From an uncultured Acidobacteriota bacterium (GTDB lineage Bacteria > Acidobacteriota > Terriglobia > UBA7540): DNA of 64,000 nt. The position numbers and the translations under genes are program-made. The stretch lies in NCBI GenBank assembly GCA_963804995.1, contig CAWDSK010000004.1, positions 150,505 through 214,504 on the forward strand. The letters are read 5' to 3'. The notes under the pieces are model-generated. The model was not told where the DNA came from and did not search any database. It saw only the letters and a list, made by a program, of their open reading frames with translations. Shown here in pieces: positions 1-64,000 of this stretch. Position 1 is the first letter of the stretch; each line of letters begins with the position of its first letter.

Positions 1-322
1 CGCGCGTGGACAACTCACAAAGGAAGAAATGGCGCAGCCACTTGGGTTCACTTTCTAGCACTAGGGCAGCAGTCCAGTAATCCAGCTTGTCAAAATACTG
101 CGGTCCCGCAAAGCCGTCGATGTAGGCTCCATGCTTCGTGATCTGAACGAAGAACTCCAAATAGCGCTGGACGAATCGCGCCTTGTGTTCCGTCCAAATT
201 GGCTCTTGAATTCGCTTGTATCTGCGTGTTTTCACCTGAAGGGATGGGGGTAGGTCTGGAAATAGAGGGGCGGCATAAGGAGATTCCGTTGATTCGTTTG
301 CTCGACTTCCCTTCGAGTTCAT
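1..322 (-). CDS. tcmP: Three-Cys-motif partner protein TcmP (SAM-dependent methyltransferase-like), N-terminal part; runs off the window
   Basis: Manual translation from ATG at 322 (ATGA overlap with the DUF5131 stop): ...IWTEHKARFVQRYL...AYIDGFAGPQ; classic partner of DUF5131. Confidence 0.8.
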   Translation of the reverse strand, partial: MNSKGSRANESTESPYAAPLFPDLPPSLQVKTRRYKRIQEPIWTEHKARFVQRYLEFFVQITKHGAYIDGFAGPQYFDKLDYWTAALVLESEPKWLRHFFLCELSTR

Positions 323-1122
323 GAAGTACCTTTAAACTCTGCCTCCAAAGTCACCGCCAAGCTTCGCCGCAGGGCTCGGCCAGGTATGGGCGCTTCAGCT
401 GTGAATGGAAACTCATCGTAGGTCTTGCCAGACAGTTCCCGGCCCGTCTTCTTCTTTTGGACTCCTCCCCACTGCTTGAAAAAGAAGGGAACCTTATATA
501 GACGGCATTGGTGGAGCAGATTTCGGACCCAAAATTCCTGCATTGGTCTTGCTCCAGGTCCGCTCTCTCCGCCCACTATTACCCAATCGATATCGGAGAG
601 GTCAATGGGACCGAGGTCCTCAAGTAGTGGTTCTATTGATAAGAACTTCACTCCCGCTGGAGTATTACGCAGGTGTTCTATGCGAGGACTGCCGTGCTTT
701 ATGTTCTCGACGCTAACTCCCCACCAGATGTGACGGGTAGAGGTTGCAAATTTCAGCGGACCGTTCAACATTTGCCCCAGTCGCTCGGAGCGTTTTGTGA
801 GAATCTGGTACGTGTGCCAACTCGCTTTCATCATTACGCTAACGACCCTAAGGATGAATTCGTCGGGCACGTCCACGTGGAACAAATCGCTCATGGAGTT
901 TACGAAGACCATGCTTGGCGATGTCCACTCGAACGGCTCAAAGAGCTTCTCTGGAACGAGGCGAAGATCAAAGCCCAATTCGTATGGGTGGCCTTTCACC
1001 CCCCGAAACCGTTCGGCAAAGGTCTCGGCATAGCAGTGCAGGCAGCCTGGACTAACCTTTGTGCAACCCCGCACCGGGTTCCATGTCGTATCCGTCCACT
1101 CGATCTTGGTCTTTGATGCCAT
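319..1122 (-). CDS. DUF5131 / phage Gp37-Gp68 family radical-SAM-like protein
   Basis: TKIEWTDTTWNPVRGCTKVSPGCLHCYAE, FVNSMSDLFH, WVIVGGESG, FFFKQWGG motifs. Confidence 0.93.
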   Translation of the reverse strand: MASKTKIEWTDTTWNPVRGCTKVSPGCLHCYAETFAERFRGVKGHPYELGFDLRLVPEKLFEPFEWTSPSMVFVNSMSDLFHVDVPDEFILRVVSVMMKASWHTYQILTKRSERLGQMLNGPLKFATSTRHIWWGVSVENIKHGSPRIEHLRNTPAGVKFLSIEPLLEDLGPIDLSDIDWVIVGGESGPGARPMQEFWVRNLLHQCRLYKVPFFFKQWGGVQKKKTGRELSGKTYDEFPFTAEAPIPGRALRRSLAVTLEAEFKGTS

Positions 1123-1690
1123 CCTGAGTCTCAATTCTAACCATTATTTTGCCAGTTCGGTATACACAAGATCGTTTGAGGCGCATGTAGTTCTCTCTGG
1201 AGCTGAGGTAATCCAATCCAAGGTAACGTCGCCTTGGTCTTTCGCGTCGCACACGCGGGCTTGGCTGACCAGCGCGCAACCTTGCCTTCCAAATTTTGGA
1301 AACTTGCCCCGGCGGGCGCTTGGTCGGCTGGATGGGGAGTGTGTCGGTAAAACCTGTCCCCGCTTTGTACGGGTTTTTCGGGGAACACCGGTTCCCCCCG
1401 GGTACCGGTGTCAGGTGGCCTTCCTCACTGATAAAGGACTCCTGCTTTCCTATGCTATAGTCCGCAAGCTTCAAAGTTCCAACGCGGAATTTTGATTTCC
1501 TGTCCCCTCCTCTCGTCTCACGCAGTCCATTCTCAGATTCATCCTTCGGTCGTTGCGCACGACCTATTTCCGGCTCTGGGCCGGGAGGATGACGGGGAGA
1601 TGCTCGCGGCAAGCCATCAGAGAATGGCCGTTAAGCACGACCGTTTTCCAAATTCTGGAAATAGGGGGGGCAGGTAGGTGATTCTGCGAC

Positions 1691-1720
1691 AAAAAAGGGG
1701 CGCCGAAGGGGTGGCGCCCC
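1691..1720 (-). terminator. Probable Rho-independent terminator
   Basis: Minus strand GGGGCGCC-loop-GGCGCCCC followed by TTTTTT. Confidence 0.55.
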
Positions 1721-2036
1721 GCTGGGGTGAGGTGACAGTAACCCCAGCATCAGAAGTAATCGATTTGATCCGTAACCTTCAAGGCTAGCCCACCAGCAGC
1801 AGTGTGTCAAGCATACTAAACGCGCGTAGCGGACTACTTTGACTTTCTTCGCTTGCGGCTTGCCCTCGCGGTTCCGTTATGGCAGACTTGGGCGAAGCCA
1901 TCCGCCTAATGGCCGAAATTGACGCGGCCATTCCCAAGTGGCCGATGGAAAGCGGCTCATGTGCAAGAGTCCAGAGACAGTCTAGCGAAATATAAAAAGG
2001 CCACTGGCGAGCGCTCCTTAAAGGGGGTTTCCAGAA

Positions 2037-2426
2037 ATGACAGCACAGGAAATGGCCGACCGGATTCTCGACTTAATTGCAATGAGGAATGACACCACTT
2101 TTGCCGAAATCTTCAACGTAATCGGGGAAGAAGCGAAGGGCGACCTGATATGGGAAATCTCTCCCAACACGGTACTTTGGACGGGAATGTCGCAAGCACT
2201 GCTCGATGCCTTCAAGATAATGCATGACAAGATCATCCCTCATCCGACCGATTTCTTGGTATATCTCTACGATGGTGGAGCGCTTGACCTTCCAGTCGCC
2301 AAAACAATTTCTAGGACTGGGTACAAGAAACCACATTGGCTTCCCGTTGTCTTCCGCTTCAGAAACGAGGTAGAACGCCAAGGCCGAGAAAAAAAATACA
2401 TTGAGCGTGGTGACTGCGAATTCTGA
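2037..2426 (+). CDS. Hypothetical protein resembling small phage-satellite/pathogenicity-island proteins
   Basis: RBS-like AAGGGGG; motif LVYLYDGGALDLPVAK...YKKPHWLPVVF. Confidence 0.6.
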   Translation: MTAQEMADRILDLIAMRNDTTFAEIFNVIGEEAKGDLIWEISPNTVLWTGMSQALLDAFKIMHDKIIPHPTDFLVYLYDGGALDLPVAKTISRTGYKKPHWLPVVFRFRNEVERQGREKKYIERGDCEF

Positions 2427-2505
2427 TTGCTCTAGATTTAAGACGACACCACCACCGACCGCCACTTTCCAAATTTTGGAAACTGTCGCGCCTCGGCGGG
2501 TTCCG

Positions 2506-2904
2506 TCATGGGGTCGGGGCCGCTGCGACTCGGTATAGATCCGCCGACAATCTCATCAGGGCCTCGGGCGTCAACTGGTTTCGCGGCGAGAGGCCGAGCG
2601 CAGATGGCATTAGAGTGTCACCCGGCGCCGTCGGATTCTCGCCCATTATTTCGAGCAATTCATCCTCAAGTTGCGCGGTCGATGCCTCTGCTGGGTCGCG
2701 CAATGGCTCAAATAAAAACTGCATTGCCAACCCGCCGATCAGCGTGGCAAGAGTTTCCCGATAGACTTCCCCTTCGCACAACTCCCCGCGTTCGATCTTC
2801 GACGCGGACTCCGTACTAAGCCCCGCTTGCTGGGCGAGGGTTTCCTCTGTCCATCCTAATTCGGAAACGGCGCGGCGCAGGGCGTCCACGACATCGTTGG
2901 ACAT
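2506..2904 (-). CDS. XRE-family HTH protein
   Basis: AGGAGG RBS; LRRAVSELGWTEETLAQQAGLSTESASKIERGE. Confidence 0.7.
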   Translation of the reverse strand: MSNDVVDALRRAVSELGWTEETLAQQAGLSTESASKIERGELCEGEVYRETLATLIGGLAMQFLFEPLRDPAEASTAQLEDELLEIMGENPTAPGDTLMPSALGLSPRNQLTPEALMRLSADLYRVAAAPTP

Positions 2905-3045
2905 CGGACCTCCTGACTTTATTGTTTTTTGGAAAGCGAAGGCGGCTCGGCAGGAAGGACTTACAAAGAAATTATCGCATTGCGCGGACGATTCGGGGAA
3001 ACAAAATCTCACGGGGAGTTTCCGAAATTTGGAAAGGGATCTCGC

Positions 3046-3348
3046 TTATTCATTGTGACTCTTGAGAATGATGCTGTTCATTGGTCCCTGTACATCCGTC
3101 CTCGCTATCGCTTGGTCCCTGACCCTCAATACGTCACTCCGCGACTGCCTGTCACACCATGAGGTTTGGATTATTAGTTGCCAGTGGGGAAGTTGTGCAG
3201 GCTTATTCCATCGAGCTGTTGTGCCTTTGATTCCTATAGAACGCAGGGCCGCTATGAGCTTACCCTTGATGTCGTTTCTTTCGTCTTCGGATAGAGCAGT
3301 CCAATCTCGCATAGCTTGGAGTATCACACCACTCCGGGCCGGAAACAA
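3046..3348 (-). CDS. Hypothetical protein
   Basis: ~100-aa ORF filling the interval between palindromes 4 and 5; start uncertain. Confidence 0.5.
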   Translation of the reverse strand: MFPARSGVILQAMRDWTALSEDERNDIKGKLIAALRSIGIKGTTARWNKPAQLPHWQLIIQTSWCDRQSRSDVLRVRDQAIARTDVQGPMNSIILKSHNE

Positions 3349-3634
3349 GGGGCGAGAAATTCAAACTGTACCATCACCAGAAGTTTGGATTCCTTGGCTA
3401 CGGAGGCACGAGTACGCTCTTTTGGTTCTCGTAACAGGTTGGGGGTTGATTCAGCCTCCAAGCTATTTTTGGATGATTTCTGGATTTCCAAATTTTGGAA
3501 AGTCGCTTGCTTCGCATTCCCAGCAGGAGTAATTCTGTAACAAATTTCGGTAGACTAGTTTTGAGAAACTTTGCGGCCGTTGAGCATGACTCCCACCTTG
3601 AGAGCCCCACCCAACGACCATAGGAGGCCGCAAC

Positions 3635-4111
3635 ATGAAGAACTTGTTTACTGGTTTACTTTGCACCATCATTCTCACCGTTCCCCGTGTGGCTGTCGCA
3701 GGGGACAACGGTTACAAGGTCAACTATGACGGCGGCTCGTTTTCTGACTTGAAGGCCGGAACTGGCTTGCAAATGTACCTCGAACCGCATCAGATCCGGT
3801 TCGTGAAAGATAAGGCGGATATAGCCACAATTCCGGCTTCCGCGATTACTGAAATCAGCTACGGCCAGGATGTGCACCGCCGAGTCGGAACGGCGGTTGC
3901 TGTAGGGATCGCCTCATTCGGAATAGGCGCACTGACGGCGCTCAGCAAGTCCAAGAAGCACTTCATCGGCCTGACCTGGGCCAATGGTGACCAAAAGGGT
4001 GGGCTTGCAATACAGTGCGACAAGAATAACTATCGCGGCATCCTAGCCGGGCTAGAGGGCATCACCGGCAAGAAGGCCGTCAACTCAGAGACGATGACGG
4101 TTAAGAATTAA
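3635..4111 (+). CDS. Secreted hypothetical protein
   Basis: AGGAGG RBS, signal peptide (AVA), globular mature region. Confidence 0.75.
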   Translation: MKNLFTGLLCTIILTVPRVAVAGDNGYKVNYDGGSFSDLKAGTGLQMYLEPHQIRFVKDKADIATIPASAITEISYGQDVHRRVGTAVAVGIASFGIGALTALSKSKKHFIGLTWANGDQKGGLAIQCDKNNYRGILAGLEGITGKKAVNSETMTVKN

Positions 4112-4534
4112 GGCAACCCTCTCCAGCGTGCCGGTGAGTGTAACGCTGAGTGCTATACTGATAATCGAGGTCCCCGAGGCATAGGCCACCCTCAGATTGA
4201 AACCCACCCTCCTCATGCCAAGCCTCGGGGCCTCACGTTTAACTCGCCCTGACCCTTTCCAAATTTTGGAAAGCCAGCCGCACCCCCCTCTATTCCACGC
4301 TGGCGACCGATGGCTCCCTCTGCGGCCTGTTTTGCCTGCGCCCCTTCTTTAGTTCCTCGCGAAGTTTCAGGCCAAGCCCTACCCTCTGGTCGTAGTCAAG
4401 GTGTCGGCGCAGTAGGTTCATGGCAATGCGGAGTTCCACTTTGGATGGTTTCTGGTATGATTGCAGCCTTCAACCTAGGATTGGCCCCCACAGTTGCTTA
4501 GATTCTGGGATGAAAGTAAGGGAAAAGGGAAACG

Positions 4535-4798
4535 ATGAGACCTAAACGAAACCCTGCGGAGGCATCTCTGAAGTCGGCGATTGGCTACCCTGAAGTGTGC
4601 CCCTATTGCAATAAACCGGGCCTTGTTCAATCCGTTTCTGGCAGAAATCTCGTATGCCAGGGATGCGGGCGCATCGTGGTGATAGACGAGAATGCTCTAG
4701 CGGCACAAAACAAGATGGCAGAATATCGGAATTCGCTATCGAGCCGCAGAAATCTCAGGCATACGCGCAGTCGAAGTGCCATAATTCTGGCCGCCTAG
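4535..4798 (+). CDS. Small Zn-ribbon protein (putative)
   Basis: CPYC...CQGC, purine-rich RBS. Confidence 0.45.
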   Translation: MRPKRNPAEASLKSAIGYPEVCPYCNKPGLVQSVSGRNLVCQGCGRIVVIDENALAAQNKMAEYRNSLSSRRNLRHTRSRSAIILAA

Positions 4799-4899
4799 CC
4801 CTGCCTTGTGGCATCGAAGAAATTTGGTCAAGGTTGGGGAAGTCCTTCGGATCGCGCAACCGTAACCGACTCCACATGCGGTCCCGTTCCCACAATCTC

Positions 4900-5260
4900 T
4901 GTTCCCATGTTTTCGGCCCCCCTCCCGCTTCGCCACCTGAAGGGCGCGATTTAGGGTGATTTCCTCACTTGCCACCTTCTCGGCAAGTTCGGGGCGCTTT
5001 GTCTACAGTTCGCGGGCACGGGCCATTGTAGCTTCGGATACGCCAGCTTCTTTGGCCGACGTGCAATGAGATTTAGAGCCGTGGTGTTTCTTGCCCGCAC
5101 CAGGTCTCCCATCAACTGAGGGGAGACCTGACAATCTCTTACCATCCTCTGTGCGGGGTTGTTCCTTGGTTGCCTTGCTGCGCTTCCCATTCGATTCAGC
5201 CTTGATCTGTGCCTGCCGCTTCGCCCATTGGTTGCTCTCCAGTTCCATCTTTACCTGAAG
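4900..5260 (-). pseudogene. Remnant of a phage ParB-like HTH protein with an in-frame TAG; limits approximate
   Basis: AKEAGVSEATMARAREL*TKRPELAEKVASEEITLNRAL read across the stop at 5003-5005. Confidence 0.4.
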
Positions 5261-5641
5261 GACGGAAATCGTTCCCGGCTGGTTGCGCCAATAAGAAATT
5301 TCCGTAGTAATGCGTGTGCTCCAGAGAGCGTCCTGAGCACCCCCGCCTGGTCTTTTTTTCGACACCGGGGGGTGTCGCCCACCGCCTGCGCCCAGGCCCA
5401 CAAACCCCAGCAAACATGCGGGTATTGGCGCAGTCCAGCGCATTCCAGTAATACTCTGCGTGGCAATGCACACAAATAATATATTTGGAAGAGTGTAACC
5501 TATTTACTTCTGCGCAGATGTGGGGCAGTCAATCTAGGACACCACGCCGACTGGTACGGTTCGTGCGGGGAAAGGTTACGGGAAGAGCGGATGTGTCAAC
5601 ACCCGTTCTTCCCTAACCACACAGCCTACACAGGAGGCAAT

Positions 5642-6070
5642 ATGGCTACCCAGAGTTTAACCACCTACGTTACTCATGGCAACCCAGACCCTCGGCGTAT
5701 TCCCCTAGATGATCCTCGGGTTCACAGACTCCCGCCGGGGCCAGAAAACCCCGACCTGAATTTTGACGACTACCAGTTCCAGGGCGGGCGGACGGGGCAC
5801 CAAGTTGTCGATACGGTCGGGGGCGGTGGTTGCACACCAATCCCTGCCATCCGACTCGCTGTCGAAGAATCGCAGGGACACCGGTTCGCATCTGCGGCGA
5901 CGGCGGAAAATCTTCGCAAGATCCCGCGCCTTCAAATGCGCGTCTTTACGGCCTTTTACTGGGGGTTCGCCACACATGCGGAGATCGGTTCCGCACTCGG
6001 GATCACGCGCCTTAATTCGAGGGTTTTGCTTTGCAGGGCACGAAAGCATCTTGAGGCGCTGGCACACTAA
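5642..6070 (+). CDS. Protein with a C-terminal sigma-70 region-4-like HTH
   Basis: AGGAGG RBS; LRKIPRLQMRVFTAFYWGFATHAEIGSALGITRLNSRVLLCRARKHL. Confidence 0.55.
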   Translation: MATQSLTTYVTHGNPDPRRIPLDDPRVHRLPPGPENPDLNFDDYQFQGGRTGHQVVDTVGGGGCTPIPAIRLAVEESQGHRFASAATAENLRKIPRLQMRVFTAFYWGFATHAEIGSALGITRLNSRVLLCRARKHLEALAH

Positions 6071-6614
6071 ATTGTGCTTTGCGGTTGTAACGTCTGTCTC
6101 TACAGTCAACTTATCAGAGGATTCACACCCGCCGACCAATCGGCAGGTTTCGAGTGGTGAAAGCGCAGCGTGGTCGAACAACCGGGGTCGGCACCTGTCG
6201 GCCCCGGCTTTTTAAAGATTGATCTCCCCTCCATCGTAGCCCCCAGGAGCGCTCTAAAGCCGGGGTCGGCTCCCAACCGACCCCGGCCCACCTTTCCAAA
6301 TTTTGGAAAATTGGCAATCGGCCTGCCCATTATCGGGCGAAGTTATCCGCGCAGTTTGGCGGGGAATGGCCGAACGGCACGTCACAGTCTACTCATATTG
6401 TGACATTGGAACCCCGATTGCCGTTTGTAAGTCCTTTGGATTCGGTTCTACAAAATCTCATATCTCGTGTGTAATGTGACATTCGCGGGTAATTTGAGAC
6501 TCTGCATTGCCTACCTTGGTGTGGATGTCCGCCCATACCCCTTGGTGACAGGGGAAAATTTCGCGCACCACGGTTGACCCCTGTGCCACTGAGCGCACCA
6601 CCGGAGACGCACCA

Positions 6615-6659
6615 TGAGGCTAAGCCCTTTGTTTGTGAGGCTAAGCCCTTTGTTTGTGA
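6615..6659 (+). repeat. Perfect 21-bp tandem duplication upstream of the recombinase
   Basis: TGAGGCTAAGCCCTTTGTTTG x2 plus TGA. Confidence 0.9.
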
Positions 6660-6722
6660 TGTCACGTTACATACCATGTGTGGCATTCAAGTTGCTCATC
6701 TCCCAGTCGGAGGGAAACCCAC

Positions 6723-7304
6723 ATGGCACGCTCTAACCGGCAAGCACTCACGACGGACGAACTTCTGGCAGTCCTGAAGGTAGCCAAGGAGCACAGCACG
6801 CGGGATTGGGCACTTCTGGTCACAATCTATCGGCATGGCTTGAGGGCATCGGAGGCAGCGGCGCTAACGCTTGGCGACATGCAGGACGGTCAATTGACCG
6901 TGGCTCGGGTGAAGGGGTCACTTAAGACCACACAGCCGGTTTGTAAGCACCCCGGCCAACCGCTGCTTGATGAGGTCAAGGCATGGGCGTCTTGGATGAA
7001 AGGGCGCCCGCAAGATGGAAGTGGAGCAGTGTTCACTTCCCGGAAGGGTGGGCACCTGACGCGGGAACAGGTTTATCGGATATTCCACCAGCACGCTGAG
7101 ACCGCCAAACTCCCACCGGAGAAGCGCTTTGTCCACGTCCTGAAACACAGTCTGGCGAGTCACCTAATCGCGGGCAATGCGAACCTTGCAATGGTGCAGG
7201 TAGCCCTCGGGCACGCCAGCTTGTCGAGCACCCAGGCTTACATTCACGTTTCCGACGCCCAGGCCGCAGTCGCCAGTCAGCGAGCGTTGATGTCACTCTT
7301 CTGA
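6723..7304 (+). CDS. Short (193 aa) tyrosine recombinase, FimB/FimE-like, catalytic domain only
   Basis: RDWALL..YRHGLRASE, RVKGS, HVLKHSLASHL, LGH..LSSTQAY. Confidence 0.88.
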   Translation: MARSNRQALTTDELLAVLKVAKEHSTRDWALLVTIYRHGLRASEAAALTLGDMQDGQLTVARVKGSLKTTQPVCKHPGQPLLDEVKAWASWMKGRPQDGSGAVFTSRKGGHLTREQVYRIFHQHAETAKLPPEKRFVHVLKHSLASHLIAGNANLAMVQVALGHASLSSTQAYIHVSDAQAAVASQRALMSLF

Positions 7305-7505
7305 TTCCTGGAATGCCGCTTAAAATGGCCCGCTGTCGCGTCCAGTGCCACGCAGACGCACGCGGGGTAAAAGCGCAAGGGGTTCTGGGCATGGCTAAGG
7401 ACGAGTACCAGTTGAGTACCACTTCACCGTTCTAGTGGTCCTTTTGCGTGCTTTTCGGTTGCCAAGCGTGCCGCAATATCAACGAGATACCCTAGTGCTG
7501 CCAGA

Positions 7506-7550
7506 TTCGTAAACCGAGGGTCACCAGTTCAAATCTGGTCGTCGGCTCCA
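7506..7550 (+). other. att site: 3' half of tRNA-Thr(CGT), right boundary of the island
   Basis: TTCGTAA anticodon loop, ACCAG-TTCAAAT-CTGGT T-arm, GTCGGCTCCA end; no 5' half present; tandem GAGTACCA(G/C)TT arm-like repeats at 7403-7424. Confidence 0.85.
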
Positions 7551-7676
7551 ATCCCTAAATTGTTTTCCAGAGCAGTAATTCCTTGCAGCACAGATTGGAA
7601 GGACGGGAGCGGTTCGCAAGCCGCCCGCACGAAATTTCGAGCGATTGCCGCAGACCAATCGGGAGGCAGTAAACGA

Positions 7677-8336
7677 ATGAAGGCAATTCTATTCGGAGCA
7701 TCAGGGATGGTCGGGCAAGGTGTCTTGCGCGAATGCCTGCTCGATCCTGAAGTTACTGCCGTCCTCTCAATCGTACGCCGTAGCACCGGGCAACAACACC
7801 CGAAGCTGCGCGAAATCGTCCATAACGATTTCTTCAACTTTTCTGCGCTTGAACCCGACCTGACGGAACTGGATGCCTGCTTCTTTTGCCTCGGCGTCTC
7901 TTCCGCGGGCATGTCCGAAGAAAGCTATCGGCGTATTACTTACGACATCACCCTGGCCGCAGCCGAAACCTTGGTGAAGCTCAACCCATCCCTGACCTTC
8001 ATTTATGTTTCTGGTGCAGGCACGGACAGTTCCGAGCATGGCCGCACGATGTGGGCCCGAGTGAAAGGACACACCGAAAACGCCCTGCTGCGCTTGCCGT
8101 TCAAAGCAGCGTACATGTTCCGCCCCGCCTTGATTGTGCCGCTCCACGGGATCACGTCCAGGACCAAGCTCTATCGGGTCTCTTACGCTGTACTGGGCCC
8201 GCTCCTCCCGGTTTTGAAAGCACTCATGCCAAAGTATGTCACCACAACCGAGAAACTGGGGCGGGCCATGCTCATCGCGGCCAAGCGAGGTGCACCCAAG
8301 CCAATCCTTGAAACCTCAGACATAAACAATCTTTAA
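7677..8336 (+). CDS. NAD(P)-binding epimerase/oxidoreductase family protein
   Basis: MKAILFGASGMVGQGVL Rossmann motif; ACFFCLGVSS. Confidence 0.9.
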   Translation: MKAILFGASGMVGQGVLRECLLDPEVTAVLSIVRRSTGQQHPKLREIVHNDFFNFSALEPDLTELDACFFCLGVSSAGMSEESYRRITYDITLAAAETLVKLNPSLTFIYVSGAGTDSSEHGRTMWARVKGHTENALLRLPFKAAYMFRPALIVPLHGITSRTKLYRVSYAVLGPLLPVLKALMPKYVTTTEKLGRAMLIAAKRGAPKPILETSDINNL

Positions 8337-8514
8337 GGTCACCGGCCTCCACGGCTGAAAGTCCGCCGATCTTAATGGGTGACCACCGTTCGGCCCGGGC
8401 CAGTGCCGCAGGCCCCTACACCTTGGGTTGCGGCCCCCCCGCCCTGCGCAGCGGAGTGCCCACGGGCCGCGGACCTACAAATCAGGTCTGCTACGCCTTC
8501 TGTTCCAAGAGCGC

Positions 8515-8835
8515 TTACGATACGGCGGCGCGCAGTCTAAACTGAATCCCTTCCTGATCGAGCAAATAGGAAACGATGGCAAACAGATTTTGCGCTTGGG
8601 GATTACCCTGCGGTCCGAGCATCCGCATCAGGCTTTTGGGCGAGCGGTGGGTGGCCTCGGCCAACTCGACAAATCCGATCGTGGCATTGATGTAGTCGCG
8701 GAGCACGGTCTTGCCCGTCTCGACGTCTCCGTTCAGCATGGTTTCCACACCCTCGCGGAGAAGTTCCCGGCGAAAGGCGGGATCGCGTTGGACGCGCGCT
8801 TTGATGGTTTCCTTAAAATCGCGAGTCAGAGCCAT
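8515..8835 (-). CDS. Addiction-module antitoxin / HTH transcriptional regulator
   Basis: MALTRDFKETIKARVQRDPAFRRELL...KSLMRMLGPQGNPQAQNLF. Confidence 0.85.
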   Translation of the reverse strand: MALTRDFKETIKARVQRDPAFRRELLREGVETMLNGDVETGKTVLRDYINATIGFVELAEATHRSPKSLMRMLGPQGNPQAQNLFAIVSYLLDQEGIQFRLRAAVS

Positions 8836-9003
8836 TATTGGTCTCCCTCTTTCTTCGGCTAAATTGCCATGGCCTAACCGCGTCACTGCCATAGTCACCT
8901 TCGCGGCAGCCGGCGCGTGCAGGTTGTCAAACCAAATCGCGAAGGGACCGTTTCCCTCGTGGTCCAGATACTCGCGCACATCGACCAAACCCAATGGTAA
9001 CAT
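8836..9003 (-). pseudogene. Truncated RelE/ParE-type addiction-module toxin, C-terminal part missing
   Basis: DVREYLDHEGNGPFAIWFDNL..AAAKVTMAVTRLGHGNL, then runs directly into the antitoxin RBS region. Confidence 0.7.
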
Positions 9004-9061
9004 ATCTGGTACCAATGCCAAGCAGGTAGTTACAAGCCGCAGTTAATTCTCTCGTGCTCCT

Positions 9062-9291
9062 AGACTTTCCCTTCGATCGCAAACCCACAGTCAATTTCCA
9101 AGACGAATTGACCGTGGCCACCTCCGGGTCACACAACTTCCGGCGCTGTTCGAAGGGGTGATTGCAATCATGCGATGTAGGGGTAGGGCTCTCGACTCCG
9201 TCGGGACAGGTTGCCCTACCCGGCGTTCCGCATGATGAATGCGGAACCAGGGGGCGGGTCGCCGCGGCGACTCCCCCTACGGCAGAAGGGT
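9062..9291 (+). repeat. Composite REP/MITE-like element (family D); inverted near-copy at ~28147-28400, shorter copies at ~11925-12012 and ~12754-12838
   Basis: Hairpin CCAC(A/G)GTCAATT..AGACGAATTGACCGTGG shared by all copies; the longer segment is shared with 28147-28343. Confidence 0.85.
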
Positions 9292-9311
9292 GTGTGGACA
9301 CAACCCTTGCG

Positions 9312-9608
9312 TTAGCTGGTGGCTGTGGCGAAGAACTGCTTGACGTGCAGCTTCTTGGCGTGGCGCTTCGCTTGCCACAGATCGTAGGCAAGCTGCATCT
9401 GCAACCAGTGCTCCGGCGTGCTCCCAAACGCCTGGGCGAGGCGCAGCGCCATTTCCGCCGTGATTCCGGAGCGGCCGTTGAGAATCGACGAGAGGGTCTT
9501 GCGCGTGACTCCCAAGCCCTTCGCCGCCTCGGTCACACTCAACCCAAGCGCCTTAAGGCAGTCCTCCCGGACTATTTCGCCGGGATGCGGGGGATTGTAC
9601 ATATCCAT
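9312..9608 (-). CDS. higA: HigA family antitoxin
   Basis: [16 protein letters not shown]...[29 protein letters not shown]. Confidence 0.93.
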
Positions 9609-9626
9609 GTTAGTTCTCTCCTCTCG

Positions 9627-11861
9627 CTAGTGGTAATCGGCCAAATCAACATCGGTGGCGTTTTCACCATCGAAGCGGAACACCAGCCGCCAATTGCCCG
9701 ACACCGAAACCACCCATTCGCCCTTGCGCTCGCCCACAAGTGGATGCAATTGATAACCGGCAATGTTCATGTTCATCGGGCTCGAAGCGGTGGCAAGCGT
9801 CACCAGCAGGCGGCGCAACCGCTTCACCTGTTGAGCGCTCACCCCTCGTGTGGTAGGGTCGGGAACTGGCGCGGCGGCTCCGAGAAAGCTCCGAGCCCCG
9901 TTTCCAGCTCCCGCCACATCACACGTAGCGTGCGGATTTCCCGCACTACGCGTTCCTGCACACTTCACGGCAAGGGTTATGGGGCCTATCGGGTCGGGGC
10001 GGCTGCCCAGGAGGATGACTGATGGACCACGCGGTACTCGTGGAAGAGCCCGAGCGTGCCATACAGCCACTCCTTACGCCACCGCTTCCATCCGAAGCCT
10101 GGGCGTTGTCTGGCCCTCGCCAAGTGGCACCGAATCTTCTTCTCTACCCAGTCGCGGATATACGAGAAGCACCGGCTGGAGTGCCCGACCGCAAAGTAGT
10201 TCACCCAGCCGCGCAGAATGGGATTGATCTGCTCGATCAACCCCCTCACAGGCTGAGAGCGATAGCTCCGGAAAACTAGCTTGAGCTTGCGTAGCAATGC
10301 CGTCCGCTTCTTGCCCCGCGGCGTACGCAGCGGCATCCATCGGCCCCGCCGACTGCGGATGCGACGGAACTCAAACCCCAGAAATCCGAAACTCTCTCCT
10401 TGCTGAAGATCCACCCTCCGGCTTTTCTCCTCGTTCACCTCAACCTGCAGCTTGGCCAACTCCTCCCGTAGCCGCTTTTCCACTGCCTTGCGAAGCCAGG
10501 CCTGCCGGGGATGAGCGTTCACCAGAACCACCAGATCATCGGCGAATCTGGCATATTCGACGTTCATCCACCGCCCCTCGCGGGTGACTTCCTTCGCCTT
10601 TTCCAGCATCTTGTCCACCTCATTGAGGTACACGTTACTGAGCAAGGGCGAAATCACCCCGCCTTGCGGAACACCCTGCTTCCCCGACGCCTTCAGCAGC
10701 AGTTTGAGCAGCCCTAGGACCTCGGTGTCGTTCACTCGCCGTGCCACCTTCTCCAGTACGAGGGAATGTCGAACCGTATCGAAGTAGGAACGCAAGTTGA
10801 GATCAACGACAAAGGTCATGTGCCGCACGATTGCCTCCGAGACGCGTTGAATCGCAGCGTGGGCTGACTTCTTCGGCCGGTAGCCAAACGATCCCGGTTG
10901 GAAATCGGCCTCAAAGATCGGTTCCAGGATCAGCTTCAACGCTCCCTGGACCACTCGGTCGCGAATGCAAGGAATCGAAAGTTGGCGAACCTTTCCGCCC
11001 TCCTTCGGAATCCCTACCTTCCGCAGCCGTTGAGGTCGATATCTCCGCTGCACCAGCTCCTCGCGAAGCTGTTCGAGAAATCCCTGCAAGCCTTCAGCCT
11101 CGATTGCCTGGAACGTGACCCCATCTACTCCTGGGGCTCCCTTGTTCTCCTTAGCTAGCTGATACGCTTCCCAGAGAGTTTCTCGTTTGCAGACGTGGAC
11201 ATACAACCCCCAGAATCGCCAAGTCGGTTCAGCCTTCGCCTTGACGTAAAGTCTTCGCCGCAGGTCTTGCAGCTTAAAGGGCGCTTTTATCATTTCACCC
11301 CTGCCTCCCATGTTGGCCAAGACTTGCTGTGCAGCAAGGCCCCTTCGCTCCATGGGCGTTACCCCACTTCGTCGCTACTTCGAGCCTAACCGCCACCGTC
11401 TCGCCGTCAGCCGATTTCCCGTTGTCTCCGGTTATACGGCCTACCCTGCTCCACCGATCTCTCGATGGGACGAGGACGGTTTCTCCAGTTGCTTGACATG
11501 CCCTTGCCACCGTGCTGCCCCTACCACCCCGCCGGAGTGACATGTTGTCTCGGTCAGCCCACGTCATGCCATGCTGCCTTCGCCCCGAAGGAGAGGGCTC
11601 GGCCTCCGGATTTATTTTTTTGTCGAGGCCACCTATGGGTTCACTTGCGTTACGGCCCGGTGACTCGCTCACCATCCCTTGGATGGCTTTGTCGGTCAGC
11701 TTCATCCGCTTCGTTTCCTCCACGGATGCGACCCAAGCTACAAGGCTCCTGACTCTTGCCTTGGTGGGACTAACTCCCACTGAACATACCAGCCTTTGCT
11801 GGACACACTCCCCCGAGGTAAAAAGCCGTTCCAGCCCCTTATGACGAAACCGGATTATCAT
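9627..11861 (-). CDS. higB: HigB (RelE-family) toxin split by a group II intron; exons 11861-11809 and 9852-9627
   Basis: Joined exons give a 92-aa MIIRFRHKGLERLFTSGDTRGVSAQQVKRLRR...WVVSVSGNWRLVFRF..DVDLADYH. Confidence 0.9.
9853..11808 (-). mobile_element. Group II intron 1 (1956 nt)
   Basis: 5' GTGTG at 11808; domain V/VI-like region ending ...CCCGACCCTAC at 9853; internal RT ORF. Confidence 0.92.
9986..11293 (-). CDS. ltrA: Group II intron reverse transcriptase/maturase, no endonuclease domain
   Basis: GAPGVDG, RDRVVQ, PQGGVISPLLSN, RFADD, INPILRGWVNYF. Confidence 0.95.
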   Translation of the reverse strand: MIKAPFKLQDLRRRLYVKAKAEPTWRFWGLYVHVCKRETLWEAYQLAKENKGAPGVDGVTFQAIEAEGLQGFLEQLREELVQRRYRPQRLRKVGIPKEGGKVRQLSIPCIRDRVVQGALKLILEPIFEADFQPGSFGYRPKKSAHAAIQRVSEAIVRHMTFVVDLNLRSYFDTVRHSLVLEKVARRVNDTEVLGLLKLLLKASGKQGVPQGGVISPLLSNVYLNEVDKMLEKAKEVTREGRWMNVEYARFADDLVVLVNAHPRQAWLRKAVEKRLREELAKLQVEVNEEKSRRVDLQQGESFGFLGFEFRRIRSRRGRWMPLRTPRGKKRTALLRKLKLVFRSYRSQPVRGLIEQINPILRGWVNYFAVGHSSRCFSYIRDWVEKKIRCHLARARQRPGFGWKRWRKEWLYGTLGLFHEYRVVHQSSSWAAAPTR

Positions 11862-12071
11862 GTGCGTGTAGTGTAACTACTCAGGTTACAAAAGTCAAAT
11901 GCCTTCTGGTGCTTCCGTCCAGCGGGCCACGGTCACTGCATTTGCGACCGTGGGCATTTCCTCGATGACGGACCCACGGTCAATTCCCCAGACGAATTGA
12001 CCGTGGCTACCACCGCCAAATCAACCAATCTCTTGCGCCGCTTGCTTTACTTTATGCTATAATGTAAAGCG

Positions 12072-12293
12072 ATGGCGGAAACGACACTTTCAACCAAGAA
12101 CCAGATTGTGATCCCACGGGAGGCTCGCGAGGCTTTGCAGTTAAAGCCCGGCGATAAGCTCTTGGTGGTGGTTTGTGGAGAGAGGGTCATTGCCCTGCAA
12201 AAGCCCAAATCCCCTCATGCCGCGATTCGAGGGTTAGCTCGCGGCGCCTATCCCCGCGATTATCTTCAAAAGGAACGCCAGAGTTGGGAATAG
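12072..12293 (+). CDS. AbrB/MazE/SpoVT-type antitoxin
   Basis: LSTKNQIVIPREAREALQLKPGDKL. Confidence 0.9.
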   Translation: MAETTLSTKNQIVIPREAREALQLKPGDKLLVVVCGERVIALQKPKSPHAAIRGLARGAYPRDYLQKERQSWE

Positions 12294-12736
12294 ACCGTCT
12301 CCGCGCCTTTCTTCGGCATCACCACCGGGTCGCCCTGGATACGAACGTCTTCATTTACCAATTAGAAGCGAACTCCCGATACCTTGCCCTCACGGATCAC
12401 ATTTTTTCCTGGCTCGAACGTCCCGCTTCGAAGGCGTTCACGTTAACTATTACCATGATGGAATTGCTGGTTCATCCTTATTGCGAGCTGGACGAATCGC
12501 GGGTGGATGAGTTCTACGGGTTACTCTCCACCTATCCCAACCTGGATTGGATTGCCCCAGACCTGGAAATTGCGGATCTTGCAGCGCGGATTCGTGCCCG
12601 ACACCGCCTGCAATCTCCCGATGCTCTGCAGGCCGCGACCGCCGCACACGCTAAGGCGACCGGGTTGATTACCAATGATCCGGTCTTTGAGCGGGTGGAA
12701 GCCTTTGAAACGCTGGTATTGGATCAGATCCTCTAA
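12284..12736 (+). CDS. vapC: PIN-domain (VapC) toxin
   Basis: VALDTNVFIY...LQSPDALQAATA..LITND; probable TTG start overlapping the antitoxin. Confidence 0.88.
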   Translation: MGIDRLRAFLRHHHRVALDTNVFIYQLEANSRYLALTDHIFSWLERPASKAFTLTITMMELLVHPYCELDESRVDEFYGLLSTYPNLDWIAPDLEIADLAARIRARHRLQSPDALQAATAAHAKATGLITNDPVFERVEAFETLVLDQIL

Positions 12737-12926
12737 GCATTCCTAGCGAGATCGCCACAGTCACTGTATTTGTGACACTGGGCCTTTCGATGCCGAACCC
12801 GCGGTCAATTCCCAAGACGAATTGGCCGTGGCTACCTCCCCGATTTGTCCTGTCGGCCACCAGCCTCCGTTCAGCACCACCCTCGTTTCAGCACCACCCC
12901 GACCGTCGGCTGACGGACACCCCTCC

Positions 12927-13805
12927 TCATCGTTCATACGAGATGCCATAGATCTTGCGCCCGGTTCCCATCATGTCGCGGCGGCGTACGACTTGGGAAC
13001 GCACCTCAATGTTGTGTCCGCCTTGTTCATAGGGACAGGTCACCAACAGGACCTCTCCCTCTTCATAGTTGTTGTCGGAAATGAAACACAAGCCGCTGCG
13101 CGAAACGTTTTCTGACCGCGTAAATTCTTCCGAGCCGTAGTAACTCCTCACCCGGATGGGCAACTGCAAGGCCACGCGATTATGGAAGCGGCGGTTGCCT
13201 TTCGTCTTGTGGGATTCCAGAACTTCGGCGTTGGTATCCGGATCCTCGTAAGACAAGTCGTGGGCAGGGTCCCTGTAGCTCCAGGGTGTGGAACGTCCGC
13301 AGGGCTCGCACTCCTTGACCAGCAAGCCCGAGGTCCCCAGCACTTCCAGTTCAACCATGGAGAGCGCGCTCAATTTCAATGCGTGGCACCGGCGGCACTC
13401 GATTAAGGCCGTACAGGCGCCTAAATCCTGTTGGGGAGGCGGAAAGCCGATTCCCCAAAGGTTCGCTTTCTCGTTGAGGCACTCGAGACCCCATTCCCCG
13501 CCCTCCCCGGTGGCGGGTTGGGTGGGCCCGACGACTCGAAACTTAGCCTTCCGGTGCCCCATGTTGTTGGTCACGAGCACCACGGCGCCTGCCGCCACAG
13601 GTTCCTTGAGGAAAATCCGCGCCCCTTGCCGATTAATGACGATGGTGCGGGTGGCCTCGTTAAATTTCTCACCCCACCGATTTACGCCTTCGACCTGGAT
13701 CGGTACGGTGAGGAGCAAGCGCTCACTGCGGCGGCGCTCGATCTCTCGCATCGAAGCCCGGGGCGACGTTACGGGGGCCTGGCCAGCCTCCGGAGGCTCA
13801 CTCAT
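12927..13805 (-). CDS. Double PilZ-domain protein
   Basis: ERRRSER...INRQGA and NRRFHNR...NVSRSG motifs; CxxC pairs between the two domains. Confidence 0.8.
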   Translation of the reverse strand: MSEPPEAGQAPVTSPRASMREIERRRSERLLLTVPIQVEGVNRWGEKFNEATRTIVINRQGARIFLKEPVAAGAVVLVTNNMGHRKAKFRVVGPTQPATGEGGEWGLECLNEKANLWGIGFPPPQQDLGACTALIECRRCHALKLSALSMVELEVLGTSGLLVKECEPCGRSTPWSYRDPAHDLSYEDPDTNAEVLESHKTKGNRRFHNRVALQLPIRVRSYYGSEEFTRSENVSRSGLCFISDNNYEEGEVLLVTCPYEQGGHNIEVRSQVVRRRDMMGTGRKIYGISYER

Positions 13806-13947
13806 CTCCGTATCCCCAAACCTGTTCTTGCCACTTCCTAGTCACAGGAAGAATCCTCCGTCCCCATTTACGCAATTGTCTACTTTAACACAGTGCACCC
13901 ACCTAAGGTGAGCGCGACTCGGGTGGGGATTGCGTCAATCTGGTGAT

Positions 13948-13998
13948 GTAGCGGCGAGTTTACCTCGCCATATGGCGGCGTCCCGATCAGATCGGGAT
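13948..13998 (+). repeat. GTAG REP-like family A (other copies ~17662-17693, ~31115-31139, 44487-44541)
   Basis: GTAGCGGCGAGTTTACCT(C/T)GCCAT(A/T)TGG. Confidence 0.85.
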
Positions 13999-14098
13999 TT
14001 GGAGTTTCTACATTTAGGTCTGGCAAAGTAAGATTTCTATTGACAGACCTCCCTGATTTCCGTTACCTTCCTCCTGAGTCCTGGCTCCGGAGGTTAAC

Positions 14099-14434
14099 TT
14101 GCCTGACGATCTCAAGGATTCCATTCTTTCGATATTCGAGGCCTCACTGGATGCCCAGTTGCGGGCGGTTCGCCGTCTCCGCGGCGGTTCCCCAGCCCCC
14201 GCCCCGAGGCCGCGCCGCACAGGTCTGTCCCAAGTGGACATGGCGTACGACATACTCAAGAAGGCCCGTACCCCCTTGCACATTTCCGAACTCCTGGCGC
14301 GCCTCCGCGCCGCCTTCCACGTCACCGTCGATCGCGAGAGCCTGGTCTCTTCGCTGACCAAAAAAGTCGCCCGCGGCGATCGCTTCCTGCGTACCGGGAA
14401 GAACACTTTCGGCTTACGTCCGGAGGCCCGATGA
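14099..14434 (+). CDS. IS-associated winged-HTH accessory protein
   Basis: DMAYDILKKARTPLHISELL..RESLVSSLTKKV...NTFGL; ATGA overlap with the transposase. Confidence 0.7.
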   Translation: MPDDLKDSILSIFEASLDAQLRAVRRLRGGSPAPAPRPRRTGLSQVDMAYDILKKARTPLHISELLARLRAAFHVTVDRESLVSSLTKKVARGDRFLRTGKNTFGLRPEAR

Positions 14435-15810
14435 CTCTGTTCGCCGCCTGGTCGGAGATCGTGGCGGACTGGGCCCCCACTTTTCCCCAGCAGCGCACCC
14501 TGCAGCGCGCCGTGCGCCAGGCCCTGGGCGCCTTGGTCTGCGTGGGTCGACGCTGTCTTTCGCGTATCCTCTGGACCCAGGGCCGCCAGCAGCGCAGTTG
14601 GTCGAGCGAATACTTTCTCCACTCGCGTTGTCACTGGGAACCGCAGACGTTGTTTGCCGGCGTCTGGCGCCGCGCCTTGCCCTATTGTCCCGGCCGCCTG
14701 GTGGGCGTGGCCGTCGACGACACCCGCCTGCGCAAGACCGGCCGCGCCATTCCCCAGGCGCGTTATCACCGCGATCCCCTCTCGCCCCCCTTTCATGTCA
14801 ACCTCCTGCGCGGCGTGCGCTTTCTGCAAGCTTCCCTGCTGCTGCCCCTGCATCGGCACGCCCCCGCCAGCTGCCGCGCTCTGCCCGTGCGCTTTGAAGA
14901 GGCGGCGCCGCTGAAAAAGCCCTCCCGCAAGGCGAAAGAGGAAGCCTGGCAGGAATATAAAAGGATGCGCAAGCTCCACAACCTCTCGCAGCGTTTTGTG
15001 CAGAGCGTGGCCCCCTTGCGCCAGGCGCTGGATGCGGCCGGGGGTGGGGCCAAGCTGCTGGTGCTGGCTCTGGATGGCAGCTTCTGCAACCGCACCTGTC
15101 TGCGCGCCCCCCGCGATCGCACCGAGTTGATCGCCCGCGCCCGCAAGGATGCGCGCCTCGGCTTTCGCGCTCCCCAGCCTTCTCGCCGCTTTTACGCCCT
15201 CTCCACCTTTACCCCCGAACAGGTCCGGCAGGACGAGTCCCACCTCTGGCAGCAAACCAAGCTCTTCTACGGAGGCAAGCGCCGCCGCCTCCGTTATAAA
15301 GAGGTGTCGCAAGTCTACTGGCGTCGGGGCGCCGGCCAGATCCCCCTGCGGCTCTTCGTCGTGGCTCCTACCCCCTATCGCAAACGGAAGAGCTCCAGAC
15401 TCTACTACCGTCAACCGGCCTACCTGCTGACCACCGACCTGCGGCACTCTGCCCCTCAGTTGCTGCAAATCTACTTCGACCGCTGGCAGATCGAAGTCAA
15501 CCACCGCGACGAGAAGGAGACGCTGGGTGTCGGACAAGCCCAGTTATGGAACGTTAACGCCGTGCCCAAGCAACCTGCCCTGGTCGTGGCCGCCTACAGC
15601 GCGCTGCTCCTGGCTTCTCTCCAAGCCTTCGGCACCGAGCGTGGCACGGCCTATCAGGCTCTGCCCCGGTGGCGACGCAAGGCCCACCGCCCTTCCTGCC
15701 TCGACCTCGTCACCCTGCTGCGCCAAGAAATGGTCGACCACCCGGAATGTCCCCAATCTCTGGGCTTCCAACTCACCGACCGCGCCCTCACCCACGCCGC
15801 TGATGCATAA
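14431..15810 (+). CDS. DDE transposase (IS701/DDE_5-like)
   Basis: VAVDDTRLRKTG, ALDGSF, YFDRWQIEVNHRDEK. Confidence 0.9.
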   Translation: MTLFAAWSEIVADWAPTFPQQRTLQRAVRQALGALVCVGRRCLSRILWTQGRQQRSWSSEYFLHSRCHWEPQTLFAGVWRRALPYCPGRLVGVAVDDTRLRKTGRAIPQARYHRDPLSPPFHVNLLRGVRFLQASLLLPLHRHAPASCRALPVRFEEAAPLKKPSRKAKEEAWQEYKRMRKLHNLSQRFVQSVAPLRQALDAAGGGAKLLVLALDGSFCNRTCLRAPRDRTELIARARKDARLGFRAPQPSRRFYALSTFTPEQVRQDESHLWQQTKLFYGGKRRRLRYKEVSQVYWRRGAGQIPLRLFVVAPTPYRKRKSSRLYYRQPAYLLTTDLRHSAPQLLQIYFDRWQIEVNHRDEKETLGVGQAQLWNVNAVPKQPALVVAAYSALLLASLQAFGTERGTAYQALPRWRRKAHRPSCLDLVTLLRQEMVDHPECPQSLGFQLTDRALTHAADA

Positions 15811-16046
15811 TAAATGTAGAAACTCCAGGTCCCGATCAGATCGGGATGAATGCCCCCACCTCTGCATCAGATTGGTGCCACCACTTCATTCTGTCAGCGC
15901 CGCCACGATCAGCACCACCCCGGCGCTTGGCGCGCCACCCCTCCTCATCTGAGGCGGTCTCAAAACTGGCAAATTCACGGTTTTTACGACGAATAATCAA
16001 TAACTTACGCTGTGCAAAAGTCAGAAATACCTAGTTTTGAGACAGC

Positions 16047-16124
16047 CTCATCTGAGGAGGGGAGTGTTTTTAAGAACTCCCCTCCTGATTTAGGAGGGGT
16101 GGCGCCGGAGGCGACGGGGTGGTT
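16047..16124 (+). repeat. REP-like family B (also ~15933-15955, ~19666-19755, ~42463-42560)
   Basis: CCTCATCT(G/A)AGGAGGGGAGT...ACTCCCCTCCTGATTTAGGAGGGGTGGCG. Confidence 0.8.
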
Positions 16125-16327
16125 ACTTCATCCGCCGGGCGCCTTGGCCAACGTCTCATGCTATCCGCGCCCCGCGTCTAACCAGATTTGCCCAACGGGG
16201 CCTAACGGGGGGTTGACGGAAATAAATCCAGATAGTATCCTCCGCCACGATCATCATGCTTCCGAAATCAATCCCTTTCCGCCGGCGCAACCCGGAATCT
16301 TATTAACGGGAGGAACCCAAACTCGCC

Positions 16328-17248
16328 ATGAAGCTGCATCATGTCATCGAAGCGCAACAGTTCGACACCCCGACGCTCCTGCATATTTTCGACGCGGCCA
16401 CAGAGATGGAGCAGGTTGTGGCCCGCGGCGGCACGTCCGATTTCCAAAGGCGCATTATGGCCACGCTCTTCTATGAACCTTCTACGCGCACCCGCTTCTC
16501 GTTTGAGACCGCCATGCATCGTCTGGGTGGGCAGGTCATCTCGACGGAAAACGCCGCCGAATTTTCCTCGGTGGCCAAAGGTGAAACCCTGGAAGACACC
16601 ATCCAGATCCTGAATGGCTACGCGGACGTTATCGTCATCCGCCATTACGAAGTCGGGTCCGCCAAGCGCGCCTCCGCGGTTTCACGCGTTCCGGTCATCA
16701 ATGCCGGGGACGGCGCGGGCCAGCATCCCACCCAGGCCCTGCTCGACCTTTACACCATCCGCAAGGAAATCGGCACGATCGACGGGCTGAAAATCGCCAT
16801 GGTGGGAGACCTGGCTCAGGGCCGCACCGTCCGATCTCTCACCTACCTGCTGAGCAAGTTCAAGGACATCAAGATTTACTTTGTCGCGCCCACCCTCCTG
16901 AAAATGAAAGAGGATATCCTCGAGCACCTGTGCGAGCGCAACATCTGGTACGTGGAAGAAACGGACCTCGACAAGGTGTTGCCGGAGGTCGACGTCGTCT
17001 ACCAAACGCGTATCCAGAAAGAGCGCTTTGGCGACCGCATTGCCGATTACGAGCAATGCCGGGGAGTGTACGTCATCAACCAGCACACTCTCAGCCTGAT
17101 GCGGCCCAAGTCCATCGTCATGCACCCCCTGCCCCGCCTGGATGAAATCAGTATGGAAGTTGACGGCGACGCCCGCGCCGCTTACTTCCGGCAGGCCCAG
17201 AATGGCTTGTACGTGCGCATGGCGCTGCTCGCCACGGTGCTTGCCTGA
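16328..17248 (+). CDS. pyrB: Aspartate carbamoyltransferase catalytic subunit
   Basis: FYEPSTRTRFSFE, KGETLEDT, NAGDGAGQHPTQALLD, MHPLPR. Confidence 0.97.
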   Translation: MKLHHVIEAQQFDTPTLLHIFDAATEMEQVVARGGTSDFQRRIMATLFYEPSTRTRFSFETAMHRLGGQVISTENAAEFSSVAKGETLEDTIQILNGYADVIVIRHYEVGSAKRASAVSRVPVINAGDGAGQHPTQALLDLYTIRKEIGTIDGLKIAMVGDLAQGRTVRSLTYLLSKFKDIKIYFVAPTLLKMKEDILEHLCERNIWYVEETDLDKVLPEVDVVYQTRIQKERFGDRIADYEQCRGVYVINQHTLSLMRPKSIVMHPLPRLDEISMEVDGDARAAYFRQAQNGLYVRMALLATVLA

Positions 17249-17309
17249 ACAAGCAAGAATAGGCGCAATCGACCCTGGCGGCTCTGCCCCTTGAATCGGT
17301 GTGCCGAAG

Positions 17310-17423
17310 GCACCTTGGACTGCGGTAGCAGCAGCTACCGCCTTGCTTCCTCCTCGACTTGTACATTTGCCCTCTGGACCGTAGGCGGAAGGCGGTAGCT
17401 GCTGCTACCGCAGTCCAAAGCGC
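17310..17423. repeat. Long inverted repeat (REP doublet)
   Basis: TTGGACTGCGGTAGCAGCAGCTACCGCCTT ... AAGGCGGTAGCTGCTGCTACCGCAGTCCAA. Confidence 0.8.
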
Positions 17424-17756
17424 TGCGCGCATTTTCACCGTCGGTCGTGCCTGCCCTCGCCTGTGGGCATGGCCCACGCCGGGCACCCACGGGGCACCCC
17501 TACGACCATACCCACATCCTGCCGCCTCCATTCTTTTATCCCGCCAGCGCCGAGATATCGAGCCCACCTCCGTACCAGTACTTCCGTACCGTTGAACGAA
17601 TGTAAATTGTGAGGGAAGATACCCGAGGTAATAGTAGAGTTTGATGCATAGGCGGCCTTACGGCGCCATATGGCAAGGTAAACTCGCCGCTACAAGATCA
17701 AACTAAACCACTACCGTAGGTTAAAAATCTGAAGGACGATGCGAGGTCATGAAGAT

Positions 17757-18134
17757 ATGCTAATCGGAACCAGACTCCGCTTTCTCCGCGAGCGGAAGGG
17801 CCTTTCACAAGGCGACGTTGAAAAATCCACAGGCCTGCTACGCTGCTACATTTCCCGCGTGGAAAACGGGCACACGGTCCCCTCACTAGAAACTCTGGAG
17901 CGGTTCGCAGCCGCTTTGGAGGTCCCTCTCTATCAATTGTTTCACGCAGGTGAGGGTGAGGCCGCAACCCCGAATCTGACTGACCGCTTGGGCTTGGAGG
18001 AATTGGCCGAGCAGGGTGGAAAGAAGGGGGAGGAGGCGCGTTTTCTCCTCCAACTTAAGAACCTGTTTACGCGCCTGGGCGACCCCGACCGCGAGGTCTT
18101 GCTGTCGTTGGCGAAAAAGCTCGCAACGCGCTGA
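17757..18134 (+). CDS. XRE-family transcriptional regulator
   Basis: MLIGTRLRFLRERKGLSQGDVEKSTGLLRCYISRVENGHTVPSLETL. Confidence 0.9.
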   Translation: MLIGTRLRFLRERKGLSQGDVEKSTGLLRCYISRVENGHTVPSLETLERFAAALEVPLYQLFHAGEGEAATPNLTDRLGLEELAEQGGKKGEEARFLLQLKNLFTRLGDPDREVLLSLAKKLATR

Positions 18135-18220
18135 CTCGGCTTTATATCAGTCGCGAGCTTGCAGGGAAGTAAGGGGTGTGGGCTCATGCCCCTTACTTCC
18201 ACAGGGCCTGACTCCTGAGT

Positions 18221-18736
18221 CTACTGGGGAACCAGGATCACGTTCTCTTCCAGTTCTTTGCCGGTGGCCTTTTCTGGAACTTTTCCTGTAAGGGCTCGCA
18301 AGTAGTTGACTAAGTTCCACCGCTGTGGTTCGGTCATTCGCCCCGCCTGACCGGGCATGGGATCTTTCCCCGTGCCAATAATCGTATAGAGTTCCCCATC
18401 GGTACGGTTCTTTAGCGCGTCGGCTTTGGTAAAGTCCGGCAGGGTGAGCTTCATGTCCGCTGCCAACTCACCCTTCCCGTCACCCGTGGCGCCATGGCAA
18501 AGGCTGCACTGTGTATTGAATATCTTCTTGCCCCGTTGCACGGAAACCTCCGTGAATTTCACGGGATTCTTTCGAGCCTTGTCCTCATCTGTAATTGCAG
18601 CCGGGTGAGGCGCGGCGGGTGCAGCGGGTGCGGCAGCCGTGGTGCCGCCGCTGGGTGGCGCTGTTTCCTTCTTCTCCTGAGCCCACAAGCATCCTGCTGT
18701 CAAGAGCAGAACCAAAATGAGTGTCTTTGACGACAT
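18221..18736 (-). CDS. Periplasmic monoheme cytochrome c
   Basis: Signal peptide, CSLCH heme motif, distal Met (DPMPG). Confidence 0.9.
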   Translation of the reverse strand: MSSKTLILVLLLTAGCLWAQEKKETAPPSGGTTAAAPAAPAAPHPAAITDEDKARKNPVKFTEVSVQRGKKIFNTQCSLCHGATGDGKGELAADMKLTLPDFTKADALKNRTDGELYTIIGTGKDPMPGQAGRMTEPQRWNLVNYLRALTGKVPEKATGKELEENVILVPQ

Positions 18737-19051
18737 AGCATACCTCGGGCGGATTCTAGCCTTGCACCGCAATCAATTCGACACTAACACCGTTGCGGTG
18801 CTTTTGAACCACCCCACGACAGTATCAGCAATTTCGTTACCCTTTTTGACTTGGGTCATGGTCTGGTTCAGACTAAATGTCATAACCCACCAGAAGACAT
18901 GGACTATCTGTCGTGGGGGTCTGGAGGCGGCTCTCTGTAGTTGTGTCGTTTCCCTCAATTCGCCCCAAGTCGCTCAAAAACAAGGCTGGAGGAAACAACC
19001 TTCCCGACCCTGGTTTTGCTCGTAAGTGAGGACAGGATTACCCCGGGCGCC

Positions 19052-19324
19052 TCAGATATTGGTACCCTGCTTAGCATGCCGCCGGAGGTACCAGCAAGGG
19101 CTATAGCCCATGTGGGGAAACAAAGAATTCACGCAGGTCTGCGGTTGGGGATCCAGAAAGTAGTACTCGGATTTGCCGCTCTTCTGCTTGACGTTGAGGT
19201 AGGGCCTGACCGTCACCACTCCGTAAGGATTGCGGCTACTCGGAATCGGGATGCGCACCGCGGCATAGTCACCTGCGTACAGGAGGGCAGAGAAACCCAC
19301 CACGATAAAGGCGATTCGTTTCAT
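19052..19324 (-). CDS. Small membrane-anchored hypothetical protein
   Basis: Hydrophobic N-terminus; CVNSLFPHMGYSPCWYL. Confidence 0.65.
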   Translation of the reverse strand: MKRIAFIVVGFSALLYAGDYAAVRIPIPSSRNPYGVVTVRPYLNVKQKSGKSEYYFLDPQPQTCVNSLFPHMGYSPCWYLRRHAKQGTNI

Positions 19325-20166
19325 CCATTTTAGTATGATTTGCACCGTTGTCCCCGTCCACGTGCGCGGCGCGCTATCTGCGACTCCCGAACCTGGGAAT
19401 TGATCCTCATCGCGCTTATGGAAATTCCAATCAGCAGAATTGATTGTACCGCAACTGCGCGGTGCCAAGCAGGGGCGGATTCGTCGGCCTTAGCAGTTTT
19501 GTTGTCGGTCAGGATCACTTTTATTCCTTGGCTCAGCTCCAGCATGTGTCTTGTCAGCACCAAACCTTTTTCCCTTGCTCAGCACTGGCATTTGTCTTAT
19601 CAGCACCACCCCGGCGCTCGGCCCCGATCATCAATTTGGAAAGAACGCGCTATCGGGGCTCGGCGCGCCACCCCTCCTCATCTAAGGAGGGGAGTTCCCG
19701 AAAAACTCCCCTCCTGATTTAGGAGGGGTGGCGCCGTAGGCGACGGGGTGGTTACCAGTCCCGCTCCGAGCGCCGGGGTGGTTACCGGTGGCAAGGGAAG
19801 ACACGTTGGCCCAACCTCACACCACCGGCGGGAGTTTCAGCACATCGGCGTACACCAGTCGGCGCGCCGGTTGGGTAGGCGCTACCATGGCCGCGATGCC
19901 CAGCTGGGGTCCATGCGAGTCCGCCAGGAAGGTCTCATATTCCCGAATCACCAGGCGCAGATCCTGAAGCTTGGGCACCTTATAGCGATCCAGCCGAACC
20001 TGCGCGCGCCAGACGGTGGTCGTCGCACCCTTCTCCGCCGTCAGTTCCAAGGTGGCGCTGGGCACGGGGACCCACCCCAGGTCCGCGTCAGCGCCCACAG
20101 GTTTCGCTTCAACGGTTACTTCCATGACTGCGGGACCAGAACCCGCCTGGGACGCTCCATAACTTA

Positions 20167-21075
20167 GAGCTTATCCGTAAATACTTATTGAAGTCTGCTG
20201 CAATTTGATGCATGATTATGACCCAAGATGCCGCAGATAAAATCTTGGGAAGTATCCGACGAGTTTTGGGTGAAAGTCGAACCGCTGATTCCGGTTCGAC
20301 AGCGGTCGAAAGGCCGAAAGTATAGGCGGAAGCCGGGGGGTGGGAGGAAGCCAATGCCGGCGCGCCGGATCTTCTCGGCCATTGTGTATGTGCTGCGCAC
20401 GGGATGTCAGTGGAAGGCCTTGCCCAAGGAATTCGGCAGCGCCAGCGCGGTCCACAAGCATTTTCAACAGTGGCACCGGGCGGGTTTCTTTCTGGCGCTC
20501 TGGCGGTCGGGGCTGGCCGAGTACGATGAGCTGGAGGGCATTGCCTGGGACTGGCAAAGCATCGACGGAGCGATGGTGAAAGCCCCGCTGGCCTTGACTT
20601 GTGTGGGACCCAATCCCACCGATCGGGGAAAAAAATGGGCGCAAGCGAAGTTTGTTAGTCGACGGGCGTGGCGTCCCACTATCGCTCGCCGTCAGCGGAG
20701 CCAACCTGCATGATGTGAAGCTGCTGGCCACCACCCTCGACCAGGTGGTGAGAGCGCGACCGGCACCGCGACCGAGAAAGCCCCAGCACCTTTGCGCCGA
20801 TGCCGGTTACAAGGGATCCCGCGCTCGGCAAGCGGCCACGAACCGCCACTACCGGCCGCATATCAAGCAACAGCGAGAAGAGATGGAAGCAAAACGTATC
20901 GTCCCCGGTTACAAGGCTCGCCGATGGGTGGTCGAGCGGACCCATTCCTGGCTCAACCGATACCGCAAGGTGTTGGTGAGCTTTGAAAAGACCGAGGAAA
21001 GCTACGTCGCCCTACTAACCTTAGCCGCGGCCATGATCTGCTGGCGACAGACAATTATTATTTACGGATAAGCTC
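20167..21075 (+). mobile_element. IS5-family element (IS1031/IS427-like), 17-bp terminal inverted repeats, TTA target duplication
   Basis: GAGCTTATCCGTAAATA at both ends, TTA flanks. Confidence 0.93.
20228..21071 (+). CDS. IS5 transposase in two frames, probable -1 frameshift at A7 (20629-20635)
   Basis: YVLRTGCQWKALP, SIDG, LCADAGY, RWVVERTHSWL; GGGGAAAAAAA slippery site. Confidence 0.88.
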
Positions 21076-24000
21076 TTAATCCCGTCACCGCCACATCGAT
21101 GTGCTTGGGATTCTTGGGATCGTAGACCACGGTTGCCGCGCGGTCCGGAGTAAGTTGTACGAAGTCCGCCCGCACCACGCGCGAAAGGTGCGCGTTCTCA
21201 ACGGAAATCGGCTGGAAGCGAACCAGCGCCAGCCGCACAAACGGGAAATAAGACACACCCGTATCGATGGGGATATCGCAGTACCAGAGCTGCCGGTCCT
21301 TATCGTACTCGGGCTGGTAACCGGCCACGCACACGCGATAAGCGCCGGAAGTAGGCTCCTGCTTATCGGCAAGTTCTTCGAGCGTCAGCGCCGTCCCGGT
21401 CTTTTGCGGACTCTTAAAATTGTCGAGCGTGGGAAGGTCCCCAGGCAGTGGGTTTGTCTGCCAGATCGGATCCATTCCCCACTGGGTTACCAAGGTGCTC
21501 AGGGGGTCGGGAACCGCCGGGCCTGCGGTAACCAGCGGCGCAACCATTCTTGCCGCCGCAGCTCCCGTGGCGACGGATTTCGTTGCCACCCCCGGCGCTA
21601 CCTTGCCCTTTGTTGGTTGTTCAACCCGGGGCATACCCGGTTTGAGGACGACTGGCGGAATCTCAAGGGATACCGGGCTGGGCCACAAAACCACTCCCAG
21701 CAGTTCCCCGTCACCGGATGCGTACCAGGGCCGATCCAGATAAACGCGCAGGCCCCCACCGGAGCGCGTGCTGGTGCTGCCGACTCCTTTCAGACTCGGA
21801 AGCTGAATTCCCCCGATCTGCACGCCACCCTTTTCGAAGTCGAGATCACTCTTCTTCTCCCAGCCGAAAGTCGGGATCACGTAGAGCACTTGCGGCAGTG
21901 GTGGCCGCACGGAATTTGGCACGTCAACAGCAAATGTGGGGCTGGTGCGGGTCAATTGAGTGGGGTCGGTAATGGGGAAGTATTCCGCAAAGCGGGTGGT
22001 GGCCACGGCGGAATAGTTCACCTTACGGTACTTCGTATCGCCGAAGTCGTGGCGCCAGGAATAGCCGAACTTTTGCGGCGGCGGTAGGGATGGCCGCGCT
22101 ACACGCACATCCGTCGGAATCAGCGCCCCTGGCTTTAAAGCCACAGCCTGCAGATTCGCTGTGGGGGTCGCAGTCTTCACTTCCGCGGCCATCACCTTGG
22201 GCTGTGCCAGTGGAGCCGCCACTACGTGTTGCCGCCCCACTCCCGCCGCGGGTGTAACGCTCGCCGGCGTTGTGGCTGGGGAACTGGGGCCCTGCGCCAA
22301 CGCCACCGAGGTCTTGATTTCGAGCGCCGTGTCCTGGACGCCCAGTTTCCACTCGTACACGTGGGCGCTGCCGTTCAGGATCTTGGGGCCGCTCGGATCG
22401 TTTACATCGTCCAGCGGCTCCTGCCACGCCGCTTCGATATCCACCTTGAGCGTGCTCTTGCCGTCGATGGGCATGGGCTGGTCGTCCGCAATGTAGGCAA
22501 ACGTCTCAGCCAACTGCCGGTTCGGAGTTAGCAAATGAAACTGGGGCGCGATGAGCGGTTGTTGGACGGCGTGGACCAGCACCAACTCGCGGGAGGGAGT
22601 GACCATCCAATGGCGTCCCTGCCCGACGACTTGGCGCAACTGGGCCAGATTAGCGGGCGCGGCCTCTTTCATCCAACCCCAAATCCCCATGCTTTCCTGG
22701 TTGCTCGCACCCAGGGCGCCGTCACCCAGGAGCGAACTCAGGTCAAGCGTTACCACATTCGCCTTGGCAATCTGCACAGTCAAAGTGCGGCTCGGTTCGT
22801 CCCATTGGGCAGGAGTGTTGCCCGTGCCTTCCAAAACTTTCAGCAGGAACGGGACAGGATTGGGCCAACTGATTCCGGCGGGATAGAAGCTGACGGAGGG
22901 GGCGGTGGCCGCCACGTTGGTAGTCGTGTTCGCAAGCGACAGAGCCGTACCGCGGCAGAGGGGATCGGGCAGGTAGGGCACCGCCAGGTTGCTTTGAATG
23001 GGCAATTGCGTCAGGGGATCGATCAGGAAAGCGCCCTCGGCCTTGGAAGCAATCATCTGGTAGGTCGCGGGGTCCTTCAGCATCGGGCCGGAGGGCGAAT
23101 CGAACATCGCATGACGCTCCGCCATCGCCTCGCTGGTCTTGGGTGGAGCAACCAGCCGCAGCGCGAAGGGAGTGTAGGTGGGGTCAGAAACAAAATTCCC
23201 GTAGATGGGAGCATAATCCTGCGCGGTCTTGTCAAAGTTGCTGCGCAGGACAAGCCGGCCCAGAGACTCTCCCGGTGAATTGCTTCCGTTGAACGTCTTG
23301 GTCATCACGACGAGCGGCGCTATCACGGGTTCAAAGCGCGTGTAAAGGTGTGGGGCGGTGGCGTTCGAAAAATCTGCGGGGTCGGGAGCGTCGGGAGCCA
23401 GACTGTTTCCTGCCAGGTCCACGACGCGCGCCCGAATGCGGTAGGTGTTTCCGAAGCGCAGGCGCGGCAACGTGCCGGGTGGGGGCACGAAAGACGCCAC
23501 CATCTTGAAGTCGCTGGAAGCGCGCGTCTGGGCCACGGCCGGATCATCCAGCCGTTGCGGCGTCCCATCCGGCGCGATCGTCTTGCCCGGCCGCGGCGCG
23601 CTGAGGCTCCAACCATTCCAGGTGAACATCGACTCCTGTAAGTAGAGATCCTTCGGTGGCGCGCCCCCCGAAGTCGTGTCGACTACGGGCTGGGTAACAC
23701 CCAACTGCACGAATCCCTCGTCATCGTATTGCCGGGTCAGGTTCGCTTCAAAGAAGTTGTAGGTTCCTTTCCGCCGGCAGAGCGAGTGCCAGCTTTTGGT
23801 TTGCGCATCCCACACGTCCACGCGATAGCCGCGGACCACGTCCTCGGCGTAATTTGTGACCTGGTCGGGGGTATTCGCCACCACGGCTTTGTTGTTTAAC
23901 GTGACTTTGGCCATCACACCGGCAAACCACTCCGCCCGATTCGTCTGTGCCAGGGAAATGCCCGCGGTCCGCAAAGCCGGCAGGGCGGCGGTCGCCTGCG

Positions 24001-25491
24001 TCTCAGCGGCGGCCGGCGTGCTGGCGGTTTCGGCTGCTGGCACGGAGTGATGCGCGGCGCTCAACTGGAGCAACATCGGCCGCAGGGCAGTGCTCGCGAG
24101 CGTGGTGCGCGGTGTGGAAGGAGATGCCAGCCGGTCGGCAAGATTCATCATCTTGAGCGCCGACCCGCTTACATCCACGTGTACAACCGGGTAGGAGGTT
24201 TCATCACTGAGGTTCAGCAGGCCATTCACAATCTTGGAGGCTAACGTCTCAGGCCGTGTGTAGAACTGCCCCTTGGTGAGGTCCACCGTACAGGCGGTCT
24301 TTGGTGAGAAATCCACATCGAAGGCAGCAGGGGGAGCGTCTGACGGCCAAGTGGGAAGCACCTTGACCGTGGAATTCGTCACACCCGAGGGAATCGGGAC
24401 TTCCAAATCGATCACCAGCCCCAGCCGGCGCATCAATTCCGGGTAATTGCCCAGAGTCGAAACCAGCTTGTGGAAGTCAATGTCCGGCGGCTGTACGGGC
24501 GGAAGTTGCACCTCGATGGGGGGGTAGTGCATGCGAACCTGCAGGAAGTCGCGTGAGGGTTGGGGCGCGGCCGACGCGCGCACCGCCTTGTATTGCTGCA
24601 AATCCTGGTAAATGCTCTGGAAGGCACTGATGGCCGCGGCCTGTATGGGGAGCGACTGCCGCACTACAGCCTGGAGGTTCCGCGTGGCGCTGGCCTGCAC
24701 CTGCGGCGGGAGATTGCCCACATAACTTTGCAGCGTGGCAGGCATTACCAACTGCGCACGGGTGCGGGCCCCCGCAGCTTTCGTAGGTGCCGCCGGCGCT
24801 GCCACTCGCCCGGCCGTCGCCGCAGCTTCGTAAAGAGTGATGGGCGCAAGTTGCGTGGTCAGCGCGCTGCGCGCCGGACGCACCGTGGGGGAGGTGGCGG
24901 CCACGTTCTGATATTGAGCTTTGAGGAAGGCGCTCACGTTCGCCACGGGATGAGACAGGATGAGATGGCCGGAGTAATCCAGGGCCTGGTAGGGCTGGGT
25001 GTAGGTAGTGGGCTTGAACAGCGCCGCCCACAGGTCCGGCTCAAGCTTCGGCCCCACGCGCGTCGCTTGCACGGCCGCGCCACCTTCAAACTGCACCGCA
25101 AACTGAATCCCCTGGGATCGGGTGGCCCAAGTCAGGAAATCCGGGAACTGGGAGAGTTGAGGCCGGGGTAGACCCTGGTCAGTTTCGAGGCGCGGTGAAA
25201 CAAACACCGAGAGCTGAAGCGCACTGCCCCCGCTCTTCACGCCATTCGGCAACGCGGTCCAAATGATGGTCTGCTTCTGCGGCATGGGTGCCTCCTAAAA
25301 GCCGGGACTCGGGTTACAGGATACGGGACACGGGATTCGCCCGTCTGCGGCGCTGCGACTCTTGGTTGTACGTGCACAGGCTGCGAGTTAGTGCCACGTG
25401 GTGAATTAGGGCGCTCCTTCAGGGCTGCACACTCTTGGATAGATGGCCCTACATTAAGCGTGTCCCGTTTCCCGTACCCCGTATTCCGTAT

Positions 25492-26073
25492 TCACTTCGC
25501 CCACCAAAGTCTCATCCCCATATCAGGATCCATCCTGCGCGGATAGCCCTCGGGGAGTGGCGGATGATTAAACGGGTCTTGATAGACATTGCGCGCAACC
25601 TCCCGGCCATCGGACGCACGCAATACCAACGCCACACGATAGGCAACTCCCTTTTTGACCTCAAACGATAGGTTGCCCACCCGCGCGTACGAGTCCGGGC
25701 CCAAGCGGACCGCGGCCTGCCCGCGTGTAACTTCCCCGCCGCTTTCCAAATCGTTCTTGTAATCTGAGTTCCTTATGATCGGCCGGGTGGGATCCAGGCG
25801 CTTCATTTCCGCCACAAGCTGGGGGCCGGGACGCGTCATGGCTTCATACTTCTGTTGCGCTTCATTGATCGCGGTCCAGCAGATGATGCTGGGGTGGTTA
25901 CGCAGCTTTTTGACCATTCCCCCGGCGACGGTCAACGCACGCTGGGTGAACTGCTCGTCGGTGGGAAACATCCAGTTCATATCGGAATCCTGCAACAGAA
26001 CGATTCCCAGGCGATCGCAGAGGTCATAGAACTCATAGTTCTCAACGTGCACATGAATGCGCAGGGCGTTCAC
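25492..26073 (-). pseudogene. Glycoside hydrolase family 2 fragment
   Basis: NALRIHVHVE..FYDLCDRLGI..QD, LRNHPSIICW..INE; far shorter than a full GH2. Confidence 0.7.
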
Positions 26074-26487
26074 GCCGGGGTGGACCGCGCCGCACTTGGA
26101 TCTTGCTGACTTCGCGGCGGCTGCTCTGGATTGAATCGCGCTTCTTTGGCAACTCCAAGGTTCAATCGCTCGAATACGGCGAAATCACTTTGGCCAGGCA
26201 TCGCAACATGATCCTTTTCTCGCGCGCCGAGATCCTGACCCAGCGGAATGAAACCCTTAGCCTCGCGATTGAAAAGGCTCATATCACTTACGCGAAGATG
26301 GCGGTGCAGATGATCTCTCGCCTCGCCGGCCTTGACGGCCCGAATGACCACCCCGCCCCCCAATCTGCCCCCCGCCTTGCCGCGTTACCCCACTGAGGGA
26401 CACGATGCTCCGGGCTCGATTTCCCCAAGATATCTAGATTCGCGGTCGCGTGTGAGCACCATTTCGTCACTGCTTCTATCTCAAGCC

Positions 26488-26729
26488 TTTTCATCAACTT
26501 ATTGGCCTCAGTTGGCCCCACACAAAATAAGTTGTGTATTTTCTTTAAGTTATTGGCCTAGTGAGGGATGACGAGGTTTTCTTATAATTTTCTGACCATA
26601 AATCGTGCTAACAAACTTATTTTCAGCAAGTTATTGGCCTTACAAATAAACCGTTCATTTTCAACAACTCATTGGGTATACGACATTACGTCGTTTTACG
26701 ACCCTTTGTTTTCATTATGTTATTGGGAG
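26488..26729 (+). repeat. Five copies of a TTTTCnnnAA(C/G)TTATTGG-like motif in an AT-rich tract
   Basis: Starts at 26488, 26539, 26620, 26658, 26709; the last two are degenerate. Confidence 0.8.
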
Positions 26730-27610
26730 CACTCGTCATTTTGATGTTTTTTTGCGGGTGCGCTCGCTGCTTTGATTTTCATCAATAAATTGGTGATACG
26801 CCACACCTGTCGCAAACTCAACTCTTCCCGCCGAGCCGTCAGCGTCGTCCGCGCTTCGACCCCCACCAAAATCTCGTCCCGATCGAATTGTGCGCGGACT
26901 TCGTCAGGCTCTTCGCCGGACTCGACAACGAGTCGGTCCAGACTCTCAATTTCGGAGCTCAGCAACCCCGTAAGCTCCTGGTACATGGCGATGTACTCCT
27001 CCCCTTCTGTTGCCGGAATCTGGACAGCATCTACCGGCCGTAGGGCTTCCGATCCCGCGAGTTCCTGCATTCGCAGCAGTAGCTCCAAAACCGCCTTCGC
27101 CTTTTCCTCCATCAAGTCGCCGCGGCATTGCTCAAACAGCTTCATTTCCTGGGGACCAATTCCGCTATCCAAGTTCATGCAGGTGGCTGCGAACAGCGCT
27201 TTCAGTCGTTCCATCTTGTGGTAGAGCGGCACGCGGAAAATGACCCGCTCGCGCTGCTTGAACTCGCGCGCCCGCTCCAGGTGCTTGACCGCCAGGCTTT
27301 CCTCGATACGGTCTAAGCGCTCCATGCGCCACAGGGCGCGAGCCAGGCGCATCACCAGGCCCATTTCCAGCGCATTGGCGGGCTCCCAGGTATCGATCAG
27401 GGAATGCAGCCGGCGCTCGAATTCCGCGGGGTCTTCGCCCAAAGCCGCCAAAACCACCTCCGTCGACTGCGAATAGAAACCGTGCCGCAGAAAAGCTGCC
27501 GCAGCACGCGCCTTGCCCGCCCTACTGACCGCGCCTTCAGACCGCCGCCCATTAGCGCGATTCGCAGCCAGCTTCTTCGCCGTCAATCTCCGTTTCGGTG
27601 TTAGGGACAT
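26720..27610 (-). CDS. Hypothetical protein of the 'ANRxN...G...GK...N/F..HG' family
   Basis: KLAANRANGRRSEGAVSRAGKARAAAAFLRHGFYS...LARALWRMERLDRIE. Confidence 0.7.
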   Translation of the reverse strand: MSLTPKRRLTAKKLAANRANGRRSEGAVSRAGKARAAAAFLRHGFYSQSTEVVLAALGEDPAEFERRLHSLIDTWEPANALEMGLVMRLARALWRMERLDRIEESLAVKHLERAREFKQRERVIFRVPLYHKMERLKALFAATCMNLDSGIGPQEMKLFEQCRGDLMEEKAKAVLELLLRMQELAGSEALRPVDAVQIPATEGEEYIAMYQELTGLLSSEIESLDRLVVESGEEPDEVRAQFDRDEILVGVEARTTLTARREELSLRQVWRITNLLMKIKAASAPAKKHQNDECSQ

Positions 27611-28411
27611 TCAAAGCCTCTCTTTGGGGGCGGACATCTGAGCACCGACAGCTCCCAGTTAACTGCAAACGAACTAGCGTGCGCGGGATTGTCCTGCGGG
27701 TTCGTGGCCTTTCCCGTCGGCCGGCAAACGCTGGATCTCAGCCATCCGTGGCCAAGGCCGCGCCCCTGCCATAAGGCGTCAAGCTCCCCCACCTCTATTG
27801 TGCTCTTAATCGACTGGGCTATGTCAATAGGATAAACACACTTTAGGGCTACCGGTAGCCCAAAAATGCAAGACCTACGACCTATTGTCCGAACAAAGTG
27901 GGCTACTCCTCACCGCTTTTCCGATCGGGCCACTTTGATATTGGGCGATTAGGTTCAACTGTGGATCTCATGAGAAAACCTACCCGCTGAATCTGGAGGC
28001 CTCTTCTTTGGTGAGTTGGAACATGAAGCGAGGTAGCGCGGACCTGTGTGTAGGTCCGCGGCCCTTGGGCACTTTGTAGCGCAGGGCCTATCGCAGTAAA
28101 AGAGCAGTTAATGACCCCCTACGCCGGGTGATCGAGTTGCGCAAGGTGTAGGGGGAGTCGCCGCGGCGACCCGCCCCCTGGTTCCGCATTCACCCTGCGG
28201 AACGCCGGGTAGGGCAACCTGTCCCGACGAATTCGGGAGCCCTACCCCTACATCTCGTGATTGCATTTACCCGTTCGAACGGCGCCTGAGGTTGTGTGGC
28301 CCGGAGGTGGCCACGGCCAATTCGTCTTGGGAATTGGCCGTGGGTTCGTCATCGAAGGGAAAGCCCACGGGCACGAGAGCGGTGGCCGTGGCCCCGTGTG
28401 CCCGTGGTGGG

Positions 28412-29308
28412 CTACCTTGAACCGGCCTCAGGTGTTCCCTGAATGTTGAACGAAGGAGAAAGATGACGGATTAGAAACCGTTCCAAGGCTAAGGCAAAAG
28501 GTAGATCGGATTCCCCAAACGTAATGAGGCCAACGTTCATTGCCGGTTTTTCAATCAACTTGCACCTGGTAGCGTTCGCTACTACCCTCCAACCCAGACC
28601 ATATCTTAGGCCCCCTTGGCCAACATAGTGAACAATACCGTCGTCTGAATATAGGTAGTAAACACCTGCCCAACCGGCATAGCGCTGCCAAGTCTCTCCC
28701 CGCACGTTACAAAACTCGGCTAGACTAAATTTGTTACGATCGGGCTGGCAATCTAAGGACACTTTAGACAAGAACTTTGTGACGATGCGCTCTAGTTCTT
28801 CCATGTTATTCCGCGCCATTATTTCTCCCTCCTTAGTTACGCCCCTGGTTCTTCCCTCCGTCCGTATACCACGGGTCGGGCTGTCCCCTCCAAGGGGCTG
28901 GAAATCCGGTGGTGGGCTACTTCGTTTTCCTTGTATATTGAGCGGCGGCTCCATCGCGTCTATCAGGAACTGCTCCAATGAGAATGCCCAATACCAATCT
29001 GATTCATCAAATAATATTGCCCCCGCTCTCGTGTCGGCTGGAAGATGCCCCCGCTTAATTCTCTGCTCAACCCTCCATACCACTCCATACCAGGCTGTTC
29101 CCACACCAATGTATAGTACCGATCCATCTTCTCCCAGGACATAGTAAACGCCCGGAAGATCCGCCCACTTAGGCCATTCGGCGGGGCTCTGCCTTAAGTT
29201 TTGCCTTAATTCCAGTGCACAGAATTCCGGATACTCTCGGGCCTTAAGTCCCGGAACCTTAGACAGGAACTCACTGACCTTTTCTAAAAGCTGCTCTTTA
29301 GCGCTCAT
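28412..29308 (-). CDS. Protein with two GIY-YIG-like nuclease domains
   Basis: GVYYVLGEDGSVLYIG..LEQFLIDAMEPPLNIQG and GVYYLYSDDGIVHYVG..LERFLIRHLSPSFNIQG. Confidence 0.7.
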   Translation of the reverse strand: MSAKEQLLEKVSEFLSKVPGLKAREYPEFCALELRQNLRQSPAEWPKWADLPGVYYVLGEDGSVLYIGVGTAWYGVVWRVEQRIKRGHLPADTRAGAILFDESDWYWAFSLEQFLIDAMEPPLNIQGKRSSPPPDFQPLGGDSPTRGIRTEGRTRGVTKEGEIMARNNMEELERIVTKFLSKVSLDCQPDRNKFSLAEFCNVRGETWQRYAGWAGVYYLYSDDGIVHYVGQGGLRYGLGWRVVANATRCKLIEKPAMNVGLITFGESDLPFALALERFLIRHLSPSFNIQGTPEAGSR

Positions 29309-29491
29309 GCTGCCCCCTCTCGCCTCCGCTCGTGGTGTTCCCACAAGAAAGATTCAGTTTTAAAGTAGCCCATTACGTCGGTAAGCTGCACGGTTGCTTG
29401 TTGCCATGATACGGAATCACTCTGTTGGGCGTCAGACTCTTGGCGGTGACGTTTGGGTTCTCAGCAGCATTCAGCACGCTCCCCTCGAACT

Positions 29492-31249
29492 TCATTTCGC
29501 GCCTTTCTCCCGCAGCAACCACACTACCTCCGTGTGGCGGTGGGAGGTCGCCAAGTCCAGCGCCGTTTTGCCGTCCTTGTCCTTTGCCTCAATGTTGGCG
29601 CCTCTGTCCAACAGCAGCTTCACCACCGAGGCTTTGTTTAAGAGGGCCGCGGAGACCAGTGCCGTGCGTCCGTAACTATCCTTTGCCTCAATGTTGGCGC
29701 CCTTATCGAGCAGCAGATTCACCATGTCGGTATTGCCCCAGGTGGCCGCATGAATCAGCGGAGTATACCCGTCGCGCCTAACATCGCCTACTCCGGCTGC
29801 ATACAGCGGTGCTCTGCGGCCTTCCAAGGCGTATTCCTTGGCCTCGGTATTGGCGCCGTGTTCCAGCAGCAGCTTTGCGATCTCGGTGTCGTCGGCGCTG
29901 GCCGCCTGGAGCAGCGGCGTCCCGCCGGCATTGTCCTTTGTCTCAATGTTGGCACCTCTGTCCAGGAGCAGCTTCACTATCCAGGCCTTTTTTGAGAGGA
30001 CCGCCTGGAGGAGCGCCGTGCGGCCGGCATTCTCCCTGGCCTCGATATTGGCGCCTTTATCGAGCAGCAGATTCACCATGTCGCTATCGCCCATGGTGGC
30101 CGCCCAAATTAGCGCAGTATATCCGCCGAGGCTAATCGCGTCGGCGACTACACGGCGCTGTGGTCCGCGGCTTTCCAAGGTGTAGTCCTTTGCCTCAATG
30201 TTGGCACCTTTGTCCAGGAGCAGCTTCACCATCTCGGTATTACCGCCCTTGGCCGCCGTGAGCAGCAGCGTCCAGCCGCCTGCGTCCCTGGACTCGATGT
30301 CGGCGCCCTTTTCCAACAGCAGCTTTAGCACCTCGATGTCCGGCGCCCGGTACAGCAGCGGGTACGGAGATTTGTCCTTGACCTTGGCATTGGCACCTCT
30401 TCCCAACAGCAGCTCCATCATCTCGGCCTTATCGGAATCGGAATGTCCACTCTCCGCCACCGAGAGCAGCGGGGTGCGGCCATAGTTGTCCTTTGCCTCG
30501 ATGTTGGCTCCTTTGTCCAACAGCAGCTTCACAATCCCCGCATTGGCCGCCATATGCAGCGGCGTGGAGCCTTCGTAGTCCTTGGCCTGGATGTTGGCGC
30601 CCTCTTGCAGAAGGTTGTAAACCGCAGCGGTATCACCTGTCCTTGCGGCCTTGAACAATTCGGCATCCAGGGTGCTAGAACGGTTTTGGCCTGCCCCCAG
30701 ATGACTCAACGACAAAAGCGCGAGAGGGAGACTTTTTGCTGCCAGGACTTTCTTCATCGCTTCCTCCTCCCCTGCACTCGGGGACAGCAGCCATGGCATA
30801 TCTACACGCTCGGCGGCGCGCAGCGCTTTAAGAAATGCTTCGCTCGCGCCTGCGGCCTTGAGGCTTTGGAGAAAGTCCTCCGCCGGAGCGAAATCAATTC
30901 CGCGCTGCTCGATCAGCTTGGCGCCCGAATCATCGCCCAACCCGTCCCGCACCAGGCCTTCGACCTGCTCCCGCGTAAAGGGCTTTGCCGGGTTGCCGTC
31001 GAGGCCGGGACTGGTTCCGGCTGTCGTAGCGCTGACCTTGAGGTCAGCACGGAATGGTGCCACGGGCATCCTGCCCGTGCTCGGGCATGGCCAGGATGGC
31101 CATGGCACATCCAAATGGCGAGGTAAACTCGCCGCTACATATGCATGTGCCGACCTCAAGGTCGGCGCTACAAACTTCGGGTGCGCCCGTAGGGGCAGCG
31201 TCAGAATCAGGGGTAGGACGAGGATAAGCAGGAATAGTCGGGGCCGCAT
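29492..31249 (-). CDS. Secreted ankyrin-repeat protein; possible internal start at 30757
   Basis: About 11 LLLDKGANIEAKD..G.T.L repeats; signal peptide. Confidence 0.88.
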   Translation of the reverse strand: MRPRLFLLILVLPLILTLPLRAHPKFVAPTLRSAHAYVAASLPRHLDVPWPSWPCPSTGRMPVAPFRADLKVSATTAGTSPGLDGNPAKPFTREQVEGLVRDGLGDDSGAKLIEQRGIDFAPAEDFLQSLKAAGASEAFLKALRAAERVDMPWLLSPSAGEEEAMKKVLAAKSLPLALLSLSHLGAGQNRSSTLDAELFKAARTGDTAAVYNLLQEGANIQAKDYEGSTPLHMAANAGIVKLLLDKGANIEAKDNYGRTPLLSVAESGHSDSDKAEMMELLLGRGANAKVKDKSPYPLLYRAPDIEVLKLLLEKGADIESRDAGGWTLLLTAAKGGNTEMVKLLLDKGANIEAKDYTLESRGPQRRVVADAISLGGYTALIWAATMGDSDMVNLLLDKGANIEARENAGRTALLQAVLSKKAWIVKLLLDRGANIETKDNAGGTPLLQAASADDTEIAKLLLEHGANTEAKEYALEGRRAPLYAAGVGDVRRDGYTPLIHAATWGNTDMVNLLLDKGANIEAKDSYGRTALVSAALLNKASVVKLLLDRGANIEAKDKDGKTALDLATSHRHTEVVWLLREKGAK

Positions 31250-31510
31250 CGGCACCTCCCGAAAGCGGGGATCGAACGAGGCGGGGCCATTCTACCACGG
31301 GAAACATACCGGGCGCGCTGACACGAGGTGTAGGTGCGCGAAGGGTACACCTTAGGTGTTGCGCAGGTCCGTTGGGATCGGCTAAGTGACCCCCTCACCC
31401 GGCCCGCCCCGGCTGATGAAAACGCAGGCTTCGGTCCACCCTCTCCCCCAAGGGGGCGAGCCCCGTATCCTATCTCTTAAGGAAACGCCTCGGTAGAGCG
31501 AGAGATCCGC

Positions 31511-33589
31511 TTACTCATTTCCGGCCTTAAGAGGAGACCGTTGCGCCTCTGAAACCAGACGCGCGCTGAGTTGATCAAGCTCGTGGAGATCCTCGGCCGA
31601 AAGCTCTTGCGGGCCAAAGGTAAGGTAATAATAATCGATTGCGAGGCGCCGGCTGAGTTTGAGGAACTCGGCTGAAACCTTCTCCGGCAGAATGCCATCC
31701 AGGTGTTCGATAAGGCCTTGCGAAGGTGGTCGGCTGAAGCCCACTTTCTCCCAGGAGCGGTCAAGAGCTTCCCGGAGGTGCTGTAACTGCGCCTGGACTT
31801 CAAACGCTCTCGCTGGTTGGTGGTGCAAAATAGCTTGCGCGGGCCGGCCCCGCTTTTTCCGCAGCCAGTAAAGCCCCGCCCCCAGTCCCACCAACAGTGT
31901 GAGCAGGACAAGCCCGGCACGGAACGCGATCTTTGTGGCGCGCCAAAGGGTCTTTGCCACCTCGCGCCAATCACTCTGCTCGAGGAAAACCCAGGTCTCC
32001 GTTACGGAGGCGGCAAGCCACTCACCGTACTCCGAAAGTCGGCTACTTGAGCTTGCCGCGCGCCGAGCCTCGAACTCAGCCTCCGGCGTGGGATCAGCTT
32101 CGACCCACCCCTTCCCTTTGAGCAGGACCTCCACCCAGGCATGCGCATCGGCATCCCGCACCACGTAATACTCGCCGAGTTGGTTAAACTCCTGAACGTT
32201 GTAGCCGGTTACGTAACGGGCCGGGACGCCCTCAAGACGCAGCAGGAGCACGGCTGCGGTGGCGAAATACTGGCAGTAGCCGCGTTTCTTCTCAAAGAAA
32301 AATTCGGTAACCGGCTCGCGCGTCCGGAATTTCCCCACTTCGAGCGAGTACTTCGCCGCATGTTTTACGTAGTCGACAGTTTTCGAAATGCGCTCTTCCA
32401 CAGACGGCGGATTCACGGCGAGTTGCGACGCCAGCGCCGCCCAGCGGGGGTCGAGGTCCGCAGGCACAGCCAGGAAACTCTTCTCCTGAACTTGCCGGTC
32501 CGCCTCGGTGTCTTCTGCGCCCGGCAGGTTCACCACTCCATAAATAGACACCTGGGATGTAAGAGAAGGGATGATATTGTCATAGGCATCGTCCCGCAGG
32601 CTGGGCAGCGGCAGGCGCACCATCAGCTTGTTTCCCGGTGTGGCAAGCACGCCGGGGTTGGCGACGCTTTGGACGATTCGGGTCTGCGTAGCGGCCGCAG
32701 AAAATCGGGCCTCAGCCTGCGGGAAGAGAAAGGCATTCCCCGGAACATCCTCAAGCCATGGCCCTCGGGAGCCCTCCGGCACCACCGGCAGGGAGGTCCC
32801 CGCCGTAACGGTCGCCTGCCAGGTGTGTCCGTCGAAATGGACAAAGACGCGGGCGCGCAGCTTCTGGGCGCGCGTGGTCCACACCCGCAGGACGACGCGT
32901 TGCGAAAGCTGCAGGCGCTCAAGGTCGCCGAGTTGCGACTGAACCCCGAACGGATTCGCGCTGTTCGTCTCCCCGCTCAACCACCTTATGGTGGCGGCCT
33001 CAACCTTCTGCTGCAACCGCGGCAAGCTGACGCAGATCGTGACGGCCACCAGAGCACTGGCCAACGCGGTGAGCACAAGGCGCATCGAGACCATTCGCCC
33101 CCAGCGCTCGCGTTTTGTCAGCAGCAGATATACGAATCCCGCCGCTCCGGGCGTGGCGAGTAATGGGGTGATGACCGCCGTCGAGTTGAAGCAGGCCACC
33201 ACCGCCAGGCCGGTCGCCGCCGGAATGACCATCTCTCCGGGACTCCACAAGGATGTTCCGAGCAGGAACACTCCTGCCAGCAAACCCAGGCCATAACCTG
33301 AGATCAAGGTGAGCCACTTGGTGGTCCGGTCAGAAAAGAGCGGCGCGTAGGCCATCAGGACAAGTCCGAGCGTCAAGGTTGATGCCAACAGCGGCCAGGC
33401 CGCGTAGCGCGCTGACTTGACGAGCCAGCTTGGCAGCCGCTTGAACTGCCAGAAGGGCGAAACGATGGCGGGGATCCAGTAAACCCAGGCGGCGGGTTGG
33501 TTAAAGGCCGAGCCAAAAGCTGCCACGGCTGCGCAGGTGAAGATAACCAGTACGAGTTGTTCGCCGCGGGGAGTAGCTCGCACGCTCAT
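31511..33589 (-). CDS. Membrane-anchored transglutaminase-like protein (TgpA-like)
   Basis: N-terminal TM helices; GYCQYFATA, HAWVEV, DPTP triad. Confidence 0.9.
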   Translation of the reverse strand: MSVRATPRGEQLVLVIFTCAAVAAFGSAFNQPAAWVYWIPAIVSPFWQFKRLPSWLVKSARYAAWPLLASTLTLGLVLMAYAPLFSDRTTKWLTLISGYGLGLLAGVFLLGTSLWSPGEMVIPAATGLAVVACFNSTAVITPLLATPGAAGFVYLLLTKRERWGRMVSMRLVLTALASALVAVTICVSLPRLQQKVEAATIRWLSGETNSANPFGVQSQLGDLERLQLSQRVVLRVWTTRAQKLRARVFVHFDGHTWQATVTAGTSLPVVPEGSRGPWLEDVPGNAFLFPQAEARFSAAATQTRIVQSVANPGVLATPGNKLMVRLPLPSLRDDAYDNIIPSLTSQVSIYGVVNLPGAEDTEADRQVQEKSFLAVPADLDPRWAALASQLAVNPPSVEERISKTVDYVKHAAKYSLEVGKFRTREPVTEFFFEKKRGYCQYFATAAVLLLRLEGVPARYVTGYNVQEFNQLGEYYVVRDADAHAWVEVLLKGKGWVEADPTPEAEFEARRAASSSSRLSEYGEWLAASVTETWVFLEQSDWREVAKTLWRATKIAFRAGLVLLTLLVGLGAGLYWLRKKRGRPAQAILHHQPARAFEVQAQLQHLREALDRSWEKVGFSRPPSQGLIEHLDGILPEKVSAEFLKLSRRLAIDYYYLTFGPQELSAEDLHELDQLSARLVSEAQRSPLKAGNE

Positions 33590-34851
33590 TTACGCTTCCC
33601 GGGGGAGGCCAGAAGATCTTCGACATCTTTTGGGGTGAGCTGGCTGATCTCACCCAAATCCGCACTGACCCGCTGCCAGGGCAGTTCGGTGGGCCCTTCG
33701 TGGACGATAATGGACCGCACTGCGGTGCCCTGATCCTTAACGCGGCGCAGGAAGTTTTCGCGCCCGGCATCCCAATCCTGCAACACCGCCACCACCGAGG
33801 TTATCTGGGCGAGTTTTTCAAACAGGTGCGGACCGATGGTCTGGAAGGGTTCGGAGTAGCACGGTTCGATACACGCCAGCACATCCAGGATGTTTTCAAG
33901 ATAGGCCAGGCTGCGGCCGGCACTCACTTCATACACATCGGGGCCCGCCGCCAGAATATCCACAATGTATTCGCTGCGGGAGAAGAAATCCGCAATGGAA
34001 GCAAGCACAGAGATTCCCGCCTCGAAAGCCTTCTCTTCGCGTGGGCCGTGATGCCAGGGCAGGAACGTATCAAGAACCAGCGCGATGCGGCAAAAGTACT
34101 CCTCTTGATACTCCTTAACGACCGGCTCCCCGCGGCGCGCCCAGGAACGCCAGTGGATATTCTTTACCGGGTCGCCCTCACGATATTCGCGCGTGCCCAC
34201 GAATTCGATGGCGTCCCCGTTGCTCGACGACAGCGGGATACCTCCCGGCTGATAGCGGCGGCCCAGCGGAATGTTGAATTCCTCCAGCGTATAGAAGCGG
34301 GGGTACGCGAACACCACCTGATCCGGCAACGCTCTGGCTCGGGTAGCCGCCAGTCGCAGGGGATCGGTTGACCTCAGCGCCGGCCCGCGCAATGTGTAGC
34401 GCCCGCGCCGGGAGATTTCGACCTCAACCTGCGCTTGGGCCGTTCCGCCAGGATCGAGATCGAAGTAGCTGGCCCGGGGTGTGAAACGCACGCTACTCCC
34501 CCAGTGGCGCGGTTGGGGCAGGCTGAATTGGAGGTCGCTCCTTCCCCGCCCGTTGGTCGCGATGCGAGCGCGAACCATCACGGGCATGAGCGCCGTGAGG
34601 CGGGTAGGTAACTGGCAATCGATCTGGAGCTTGGGGGCGGGAAGAAATGCGAAGAAGAAAGCCACCAGCAAGATCCCTGCGGAGGCCGAAAACAGCACAA
34701 AAACCTGGGTGCGCCGTGTGTCAAGGCCCAGCACCGCCAGTACCACGACGAACCAGAACAGGTACCGGCCGCGCGGGGTCAGACGTTCGCGGTATTGTTC
34801 GACGAACGTCCTGAGGACGGGGATTTCATTCAGCGAACGCGCCATGCTCAC
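33586..34851 (-). CDS. DUF58 domain protein
   Basis: EFVGTREYREGDPVKNIHWRSWAR..VVKEYQEE. Confidence 0.92.
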   Translation of the reverse strand: MSMARSLNEIPVLRTFVEQYRERLTPRGRYLFWFVVVLAVLGLDTRRTQVFVLFSASAGILLVAFFFAFLPAPKLQIDCQLPTRLTALMPVMVRARIATNGRGRSDLQFSLPQPRHWGSSVRFTPRASYFDLDPGGTAQAQVEVEISRRGRYTLRGPALRSTDPLRLAATRARALPDQVVFAYPRFYTLEEFNIPLGRRYQPGGIPLSSSNGDAIEFVGTREYREGDPVKNIHWRSWARRGEPVVKEYQEEYFCRIALVLDTFLPWHHGPREEKAFEAGISVLASIADFFSRSEYIVDILAAGPDVYEVSAGRSLAYLENILDVLACIEPCYSEPFQTIGPHLFEKLAQITSVVAVLQDWDAGRENFLRRVKDQGTAVRSIIVHEGPTELPWQRVSADLGEISQLTPKDVEDLLASPGKRK

Positions 34852-35795
34852 ACCGTAATGGGAACCTTGCCCAGGATTTCCCGAACCACATCTTCCTTGG
34901 CAACGCCGCTGTACTTGGCCTTGGTATCAAGGGCCAGGCGGTGCGCCAGGGTACAGACGGCAACGGCTTTCACGTCTTCGGGAATCGCATAGTCGCGCCG
35001 CGAAAGGAAGGCGTGGGCCTGGGCCGTACGGAACAACAGCAGCGTTCCGCGGGGCGAGCAGCCCATCCGCAGGTAGCCGTGGTGGCGAGTGGCGTCGGCC
35101 AAATCGACAATGTAGTGCGCAATGCGCTGATCCACTTTGACGGCGCGAACCGCCGTCTGCAGCTCGCAGATCACCGCGCCATCGAGCACCGGGGTGACAT
35201 CGTCGAGCGGGTGATGGTGGAATTGGCTGTAGAGAACGTCCACCTCCTGTTCCCTCGCCGGGTAACCAAGATTGAACTTCATGCCAAAACGATCCAGTTG
35301 CGCCTCGGGCAGCGGGTAGGTGCCATGAAACTCAATGGGATTTTGGGTGGCGATGACCAGAAACGGCGTGGGGAGCGGATAGGTCTTCCCTTCAATCGAG
35401 GCCTGGCGCTCGCTCATCGCCTCCAGCAGACTGGATTGAGTTCGCGGCGAAGCGCGATTGATTTCGTCAGCCAGCAGGATATTCGTAAAGATCGGACCCT
35501 CTTTAAAAGTAAAGGCGCCGTCGCGTGGGTTGTATACGGAAGACCCCAGGATGTCAGTGGGAAGCAGGTCAGGAGTAAACTGCACGCGCTTGAAATCCGC
35601 GGCAAGCGACCTGGCGAGAGCCTTGGCCAGCGTGGTCTTGCCCACTCCGGGGACATCCTCCATCAGGATGTGGCCGCCACTCAAAAGGGCGATAACCAGG
35701 TTCTCAATCACTTCACTCTTGCCGAGAATGACGCGCCCGAGCTGTTCCTGAAGTTTCTGGAGAGTCGCAGCGTGACGATCGTTAAGTTCAGCCAT
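34848..35795 (-). CDS. moxR: MoxR family AAA+ ATPase
   Basis: EDVPGVGKT, QFTPDLLPTD, LADEINR, ATQNPIE. Confidence 0.95.
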   Translation of the reverse strand: MAELNDRHAATLQKLQEQLGRVILGKSEVIENLVIALLSGGHILMEDVPGVGKTTLAKALARSLAADFKRVQFTPDLLPTDILGSSVYNPRDGAFTFKEGPIFTNILLADEINRASPRTQSSLLEAMSERQASIEGKTYPLPTPFLVIATQNPIEFHGTYPLPEAQLDRFGMKFNLGYPAREQEVDVLYSQFHHHPLDDVTPVLDGAVICELQTAVRAVKVDQRIAHYIVDLADATRHHGYLRMGCSPRGTLLLFRTAQAHAFLSRRDYAIPEDVKAVAVCTLAHRLALDTKAKYSGVAKEDVVREILGKVPITV

Positions 35796-36157
35796 GGTTG
35801 GGGAGCCCGCAGGTCGAAGCAAGTTGAAAAAATTGTGACCGTTGCGATTATATACGATCCCCAATCGAAATCTAGACCCGCAAGGGCAGGTGGTGCGCAT
35901 CGTGGCCGCACCGAAGACACCTTGCGGGGGGCTGGGCTGCCAGCTCGCCTCTCGCTCGCTGCCTACCGCCTGCTGCCTTCTGCCTACTGCTCTGCTCTCC
36001 CCTGTATTTTTTTCACATCTAAATGCCTTTCCATGAGAAATTTACCTTTACACGGCGCGATGGTCTGGAGCAAGTGCTGGACAGGCAATTGGATAGCGAT
36101 TGGCGAGCAGCTTGCTCTATTCCACGGGATCTAAGGATTCCATCGGAGGTTAGAAAC

Positions 36158-36916
36158 ATGTACAAAAGAGCAACCATTTGCCTGACCATGGTATTCGCAC
36201 TGGCTCTTCCTGCGCTTGCGGATTCAACTCGTGAAGACAACGTACGGCGCATCCAGGATTCCGCCCAGATCTTTGAGGAAATCATGGGCGCCCCGGACAA
36301 ATCCATTCCGCAGGATTTGCTGCAATCCGCCGAGTGCCTGGCGATCATTCCCGGCGAAATGAAGTTCGCCTTTATCGTGGGTGGGAACTACGGGAAGGGG
36401 GTTGTCACTTGCCGCACCGATAAGGGTTGGAGCGCCCCCGTGTTCCTGTCAGTGGGGGGCGGCAGTGTGGGATTTCAAATCGGTGGGTCCTCAACCGATC
36501 TGGTCCTGGTTTTCCGCGGACGAAAAGGGCTCCAGAAGCTTCTGAGTGATAAATTCCAGATTGGCGGTGATGCCACGGCCGCTGCCGGACCGGTGGGAAG
36601 GCATGCCGCCGCGGAAACGGATATCAAGATGCGCGCCGAAATCCTCACCTACTCACGCAGCCGGGGAGTGTTTGCCGGCATCAGCCTGAATGGAGCCGTC
36701 GTACAGCCGGATGAAAAGGGGAACGTTGCTATGTACGGCCGGCAAACCGATAAGGAAGACATTCTCAATGGCAAGGTCGCTGTCCCGGAGGAGGCCACCG
36801 TGCTGGTCAAGGCCCTCAACCAAGGAACTCACAAGTCGGCTCCCCCTAGTGCACCACCGCCGACCGGTGCACCACCACCGACCGGTGCACCCCCTGCCGG
36901 TGCGAAACCGCTCTGA
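36158..36916 (+). CDS. Lipid-binding SYLF/YSC84 domain secreted protein
   Basis: Signal peptide; GGSVGFQIGG, AAAGPVGR, YSRSRGVFAGISL. Confidence 0.9.
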   Translation: MYKRATICLTMVFALALPALADSTREDNVRRIQDSAQIFEEIMGAPDKSIPQDLLQSAECLAIIPGEMKFAFIVGGNYGKGVVTCRTDKGWSAPVFLSVGGGSVGFQIGGSSTDLVLVFRGRKGLQKLLSDKFQIGGDATAAAGPVGRHAAAETDIKMRAEILTYSRSRGVFAGISLNGAVVQPDEKGNVAMYGRQTDKEDILNGKVAVPEEATVLVKALNQGTHKSAPPSAPPPTGAPPPTGAPPAGAKPL

Positions 36917-36952
36917 GAAATAACAAACCTGCCGCTCGTTGATGCAGCAATC

Positions 36953-37100
36953 GTAGCGCAGACCTCCGCCGTTGAGGTCTGCGGCTCTTCCCGTGCCATT
37001 TGAGTGAATGTATCGTGGCAAAGGCTCCGCCCGGGTTGGGGGTTTGTGTGTTTGGCGAACGAATAATCGCGGACCCCCCGAAGGGGGAACTGGACTACGC
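36953..37100 (+). repeat. REP-like family C (also ~38025-38060, ~28032-28062, and the intron-split copy 39239-39244/41158-41288)
   Basis: GTAGCGCAGACCTCCGCC(G/T)TTGAGGTCTGCGG hairpin plus a shared downstream segment ending CTACG. Confidence 0.85.
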
Positions 37101-37166
37101 AAAAGGTCCGCGGCTTTTCATACCCACCCGGGCTCGCCCGCCCTCAGTATATTCTGCGGCGGAAGA

Positions 37167-37826
37167 TTACTTCGGTTGGGGAACAATCCGAAGATAGGGT
37201 CTGGGCGCTTTCCAGCCCCCAGGGTACTGCTCTTTCGCTTCCGCGTCTGATACCGCCCCGGAGATGATTACATCCCCGCCTGGCTTCCAATTCACAGGCG
37301 TGGAAACCTTGTATTTGGTGGTGAGCTGGATGGAATCGAGCACGCGCAGCACTTCGTCAAAGTTGCGTCCCGTGCTCATCGGGTAGCTGAGCATCAGCTT
37401 AATTTTCTTGTCCGGGCCGATCACGAAGACCGTGCGCACGGTGGCATTAGTCGCGGCCGTACGGCCCTCGGAAGTGTCTCCGGCGTCGGCCGGCAACATG
37501 TCATAGAGCTTGGCGACTTTAAGCTGCGGGTCGCCGATCAGAGGATACTTCACCTTGTGACCCTGCGTTTCTTCGATGTCCGTTGACCATTTGCTGTGAC
37601 TGCTCACCGGGTCAACGCTCAGCCCGATGATCTTGCAATTGCGTTTTGCAAAGTCCGGCTCCAGACCCGCCATGTAGCCGAGTTCCGTGGTGCATACGGG
37701 AGTGAAATCTTTAGGATGGGAAAACAGGATGGCCCAGCCATCACCGATCCATTCATGGAACTTGATGGTTCCCTGGGTGGTTTCAGCGACGAAGTCCGGG
37801 GCCGTGTCATTGATGCGTAGTGACAT
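37167..37826 (-). CDS. 1-Cys peroxiredoxin (Prx6)
   Basis: LFSHPKDFTPVCTTEL, YPMSTGRNFDE. Confidence 0.95.
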   Translation of the reverse strand: MSLRINDTAPDFVAETTQGTIKFHEWIGDGWAILFSHPKDFTPVCTTELGYMAGLEPDFAKRNCKIIGLSVDPVSSHSKWSTDIEETQGHKVKYPLIGDPQLKVAKLYDMLPADAGDTSEGRTAATNATVRTVFVIGPDKKIKLMLSYPMSTGRNFDEVLRVLDSIQLTTKYKVSTPVNWKPGGDVIISGAVSDAEAKEQYPGGWKAPRPYLRIVPQPK

Positions 37827-38296
37827 GGTGCGCTCCTTGCGTGGGATTTAATTGTTGAAAATAGCCCGAAAAATCATAGTAGCTATGGCCGTTCTTTCCT
37901 GTCAACCCGATTTTCCGGTTCCGAATCTTCGATTGAACCTTCCCTCTTCACCGCAAAGCCGGGGTAGCACAATTAGCTGCCAGCAGTTCCTACTCTGCCA
38001 TGTGAGCGAATGTACGAAATAGGGGTAGCGCAGACCTCCGCCTTTGAGGTCTGCGGTTCTTCCCGTGCTAATTATGTGTGTGTATCGTAGCAAGGACCCC
38101 GCCCATCTTGGAGATCTGTGAGTTCTGCAAATGAAGAACTGCCGGAAGGTTTGAAGGACTCACCGCTGAGGCGCTGAGACGTAGAGAAGAGGCCTTTGCT
38201 TTTCAAATCTCTGCGCCTCCGCGCCTCTGCGGTGAGAAGCATCTTCCTACGTCGTTTGAGAAAATGTATACAAGCTAAGAAGCAACCGCGCGCAGC

Positions 38297-38968
38297 TCAG
38301 TAAACGTAAGGCAGCAGCCGCCATGTGTGGCGGCGGTAGGATTCGAAATCGGCGCCGAAGTGCTCAGCGAGCAGGCGTTCTTCCTGGCCGATGCGCAGCA
38401 GCACAAAGGTCAGGTTCCAAGCCAATGCCACAAACACCAGCCAACTACGAAAAACCAATCCCATCCCCGTCATGGCGACCACTGCGCCCAGGTACATGGG
38501 ATGCCGCACGCGCGAGTAAAGCCCCGCCTGCACAAGCTGGTGTTGGTCCTGCACGGTGACGTATCCGCTGAACTGCTTGCCCAGCGACCAGAACCCTGCC
38601 AGTCGGATCACTGAACCTGCCAGGCAGAGGGCGAACCCCGCCCACCGCAGGGCGGCCCCGTCCGCGAAGGTCAGGAGGCCGCGCCGGTCGGCAAAGGGAA
38701 AAAAGAGCAGGAAAAAGAAGCCGCTCACCATATAGACGCGCAGCAGGCCGCAACCCACCACCTGCGACCCCTTACCGAACGGCTGGGCGCTCAGGCGGGG
38801 AACGAATATGGCCAGCGAGCCGAGCACCACGAGGGCTACATACCCCGTGCGCGCCGGGTCACGAAAGAACCCACCCACATCGTCAATGCCCCAGCCCAGT
38901 AAGAGCGGGAGGATGGTAATCCCCAAATAAAAGACATACCGCCAAAGCAGCTTTACAAACTTCATCAT
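38297..38968 (-). CDS. Isoprenylcysteine carboxyl methyltransferase family membrane protein
   Basis: HQLVQAGLYSRVRHPMY...EERLL..FG..F..Y. Confidence 0.9.
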   Translation of the reverse strand: MMKFVKLLWRYVFYLGITILPLLLGWGIDDVGGFFRDPARTGYVALVVLGSLAIFVPRLSAQPFGKGSQVVGCGLLRVYMVSGFFFLLFFPFADRRGLLTFADGAALRWAGFALCLAGSVIRLAGFWSLGKQFSGYVTVQDQHQLVQAGLYSRVRHPMYLGAVVAMTGMGLVFRSWLVFVALAWNLTFVLLRIGQEERLLAEHFGADFESYRRHTWRLLPYVY

Positions 38969-39244
38969 CACCTCGCGGCGCACCGGTTATCACGCCCGCC
39001 GAGGACTATACTTCCTTAGCGCCAGGCAAGCAATCGCCAGATCGGGTCGAGCAAACCTAGCGCCCCGATACATCGGGGCGGTTCTTCGTGTGCCATGTGA
39101 GCGAATGTAGCCGCCCGCGTTTGGGGGTCTGTGGGTTTTGCTCACGAAGAACCGCGGACCCCAAAACCGGGGGACCGCGGCACTACAAGACATGCCCGCG
39201 CCACGTTCGCTGCGAACGATGCCGAGGCTGCAAACGTCGTAGCG

Positions 39245-41157
39245 GTTGCGGTAGGGATACCGGTTACCCGGTACCCCCCGCACGGATCCGTACGTGCGCT
39301 GGTTAGCGCATACGGCTCTTATCTCGGATGTGTGGCGGCGAACCGTTGGGATGGCCAAGGATGCACAACGTGCGGAGCAGGCAACCAGCAGGCCGCAAGC
39401 TTCCCCAGTCGGTCCCAGTTGAGGCGGTGGCGTTGACTGCGTTGACGCAGTTGTGTTCGCCACAGTCGGGTCAACCGTTCCCGAAAGATTCGCAGGCGGT
39501 TGAGGTTTCCCGGTACCGCGTGATAGTTGAAGTAGCCTTGCACGACCGACCGGAGCCATTTACCCGTATCCGCGATGGGATCGTGCCGACGCTGCCGGAG
39601 TTGTTGCTTGAGTTCCTGCAACTTCCCCCGCAGGCGCTTGCTGATCGTCTTCCGCTTCACGGTAAATTGCCCCCTCCGGTTCTTCCCGCTGATATGCGTG
39701 AAGCCCAGAAAGTCGAACGTCTCCGGCTTACCTTCTCCTCTCCGTTTCCGGTAAAGTTCGGCAAACGGCCCGAACTCGATCCGGCGCGTTTTGTCAGGAT
39801 GCAGTTCCAATCCAAACTTCCCCACCCGCTCCCGGAAATCCTCCAGAAAGCGGTCGGCTTCCGTCTGCGATTGGAATCCAAGGACCGTATCGTCGGCATA
39901 CCGCACCACGACCACGTCTCCCCGGGCGTGCTTCTTGCGCCACGCCTGCACCCACAGGTCAAAGACGTAGTGCAGATAGATATTCGCCAGCAGGGGCGAG
40001 ACCACCGCCCCTTGTGGCGTACCCATCTCCGTCTCCGACCATTCGCCTTCCTCCCTCACCCCGGCTTTCAGCCATTTCTGGATGAGCCGGAGAATCCGGG
40101 GGTCGGCGACGCGATGCTGCACGAACTTGAGCATCCATTCGTGGGATATCGAATCGAAAAATCCACGAATGTCCGCGTCAAGAACGTAGTTCACGTGCTT
40201 CACCGTGAGCGCGTACGAGAGCGCGTCCAGCGCTTGATGCTGGCTGCGTCCCGGTCGAAAGCCATACGAGAAGCCCAGAAAGTCTTCCTCGTAAATCGCA
40301 TTGAGGATGGTGACCACGGCCTGTTGGACGATCTTGTCCTCCAGTGCCGCAACCCCCAACGGACGTTGCCGCCCGTCGCCTTTCGGGATATACGCCCTTC
40401 GCGAGGGCTTCGCTCGGAATGCTCCGCGGTGGACCCGGCTGTGCAGATCGACGAGTCGACCTTCCAGCCCGCTTTCATACTCCTGCCACGTCATGCCGTC
40501 TACTCCCGGTGCAGCTTTTCGCTTCAAGGCGTAAAAGCTTTCCCGCAGCAGATCGACCGTTAAGTGGTGGAGCAAGGCCGTGAACTTCATCTCCCTGTGT
40601 TCCTTCGCGGCTTTCCGCACACCCGCGAGTCCCTGGGACACGCGTGCCCCGCTCTGTGTCGGGTGCGTGTTAGGCCAACGGGTGTTCTCCTTGATCAGCG
40701 GCCTTCCCTCCTCATTCTCCGCCAACGGCTTCCCGTCTTTGTTCAAATGATTCATCGGTACTGTTCCGCTGTCCGACTCCTCGAAAGCGTGCAGGCGGGC
40801 TGTACGGCCATCGCCTTTTCCCGCCGTCCGGCCACGATCTACGGCGGCCGGCGCCTCCGAGGTCTCCCGGTTCTCGTGCAGAAAGTGTCTAGGCGTGTCT
40901 GGGGTCTACGACTACGCAGGACTGTGCCGGAACTCGCGTTGGCGTCCCGGCCTCATGTTGCCTTCCGTTTAGTCTGAAAACGTCGGCGTCCTGATTGGAC
41001 ATTTTCGAAGCTCAATACCCAGCCCACCTATTCCCCTGTTTACGCTTCACCGTGCGCCTCACGACGCCCAGCGCAAAACTCGGGGCCGAGTGGATCGCTA
41101 CTCCTTCCTCGTGAGAAATTTTCATTCTCTGCTTTCTGCCGGTTTATCCCGGCGCAC
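39245..41157 (-). mobile_element. Group II intron 2 (1913 nt), inserted in a REP-like repeat
   Basis: 5' GTGCG at 41157; domain V GAGCCGTATGCG..CGCACGTACGGATC; ends CCCTACCGCAAC. Confidence 0.92.
39319..40755 (-). CDS. ltrA: Group II intron reverse transcriptase/maturase; start uncertain
   Basis: KFTALLHH, AAPGVDG, PQGAVVSPLLAN, RYADD, GYFNYHAVPGN. Confidence 0.95.
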   Translation of the reverse strand: MNHLNKDGKPLAENEEGRPLIKENTRWPNTHPTQSGARVSQGLAGVRKAAKEHREMKFTALLHHLTVDLLRESFYALKRKAAPGVDGMTWQEYESGLEGRLVDLHSRVHRGAFRAKPSRRAYIPKGDGRQRPLGVAALEDKIVQQAVVTILNAIYEEDFLGFSYGFRPGRSQHQALDALSYALTVKHVNYVLDADIRGFFDSISHEWMLKFVQHRVADPRILRLIQKWLKAGVREEGEWSETEMGTPQGAVVSPLLANIYLHYVFDLWVQAWRKKHARGDVVVVRYADDTVLGFQSQTEADRFLEDFRERVGKFGLELHPDKTRRIEFGPFAELYRKRRGEGKPETFDFLGFTHISGKNRRGQFTVKRKTISKRLRGKLQELKQQLRQRRHDPIADTGKWLRSVVQGYFNYHAVPGNLNRLRIFRERLTRLWRTQLRQRSQRHRLNWDRLGKLAACWLPAPHVVHPWPSQRFAATHPR

Positions 41158-41311
41158 CAGACCTCCGCCGTTGAGGTCTGCGGCTCTACGTCTGCCAACT
41201 AAGCGAATGTATCGTGGCAAGGAACGAGGCGTTGTGCAGCTTTGCGAATGAAGAACCGCGGACCCCAAAACCGGGGGACCGCGCTACGGAACACTTCCGC
41301 ACAATCCGTCC

Positions 41312-42367
41312 TCACAACCCACTATGGCAGGGAGTAAGCGCTGGGCGATCCTCAGGCATCGCAGCCGGCAAATTGAAAGGCAGTGTCATCTGCGGGTGGC
41401 GCGCCCCCGCCGGCATTTCTCCCCGGCTGCCCTCCAGGCCGTAGCGTCGCCGGACGTCCGCCAGCAATTTCGTCATCTGTTCTTTGTACTCACCCTGCAA
41501 ATACGCCGAGCGCGCGTAAAGCTTCCGGTAGCGCTTCACGAGGCGCGGGAATTCCGCTTCGAGAAACGGCATGAACTGCTTCATGGCGGAAGGCATCAGG
41601 AACAGCAGATTGCCATACAGAAACGCCGCGCCCGCTTCCGCCACTTGACTGGCCAGCCGATCAAGTGCCGCCGGTGAATCATTGAGCCCGGGAAGAATGG
41701 GCATAACGTTCACGCCCACGCGGATTCCAGCTTCCGCCAGGACCCGCACCGCCTCCAGGCGCTTGGCGGGCGTGGGGGCCTTAGGCTCAAGCTTGCGCGC
41801 CAGGCGCTCATCGAGTGTGGTCACCGTCATGTGCACGCTGAAGCGGTGCCGGGAAGAGATGGTTTGGAGCAAATCCACATCGCGCAGGATCAGAACAGAT
41901 TTGGTGGTGATGGAAAAATCCAGGCCGGTGAATTCCGCGAAGATTCGAAGCATGCGCCGGGTGATTTCAAACTGTTTCTCCGCCGGCTGGTAGGGGTCCG
42001 TCGCCGTCCCCAGGGCGATGGGCAGACCCTTGTCGCGAGCCTGGCGCAACTCCCCGCGCAGCAGTTCCGGGGCATCAACCTTGGCGTAGATTTTTCGCTC
42101 GAAGTCGCGGCCATCCCACATCTCCATGAACTCGTGGGTGTAGCGGGCATAACAGTATTTGCAGCCGAATTCACAGCCGCGGTAGGGGTTGAGGGTCCAG
42201 GCAAAAGGCATGCGGCCGCTGGACTCGCGGTTAAGGGCGGAGCGCACCGGGATACTGAAGTATTCCACCTCCGCCCGCTCACGCACCCGAGGGCTTTCTG
42301 CCGCAAGCCGGGCAATGCCAACAAGCCCTTTATTTGCAGTAGATTCCCTGACAAGTGAGCAACCCAT
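41312..42367 (-). CDS. Radical SAM protein (spore photoproduct lyase-like / Rv2578c family)
   Basis: LNPYRGCEFGCKYCYAR, GTATDPYQP.E. Confidence 0.92.
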   Translation of the reverse strand: MGCSLVRESTANKGLVGIARLAAESPRVRERAEVEYFSIPVRSALNRESSGRMPFAWTLNPYRGCEFGCKYCYARYTHEFMEMWDGRDFERKIYAKVDAPELLRGELRQARDKGLPIALGTATDPYQPAEKQFEITRRMLRIFAEFTGLDFSITTKSVLILRDVDLLQTISSRHRFSVHMTVTTLDERLARKLEPKAPTPAKRLEAVRVLAEAGIRVGVNVMPILPGLNDSPAALDRLASQVAEAGAAFLYGNLLFLMPSAMKQFMPFLEAEFPRLVKRYRKLYARSAYLQGEYKEQMTKLLADVRRRYGLEGSRGEMPAGARHPQMTLPFNLPAAMPEDRPALTPCHSGL

Positions 42368-42904
42368 AGCCCCCCCTTCGCCAATCCTGGGCCTAGTTTC
42401 GCTTTGTCTTCGCCTTTTGTCAAGTGATGATTATGGAATGCGGGTGTCATTTAGATTTCCCACCACCCCGCCCTGCGGGCACCCCTCCTGAACCAGGAGG
42501 GGGGTTCTTAAAACACTCCCCTCCTTAGTTAAGGAGGGGTGGCGCACCGAGCGACGGGGCGGTCTGCGATTTTAGATTGGTAGAGCGGCGGCCCTGTAAT
42601 TTTCGATTGGCGATTTTCGATCGGCGGAGCGGCGATGTAATTTCAGATTTTTGATTTTAGATTGGCGCGGGGTTCGGGGTTAGCCACGCGCAGTTCCCTC
42701 CCGGCCGTGCGCTTTTGTTACGCCCGATACCCCAGCGGCAAACGCAGGAACCAGCTAACGGGTGAGTCCGAATCGCGCCTGGCGAATTCCGCATCCCCAA
42801 TCCCCTAATCCCTAATCCCGTATTCCGAACCCCGCCGCAATGTACGTACAAATATATTGACACACCCCATTCGAAACCGTATGCTGTCTGGGTAGCGACC
42901 CGCT

Positions 42905-43243
42905 ATGCGATATGAATGGGATGAGCGCAAGAACCGCCAAAACCGTCGCAAGCATGATGTTGGCTTCGAAACTGCGGTACTAGTTTTCGACGACCCCTAT
43001 GCGATTACGCAACGCGACTGGGCGTGTGAAGATGAGGAACGGTGGATCACGGTTGGAGCCATAGGGCCGGGTTCGATTCTACTGGTCGTCCACACCTTCT
43101 ATGAGGAACATGACGAGGAAATCATTCGCCTCATCTCAGCTCGCGCCGCCGAGTCGCACGAAAGGAGCGCCTATGAAAAGGCTCACCAAGGAGCAGGAAC
43201 GAGACATCCGCGCCATCGCGGCAAAGCGCGACGAAGACATTGA
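42905..43243 (+). CDS. brnT: BrnT family toxin
   Basis: MRYEWDERKNRQNRRKH.V.FE.A..VFDDP...IRLISARAA. Confidence 0.92.
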   Translation: MRYEWDERKNRQNRRKHDVGFETAVLVFDDPYAITQRDWACEDEERWITVGAIGPGSILLVVHTFYEEHDEEIIRLISARAAESHERSAYEKAHQGAGTRHPRHRGKARRRH

Positions 43244-43496
43244 TTTTTCAGATGCCCCACCGGTTCTCGATTGGAGTGGAGCAGAAATCGGTAAGTTTTA
43301 TCGGCCCCGGAAGCAGCCCGTCACCATGCGCCTGGATTCGGATGTCATTGCCTGGCTCAAAGCCGATGGGCCCGGCTACCAGACCAAGGCGAATGGGCTC
43401 CTGCGACACGCCATGCTGCATTTCAGAAGTGTTTCCCGCCACGAGGTAAACAGCGCAGGTGCGGGCAAGGCCAAACGGCAGAAAAGGCTCGGGTAG
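43173..43496 (+). CDS. brnA: BrnA antitoxin
   Basis: KQPVTMRLDSDVIAWLKA.GPGYQTKAN..LR. Confidence 0.92.
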   Translation: MKRLTKEQERDIRAIAAKRDEDIDFSDAPPVLDWSGAEIGKFYRPRKQPVTMRLDSDVIAWLKADGPGYQTKANGLLRHAMLHFRSVSRHEVNSAGAGKAKRQKRLG

Positions 43497-43728
43497 CGAG
43501 AAACTTGCTCACAGCCGACAGCTTACGGTAAGTTCCGATTCCCGATTCCAGATTCGGGATCGCCGAACCCCGAACCCCTAATCCCTAGCCCCAAGCCCCG
43601 TATCCCGCAGTGCCTTAGGGGCTCAGGAAAGGGAAAGGGGCACAACGCTCCAGGCGGTAGAGCGCCGTGCCCCTCTCAGCTTTTCACAAGTCAAACAATG
43701 CTTTCCGGCAGTTTCGCTACTCCCTTAC

Positions 43729-44040
43729 TTACCTGCACCTATCGCAGGCCTCTGCGACCCGCAACTGCTCGATCGCCTGGTGCGTCGCTTCCATGGCCTC
43801 ATGCTTATGTCCGCAAAAATCGTGGCGGGCTTCCCGCATATCTCGCATAGCTGATTCCAGCGCCCCCAGGGCCTCATGGATGGCTGGACAACGCGGCGGC
43901 ACTGGAACGGCCAAGGCTGCCGGCGCCGGAGAGGCTAGAGCTGTTGCCGAACTGACGGACTGCCCCCGCGGGGCGCCCGCCAGCATCCCCAAACCAAAAA
44001 CCACGAGCAAGGTTACGACAGACAGAATGATTCGTCTCAT
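43729..44040 (-). CDS. Small secreted Cys-containing helical protein (paralog 1)
   Basis: Signal peptide; CPAIH...HDFCGHK...CDRCR. Confidence 0.75.
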   Translation of the reverse strand: MRRIILSVVTLLVVFGLGMLAGAPRGQSVSSATALASPAPAALAVPVPPRCPAIHEALGALESAMRDMREARHDFCGHKHEAMEATHQAIEQLRVAEACDRCR

Positions 44041-44219
44041 CTTCCCTCCTAGATTTAGAGTTTAGGCTGCTTGGTAACTTCTGGTCGCTCATCTTAAGGG
44101 AGTCATGAATTTTTTGCAAGCCAGGCGATTCTTGGGTAGCGTCCTAGTTTGACGTAGCGCCGGGCTGATTGTTCTTGAATTCATAAGTTGCAAATTGTTT
44201 CGACGCCCTGCGGGTGCAA

Positions 44220-44413
44220 GTAACCCCTCATCCGGCCTCCTACGTCAGCCACCTTCTCCCGCCACGGCGGATCTGCGACCCCTGGGGAGAAGGCTATGAT
44301 CTCAGGGTGGCTACGGCGCGGCACCTTACCGTGAGTAACCGCCCTCTCCGAGGGGAGAGGGTGGACCGCAGCCGGCGTTTTCATCAGCCGGGGCGGGACG
44401 GGTGAGGGGTCAC
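44220..44413. repeat. REP-like family E (related copy ~31386-31460)
   Basis: ACCCCTCA...CCCTCTCC..GGAGAGGG..TTTTCATCAGCCGGGGCGGG..GGGTGAGGGGTCACT. Confidence 0.7.
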
Positions 44414-45014
44414 TTGGGGTTTCTTTTCAAGCTAGGACACCACCGATTCTTGGGTAGTGGGTCAATTTGATGTAGAGGCGTCGGCAATTCATCCCGATCT
44501 GATGTGGACGCCGCCATATGGCAAGGTAAACTCGCCGCTACAACCTCAAACTACACCACTACTGGCTTCGGGACGTGGGCTTAACAGTTTATGGATGGCT
44601 AAGACAGGGGTATTTGGCGTCAGACAAATTGCCCCAAATAGGGTGCGGCTTCGAGAGACAACCCCCCGGCGGCTTGCTGGGACATCTGTCCACTTTTTGC
44701 GTTCCGCGGGGCATAGCGCGCGACGTCCCACCAAATTTCCTAGGGCAGGCCCCCCAGTGATTGCGGTCAATTTTAAAAGTAAGAGGGCACAGCGCGCGAG
44801 CGAATCCGAGCTGCCGTGCCCTCTTGTAACCTTCCACCGCTCCCCAAAGGGGGGGGCCGATAGGTCAATTGCCGCGAACTCTGAAGCCTAAGCTCCAGAG
44901 ATGGGTGGCAGCATCGAATGGCTGTGCATCAGCACCTTTTGCGGCTTTGCCAGATCCCCAATCTGCCGGCTTCGAGAAGGCGATCGCCGGTGTTGGGTAA
45001 ATATCAATCAAGGC

Positions 45015-45323
45015 CTACCGGCACTTTTCGCACCCTTCGGCCGCACGTAATTGCTCGATGGCATTGTGTATTGCCGCCATGGCTGCTCTCTTGTGGCCAC
45101 AAAAATCATGGGCAGCAGATCTCAATTCCTGCTCTGCTGATTGGAGAGTCTCTTGAGCCCCATGGATGTTCGGACAAGGATGGGCCGGCATCGGTACCGC
45201 TAAAGGCGCCGGTGCAGCCACGGCTACCGCGGCGTCCACGGATTGCGCCTTGTGGCCTGTCGCAAGCATCACGAAGCCTACAACCGCAAGCGTTGCTAAC
45301 ACAGTGACAATGGTTCGCTTCAT
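45015..45323 (-). CDS. Small secreted Cys-containing helical protein (paralog 2)
   Basis: CPNIH...HDFCGHK...CEKCR; GGAGG RBS. Confidence 0.75.
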   Translation of the reverse strand: MKRTIVTVLATLAVVGFVMLATGHKAQSVDAAVAVAAPAPLAVPMPAHPCPNIHGAQETLQSAEQELRSAAHDFCGHKRAAMAAIHNAIEQLRAAEGCEKCR

Positions 45324-45525
45324 TGATCCTCCTAGAGTTGAATTGTAGTTGGCTACCCGTAAAGTTGGGGGCCATATTTTCCCCCACGAGCCTGGCTGAT
45401 GCAAGTGTAAACACGGCGGGGGAGAAAAAGTTGTGGGGCACTTGAATTCCACCCCCTGCCGAGATGCAGCGTGCCACCATTGCTGCTACAATACCGGGGG
45501 TTTGACAACTTCTCAGGAGGCATTC

Positions 45526-46380
45526 ATGAAGGTGGCGGCTGTCCAGATGGACATCAAAATCCTCGAAAAGGAACACAATCTTGAAGCCATCCTCGCGCAT
45601 CTGGAGTCGGCCGCAGGCGCGGGCGCGAAGCTGGTGGTCTTCCCGGAATGCGCCCTGACAGGGTATTGTTTGACCAGCCGTGAGGAAGCCCGTCCCGTGG
45701 TCGAGGAAGTGCCGGGCCCCTCCACGGAAAAGATTCTGGCCGCCACAAGAAAGCTCGACTGCACGGTAGTGGTGGGCCTGCTGGAAGGCTCCGGCGACCG
45801 GATCTTCAATTCGGCCGCAGTAATTACTCCGCAAGGAATTCTGGGGACGTACCGCAAGCTGCACCTGCCTGGTGTGGGGTTTGACTGGCACTCCACACCT
45901 GGCGATATCCCCTTCCCCGTTTTCGCGACGCCCCACGCGAAAATCGGCATCAGCATCTGCTATGACTGCAGCTTTCCGGAATCAGGCCGCGCCCTCAAGT
46001 TGAATGGCGCGCAAATCCTGGCCATCCCCACCAACTGGCCGCTGGGCTCCGACTCCTGGGAGCACACGCCCCCCGTCCGCGCCACCGAGAACCACCTGCA
46101 TGTGATCGCCTGCGACCGTGTGGGCGAAGAGCGGGGCTTCCGATTTTCCGGCCACTCGCAGATTGTGGATTTCACGGGGCAGAAGCTTGCCGAGGCGGGC
46201 GAGACTGAGGAAACCATTATTTACGGCGAAATTGACCCTGCGGCCGCCGACTGCAACCGCGTCGTCCGGCAACCCGGCCTGTGGGAGTTTGACCGCATTG
46301 CCGACCGGCGGCCTGACATGTATGCCGCTCTTACCACCTCGATCAACCGGCAGACTGACCAGGGCACGAAATTCTTCTGA
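45526..46380 (+). CDS. Carbon-nitrogen hydrolase (nitrilase superfamily)
   Basis: VFPEC, YRKLH, ICYD catalytic E-K-C triad. Confidence 0.93.
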   Translation: MKVAAVQMDIKILEKEHNLEAILAHLESAAGAGAKLVVFPECALTGYCLTSREEARPVVEEVPGPSTEKILAATRKLDCTVVVGLLEGSGDRIFNSAAVITPQGILGTYRKLHLPGVGFDWHSTPGDIPFPVFATPHAKIGISICYDCSFPESGRALKLNGAQILAIPTNWPLGSDSWEHTPPVRATENHLHVIACDRVGEERGFRFSGHSQIVDFTGQKLAEAGETEETIIYGEIDPAAADCNRVVRQPGLWEFDRIADRRPDMYAALTTSINRQTDQGTKFF

Positions 46381-46412
46381 ATGCTCCGGGTGGCGAGGGT
46401 TTCCTCATCCCC

Positions 46413-48100
46413 TCAATGCAACAAGCCGTACACATCCACTTGGCCACCCGCCCCAACGTATACCTTCCCATTCGCGATTGTCGGGGACACGAACTTCACC
46501 GCCGGGCCAGCCACGTCCCGCGAATTGGGTGCTTGGCTGCTATTGTAAAGTTCGTTTGCCACGTTGGTGGCATCGAAGGCGTGGAGAATGGCAGGGCCGC
46601 CATAGGTATTTGCGTCAGTTTGTACTGTCCACACGATAGCGTTGCTAGTTCCATTCGCGGAGACCACCGGTGGATCGCCCGGATCTACAACGGAGGATGC
46701 AGAGACTGTCGGATTCTGGGCAACGCCCTTTTGCAGAGGGAATTGCTTCAGGAAGTCGGAACCCGACTGGAAGTAGATGTTGCCGTTCCAGTAGGCCCCG
46801 CCGCCCATAAGCTCGCTCCCAAAGCCCTGAATCAATTGCACCGCCCCGGCGTCGTTCGTTTGCAGGTGGCCCAGATTGTCGCGGTTCAAAATCCAGAGCC
46901 GAGCATCCTTACCCCCCGTGACCAGCAGGTGAGGATAGGTGCCGGGCTGGTCAGGTAGCAGCAAGGCGGGACTTGAGCCAAGGTTGAGATCATAGGCGTC
47001 CAGCAGTTCCTGATTGGCAGGAGTGAAGTAATCCACGACCTGTAGCTGGCCAGACTGAAGTTGGAGCTTGAGGACGCTGTCGCTGTAATCCCTCCCCCCC
47101 GTATTGACGTCGAACGTGCCATTGGCGGTAACCACGTATATGTTTCCAGCCGCGTCAGCGCTAATGCCCCCGCCCGCCCCCCAGATTCCGCCCTTTTCAC
47201 CGTCCGGCGTGACATTGAAAACGGCAACCTGGTGGAGGTCTGCAGCGCTGTAGGCCAACAGCCAGCCATGGTAGTAGTCTATGTCACTGTGAGAAGCGAA
47301 TCCGAAATAGACAACGCCGTTCAGCAAAAGCAAGCCGGGGCGCTGCAGTTGTCGGAAGGCTCCAAAGGTTATGGTGCCACCGACATTATCGTATCCCTGC
47401 CCGGGTACACTTGCTGAAATTACCACCGGGCCGCCCAATTTCTCCGCTCCGGTCGTAATGTCAAGGGCGTGCAGGCGATAGATATAGTTGTAGGTGCATT
47501 TCGAAGTACAAGCGGGATCCACCGATTCCTTCGTCTTCGCCGTCACAAAGATCGCGCCGCCGATTGAGTCGATGACCGGAGTAGAGGTAATTCCGTACTC
47601 CGGTTTTATGTTATCGGACCCAACATCCTCATACGGCACTGTCGTGACCCCGGCAGAAGGATTTATGAAGCTGGTTTTCCAGAGGGGTGTCGTGGATGGA
47701 CCGTCGGCGTCAAAGGCATAGACGCTGTTGTGTTCTGTCGCTATGAAAACCACATTGTGTGCACCGCCGTTAATCGAGAACGTCCTGCATGTAGAGAGGC
47801 TGAGCGTAGACCTGCCCATCGACAGGCAACACGAACAGTTTTCCGAATTGGTTCTGATTTAGATTCGCAGGAGTCAGTACGGTCTCCAAGGCATTCAGGC
47901 CCGACCGCGAGTTGTCGTAACGTTGGGTAAGAATGCCCCCCGGCAGTGTCCCGACAACCACCTGCGCCTCAGCCGGAGTCGTCACGCCTCCCCCCCACTG
48001 CCGCAAGCCACGCCCAACACACAGGTTAGCAGGGCCGCACCTAATCGAGCCCTTGTCCCCCAAAGTCGGTGGCGACCCCTCCCTGGAGTCAGGGCATCCT
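46413..48100 (-). pseudogene. PQQ-like beta-propeller lipoprotein with apparent frameshifts (~47780 and poly-G ~47990)
   Basis: TQRYDNSRSG..PVDGQVYAQPLY continues in another frame as INGGAHNVVFIATEHNSVYAFDA; lipobox LGVAC in a different frame again. Confidence 0.75.
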
Positions 48101-48368
48101 TTAGGGGATGAGAAAAAGCTGAAAGCACAATTCTATAGTCCTGCAGCAGCATCAACATGAACGCAATTGTCCCCTTTGTGAATTAGTATTCTCTACCATT
48201 TTTAATACCAGAGAATATGTCCTTCGCACAAGTGTAAACATCAGAAGGCAATATGGGGTTAACATTGGCAGACTCAAACAGCTCTTTCGTGGTAATTTAA
48301 TTGGTGAAGTTGACCGCTAGAGCGTGGAAGAGTTCAAGCCTTGGCGGGCTGCTCTAAGTGAATAACAT

Positions 48369-48414
48369 CGGGGCGTGGCGCAGCCTGGTAGCGCGCTTGC
48401 CTTGGGCGCAAGAG
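48369..48414 (+). tRNA. 5' half of tRNA-Pro(TGG), truncated before the T-arm; left junction of an inserted element
   Basis: CGGGGCGTGGCGCAGCCTGGTAGCGCG-CTTGC-CTTGGGC-GCAAG-AG followed by unrelated sequence. Confidence 0.88.
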
Positions 48415-48931
48415 AATTAGGTGGAGCAAGTCTAATGCCAAACCAACTTTAGCTAAGTATATCAATAAGTTAGGAAATGTAGTAACGTCATTACCCCGTC
48501 AATAGGACTTACAAGGTCCCCACAAAACCCCCCACAGTCAGTCTTCTGTTAGAGCGCTTGCCTTCCCCAGCCATCCGCATCTGCTTCACAATGTTTCCTC
48601 CCTTTAAGCCATCAATTTCCGGCATCCCCGCAATCCAGAATGTGAGACTTCAGAACGCCCAGCAGCAAACCTCTGCGTTACGATTCGAGCCCCACGCGAG
48701 ACCCATCCCGCATTCAAAACCTGACCAAATCCTCCTTTCACTCCCAAATCCCAACCCTCCCTGGCAGGAGGAGGGCGAAGTGTGTTTCGCGCGAGGGCTG
48801 GAAGCGTCAATAACTGTGTTCACCAGGAGGAGAGGGTAGGGTCCCCTTTTCCTCAATCGTTTCGAGCCCAGGGGGGGTCTCCTTGAAACATCGTTGTTGA
48901 GAGATCCCGCTGGGTCTGTCCTGGAGGACAC

Positions 48932-49132
48932 ATGGATACAAATCGCATTTTCACAAACCTGTTTGGCGGATGGCTCACGGCAGCCGACAAGGCTGCGGCC
49001 GCCACAATCAATTACACCAAGTCAACCGTCGTGCCTTGCGTCTGCGACCTGACGCAGAAAGCGACCCTGGCAACCGGGAAGACCTTGGTTAAAGTTGGCA
49101 CGAAGCTGACCGACTGCTGCACCACGAAGTAG
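48932..49132 (+). CDS. Small hypothetical protein (66 aa)
   Basis: GGAGG RBS, co-oriented with element genes. Confidence 0.6.
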   Translation: MDTNRIFTNLFGGWLTAADKAAAATINYTKSTVVPCVCDLTQKATLATGKTLVKVGTKLTDCCTTK

Positions 49133-49223
49133 GCGCTTTTCCACCCGCATTTAGATCTCAACTCGCCGTAGTTAAGACTCCCTTCAATTCATTCCATTTC
49201 CCTTATCACACCGGAGGTGTGCC

Positions 49224-49463
49224 TTGAGAACATATCAACCCGAACGTGCTTTGATCGCTCGTGAAACCCACAAAGAGAACCGTGACGAGCTGGCCAAGAT
49301 GCTTGCCCAGATCGCCATGGAAAGGGCAGCTCGACTGCCACCATCAATTCTCCCGGTTTCTCTCGAAGAGCAGATCCAAGAAAGCATCCACAGGACTCGT
49401 GAGGACGTCCATCGCGCCAAGGACGTTCAGTCCGCCCACATTCTGCGCTGGCTGCAAAGTTAA
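49224..49463 (+). CDS. Small helical hypothetical protein (79 aa)
   Basis: GGAGGT RBS before a TTG start. Confidence 0.55.
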   Translation: MRTYQPERALIARETHKENRDELAKMLAQIAMERAARLPPSILPVSLEEQIQESIHRTREDVHRAKDVQSAHILRWLQS

Positions 49464-49632
49464 TCCCCTGTAAGTCCGGAAAGCCCTGGAGCATTTCCAG
49501 GGAGCAAGGGGCCCCCGCCTTCGCCCCCGCATTCCGGAATCCCACCCTTACTCCTCTCGTCCGAGGGGAGATCCCAATCGTGAACACAAATCCAAGCCCG
49601 TCTGGGGCCCATACCAGACAACTGGAGGTAGT

Positions 49633-52600
49633 GTGAACTATCAACATTTGCACTTTCAGTTTCCCGCTAAGCCATTTCAGCGGTGGCATGTGATCGAGGA
49701 CAGAACCGCCCCTCGCGGTTTGCGCTTCCGCCATGCCCGCCAGCCCGGTGAGAAGCCCGACCCGAAGGTGAACTTCGGGGTCGAGGAGCTTTCGGCTCGC
49801 CTTGAGCACGCCGGGGTGGAATACATGCGCATCGCACTCGGTAACGATGCGTCGTCGTTTGACCGGGCGCATGTGCTTCTCACAGACGGGCTCAAGGAAG
49901 AGGGTCCCGGTGACGGGCATTGGTATCCCGTCATTCCCTGGGTCCGGGACGACGGCTTCTACGCCGTATGCCTGCGCGAACCGATGCTGTACCAGGACGC
50001 CTGCCGTCTCTTTGGGTTCGACATCCCGGCCGGGAAGCCCAGCGTCCCCAAGCGCATTAAGCGCGACGTGGCGCGGGGCAAGACGAGCCTGTTCGGTGAG
50101 TTGCTTGAAACCCGCGAGCTTAACGAGTGGGATCTTCTCCACACTGTGATGCTTGCCGATGGCAAGACTACATTTCAAGTCGCCACCTACAATCCCAGTA
50201 ATCGCTGGCCGGAGGCCTGGACTTCCGGAGCAGCGCTGGCCTCTCCGCGGGGCGGCGCCATCCTGACCGGGCATCCGGTCAAGATCGGTGACATGATCCA
50301 GATTACCGGCGCCATGCCCAACGGCCAGATCAAAGGGAACTGCCTGATCTGGGACATTGACCATGATCTTGTGGTCTGGGACGTCAAGCCGGAACTCCGT
50401 GCCTGGCAAGGACAGATTTATCTCAGCGTTCTCAATGAACTCCATGGTGGCCCGGCCAACCTGGACGTTCAAACCGCCTCCAATCTCGACCTGGCCAAGG
50501 TGCGGGATCACAAGCTGATCCAGTTCCTTTGCCAGCAATACGCCTGCGATGTATTCGACCTGATGCGGGACGACGATCGAGTCAAGGAGGAGATCGGCTT
50601 TTATAACCCCGCAGCATGGGTCGATGAAGACGGTAATCCGGTGATTAACGAGAATCGCTGGAAGCTCTGGCGGATGTACTCCGCGGGCTTGCCGGCGATG
50701 CAGTTCCGGACCTGCCGGGACGCCTTCTATCGCACCCAGATGGAGTCCCCCGAGAACAACGATCCTGATCGCTTCCGGATTCGCTTCCGGGAGCCACAGG
50801 ATCTCATGACGGTCCAGTCGAATGATCTGGCCGGAGCGGCCGTGCGAAGGTATCTCTTCCCCGAGCCGTTTGTCTTTGACAAGCGGGGCTACCCGTACTG
50901 GGACCGTTCAACGTTACCCGACGTCGACTCGGTCTATCTGGGCGGGTTTGACGGCGAGTTCATCTCGCTGAGGAACCCCAATGCCTCGCATAAGGAATCA
51001 GGCAAGCTACGGGGCTGCAAGCTACAGCACTTTGCCGCAATCGACCGGGGCGCCGTGATGTTCGTGCATCTCGGCTTCGCCGCAAGCCCGGAGGGCGATC
51101 CCGGTATGGCAAAGAGCTTCAACGGTGCTGACTTCGACGATTCCGTGCTGGCGCTGCTAGACCCGGAAATCGTCCAGCACTGGAACAACCTGCCCGCGTA
51201 TCCGTGGGTTGCGGCCACACCTACCGAAGTACAGGTGATCGACGACGGTGATGCTTTGTTCGACCGGCATCCCAAGGCCAGGCTGTACGACTGGAGGTTC
51301 GTCTCCTGCATGGTCCAGGACGCCAAGCGCGGTCAGACCGGGATTGGATACGTGGTCAACGCCATCACCTGGTTCAACCTCCTCTGGCTCCATCGGGAGA
51401 GCATCGTGGCGGAGCTGCGGGCGATGCAGCCGAGCCCCCAGGTCGCAGAAGCCATCCGCTGGATGGAGCAAGAGCTGCCCGAGAGCCGGATGCCCATGGT
51501 GGCCTCACGCCTGGAGGAGATCATCGACGCGCTCAAAATGAATGGAAAATCAATTGACTGGGCGAACGATGTGATTGCGGAGTTCCGCCAGTCCTGCCCC
51601 GTGGCTCCGAAGTTCTGGTGGCAGGGCGGCTACCAGAGCCAGGGGCGCATTCCCCGCGATCGAATCGCAAACGGTAATGAACCCATTCCGGTGACCACGG
51701 CCATGGACGTGGCCCGGGAGCAATGGATTGAAATGTTCCAAAAGGCACGCCGGTTTGCCGACAAGGAAAGCTGGAGAAACTGCTGGCAAGTGCCACCAGA
51801 GATCCGCAGCTTCCCAACTCGCCCCGAGGCAGCGGCTGCCGCAAGGGACTTCTGGATGTTCTATAACCGCACCCGGGAAGCCAAGAAGGCGGAGTTCCTC
51901 AAGGCCGGCAAGGACCATCGCGGGAAGAAAGTCACGACCGAGCAAGACGCCGGGATTGCCGCTTACCTGTACGCGGAAGAAGATGTCCACGACCGGATCA
52001 AGGCCAGCGGTATGTATCTGGATATCTACGCGGAACTGGTCAAGCTGGTCTTTGACCGGGGATTGACCCTGGAGCCACCACGCAATCCCGATGGCACGGT
52101 GAAACCGGTAGCGGATGGCATCCTGGGTGGGCCACACACCCTGGATGGGCTGCTGGATATCGCCAGAGCCGCTGGCGTGACTCGTCGCCATGTGCCCTTG
52201 ACCTGGGAGTCTGCCCGAGTCCGCGAGGACTATGGCGATCTAAACCTGGACATCGTCGTGGAAGACACGCTGGTACGGATAGCAGGGAGCAGTTCAACGT
52301 CTGCCAATTGGATCGGCATCGTGGACCTGCCCGATGGCCAGTATCGGATGGAGCATGGCCTGGTGGTCACAAAGGACACGATCGAGGCTCCGCCTCAAGA
52401 ACCGGCAGTGGCTCTCGTGGCCGTGAATGACTTCGAGCAACGGCTGAAGGATGAGAAGCTCCGGCAGCAAGACCGCCAGAGGATCGAGGCTGAACTCAAA
52501 GCCTTCCGGGCTCAGGTCGGTAATGGCGTGACCATCAAGCCGGTGACTTATCGCAATCCTCAGAGCCAGGCGGACGAGCCCGGCGCGGAAGTGTTCCTGG

Positions 52601-53133
52601 AAGGGACTTCCGAGCCACTTGCCTGGATCTCGCGCGAGCACGTGCCCGTCGTTACAAGTGAACTCTCGGGGGTACTGGTCTCGGGAGGCCCGTACACGCT
52701 CAAGGTCCTCTGCCCGCTTGGAGCGGACAACCAGGGCGTTCGTCCTTCCCGACCTCTGGGTGTAAAGAACGTCCCGATCCAGATCGAGGATGACCCGATA
52801 CCCGAGGTGGATTATTTCCCAACACGGAAGAGCCAAGGGCCGTCCCTGGAGGTTGTCAATGGCTGGCAGTCCAGGATCAACCAGAGGAAAGCTACGCCAG
52901 GCGATCTCCAATGGTGGAAGAGCAAGGCTGGCAGCCGAGCGATTATACGACCAACCACTTTTGTAAGGGCTGGTGTGGCTGAGCCCGCAGTGGCTGTGTA
53001 TCTGGATGGCGATGGAGTCCAGTTTGGCTGGATAGCGAGAGAGCATATACCCGCCGTTAAGCGGGAAATGCACGGCTATCTTGCCGGTAGTGGACCGTAC
53101 ACATTGGCGTTTATCTGTGACCAACCCAAGTAA
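49633..53133 (+). CDS. Putative single-subunit two-barrel RNA polymerase (YonO / cellular RdRP-like) with two C-terminal HIRAN-like repeats
   Basis: Ordered motifs SGAALAS, IQITG..QIKGNCL, DVK, LRNP, FNGADFDD, GIGYVVN, IIDALKMNG; GGAGG RBS. Confidence 0.75.
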   Translation: MNYQHLHFQFPAKPFQRWHVIEDRTAPRGLRFRHARQPGEKPDPKVNFGVEELSARLEHAGVEYMRIALGNDASSFDRAHVLLTDGLKEEGPGDGHWYPVIPWVRDDGFYAVCLREPMLYQDACRLFGFDIPAGKPSVPKRIKRDVARGKTSLFGELLETRELNEWDLLHTVMLADGKTTFQVATYNPSNRWPEAWTSGAALASPRGGAILTGHPVKIGDMIQITGAMPNGQIKGNCLIWDIDHDLVVWDVKPELRAWQGQIYLSVLNELHGGPANLDVQTASNLDLAKVRDHKLIQFLCQQYACDVFDLMRDDDRVKEEIGFYNPAAWVDEDGNPVINENRWKLWRMYSAGLPAMQFRTCRDAFYRTQMESPENNDPDRFRIRFREPQDLMTVQSNDLAGAAVRRYLFPEPFVFDKRGYPYWDRSTLPDVDSVYLGGFDGEFISLRNPNASHKESGKLRGCKLQHFAAIDRGAVMFVHLGFAASPEGDPGMAKSFNGADFDDSVLALLDPEIVQHWNNLPAYPWVAATPTEVQVIDDGDALFDRHPKARLYDWRFVSCMVQDAKRGQTGIGYVVNAITWFNLLWLHRESIVAELRAMQPSPQVAEAIRWMEQELPESRMPMVASRLEEIIDALKMNGKSIDWANDVIAEFRQSCPVAPKFWWQGGYQSQGRIPRDRIANGNEPIPVTTAMDVAREQWIEMFQKARRFADKESWRNCWQVPPEIRSFPTRPEAAAAARDFWMFYNRTREAKKAEFLKAGKDHRGKKVTTEQDAGIAAYLYAEEDVHDRIKASGMYLDIYAELVKLVFDRGLTLEPPRNPDGTVKPVADGILGGPHTLDGLLDIARAAGVTRRHVPLTWESARVREDYGDLNLDIVVEDTLVRIAGSSSTSANWIGIVDLPDGQYRMEHGLVVTKDTIEAPPQEPAVALVAVNDFEQRLKDEKLRQQDRQRIEAELKAFRAQVGNGVTIKPVTYRNPQSQADEPGAEVFLEGTSEPLAWISREHVPVVTSELSGVLVSGGPYTLKVLCPLGADNQGVRPSRPLGVKNVPIQIEDDPIPEVDYFPTRKSQGPSLEVVNGWQSRINQRKATPGDLQWWKSKAGSRAIIRPTTFVRAGVAEPAVAVYLDGDGVQFGWIAREHIPAVKREMHGYLAGSGPYTLAFICDQPK

Positions 53134-53791
53134 GGCGCCTACCGTTGACATAAACCATCATCAAAACATGCGCTCGCGGATTCGAACTTTTCAGAGTCCG
53201 GGAGCCGGGAGGAAGTATGCAGAACTACATCACGTCGTTCTCTGCATCGGAGTCGTCCCAATTCGTGAATGACCAAGTCGGTTGGGACGAAGGTAGCCCT
53301 CACCGCCATGATTGTCACGATCCACCACATGAGGCTCGCGGGGGATTTGTCGATGACCGCTCTCCACCGCGAAGATTGCATGCGGTGGCAAGGTCAGACC
53401 CCTGGAAAGTTACAAGGGCTCAGGGTGGATTCCCGGGGGACGCAACTCGGAGGCGAAGATTATTCTGGGTTGCACGGCCAGACCGCTGGCTCACGGGGAG
53501 GGGGCAGAGATTGCCCGCTGAGGGATCGTCGTGGCGAAGATTGCTATCCCGGAGGGGAATTTGATGCCCTCTCGGCGTTGCCCGCGGCGAAGATTGAGCT
53601 CGATTGTTTCGCGTTTGCTTTTATGCCCAAGGGCTGTTTTGGGAGCTGTAGGGCCTCGTACGCGGGCCTGATTGAACTCATGGGAACCGCTACGGTTCAA
53701 CGACGTATTTAGGCAAGTCGAAGGGTCAGCAATCGTCTGTGTCAAATCTCAACTCTTGCTTCCGGGCAAAGACCCGGGAAAGGATGTGCGT

Positions 53792-54202
53792 ATGCCAAAG
53801 ACCGTCGCAGTCGTTCAACTTCCTGAGATTCTGAGAAACAAATCAAGCCATCTAGTGAAGCTTGCGGGAAAGGTCGATTCCTTCTCCCTTTTACTCCGCG
53901 AGACGCCGGACGGCGAGTTGAAACGCTCGATCGAAGAGCAGTTCCACGCCATGGTGTTCGCAACCCGCAAGGAGACTCGGAAGTATTGCCCTCGCTATCG
54001 CTCTCTGCCGGGAGAAGGCATCTTAGATTTCAATACCGATTGCAACTCCGGCCAACTTGAGCCGGGTGATATTGGCTATGCCCCACCACCCAAGCGGGGC
54101 AGGCTCTGCGAGACGTGCTGCTTCTTTACAGGCATTCCCGAGGAGCAAGTTCCTGAAATGACTTTAACCCCCGCGCCGCAAGACCTCGTGCTTGTGGTCT
54201 AA
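53792..54202 (+). CDS. Hypothetical protein with a Cys cluster
   Basis: AAGGA RBS; YCPRY..DCNS..LCETCC. Confidence 0.6.
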   Translation: MPKTVAVVQLPEILRNKSSHLVKLAGKVDSFSLLLRETPDGELKRSIEEQFHAMVFATRKETRKYCPRYRSLPGEGILDFNTDCNSGQLEPGDIGYAPPPKRGRLCETCCFFTGIPEEQVPEMTLTPAPQDLVLVV

Positions 54203-54293
54203 ATCTCGCCAGCCCTACCCCTTCATCCACTCACAGTTTTTCCCCATAACGCTCATAGCCGGTCGCAAAGCGACCACAGAAGGAGATCCGTTT

Positions 54294-54734
54294 ATGAACG
54301 AACCGAACTCTGAAGGTACGAGCATCCTTGGCCGTTCATGGCCGGGAGCCAACGTCTACAAATCCCTCAAGCTCGGCTGGCACTGGCGCCGGCTGAGGTG
54401 GGCCGTTGTGGCCGCCTCCGAAGCTGCGCAGGGCCACGAAGCCAATGGCCTGCCGCCCGGTTCGAGGGAATTCAGAACACTCTTTAATGAGGTCGCCAGC
54501 AAGGTTCAGGAGTATTCCACCGAGTCCGGTGATCCTCTCGACACTCTCAAGGCCCGGCTGCCTGCGCTGTGCGCGCTGGAGCGGCTGGCCAATCCTGTTC
54601 CCAGTGTGCCTCAGAACAAGGCTGGGCTGACGCTCGGCATCCTCATCGCCGCAGTCCTGGGACCAATCGTGTTCGGGGCGCTGATTGGTCTTGGGACCGG
54701 CATGGCCCATTGGATTGCGCACCTGTTCGGATAA
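54294..54734 (+). CDS. Hypothetical protein with a C-terminal Gly-rich TM segment
   Basis: AAGGAG RBS; LTLGILIAAVLGPIVFGALIGLGTGMAHWIAHLFG. Confidence 0.7.
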   Translation: MNEPNSEGTSILGRSWPGANVYKSLKLGWHWRRLRWAVVAASEAAQGHEANGLPPGSREFRTLFNEVASKVQEYSTESGDPLDTLKARLPALCALERLANPVPSVPQNKAGLTLGILIAAVLGPIVFGALIGLGTGMAHWIAHLFG

Positions 54735-54745
54735 GGAGGTCTGGC

Positions 54746-55108
54746 ATGACCGGGATACTGGAACTGTTCGTTCTTCTCGAACTGGGCAGCGGGATCGGCT
54801 TCCTGGTCAGGTGGCGTAACCGGCTCCTGGCCAGCAAGGTCAACTATTTCCACCCGCCGCACAACCGTAAGTCTCCCATCGACAAACTGTTCCGGTCCCA
54901 GACCGGCCCTGTGATCACCCGGCAGGACCAACTCTGCGTAAAGGTAGCCGATGGTATTACCGCCCTCGTTCGCAGGCTGGTCATGCTCGATGCCTTCCGC
55001 CAGCTCATGCGGGCCTTGGCTTTGCCCAGTTCACCGCTGCGTCGGATGCTTGGATCACATAAGATTTCCGCCCAGGGTGTGGCTTTACCCAAAGGGAGGC
55101 AACTATGA
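54746..55108 (+). CDS. Hypothetical protein with an N-terminal membrane anchor
   Basis: AAGGAGGT RBS; hydrophobic N-terminus. Confidence 0.6.
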   Translation: MTGILELFVLLELGSGIGFLVRWRNRLLASKVNYFHPPHNRKSPIDKLFRSQTGPVITRQDQLCVKVADGITALVRRLVMLDAFRQLMRALALPSSPLRRMLGSHKISAQGVALPKGRQL

Positions 55109-55326
55109 ACAGACCTACAGTACCCAACAGCGTTTGGATTACCGCTCTGGTCTTATGGCTGTTACCTGGCGGTATGTTTCTCTCGCTGGCGTACCTGTTT
55201 TACCACGAAATCAAGTTCGACAAGCAAGCATCCGCCTGGTCAAAGGCGAACTTTGCAGAGTACTGCGAACGTAAGCGGAGACAGGAGGAGGCAAAGCATG
55301 ACATTCACCCCATCCGCAACGAGTAG
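55105..55326 (+). CDS. Small membrane protein
   Basis: GGAGG RBS, ATGA overlap, hydrophobic stretch. Confidence 0.65.
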   Translation: MNRPTVPNSVWITALVLWLLPGGMFLSLAYLFYHEIKFDKQASAWSKANFAEYCERKRRQEEAKHDIHPIRNE

Positions 55327-55621
55327 CTTCTCGGCTGGTGCGGTCTTCTGGGGAATGGTTTGGGCCACGCTGGGCAAGCTCAATGAGCTGGTCCATTTCG
55401 TGGGCTTCAAGAAGTCCAATCCTCGCCAGACCGTACTGCGCTGGATAAACGCCCACAAGGTCGTCACCATCACCCTGACAGAAGCGGTCAACTATTCCGT
55501 GCATGGAATTTCGTCTCCGCTGGGCGTTACCTTCGCACTGGGCGGAACCCTGGTGAACATCTTCATGGTCACATTCATCGTGCCCATCTGGTGCCGGCTG
55601 TCGAACCTGGAACGTCGCTGA
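55298..55621 (+). CDS. Small membrane protein
   Basis: AGGAGG RBS; multiple hydrophobic segments. Confidence 0.7.
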   Translation: MTFTPSATSSFSAGAVFWGMVWATLGKLNELVHFVGFKKSNPRQTVLRWINAHKVVTITLTEAVNYSVHGISSPLGVTFALGGTLVNIFMVTFIVPIWCRLSNLERR

Positions 55622-55683
55622 TCGTCCCCCATCTCAGTCCCCGATAAGAATCCATCTCTCAATCACAAGGAGGCAATCGAATC

Positions 55684-55890
55684 ATGAAGACTCTCGTCAT
55701 CACTATCTCTGTTGTTTGTGCCGTGGTCGCATATTACTTCGGTTTTCGCTACTTCACGCGCCGGGATCTTGGCTTCACACCCGCTAGGAAGTACGTCAGG
55801 AACCTCGCGCAGAACCTGCTTCATACCGAAATCACCGCTGCCGGCGAAGCTGGCGCGACTTCCGAAACGACAACCGAACAAGCGGCCTAG
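55684..55890 (+). CDS. Small membrane-anchored protein
   Basis: AAGGAGG RBS; MKTLVITISVVCAVVAYYFGF. Confidence 0.7.
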   Translation: MKTLVITISVVCAVVAYYFGFRYFTRRDLGFTPARKYVRNLAQNLLHTEITAAGEAGATSETTTEQAA

Positions 55891-55949
55891 CAGACTGTCT
55901 TGCTGATTCTGGTCGGCGCAACTCTCACAGTTGGCAAAGGAGAGACGGC

Positions 55950-56345
55950 ATGTCACTCGTAACTCGTTACCGGCTCTTCTGGGCTGCCTTAATGGCAGCC
56001 CTTTTGGGTCTGGCGTTCTGGAAGAACTCCCGGAGCTATCCCCAGAAGTCACCGCCCTGGCGACTCGGCAAGGCCCTCATCGACACCGGGCTGGTGGTGC
56101 TCATGGTTATCTACACTCCGGCCCTGCTGCTTATGTACGTGGTGATCTGGCTGACCAGCCCGTTCCGGAACAAGATCATCCAGGTCACAACGGCATTCGC
56201 TTCCATATTGGCCATCACTCATCTGGCTGGAGTGGTTTTCGAAGCTGTCGCCGTGCTGGGTGTGTTCGCCGTGGACCTTCTGACCGGGCAGGTACTGGCC
56301 CGGATGGACAGGCGCGAAAGAAACAGGCGGGCGAAGGCTTCGTAA
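55950..56345 (+). CDS. Multi-pass small membrane protein
   Basis: AAGGAG RBS; 3-4 predicted TM stretches. Confidence 0.7.
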   Translation: MSLVTRYRLFWAALMAALLGLAFWKNSRSYPQKSPPWRLGKALIDTGLVVLMVIYTPALLLMYVVIWLTSPFRNKIIQVTTAFASILAITHLAGVVFEAVAVLGVFAVDLLTGQVLARMDRRERNRRAKAS

Positions 56346-56404
56346 GGAGCTGATGAGTAACGCTGCCCATGGCGGGCACTTCACGCGAGAGCCAGAGACT
56401 GAGG

Positions 56405-57112
56405 TCAGTTGTCGTAGTAGGATTTTCCGTCCATCTGCTGTACTGTCCTTCTGATTACCTCGGACATGTCCCAAGTTTTGATACGAGGGGTTGGTTGGGG
56501 GGCGATCGTCCCTCCGAAACCAGAACAGAGCTTGTCCGCTACCCACGTTCCCATTTGAAATTGGTCCGCAATTCGGCTTCTATTGGCCTTCACGACTGGT
56601 TGAATACGTCGGATTCTCAGGTCCGTGAGGCACTTTGCTCCGAGCTGGGCGTCGAAACGCCGCGCTTCCGAAACCAAGGTCTGACGGAGCAATTTCTCCC
56701 AAGCCGTAGCGTGCTCGCCCCTAAGGCTCTTTGGGTCAAAGTAAACATCAAGAGTGCCAACGCTCTGGTGATTGCGGATAAATTCCCGAAGAAGGGAGCC
56801 GACTACAAAGGCTGTGCATATTGACCAGATGTTGTCTGCTCTCGCCATGCCCGGGACATCGTCCGTTCCATCGATTTCGCCACTCCGGAACAAAGACTTC
56901 GCCAAAGACGCCTTTGCGACGAGCGCAAAAGCGTCGAGATCCTCAAGCATAAAGTTGATCCGTTCCAGGATCGGAGGCTTGAATAGATCACCAAGCCGAT
57001 CCACATTGCGATTTAGCCTTGCCTGCTCGACGGCCCAAGACGCGACGAGTATCACTCGCTGGCCAGTGAGTTCGCGATATGATTCGTCGAGGAATAGATA
57101 ATGCATGTGCAC
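56405..57112 (-). CDS. DUF3800-like (RNase H-fold) protein
   Basis: N-terminal YLFLDES, mid VYFD, C-terminal Q..WVADKLC. Confidence 0.55.
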   Translation of the reverse strand: MHMHYLFLDESYRELTGQRVILVASWAVEQARLNRNVDRLGDLFKPPILERINFMLEDLDAFALVAKASLAKSLFRSGEIDGTDDVPGMARADNIWSICTAFVVGSLLREFIRNHQSVGTLDVYFDPKSLRGEHATAWEKLLRQTLVSEARRFDAQLGAKCLTDLRIRRIQPVVKANRSRIADQFQMGTWVADKLCSGFGGTIAPQPTPRIKTWDMSEVIRRTVQQMDGKSYYDN

Positions 57113-57227
57113 GATCCCTTGAGTTCACCGTATAGCGAAAAGCGGCTTCAGGGGTCCGCGGTCCTCCTCTTGTGTCCTTCGGCGCGCAGAGACAGCCCGT
57201 GTTACCCAGCAGCTCGGCAATAACCCG

Positions 57228-57674
57228 CTACATCCGGTCCATCCGGGGTTTGCGGTTTCCCAAGGTTACCGAAACCGCGTGCTCGTAACCCAATTGCGAT
57301 TTGTAAGCACACAACTTACGCCGATCCCAGTCTTGGCCCTTCGTATTAGATTCCTTTTTCACCTCTACGACCAGAAGATTAGTTGAGGTTCCTCGCTTGT
57401 GCACGATTATGTCGGGATAAACACTTGCGGCATTGGTGTCGGTCGCATTCGTTTCAGGTAGGGTATTGTCGAGATCAAGGCGTTTCGTATCTTCAAGACC
57501 GTCCCTGTTGTACTCGCAGTCTACATCCCAATCTTGGAATTCAGCCTCCAGGTAACTGGCTAGCTTGTGCGTGATGGACCGCTCGTTCACATCGTGCGCA
57601 AGCAAGAAATGGTCTTTCTTGGCCAGGTTCTTGAGCGCCTCGCAAAGCTTATGCTGAACCGTGGAGCGTTCCAT
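57228..57674 (-). CDS. Putative PD-(D/E)xK nuclease-fold protein
   Basis: NERSITHKLA.YL, VDCEYNR, YPDIIVHKRG..NLLVVEVKK. Confidence 0.7.
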   Translation of the reverse strand: MERSTVQHKLCEALKNLAKKDHFLLAHDVNERSITHKLASYLEAEFQDWDVDCEYNRDGLEDTKRLDLDNTLPETNATDTNAASVYPDIIVHKRGTSTNLLVVEVKKESNTKGQDWDRRKLCAYKSQLGYEHAVSVTLGNRKPRMDRM

Positions 57675-57769
57675 AGGGCCTCTCTATGAAATCATACGCT
57701 CCGGCGAGTCCGCACGCTAATGCTTCGCCTTTCCCCGCAGGAAATCGCCGGCCCCCATCGAGGTCGAAG

Positions 57770-59374
57770 ATGAATCCTCTTACGAACCTTGCTCTCAGCG
57801 TGGGAGAGACTCTCGTTCACGAAGGTGGACGGCTGCTATTCGGAATTGCTCTTAGCAGGGCGAAGGTGCTTCTGGGTACGCCCCAGCCGCTCGGAATCCG
57901 GCAACTGGCCATGAATCGTGCCTTGCAGAAGAAAGCGGTGGATGGCGCTCTGCTGGCAGGTCCACGGACCGGGAGGGAATACGCCAAGTTCACATTGAAG
58001 AAAGGTCTGCCCACCGATCACCGGCCCAAGTTCTTGGCGGTCGAGAATGAGCCTCATTCCGTGGATGACTTCGACGGGGTCATCAAAGAAGGCTACGGAA
58101 AGGGCGAAAAGAGGCTTGTCTACTCCGGCACGGGCGTCATCAAGGTTGGGGGAAGCCGCCAGCTTGGGAAAATCAATGTTCACGAACACGAGGCTGAGAA
58201 GGCAGGCTTCCACTATGACTTCGTTGCCGAAGGCATCGACCCGCACACGCAGTCCTTCGAGGTCAATATCGCCAATGGACTCTTCAAGGGACGCTACGCC
58301 TTCCGGCAAGCCTTCGAGAATAATCGGCATCTGGTTGTCCGCATGAAGGACGAATCTGTCCTGGTGGCAAAGCCCGATATTCACGTCAAACCGCCAGAGT
58401 TCCTCAAAACCATCCGCCAGTCCGATCGCCCAGTCAGCGTCGAATGGAAAGATGATGGCAGTCTCGCGAATATGGCAGTCCACAATCTGCGTGCGGCTTA
58501 TCGTAGCCATCGCCTGGAAGGAGAGTGTTATTACGACAAGCTCCCGGCCATCGAAGACCTCCGCAATCGCTCTCCCTTGTGGCTGGCCCGCAGGCTCTTC
58601 CCAGGCCCGGAGCAGGAAGGAACCGTATTGCGAGGCGAGCTTCATCATCCCGACGGAGCCGCGCGAGTGGGTGGAATTTTGAATGCCCTGCCCGAGAAGT
58701 CCATCCGCATTCAGCAGGAGCGTGGTGCGGTTGAGTTCTACGCCTGGGACATTGCGAAGTTCAAGGGCAGGAACATCAGCCAGATGCCCTATGGGCAGCG
58801 CCGTGAACTCTATGAAGCCGTGATTGCAGAGATTCGTTTGTTCAATAGGCAGCTCCACGTCGTTCCGGCCATGCCCGAGGGCAGTGACCCTGTGGAGTTC
58901 TATCGCGCCATCATCCACGATCCCCGCGGCCTGCCGTGGAGCGAAGGCGTGATTGTGAAGTACCGGGATTCCGTGGACCAGTGGTTCAAGGTGAAGGCAA
59001 ACGATACCCTCGATGTAAAAGTCATACGTTGCATTGAAGGCGCGGGAAAGTTCGCGGGCAGCCTGGGGGCCATGGTTGTGGAAGGCCCGACCGGCGTAGA
59101 AAGCGAGATTGGTTCCTTCCAGTTGACCAATGAACAGAGACGATGGATTTGGCAGCATCGTGACCTACTGACGGGCCAGGTCGCCGAAATGCGGGCCTTG
59201 GCGGTCAATGAAAGCGGAGCAATACGGGCGGGAGTGTTTGTCCGGTTTCACCCGAGCAAATCAGAAGCTGGCCTGCTGATGTATGCCGAAAGCTTGGCTG
59301 GCAGCACAGATCCAAAGCAATCTCGTCCATTCCTTTACTCGCTGAAGAGTGCAGCGGGCTGGCGCAGAGGCTGA
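57770..59374 (+). CDS. ATP-dependent DNA ligase with an N-terminal LigD-phosphoesterase-like segment
   Basis: HEHEAEKAGFHYDF; EWKDDG, RGEL, FYAWDI, EGVIVK, WFKVK, OB-fold GKFAGSLGA. Confidence 0.8.
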   Translation: MNPLTNLALSVGETLVHEGGRLLFGIALSRAKVLLGTPQPLGIRQLAMNRALQKKAVDGALLAGPRTGREYAKFTLKKGLPTDHRPKFLAVENEPHSVDDFDGVIKEGYGKGEKRLVYSGTGVIKVGGSRQLGKINVHEHEAEKAGFHYDFVAEGIDPHTQSFEVNIANGLFKGRYAFRQAFENNRHLVVRMKDESVLVAKPDIHVKPPEFLKTIRQSDRPVSVEWKDDGSLANMAVHNLRAAYRSHRLEGECYYDKLPAIEDLRNRSPLWLARRLFPGPEQEGTVLRGELHHPDGAARVGGILNALPEKSIRIQQERGAVEFYAWDIAKFKGRNISQMPYGQRRELYEAVIAEIRLFNRQLHVVPAMPEGSDPVEFYRAIIHDPRGLPWSEGVIVKYRDSVDQWFKVKANDTLDVKVIRCIEGAGKFAGSLGAMVVEGPTGVESEIGSFQLTNEQRRWIWQHRDLLTGQVAEMRALAVNESGAIRAGVFVRFHPSKSEAGLLMYAESLAGSTDPKQSRPFLYSLKSAAGWRRG

Positions 59375-59481
59375 ACTCTCCGCCGATTTGCATTAATCCT
59401 CAAGCATTTCCCACCACAACCCTAAAACAAACACCAACAAGGGCGGGCGTGTCATGCCGCTCCAGATCGAGGGAAAACCCA

Positions 59482-60363
59482 ATGGCGACTCCATCCGTCT
59501 CGTTACCGCAGAAACACGGCCGCGTACATTCGACCTCAAATATGTCGCGCCAGCGCCGTCATAACAGGCCCTTAGTGGCCCCAAATAAGGAGAAATCAAC
59601 GGCGAGCGAAGCAGACCTGCTCGCCACAATGCTTCCAATGGTAAGGTCGATTGCATTGAAGATTCGCAAACATCTGCCTGCCCAAGTGGAATTAGCTGAA
59701 TTGACCGCCAACGGCATTGTGGGGTTGGTGGATGCCGCGACCAAGTTTGATCCGAACAAGGGAGCCAAGTTCGCCACCTACGCTCGTCATCGGGTTCGCG
59801 GAGCCATTTTGGATGGTCTCCGTAGTGCCGATCCGATCACCCGTGATGTGCGGCGGAAGAGCAAGAGGATCGAAACGCTCTACCGTGAATTGGAGAGCAA
59901 GCTCGGCCGGCCTGTCCGGGACGAGGAGATGGCCCCGGCGCTGGGAATGACGCTGGGAAAGTGGCACCGGGAACTTAACGAGACTCAGAGCGCAGGTCTT
60001 GACTCCGGCTCGCGGGTAATCTCGGCAGGCCCGACGATGATGCTGCAATCCACGGACCCAGAGTTTCTGGTTGATGGCCGTGCTAGCCCCTTTGACCTCT
60101 GCTACCGCCGCGAGCAACACGAGATTCTTGGCCAGGCACTCTCCCGACTGCGGGAGCGTGAACGGAAGATCGTCACGCTTCACGACCAACAAGGGCTCAC
60201 CATGAAGCAGATCGCCGGCCAAATGCATGTGGACGAATCACGGGTCTCACAGATCCATTCGGCGGCTCTAATGCGATTGCGGGCAACCGTCAATTCCCTG
60301 TTACAAACAAGACCTGCCGAAGCATCAACCCGCACCCTGTCAATGGCAGCAGGAGCTAGCTGA
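59482..60363 (+). CDS. FliA/WhiG-family sigma factor; start uncertain
   Basis: GIVGLVDAATKFDP..KFATYARHRVRGAILDGLR; LTMKQIAGQMHVDESRVSQIHS. Confidence 0.92.
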   Translation: MATPSVSLPQKHGRVHSTSNMSRQRRHNRPLVAPNKEKSTASEADLLATMLPMVRSIALKIRKHLPAQVELAELTANGIVGLVDAATKFDPNKGAKFATYARHRVRGAILDGLRSADPITRDVRRKSKRIETLYRELESKLGRPVRDEEMAPALGMTLGKWHRELNETQSAGLDSGSRVISAGPTMMLQSTDPEFLVDGRASPFDLCYRREQHEILGQALSRLRERERKIVTLHDQQGLTMKQIAGQMHVDESRVSQIHSAALMRLRATVNSLLQTRPAEASTRTLSMAAGAS

Positions 60364-60373
60364 TGAACTCCAA

Positions 60374-61618
60374 ATGAAAGGAGGAATCCCCGTGATTATT
60401 GGCGTTACGCACGACCAAGACGGCCGTGTCGTCCAGCGGCTGTCCGTTTCCACCAAGGTCTCCATAGGGCTACCACCCAACGGAGACCGCAACCATCCCA
60501 CCAAGCTCGATCACTTCGTTTTCCTGCGCAAGAAGAAGTCAGCCAACCGGGTTGGCTGGGAAGCCGACCCGGAACTGACCGAGCACTACGGGGCCGAGTG
60601 CCGCGAACTCCACATCATGTTAATCGACGATGACATCGAAAATGTGTTCCCCACGTCCTATGCGTGGTGGACGGCCACGGAACGAAAGTGCTGGGGTGAT
60701 GGAACGTCAGCCACCCGACGCACTGCTGAGAAGCCCGGTGGACAGCCTTGGACCACCTGCGGTAGCGGTTGTCCGGAGCTATTGAGTGGGCAATGCAAAC
60801 CCGGTGGGGACCTACGTTTCGTGTTGGCGGACTTCCCCCGGCTGGGAAGTGTCTGCCGCATCCATACGTGCTCTTACCGGTCCATCCGCCAGATTCACTC
60901 CGCCTTGCAGGAAATCCAAACCTTCACGGGCGGCCGACTGGCCGGCATCACCGCGCAGTTGACGGTTCGTCCAGAGGAAGCCACCTACTTTGACCGCAAA
61001 GAGAAGAGGAAGAAGACTTCATCCATCTGGGCGCTGAGCCTCGAAGTCGAAGGCGAGGACATGCAGAAACTCATCGCCAACCTGACGGAGAACGCCCGGT
61101 TGTTTGCGGAGACTCGAAAGCTGCTCGGGTCTAATGGCAAGGTCTTGGAAGTGGTAGAGGACGAGCAAGAGCAGGCGCCGGAGGTCGCGGCGGAGTTTTA
61201 CCCACCGTCGGCCAATGGCTCTTCTCCGACCGAATCCACCGAGGCTGCTTCTCCCACGGAACCAACTCCTGGCAGCGCTCCGTCGAACCTGCCAAGTATG
61301 ACTCCGCCCCCCGGTAACGGTTCCAAGGTTTCTGGAGGGAATGGGTTTGTCAGACCACCCGTCAGTGGGACCACCTCTTCGCCTGCGCCCAACAATGGCA
61401 ACGGGCATTCGGGATTTAACCAGCTCCGCAACGAGTTCCTGACAGCGGCACGCCGTGTTGCCACGACCAAGAAGCAAGCCATCGGTGAAGTGGTGGAATG
61501 GGCAAGTGGTGGCGTATTCAAGTACGGCGATATTGGCCGCATGACGGAGGCCGATACACCGAAGCTGAGGGCGGCCACTGAACACATGGCATCGACCTTC
61601 GATGACACAACCCCCTAA
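60374..61618 (+). CDS. Phage recombination protein, Gp3-like recombination directionality factor family; probable GTG start at 60392
   Basis: KVSIG..HPTKLDHF, YAWW..RKCWGDG, C..C..CKPGGDLRFVL, GSVCRIHTCSYRS. Confidence 0.7.
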   Translation: MKGGIPVIIGVTHDQDGRVVQRLSVSTKVSIGLPPNGDRNHPTKLDHFVFLRKKKSANRVGWEADPELTEHYGAECRELHIMLIDDDIENVFPTSYAWWTATERKCWGDGTSATRRTAEKPGGQPWTTCGSGCPELLSGQCKPGGDLRFVLADFPRLGSVCRIHTCSYRSIRQIHSALQEIQTFTGGRLAGITAQLTVRPEEATYFDRKEKRKKTSSIWALSLEVEGEDMQKLIANLTENARLFAETRKLLGSNGKVLEVVEDEQEQAPEVAAEFYPPSANGSSPTESTEAASPTEPTPGSAPSNLPSMTPPPGNGSKVSGGNGFVRPPVSGTTSSPAPNNGNGHSGFNQLRNEFLTAARRVATTKKQAIGEVVEWASGGVFKYGDIGRMTEADTPKLRAATEHMASTFDDTTP

Positions 61619-61722
61619 CCGAGCCTTTCCCGAACCTGCTTCATTTGGAGCAATTCCAGCAGGCGATGCCTTTGCAATCATGGGAAGAACCCACGGTCAG
61701 AATTGCTCTGCGTGGCGATCCA

Positions 61723-62717
61723 CTATCTTCCGGTGGTTCCCGCCTCACGCAGTTCTTTCGCTGCGACCTCCGGTGGGGGTAGCGAATTAAAGTAGACTTC
61801 TTTAAAGGAGTAGGAGCGGGGCTTCCCCGGAATGATCGGCAGGATTTCAATGTGCCAGTGGTAGTCCTCGGCGAGGGTTCGCCAGGCGCCTGGTCGGTGA
61901 GGCTTAGCATTGACGTTGGGCGAAGTATGAAGAACCAGGTGAGATGCCTTGGCCACAAATCGATAAGCGGCGTAGGGTGGATTTCAACAAACGCGCAAGC
62001 TGCAACTCTTTTTCCGACGAGGTCACATCCTCCTCGAATGAGGCATGGTGATAGATCGGCAAGACCCAGGTCTCATACGGGACACGGGAGGCAAACGGAC
62101 AGAAAGCCAAGAAAAGTTCATTCCACTCCACGGCTCTCACCTGTTGGTCTAACTCTTGTTTTACGATGTCGCAGAAAAGACAGCGCTCTTTGTTTTCGTA
62201 ATGCGCAAGTGCAGCGCGCAACTCGTAGACGCTACGCCGCGGAATAAAAGGGGTGGCGGTAATCTCAGAGTGAGGATGATCCAGCTCTTGTCCGGCCTCT
62301 GGCCCGACATTCCGGAAGAGGGTTACATAGCGGAATCTGAGGTCCTTCTTCAAATCCGTGATTCTCGCCACGTAGGCGCGCAGGGCCTGGGTAACCTCAT
62401 CATCGCTGAGATCTGCAAATTGCAACGCATGATCGGGATGTTCGATCACCACCTCGTGAGCACCCAGGTTGCGCATCTTGTCGTAAAGACCCTCAGCTTG
62501 TCGCGCGGCGTCTCCTTCAATTTGGTAAACGGGATTCCGGTGCGGAATGACGCGAACTTGCCAGCTCGCTGGGGCAAACGGATACACATAAAGATTCGGC
62601 GGGCACATGCGCTTCATGGCCGGGACAAAGAGGACAGATTCCGGCTTTGGTCCAACTATCCTCGGCCTTCTGTTGTATGACCCAGCTCTGCGTAATCGGG
62701 TCTCTTCTTAGTTGCAT
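61723..62717 (-). pseudogene. galT: Galactose-1-phosphate uridylyltransferase (GalT)-like gene with at least 2 frameshifts
   Basis: MQLRRDPITQSWVI..CPLCPG / GAHEVVIEHP..FRNVG..AG..LDHPHSE..CLFCDI / YHWHIEILP in different frames. Confidence 0.82.
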
Positions 62718-63137
62718 AAAACCCTCCTCACGGACAGAATTTCCGGCCCTCGTTCGATTCCACAGCAGGATGCGCCCAGACAGCACCTGGAGGAATCAAG
62801 GAGCTCCACACCAAAGGTCTCTCGGTCATAAATCCAATTCGACGGCCTGCTCAGGCTGCTCTCGCTTCCGATATCATAAGGTCTTCAAGGTCCTTCAGGT
62901 GATAATTCCCTGCCCAAACCTTCCAGGCTAGAATTATACGCCAGCGGGTCACGGTCAGCGCAGTCCTGACCGTGGGGTTTTCTCATGCCTGATACCCCAA
63001 CGGCATCCCCGCCGTGTAACGTAGTGAGCATTTAGTTCGTGACCACAGCCTAGCCGGTCCATGTGACAGAAAACCCTCATCGTTTCACCACCAACATGAA
63101 GCAGCGGTGCCGTCCACCTGACTTCAGGGAGGAGAGA

Positions 63138-64000
63138 ATGCGGAAGCTTCGTCTCAAAGCGCCCGCCACCGTGGTGGCGGATTACTTCCACCTCTTCGTA
63201 AACCGGCGGGCCTATACCCTCCAGTCCAACCGACCCCACCCGGAAAGTGCCCGGCATTACTACTACCGTCCCAAGGACAAGAAAACCGGCCAGGGGCTCA
63301 GCCTGACACTGGACACAATCCGTCGCCACCTCGAAGGCGAAATCACCATCGGTCTCTACGCCATCAACCCTGCAACTCAATGCTCGAAGTGGGTGGCCAT
63401 CGACGCGGACTATGAGGATTCGCTCACGGACCTCCTGAAGCTTCGCTTCCACCTCAGGCAGGATGGCGTGGAGTCGGCTCTTGAGAATAGCCATCGGGGC
63501 GGACATCTCTGGATATTCCTGGCGAGCCGCTCCCAGCACGGGACTGCCGTATCTACGTTTGCGGCCTTGCCCTGCGGTTGGGTATTCCGGTCAAGAGGAG
63601 GCAGGCAGCGGGAAGGAATCGAGGTCTTCCCCAAGCACGATGCCTTGAAGCCCGGCAGGTACGGCAATGCCATCCGTGGGCCACTGGGCATTCACCGGGG
63701 CGCAGCTCAGCGCTTCTGGTTTGACGGTGCCGATGAAGATCTTGAGAAGCAGATGCGCTACCTGAATTCGCTTCCCAAGATGACCGGTGACCAGCTTGCG
63801 CGATTGATTGCCGGGAAGGCCATCCCACCTCAACTCCTACCACCAGAGCCGAAGGCTGAACCGGTGATGAGGAGAACCCAGGGGTGGGCCAGAATTCCGA
63901 ATCCTCGACCACATCAACACCAAGCTCCGCACAGTGGGGCATAACAACATCACCCAATGCCCATCCTGCGCGGAAGAGGGGCACGACCGCAGCGGAGATA
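63138..64000 (+). CDS. Archaeo-eukaryotic primase (AEP)-like protein with a C-terminal Zn-finger; frameshifted and partial
   Basis: HLEGEITIGLY, WVAIDAD, ENSHRGGHLWIF, EVFPK, GNAIRGPLG; CPSC..GHDRSGD in a shifted frame. Confidence 0.78.

Follow-up and report, generated by a model that had tools for sequence, protein, structure and literature searches.

The ten palindromes described here are all carried by one 14.85-kb element (the island) that is integrated at a tRNA-Thr(CGT) gene of an uncultured Acidobacteriota bacterium (genome G000) and bounded by a perfect 51-bp duplication (C4:143209-143259 and 158010-158060). Its right half opens the window, i.e., the whole 64,000-nt stretch of DNA that was analysed, in whose coordinates positions are given unless a contig is named. 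The element extends about 7.3 kb to the left of the window, where an integrase, an excisionase-like helix-turn-helix (HTH) protein, a rep-like gene, a Cro-like ORF, TcmP, and three of the sites are located. Attachment at a tRNA gene, an integrase, an excisionase-like gene, and a replication gene are satellite-type features that the island shares with PICI-like satellites; it differs from these in that a PHROG scan of 21 island ORFs detected no packaging or capsid-hijacking genes. That the 333-aa rep-like protein acts in replication is putative and is suggested by its context. An Rfam scan of the island found the tRNA alone. The features of the right half are as follows:

1..7556, no strand: right half of the 14.85-kb element, with the 51-bp perfect duplication, tRNA, and ORFs
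319..1134, minus: DUF5131 gene (PF07505, E 4e-96; TIGR04474, 143 bits, cut-off 53)
1286..1302, plus: palindrome copy, one mismatch, at the outermost base
1430..1560, minus: short GGDRKS-type fragment (six-frame reading), with a single-copy 25-bp palindrome at 1471-1495
1645..1661, plus: palindrome copy, one mismatch
1949..4445, no strand: cargo block of about 2.5 kb with four ORFs and four sites (comparison with contig C6)
2037..2426, plus: 129-aa ORF, PHROG 7134 (PHROG match), function unknown
2466..2482, plus: palindrome copy, exact
2506..2904, minus: XRE-like HTH ORF (Pfam match below cut-off)
3019..3035, minus: palindrome copy, one mismatch, centre base inverted
3485..3501, plus: palindrome copy, exact
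3635..4111, plus: 158-aa ORF with a signal-peptide-like start, no family (ORF reading)
4256..4272, plus: palindrome copy, exact
4856..5248, minus: broken gene of a phage ParB_N-HTH(-MT-A70) family; its frame is interrupted by TAG at 5003-5005 and the N-terminal ParB domain is absent
5591..6070, plus: ORF with a sigma-70 region 4 HTH (PF08281, over cut-off)
6293..6309, plus: palindrome copy, exact
6723..7304, plus: 193-aa tyrosine recombinase, catalytic domain only, HxxK in place of HxxR
7506..7556, plus: attR, duplicated 3' end of tRNA-Thr(CGT) (51-bp duplication)

The DUF5131 gene and the TcmP gene upstream of it match the PADLOC candidate defence system PDC-M41 (PDC-M41A/B); a literature search, with subscription papers and supplements outside its scope, found nothing relevant on DUF5131/TcmP. 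The GGDRKS-type fragment, which had no match in a Pfam profile search, is presumably a piece of a phage ParB-like/HTH gene. Together with the broken gene at 4856..5248, which holds its own single-copy palindrome (5101-5130), it makes up the ParB-type content of the island, namely two broken fragments, each with another in-gene palindrome. A homologue of the 158-aa ORF at another locus (L363) is 30% identical and has no palindrome nearby, and no family could be assigned to the island ORFs of 303, 150, 109, 104, and 100 aa. The sequences bordering the cargo block are joined directly in the related C6 stretch.

A palindrome array confined to the island

The first-pass annotation reported seven 17-bp palindromes in the window, all of which were recovered with at most one mismatch on the better strand (TCCRAAWTTYGGA in search-pattern form). 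The rest of the window contains no further match at up to three mismatches, and 14 strand-matches were observed, with shuffles averaging 0.12 and never exceeding 2. Confinement of the motif to the island was likewise borne out: the 7.55-Mb genome contains ten sites at up to one mismatch, a number that is unchanged at up to two, and all ten lie within C4:144734-156813, three of them to the left of the window (-5770, -2348, and -787). Shuffles of the island predict 0.01 palindromes, against ten of ten sites found inside it. As had also been noted, the sequences beside the copies are unrelated.

Other parts of the earlier description needed revision. The four successive intervals between 1661 and 4256 do hold one ORF each, in the orientations +, -, -, and +, but the 100-aa ORF at 3046-3348, which had no match in family searches, may not be a gene. 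The statement that all copies are intergenic applies to the window at most: the copy at -2348 lies inside the 333-aa rep-like gene, and the one at 1286 sits within a ParB-type remnant whose frame is open there. The supposed asymmetric 7-bp core belongs in fact to an 8+1+8 palindrome, the asymmetry of the consensus being that of the unavoidable centre base alone. The copy at 3019 is indeed opposite in orientation, and in the full set eight of ten sites point one way (two-sided binomial p of about 0.11).

The half-site is TTTCCRAA, and conservation stops at 17 bp, half-site position -9 being random. The central 7 bp varies in four of the ten sites and the arms vary once. Three A-to-G changes affect one shared half-site position, on either arm, as is expected of a site for a dimer. 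The inner 13-bp core, TCCAAAWTTTGGA, has a 6+1+6 architecture.

Phages with the same core and the search for a binder

Among 137 genomes of the order, more than one copy of the 17-mer was found in G000 alone. A 15-mer search of 401 genomes of the class gave matches in 15, none of which but G000 had more than two, and 16 single-site regions from these genomes showed no cluster and no shared genes. Of 331 genomes from a different family in the class, 173 contained the 13-mer (maximum 5) at about the frequency predicted from hexamers (0.5-0.8 per genome), and pattern searches revealed no second motif cluster among the matches listed for this set. The exact 17-mer was detected in at least 120 stretches of viral contigs, mostly AT-rich chance matches. 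A GC-flanked viral scan (14 stretches, 12 of them analysed) showed no relation to the island, and of nine viral records checked whole, G466 was the one with multiple sites.

G466 belongs to a family of uncultured, tRNA-rich phages of 89-104 kb, across which the core is dispersed 8-24 times (24 copies in G466, with a shuffle mean of 0.1; 20 in G472; 10 in G474; 8 in G470; 0 in controls). Since this family was first reached via a motif search among 2.9 million contigs, a coincidental 13-bp match is possible; the core is also present in 8 of 14 loci that were fetched by ParB homology and not by motif. All four bases occur at the centre position in both G466 and G472, and an ATG lies 3-22 nt from the site in 13 of 20 and 13 of 17 cases, respectively. 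Site density is 0.67 per kb on the island versus 0.08-0.25 per kb in the phages. The two also differ within the half-site, where position -8 is T in 19 of 20 island half-sites and A in 33 of 48 in G466, and position -3 is G in 3 of 20 on the island and never in G466. Flank variants of the site include ATTCCAAA, AGTCCAAA, and TTTCCRAA. A tblastx comparison of the island with the phages gave four marginal matches only.

Pfam, PHROG, and HMM scans of the island ORFs recovered neither an intact ParB gene nor an intact DUF3102 gene. The phage family encodes a ParB, whose profile matches the solved structures of ParB, Spo0J, and Noc and also PHROG 1033, together with other DNA-binding candidates. 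None of these has a homologue on the island, and HMMs of nine candidate phage regulators gave nothing significant there (best E 0.068). There is no co-variation between the phage ParB and the site: relatives in G473 (50% identical) and G471 (38%) have zero sites and other palindromes, and the HTH is not the same across the phages that carry sites. Five rep-family phages with other palindromes yielded no DUF3102. In G000, a ParB search (PF02195, alignment A2) recovered the chromosomal ParB alone. The broken ParB-like island gene found no support as the binder: its in-gene palindrome is single-copy, and three of three viral relatives carry neither the island motif nor a dispersed array of their own.

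Putative docking sites and competing readings

The palindromes are probably landing sites of a DNA-binding protein, not sites at which genes are swapped. In the reading that we favour, with a probability of roughly 0.6, they are putative docking sites of a ParB/DUF3102-type dimer that is not encoded intact on the island. One homodimeric HTH protein, ParB/KorB or DUF3102-like, would use the ten palindromes for loading or as operators, contacting each half-site TTTCCRAA, and would coat or regulate the element, probably as an excised circle. It might be supplied in trans by a phage that shares the core or by another element, or its gene may have been lost recently. That a protein binds, which one it is, and what it does are inferences from the sequence. 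An operator or parS-like array had been offered as a second option in the first-pass annotation, and that part fits; the island protein assumed there to bind it did not emerge.

The island may thereby borrow or jam a phage protein. A tentative extension, less probable than not, is that the island acts on the 89-104-kb phages as a parasite or a defence element and mimics their genome-wide docking site in ten copies. On infection, the phage ParB or a DUF3102-like protein would load onto the island, where it could either be titrated from the phage or be put to use in activating, protecting, or segregating the island; the array stands beside the candidate anti-phage pair TcmP-DUF5131.

It is unlikely, if deserving of weight, that an intact protein of the island itself binds the sites (the 333-aa Rep-like, 98-aa Cro-like, XRE, or sigma-4 HTH protein, or the 303-aa orphan) and that the phage match is convergent. 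One site within rep and others preceding the xis-int and cro-rep operons speak for this reading, as do the outer bases of the consensus, which differ between island and phage. An unrelated phage gene, fused to an MT-A70-like domain and read as DUF3102-like, contains the exact 17-mer once, which indicates that the word arises independently. The 303-aa protein is a singleton (no Atlas match, pLDDT 47.6, no profile match to the phage candidates) and could hide any fold. On the other hand, none of 75 rep-family loci of at least 5 kb (1.09 Mb) had at least three copies or two exact copies, and searches of the intact island ORFs for ParB or DUF3102 came up empty.

It is improbable that the binder is a host regulator of the chromosome or a DUF3102-like protein whose gene lies elsewhere in the genome. 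G000 does encode an intact 232-aa DUF3102-like protein at C5:732326 (Pfam 22 bits, cut-off 24.4), which is weakly colinear with a 259-aa phage candidate (hhalign E 0.023, probability 2%). However, outside the island the chromosome has no sites at up to two mismatches, either near C5:732326 or elsewhere, and the near-expected 13-mer counts in the 331 genomes also argue against this reading.

It is likewise improbable that the palindromes are crossover sites of the adjacent small tyrosine recombinase, forming a cassette or shufflon array. Integrons, shufflons, pdif-type arrays, and FimB/FimE systems place short repeated sites between unrelated genes beside a tyrosine recombinase, and the single-ORF intervals in mixed orientation, the 7-bp centre (the overlap is usually 6-8 bp in this enzyme class), and the common orientation of eight sites would agree with such an array. 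However, recombinase-binding arms are typically about 11-13 bp, and those flanking the 7-bp centre here are merely 5 bp; the would-be overlap is not identical, with four of ten sites differing there, its centre base is free in two related phages, and one site splits rep. The recombinase, which had been called FimB-like, scores 68-69 bits on FimB/FimE-type invertase models with cut-offs of 221-222, has HxxK, and belongs to a family that occurs apart from the sites, recurring in small integrated elements without the palindromes. An 87%-identical relative sits in an 11-kb tRNA-Cys element that has no site array, and no array of at least three copies was found in 22 stretches (424 kb, which may not span every element) around 14 relatives of 35-87% identity. 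Nor was the suggested exchange of gene content at the sites supported: in the one comparison available, the cargo junctions at about 1949 and 4445 are separated from the closest palindromes by about 290 and 175 bp.

Related systems and the phage family

Dispersed palindromes on mobile elements are usually accompanied by the element's own ParB-type protein. The island contrasts with this pattern in that a dense, well-preserved array is present, no intact gene for its presumed binder was found, and the core is common to a phage family. The closest architecture is that of KorB and its operator OB, TTTAGC(G/C)GCTAAA, on the IncP-1 plasmid RK2, where 6+1+6 palindromes likewise occur in many copies at varied promoter distances on one mobile element (PMC13768133); RK2 encodes its own KorB, whereas the ParB-type genes of the island are broken and binding to its sites is putative. 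SGI1 is likewise integrative, has its own integrase and replication genes, and mimics the parS of IncC plasmids, i.e., carries another element's sites in the absence of the cognate protein (PMC10954446). Its sites number two and its helper is a conjugative plasmid with a complete parABS system, whereas the island has ten sites with different outer bases, a tailed phage family as putative donor, and a binder and host that are both candidates. ParB-type clamp loading by BisD on bisS is also proposed for the integrated element ICEclc, which is large and conjugative, has two bisS sites, and encodes BisD (PMC12409273). Literature searches on ParB decoys of satellites, operator mimicry by satellites, and ParB in phages of Acidobacteria, with subscription papers and supplements outside their scope, found nothing relevant.

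If a phage supplies the binder, site mimicry would widen from a plasmid parS, as in SGI1, to a genome-wide regulatory or clamp-loading network of a phage, and a short protein list plus one 17-mer would serve as test material. If it does not, the island would be another KorB-like array, and would still warn against reading such repeats as cassettes.

With regard to the phages themselves, no description of the family was found in the literature within the same scope. Their capsid gene was not found in the 401 phylum genomes searched and matches distant phage-collection records alone (25-28%), and no spacer-like match was found. Integration of the island into the phage tRNA-Thr(CGT) was ruled out, the att core being mismatched. 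The phage ACP does not point to one host (65% to G000, 61% to Leptospira). A tRNA-array island in G000 shares with the phages an RtcB-like gene (70% identical) and an HNH gene (50%).

The palindrome array and the element that carries it

The palindrome array is a real feature. Seven 17-bp sites (TTTCC-AAATTTT-GGAAA type) had been reported in the window, and all seven are present at exactly those positions; no further match occurs in the window at up to three mismatches (shuffle mean, 0.12 matches). In the source assembly (7.55 Mb, 9 contigs, 92% complete), ten sites are found at up to one mismatch, and the same ten at up to two. All ten lie at C4:144734-156813, on the contig that includes the window, which bears out the first-pass annotation that they are confined to one region. 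The three additional sites are left of the window, at -5770, -2348, and -787. Neighboring sites are 359-3422 bp apart, the center base is identical in eight of ten, the central 7 bp deviates from the consensus in four, and one site falls within a rep-like gene.

All sites are contained in a 14.85-kb island whose two ends are marked by a perfect 51-bp duplication, derived from the tRNA-Thr(CGT) 3′ end. In the genome samples covered (137 of the order, 401 of the class, and 331 of another family), no second island carries such an array.

Genes of the island, in order from the tRNA end, followed by the two broken ParB-type genes
398-aa integrase
HTH_17 excisionase-like ORF, then small cargo
303-aa orphan ORF
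333-aa rep-like protein (left of the window); N-terminal domain in a conserved family of phages and small islands
Cro-like ORF (our own reading)
TcmP and DUF5131 genes, matching the PADLOC candidate system PDC-M41
Short cargo genes, a sigma-4 HTH ORF, then the 193-aa recombinase (window 6723-7304)
Window 4856-5248: broken member of the ParB_N-HTH(-MT-A70) family, interrupted by an in-frame stop and lacking the N-terminal domain; E ≤ 0.001 for 40 relatives
Second broken ParB-type gene: short fragment read from translation, which we take to be GGDRKS-type

Each broken ParB-type gene contains a palindrome of its own that is single-copy and differs from the 17-mer; these are long (window 5101-5130 and 1471-1495) and lie in the variable stretch preceding the HTH. 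The 333-aa protein probably acts in replication. None of 75 rep-family loci of at least 5 kb carries the array. Phages with a rep-family gene (L239/L240, L243-L246) have their own dispersed palindromes, many within coding sequence: GTGCAGTCCTGCAC, with nine copies in 20 kb, and GTCCA-N5-TGGAC, with four to five. To the right of the island, translation indicates a group II intron-type reverse transcriptase ORF (window 9986-11353) and an IS-like transposase ORF (window 14014-15810).

Putative docking of a ParB-type dimer

Judged from sequence, the sites would be where a dimer of the ParB/DUF3102 type docks, one with no intact gene on the island (probability about 0.6); both binding and function are predicted. 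The earlier proposal of an operator or parS-like array is favored to this extent. Its other half, an island protein as the binder, fares less well: the ParB-type genes of the island are both broken, and an unrecognized intact island protein is an unlikely candidate. A protein of the host or of another island is more doubtful still. About half of the weight of the docking reading goes, tentatively, to a dimer supplied by a phage family, and the remainder to recent gene loss or another donor.

KorB OB is a 6+1+6 palindrome (PMC13768133); the island sites have the same format and may work similarly, but there is no ParB gene on the island, which therefore is not a member of the KorB-OB network. 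SGI1 mimicry of IncC parS (PMC10954446) would be a parallel for supply in trans. BisD-bisS is an analogue on an integrated element but has its own protein (PMC12409273). In a literature search, no paper turned up that describes mimicry of a phage ParB or operator network by an island.

A phage family sharing the core

When viral contigs were scanned for the exact 17-mer, at least 120 stretches matched, among them G466, a complete 97-kb phage. Its sites number 10 when the 17-mer is matched with two mismatches and 24 when the 13-bp core TCCAAAWTTTGGA is matched with one (0.1 in shuffles); one site lies ~25 bp upstream of the start codon of its ParB gene and another ~90 bp beyond the gene end. 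Among relatives collected via ParB homology, with the motif not used, at least two exact copies of the core occur in 8 of 14 loci; several loci are near-identical and thus not independent, leaving about five lineages. Whole records of G472, G474, and G470 have 20, 10, and 8 sites, respectively, and controls none.

Most core genes are common to G466, G472, and G470, which have 24-28 tRNAs each. These tailed phages (L297-L301, L333-L337, and L327-L332, respectively; 89-104 kb) encode an acyl carrier protein as well as an orphan ParB, and their dispersed palindromes number 8-24; in the phage collection, matches to their capsid protein reach only 25-28% identity, and the literature search gave no description of the family.

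Phage ParB is a candidate binder, not an established one, since G473 (ParB 50%) and G471 (ParB 38%), unrelated phages with mainly ParB in common, have no site, and the ParB HTH region varies among site-positive phages. The former (L319-L321) contains TGACA-N3-TGTCA six times and the latter (L322-L326) ATAATNATTAT eleven times. A second candidate is a 259-aa phage protein; of the named Atlas clusters, those closest to it are DUF1016/ParB-HTH and DUF3102 (scores 0.85-0.86, a lead only). For a further candidate, a 204-aa protein, each of the four aligned members has the site in frame. Nine phage regulators were tested against the island, and no homologue was found there for any of them; in the source genome as a whole, the only ParB gene is the chromosomal one.

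Differences outside the core weigh against mimicry pure and simple: in the island, half-sites read TTTCCRAA, the outer T's being almost invariant; in the phages, they read (A)TTCCAAA or AGTCCAAA, never with G at -3. One exact 17-mer occurs in an unrelated phage gene, so the word can arise independently, and since it was the motif that led to the family, the match may be a coincidence among thousands of phage families. A shared host is only suggested by genes common to the phages and the source genome (RtcB-like, 70%; HNH, 50%; LexA-like, 51%). There was no spacer-like match, and a search of 401 phylum genomes for the capsid gene gave no hit.

Several other loci of the source genome were recorded. 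A 26-tRNA array with an HNH gene lies within another mobile region (C5:1304904-1309125), whose RtcB-like gene is 70% identical to that of G472. An intact DUF3102-like gene (C5:732326-732679, L338), weakly similar in layout to the 259-aa phage protein, adjoins a PD-(D/E)XK-like nuclease gene (our own reading). REP-like palindromes (CACGGTCAG-N-CTGACCGTG and GCAGACCTC-N-GAGGTCTGC) form clusters, e.g., at C1:653654-660850 and C2:550360-561910.

The adjacent recombinase

The first-pass annotation also considered a cassette or shufflon array worked by the adjacent recombinase, which is now very improbable given arms of just 5 bp, a variable center, and a site inside rep; relatives without the array and block junctions away from the sites do not support it either. 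The closest relative (87% identical) belongs to an 11-kb element at tRNA-Cys that lacks any such repeat. In 301 class genomes, 11 further copies turned up, spread over 8 genomes; around these and L011, L012, and L182 (14 relatives), none of 22 stretches (424 kb, which may not span each whole element) reaches three copies at one mismatch or two perfect ones. The sites do not accompany the small recombinase from element to element. In one comparison, a related stretch on C6 joins window 1887-1948 directly to 4446-4680, so that a 2.5-kb block (four ORFs, four sites) was gained or lost, its junctions lying ~290 bp from the nearest site on one side and ~175 bp on the other.

FimB/FimE-type models score the recombinase at 68-69 bits against cut-offs of 221-222. 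The usual catalytic motif of tyrosine recombinases is HxxR; HxxK stands in its place in the nine relatives whose motif was read. This HxxK family may serve as a resolvase or a DNA-binding regulator. Its members (window 6723-7304, L011, L182, L279, L364-L368, L372, L374) recur in small integrated elements, several at tRNA genes. L012 is probably a chimeric assembly: positions 1-2900 combine a near copy of DNA from the L011 island with another kind of sequence, low in GC, and contain frameshifts. Upstream of the window recombinase is a tandem 21-bp direct repeat (6615-6656), and a diverged motif block is common to the regions upstream of this gene and its L011 relative.

Follow-up and report, generated by a model that had tools for sequence, protein, structure and literature searches.

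The question raised by this locus is whether a mobile element of a peat-soil acidobacterium carries its own variant of the two-barrel RNA polymerase and, if so, what such an enzyme would do there. In the window, i.e. the whole stretch of 64,000 nucleotides that was analysed, an ORF with a GTG start encodes a protein of 1166 aa. A first-pass annotation had read this protein, from the order of its motifs, as a homologue of QDE-1- and YonO-type polymerases, and counting codons in the translation placed the ORF and all of the listed motifs where that annotation had put them. Of its span, the start (49633) was right and the end (52400) was arbitrary, the ORF continuing to 53133; its expectation that automated annotation would call the product hypothetical was borne out. 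The gene and the parts of its polymerase core are as follows.

49633..53133, + strand: single-chain two-barrel (QDE-1/RDR/YonO-type) polymerase homologue, 1166 aa (ORF, AlphaFold2 model, structure matches)
50224..50388, + strand: putative first-barrel (DPBB1-like) motifs S198-G199, Q223, T225, K234, D245 and K252 (alignment columns)
50224-50244, + strand: SGAALAS, residues 198-204
50296-50346, + strand: IQITG..QIKGNCL, residues 222-238
50386-50388, + strand: K252, in DVK (residues 250-252)
50971..50979, + strand: RNP, residues 447-449; R447-N-P449 is the second-barrel RxP motif ('Pro-gate') (conserved columns; RDR2 and YonO alignments)
51118-51141, + strand: FNGADFDD, residues 496-503
51130..51141, + strand: D500-F-D502-D503, predicted metal-binding loop, DxDD for DxDGD (conserved columns; gap in HMMER and hhalign)
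51340-51360, + strand: GIGYVVN, residues 570-576
51520-51546, + strand: IIDALKMNG, residues 630-638
51340..51546, + strand: helices bearing G572/N576 (GIGxVVN) and I631-D632 (IIDxxK), which may correspond to the bridge helix and trigger loop

In the AlphaFold2 model of the protein (pLDDT 87.5, pTM 0.77), the core that matches RNAi polymerases spans residues 9-849. Foldseek against the PDB returned 22 matches at E ≤ 0.001, with QDE-1 first (1.1e-13), then RDR2 and then gp62 of phage P74 (9e-4); just past this cut-off came gp64 of phage P32 (2.2e-3) and the RNA polymerase of the crAss-like phage phi14:2 (8.2e-3). VIA-align gave Z 19.1 for maize RDR2 (597 aligned, rmsd 8.9), 14.4 for QDE-1 (641 aligned, rmsd 5.0), 13.0 for P32 gp64 and 12.9 for P74 gp62 (model residues ~51-849), and beta' subunits reached Z ~7 on residues 372-699, e.g. 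model residues 382-520 against E. coli beta' 344-483. In BFVD, 16 phage proteins matched at E ≤ 0.001, A7XX94 of P23-45 among them. Comparison of the model with QDE-1, RDR2, P32 gp64 and beta' thus recovers a two-barrel core, and the best PDB matches are QDE-1, RDR2 and phage RNA polymerases, as the motif-order reading had implied. These structure matches and the conserved residues described below support a single-chain two-barrel nucleotide polymerase, predicted to belong to the superfamily of QDE-1/RDR, YonO, P23-45-type gp64 and the cellular beta/beta' barrels.

The relationship is much fainter in sequence. Searched as a single sequence, the protein met with nothing meaningful in Pfam, PHROGs or PDB sequences: there was no Pfam match at E ≤ 1 and none in PHROGs or NCBIfam. 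Among the 48 members of the family, 7 match Pfam RdRP (PF05183) at E ≤ 0.1, and three distant ones (40.8, 33.2 and 25.0 bits) exceed its gathering cut-off of 23.8 bits; the 1166-aa protein, itself without a PF05183 match, would thus belong to Pfam RdRP by transitivity alone. A family profile aligned the RxP..DxDD stretch with RDR2 weakly (E 0.075, not significant alone). By hhalign, the 48-row family profile matched YonO residues 436-554 across the RxP motif and the Asp loop only marginally (probability 51%, E 1.5e-4, 113 columns), an 8-row profile reached a probability of 0.3% against YonO, and the profile of an 8-member phage-like subgroup found only irrelevant weak matches among PDB sequences. 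No relative of the close family was found by a pattern search of IMG/VR, and tblastn gave no match with one family member as query in 50,697 GenBank phage records, nor with the 1166-aa protein in 72,556 PLSDB plasmids. The family is known from metagenomes only, in bacteria and phages.

Conservation was counted over 48 aligned relatives, several of which are just 18-26% identical. D500, D502, D503, G572, D632 and D828 are present in 48/48 rows, R447, P449, K234, K252 and G199 in all of the 47 rows that cover them, and N576 in 46/48. The RxP motif of the two-barrel superfamily (Rpb1 R446/P448; QDE-1 R962/P964) is therefore represented by R447 and P449, which are aligned to 'KNPC' of RDR2 by the HMMER profile and to 'RSPH' of YonO by hhalign. 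The first-pass annotation had noted that the loop lacks the Gly of DxDGD, and this proved to be real and family-wide: the loop is always DxDD and never DxDGD, a residue between the second and third Asp occurs in 0/48 rows, and both HMMER and hhalign place a single-position gap across from the Gly in RDR2 'GGDLDGD' and YonO 'DNDGD'. In two-barrel RNA polymerases the Mg2+-binding signature DxDxD is described as invariant (passages of PMC2919709 and PMC7824862); here the three Asp are kept at the spacing DxDD. A full-text literature search found no paper on a DxDD loop in two-barrel enzymes.

Against 8 close copies, dN/dS was 0.08-0.21, indicating purifying selection over the whole length of the gene, from which we conclude that the gene is functional. 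This makes a natural family under purifying selection with a putative metal loop one residue short of a signature called 'invariant' (in parts of PMC2919709 and PMC7824862), and in one clade the other barrel has, in addition, lost its accessory Asp. If active, such a family would reveal how far the oldest known polymerase active site can change.

The first-barrel residues were mapped onto QDE-1 D709, Q736, R738, K743 and K767 by order and spacing, and this correspondence is probable rather than certain. On the beta-type barrel two basic residues are expected (Rpb2 K979/K987; QDE-1 Q736/K743 plus K767), for which K234 and K252 are the candidates. Residue 198 probably occupies the QDE-1 D709 position, being 25 residues from the Gln as against 27 in QDE-1, so the 1166-aa protein would have Ser198 in place of the metal-B Asp (Rpb2 D837; QDE-1 D709). 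The earlier claim that D is replaced by S here holds for the acidobacterial clade, with Ser in 15/15, and fails for the family, since 26/31 distant relatives have D or E; the other five have A (3), S (1) or N (1). The companion claim, R replaced by T, is right in that Thr225 is present in 45/47 members. The residue compared, QDE-1 R738, is specific to RNAi-type enzymes (according to passages of PMC9508822), so Thr225 is not a lost universal residue.

The substitution at 198 and the shortened loop raise the prospect that the protein of the acidobacterial clade is catalytically crippled and kept for a non-catalytic role, e.g. nucleic-acid binding. The QDE-1 mutant D709A is much weaker, still not dead (as given in part of PMC9508822); moreover, 2/8 compared copies have internal stops, and fragments occur in several genomes. 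However, the three loop Asp, the RxP motif and both Lys are invariant, and selection acts on the whole length. The DxDD loop is also found in relatives that retain the first-barrel Asp, and five distant relatives are without that Asp too. On this balance we regard loss of catalysis as highly improbable.

Since the best structural matches are RdRPs (RDR2 and QDE-1) and Pfam RdRP is the sole family recognising any relative, an RNA-dependent RNA polymerase, which would turn element or host transcripts into dsRNA for regulation or counter-defence, has to be weighed as well. Residue 223 points in two directions: it is Gln in the acidobacterial clade, as at Q736 of QDE-1, and Arg or Lys in 21/32 distant members, which resembles the Lys of Pol II (residue assignments from parts of PMC9508822). 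The RNAi-specific Arg is Thr in nearly all members. To the best of our knowledge no bacterial dsRNA-processing partner lies beside the gene, and the bacterial and phage relatives that have been tested so far are all DNA-dependent. We therefore consider RNA templating very unlikely, though marginally less so than a dead enzyme.

Compared with QDE-1 (Neurospora/Thielavia) and plant RDR2 (PF05183), the present protein likewise has both double-psi barrels in a single chain and the same motif order, i.e. a D709-like position, a Q736-like Gln, two Lys, RxP and the Asp triad, at an identity of only ~10-13%. It differs in the DxDD for DxDGD, in the Thr for the RNAi-specific Arg, in the Ser for the D709-type Asp in the acidobacterial clade, in its HIRAN-like C-terminal modules, and in being encoded by bacterial mobile elements and phages instead of an RNAi pathway. 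By adding relatives from bacteria and phages, the family has a bearing on the origin of the eukaryotic RNAi polymerase.

Among phage enzymes, the non-virion RNA polymerases of Thermus phages, P32 gp64 (PDB 8F72) and P74 gp62 (PDB 8F5M), are likewise minimal, single-chain and two-barrel, but of ~590-600 aa against 1166 aa here and at 10-11% identity. Theirs is a loop of the canonical DxDxD form, and they recognise promoters in phage DNA; we know of no ligase linkage for them. YonO of the Bacillus prophage SPbeta is also a single-chain two-barrel enzyme of a prophage or mobile element, but has a DNDGD loop and 839 aa and, as far as we know, no C-terminal beta modules. The virion RNA polymerase gp66 of phi14:2 (PDB 6VR4; Z 7.7) and cellular beta' (Z ~7) have the second-barrel RxP/Asp-loop architecture in common with the present protein; they are much more distant, multi-domain or multi-subunit, and have a canonical NADFDGD-type loop. 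Of broadly the same sort are the RdRP-like polymerases of selfish elements (Iyer and Aravind, cited in PMC3417536; 'YonO-like proteins' in PMC2919709), here compared by description; they too are single-chain relatives of eukaryotic RdRPs from bacteria and phages, encoded on mobile elements. They occur in firmicutes, cyanobacteria and CFB bacteria with an invariant DxDxD and with REase/URI nuclease neighbours or RNase H fusions, and these passages of PMC3417536 and PMC2919709 mention no DxDD loop, Acidobacteriota, HIRAN-like modules or ligase linkage.

Beyond the core, the model of residues 848-1166 (pLDDT 85.6) contains two beta-rich modules that were assigned by structure matches.

52387..52755, + strand: beta-rich module 1, HIRAN-like, residues ~919-1041
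52831..53130, + strand: beta-rich module 2, HIRAN-like, a repeat of module 1, residues ~1067-1166

Module 1 matches the HLTF HIRAN domain modestly (6kcs_A, Z 6.4 with 92 aligned; 4xzg, Z 5.9-6.2), and module 2 matches 3k2y_A, which we take to be a HIRAN protein (Z 7.7, 87 aligned), and Rad5 residues 179-287 (Z 5.9). The next unrelated structures score Z ~4-5, against Z 5.9-7.7 for the HIRAN matches. Language-model neighbours of module 2 were HIRAN-named clusters at a score of 0.78, which is below the reliable level and serves as a lead only, and residues 850-1166 had no Pfam match at E ≤ 1, HIRAN PF08797 included. Module 2 is present in five relatives and missing from five others of ~1030 aa. 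The C-terminus may thus bear one or two HIRAN-like modules, a weak assignment. Foldseek ranked sliding clamps first for this C-terminal model; with TM ~0.1 and probability up to 0.2, we take these to be an artefact of the repeated beta modules.

HIRAN binds 3'-OH DNA ends, and the surroundings of the gene are also concerned with DNA. The remaining features of the element are as follows.

48690..49223, no strand: left end of the element, ~530 bp, largely non-coding, conserved at the DNA level (blastn against related loci)
49224..49463, + strand: ORF for a helical, charged product of 79 aa, immediately upstream of the polymerase gene (tblastn)
53269..56353, + strand: five small co-oriented ORFs separating polymerase from ligase (147, 176, 180, 122 and 140 aa)
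57686..59374, + strand: ATP-dependent DNA ligase whose N-terminal region weakly resembles a LigD-type 3'-phosphoesterase
59449-60363, + strand: FliA/WhiG-type sigma factor, found in 1/22 related loci
60374-61618, + strand: Gp3-like recombination directionality factor-like protein, in 5/22
63063-63944, + strand: AEP primase, in 2/22

The left end was placed by blastn against 22 related loci, in which similarity starts at 48690 in 9 and at 48691-48715 in another 4; in two it begins at 48513/48514 and in four at 48855, and the remaining ones are cut by contig ends or start later. An unconserved 93-aa ORF (48558-48839) overlaps this end, and genes upstream of 48558 had no match in any of the 22 loci. 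Rfam gave no match in 47800-57800, and in 48400-57800 0 sigma-70-like promoters were found against 3.1 expected. The polymerase is the first large gene from the left end, and the element reaches the contig end at 64000. The 79-aa ORF was matched by tblastn in 19/22 loci, each time just upstream of the polymerase, and each of the five small ORFs was found in 12-15 of the 22; the 180-aa and 122-aa products are hydrophobic with membrane-like segments, and neither the 79-aa ORF nor the five small ORFs had a Pfam or PHROGs match. In one related locus an IS (DDE_Tnp_1) lies between the 79-aa ORF and the polymerase. The ligase matches phrog_114 (E 1.5e-23) and, below Pfam cut-offs, DNA_ligase_OB_2 (E 2.3e-5) and LigD_N (E 4.2e-4), with NCBIfam PRK09632 at E 1.8e-10, far below cut-off. 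Most of the 22 loci end before the sigma factor, Gp3-like and primase genes, which limits their counts. The element in a sister genome is ~75 kb long; it encodes RNase H and, at the far end, a tyrosine integrase, and no att-like direct repeat was found between its two ends down to 12-mers.

A 215-kb jumbo phage (myovirus record, CheckV 100% complete) has the same co-linear block of polymerase, small membrane proteins and ATP-dependent DNA ligase; its polymerase is ~24% identical, and it has homologues of the 180-aa ORF (E 2.8e-10), the 122-aa ORF (E 3.7e-25) and the ligase (E 1.3e-157). This polymerase was the only two-barrel polymerase detected in the phage: its ORFs of at least 200 aa gave no match to the beta' domain PF00623, for which the same search was positive in 14/14 control genomes. 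A search for the T7-type RNA polymerase PF00940 gave no match in the phage and likewise none in the control, and is hence uninformative. The element itself is unlikely to be a prophage of this jumbo-phage type, because the two have no structural genes in common and a Pfam search of the sister element brought up neither capsid nor tail genes; the Gp3-like protein had no match in two phage records.

We consider it most probable, at about 0.6, that the enzyme is the element's own RNA polymerase and, by analogy with the characterised phage members, would make RNA from NTPs on element DNA, as YonO transcribes the late genes of SPbeta (reported in PMC5467207, in the part cited here). The fold, the conserved residues and the mobile context lend support to the first-pass annotation, which had inferred an element-encoded RNA polymerase, and the jumbo phage, with a family member as its sole detected two-barrel polymerase, supports the same reading. 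In such an enzyme D500, D502 and D503 on the second barrel would hold the catalytic metals, R447-N-P449 would probe the incoming NTP at its sugar and minor groove and so favour RNA over DNA synthesis, and K234 and K252 of the first barrel would grip the phosphates of product and NTP. The helices with G572/N576 and D632 (571-586 and 627-637 in the AlphaFold2 model) may act as bridge helix and trigger loop, and we infer their equivalence to the named QDE-1 elements. A DNA polymerase role like that of archaeal PolD is unlikely, because the RxP Arg is invariant and its QDE-1 counterpart R962 hydrogen-bonds 2'-OH groups (sections of PMC9508822).

Several observations count against a transcriptase. 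The canonical DxDxD spacing is broken, the clade has Ser198 where the equivalent QDE-1 change, D709A, is much weaker (same passages of PMC9508822), and no convincing repeated, promoter-like motif was found at 48500-64000. The neighbours, a ligase and an AEP primase here and an RNase H in the sister element, belong to DNA metabolism; a dedicated transcriptase would be needed for late or structural genes, and these are neither. The fixed linkage to a DNA ligase and the possible 3'-end-binding modules suggest a task different from plain transcription.

Such a job could lie in DNA metabolism. The HIRAN-like modules would bind element DNA, single-stranded or nicked, at a 3' end; short RNA would be made there, either to prime on the strand or to extend the end, and ligase with RNase H or AEP primase would process and seal the product, for element replication or end repair. 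The order polymerase-small ORFs-ligase holds in 11/11 full-length copies whose downstream flank is 6.9 kb or longer and also in the jumbo phage, where the ligase is far better conserved than the polymerase, and the LigD-like region of the ligase and the HIRAN-like C-terminus fit this role. QDE-1 uses ssDNA templates (a passage of PMC9508822), and a function as primases has been suggested by Aravind and colleagues for the RdRP-like enzymes that selfish elements encode (PMC3417536, in the section cited). However, the jumbo phage, which also has its own DNA polymerase, clamp and clamp loader, already has a primase-helicase and the acidobacterial element an AEP primase, the HIRAN assignment is weak, and the synteny may reflect only a common early expression module. 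Characterised phage relatives, as far as the literature and structure titles state, are all transcriptases. This role is possible, and we hold it to be clearly less probable than transcription by the element's own RNA polymerase.

A bolder form, which we hold to be doubtful, is that the polymerase/small-ORF/ligase block is a self-contained system of phages and integrative elements for processing DNA ends or nicks. The HIRAN-like part would tether the polymerase at a 3' end, the DxDD site would add or template ribonucleotides, and the ligase, through its LigD-type phosphoesterase-like region, would trim and seal the RNA-DNA junction; the system would then perhaps do the work of bacterial LigD end joining, a two-barrel enzyme standing in for the AEP polymerase domain. 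If true, it could serve to copy or mend the DNA of the element once host nucleases have attacked it.

Whichever its role, the gene is patchily distributed. It is present in 8/28 other genomes of the genus and absent from the genomes searched beyond it (0/8 from other genera of the family, 0/24 further ones of the order or class, and 0/400 sampled across the phylum). Metatranscriptome contigs from 4 runs cover the polymerase gene and the region upstream, mostly at 90-95% likeness; the runs were selected with the polymerase gene itself and may contain DNA carry-over, so these contigs are a weak hint of transcription in relatives, and no meaning attaches to the gap in their coverage at 55.2-58.0 kb. 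One sister genome has 5 matches to the gene, and the element is multi-copy in some genomes.

The gene for the polymerase homologue, here termed P0001, occupies 49633..53133 on the + strand and is translated from a GTG start into 1166 aa, as given by ORF listing and translation. Position 49633 is the earliest available start codon in this open frame, and close homologues start at the matching residue, with M/V-NYQHLHFQF. The end coordinate of 52400 used in the first-pass annotation is arbitrary, as the ORF ends at 53133, but the feature is real, and all seven motifs from which a two-barrel RNA polymerase had been proposed were found in the translation where they had been placed.

Motifs in the P0001 translation (+ strand; window coordinates where available)
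Residues 198-204: SGAALAS
Residues 222-238 (50296-50346): IQITG..QIKGNCL
Residues 250-252: DVK
Residues 447-449 (from 50971): RNP
Residues 496-503 (51118-51141): FNGADFDD
Residues 570-576: GIGYVVN
Residues 630-638: IIDALKMNG

Searches of P0001 against Pfam gave nothing meaningful (the top match, Ribosomal_S16 at E 0.027, was below its cut-off), nor did PHROGs, NCBIfam or PDB sequences. As anticipated, automated annotation calls these proteins hypothetical: among 60 members read from six clusters, all 17 that carry a name are 'hypothetical protein'.

The AlphaFold2 model of P0001, with a 48-row family alignment as input, reached a mean pLDDT of 87.5 and a pTM of 0.77, and only residues 532-538 and 1031-1067 were of low confidence. 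Foldseek returned 22 PDB matches to this model at E <= 0.001, including QDE-1 (7y7t_B, E 1.1e-13; also 2j7n and 5fsw), maize and Arabidopsis RDR2 (E 5e-11 to 8e-7) and P74 gp62 (E 9e-4), with the P32 gp64 RNA polymerase (2.2e-3) and the crAss-like phi14:2 virion RNA polymerase (8.2e-3) lying slightly past the threshold. VIA-align, run on Foldseek's PDB matches, superposed RDR2 (7w82) on model residues 9-849 with Z 19.1 (597 aligned, rmsd 8.9) and QDE-1 with Z 14.4 (641 aligned, rmsd 5.0), followed by P32 gp64 (Z 13.0), P74 gp62 (Z 12.9) and 6vr4 (Z 7.7). Many beta'/Rpb1 chains aligned to residues 372-699 at Z ~7, and the E. coli beta' barrel bearing the Asp loop (344-483) corresponded to model residues 382-520. 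In BFVD, 16 phage proteins matched at E <= 0.001, including A7XX94 of P23-45, and part of them are auto-named 'RNA dependent RNA polymerase'. By structure comparison the two-barrel fold was therefore recovered in the model, and we regard homology of P0001 to two-barrel RNA polymerases as close to certain.

A word-indexed search for relatives of P0001 yielded 22 proteins (69-96% identity), and exhaustive phmmer against 1.84 billion representatives found 139 at E <= 0.001 (108 of these at <= 1e-10), among which ~30 are full-length, with 860-1090 aa and 23-38% identity. In a 33-row alignment K140, R144, G199, K234, K252, Q280, G419, R447, P449, D500, D502, D503, G572, D632 and D828 are invariant, and the last six remain so in 48 rows. 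The three loop aspartates are present in 48/48 rows, R447, P449, K234 and K252 in 47/47 covering rows, and the family consensus reads 'RQPNxH ... GGGDxDD'. This column conservation indicates that the motifs picked out by the first-pass annotation coincide with the core conserved across a genuine family, in which both the DxDD loop and the RNP arginine are retained. Moreover, the second and third loop Asp are directly adjacent in every row, so the Gly reported as missing from DxDGD is lost in the whole family.

Sequence comparison also connects the family to known enzymes. Pfam RdRP (PF05183) matches 7 of 48 members at E <= 0.1, and three distant members, P0052 (40.8 bits), P0092 (33.2 bits) and P0120 (25.0 bits), exceed its gathering cut-off of 23.8 bits, all on the second-barrel region. 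Among PDB sequences the family profile matches Arabidopsis RDR2 best, although not significantly (E 0.075), with 'hRqPN ... gGgDqD.D' opposite 'tKNPC ... sGGDLDgD'. Using hhalign, the profile aligned weakly with YonO (sequence from AF020713) at 51% probability and E 1.5e-4 over 113 columns, with RxP aligned and a gap opposite the Gly of YonO 'DNDGD'; a narrower 8-row profile does not detect YonO.

Residue roles were considered by comparison with QDE-1, as described in the consulted parts of PMC9508822.

Putative counterparts of P0001 residues in QDE-1, assigned by order and spacing, without coordinates or residue-level superposition
S198: D709, first barrel, reaching cation B via water; D709A is much weaker
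Q223: Q736, at the position of Pol II K979
T225: R738, specific to RNAi-type enzymes
K234: K743, binding product and NTP phosphates
K252: K767, binding product and NTP phosphates
R447-N-P449: R962-x-P964, the Pro-gate, contacting 2'-OH groups and the minor groove
D500/D502/D503: D1007/D1009/D1011, ligands of cations A and B

The replacement of the first-barrel Asp by Ser holds for the acidobacterial clade (15/15) but not for the family, since D/E occurs in 26/31 distant members and A, S or N in the other five. The proposed change of the first-barrel Arg to Thr is family-wide (Thr225 in 45/47), but on this mapping the Arg concerned would be the RNAi-specific residue. Residue 223 is Q in the acidobacterial clade and R/K, as in Pol II, in 21/32 distant members. 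E/D194 is conserved in the acidobacterial clade only and, speculatively, could compensate for the missing Asp. The invariant Arg of RxP would argue for NTP over dNTP as substrate.

Residues ~850-1166 of P0001 fall outside the QDE-1-like core. Folded separately, residues 848-1166 gave a pLDDT of 85.6 and a model of two alike beta-rich modules with a disordered linker between them, and the ~1030-aa relatives lack the second module. A VIA search of this model against all representatives placed 3k2y_A on top (Z 7.7), with Rad5 179-287 and HLTF HIRAN both at Z 5.9; in a further VIA comparison, HLTF HIRAN with DNA (6kcs) reached Z 6.4, with the following rows at <= ~4.4. Language-model neighbours of residues 1060-1166 were HIRAN-named clusters (score 0.78, rated as a lead only), and Pfam HIRAN has no match in P0001. 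With modest confidence, the predicted modules may be called HIRAN-like.

The window is the final 64 kb of its contig. Of the genes upstream of the element (a nitrilase and ORFs of no known function), none recurs at any of the 22 related loci, and DNA is common to these loci from ~48690 onward. The conserved order is a 79-aa ORF, the polymerase, five small ORFs, an ATP-dependent DNA ligase, a Gp3-like RDF-type protein and an AEP primase.

Parts of the element in the window
48690-49223: left end, ~530 bp, apparently non-coding, 75-89% DNA identity across loci
53269-56353: small ORFs between polymerase and ligase (also L027:16215-18042)
57686-59374: ATP-dependent ligase, with a weak LigD 3'-phosphoesterase-like N-terminal region
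59449-60363: FliA/WhiG-type sigma factor, scoring 188.4 bits, just under the cut-off of 189.6

Searches of the left end for Rfam families and sigma-70-like promoters gave no match; an att site, an origin or regulatory sequence could lie in it. The polymerase is present in 22/22 related loci, the 79-aa ORF in 19/22, four of the small ORFs in 12-15/22 each and the 107-aa one in 3/22, and the ligase lies downstream in all 11 full-length polymerase copies with at least 6.9 kb of downstream flank. The sigma factor, found in only 1/22 loci, is thus an accessory insertion outside the conserved cassette. The 180-aa and 122-aa small ORFs, which belong to no known family, have hydrophobic membrane-like segments and are kept even in a distant jumbo phage. 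In a sister genome an IS element with a DDE_Tnp_1 transposase (L001:8753-9856) separates the polymerase gene from the 79-aa ORF.

A fuller copy of the element, in sister genome G001, is ~75 kb long, with a tyrosine integrase at its end, and encodes RNase H, radical SAM, E2/ThiF, SMC-like and Hsp70/kinase proteins; Pfam detected no capsid, tail or type IV secretion genes in it. Its loci L024-L026 contain conflict-type sets: Prok-E2_D with ThiF, a DUF6094 methyltransferase with a helicase, an SMC-like ATPase and Metallophos pair, two radical SAM genes, and an Hsp70-kinase-FHA cluster. The 22 close loci are Acidobacteriota/Terriglobia metagenome bins, with one exception binned as Anaerolineales. 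The gene is single-copy in the source genome (one sister genome has 5 matches, fragments among them) and occurs in 8/28 other genomes of the genus, 0/8 of the family's other genera, 0/24 further genomes of the order or class and 0/400 sampled across the phylum. Against eight copies, dN/dS of the polymerase was 0.08-0.21, with internal stops in two of them. Taken together, these data match the picture of a mobile element that has spread recently while maintaining a working polymerase gene. Metatranscriptome contigs (4 runs, 3 studies) cover the polymerase gene and upstream region, mostly at 90-95% likeness, and are a weak hint that relatives are transcribed, because the runs were selected using the gene itself and DNA carry-over is possible.

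A phage-like subgroup of eight members is represented by three loci in IMG/VR, one of them in a 215-kb jumbo phage record (G002; CheckV 100% complete), which the family model matches once. A PHROGs scan of 100 of its 101 ORFs of at least 200 aa, the polymerase ORF itself left out, found terminase, portal, major head, sheath and baseplate genes, together with DNA polymerase, clamp, clamp loader, primase-helicase, UvsX-like recombinase and ribonucleotide reductase, and no RNA polymerase family; a beta'-domain search, positive in 14/14 control genomes, likewise had no match in G002. Downstream of the phage polymerase the order is kept, with the 180-aa ORF (E 2.8e-10), the 122-aa ORF (E 3.7e-25) and the ligase (E 1.3e-157). 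Compared with the whole G001 element, G002 has in common only the polymerase-ligase block, RNase H and two small ORFs, and no structural genes. Thus the polymerase-to-ligase block is an old, co-inherited cassette. Between acidobacterial element and phage, the ligase is far better conserved than the polymerase. The G002 polymerase retains the first-barrel Asp. In the structural block of G002 (L035:1613-17233), three giant ORFs of 1951, 1589 and 1641 aa follow one another, almost unannotated, one of them with an endolysin-like stretch.

The best-supported reading is that P0001 is an active, element-encoded RNA polymerase, to which we give a probability of roughly 0.6. Transcription is favoured because the characterised phage relatives are transcriptases, namely YonO (in the part of PMC5467207 consulted) and the Thermus phage enzymes (likewise, 10.1101/2022.12.01.518664), and because the jumbo phage encodes replication machinery of its own while no other RNA polymerase was detected in it. 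The fixed ligase linkage and the HIRAN-like modules would also suit work with the ligase in 3'-end processing, priming or repair, as would the activity of QDE-1 on ssDNA templates (PMC9508822, in part) and the primase role proposed in print for selfish-element enzymes of RdRP type (PMC3417536, in part). The dedicated primases of both element and phage count against this main rival, which we consider less likely than transcription. An RNA-dependent role, or a crippled enzyme, is possible but less likely still.

Relatives of eukaryotic RdRPs that bacterial and phage mobile elements carry are known from comparative genomics, and an invariant DxDxD signature is stated for them in the consulted parts of PMC2919709, PMC3417536 and PMC7824862. 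A full-text literature search found no paper pairing 'DxDD' with 'two-barrel', and further literature searches gave no description of the P0001 family, the ligase linkage or the HIRAN fusion; the 2003/2011 primary papers and supplements may list members of the family. Added here are the integrative-element clade in Acidobacteriota and the conserved polymerase-ligase cassette, together with the apparent loss of the first-barrel Asp, as judged from alignment, and, with modest confidence, the predicted HIRAN-like C-terminal modules.

Elsewhere in the window, two reverse transcriptases, one with a group II intron maturase domain, are encoded at 9986-11353 (-) and 39319-40755 (-); close to the RVT_1-only one are genes for a radical SAM protein (41312-42367) and a BrnA antitoxin (43101-43496). 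A 1407-aa ORF at 21062-25285 (-) has zero Pfam matches; next to it an ankyrin-repeat protein is encoded at 29492-31255 and a transglutaminase/DUF58 pair at 31511-34851. The start of the window holds DUF5131 and short tyrosine integrase genes (319-1134 and 6678-7304) alongside HTH and sigma-like ones, which suggests that another mobile region exists there, with no relation to the polymerase element.
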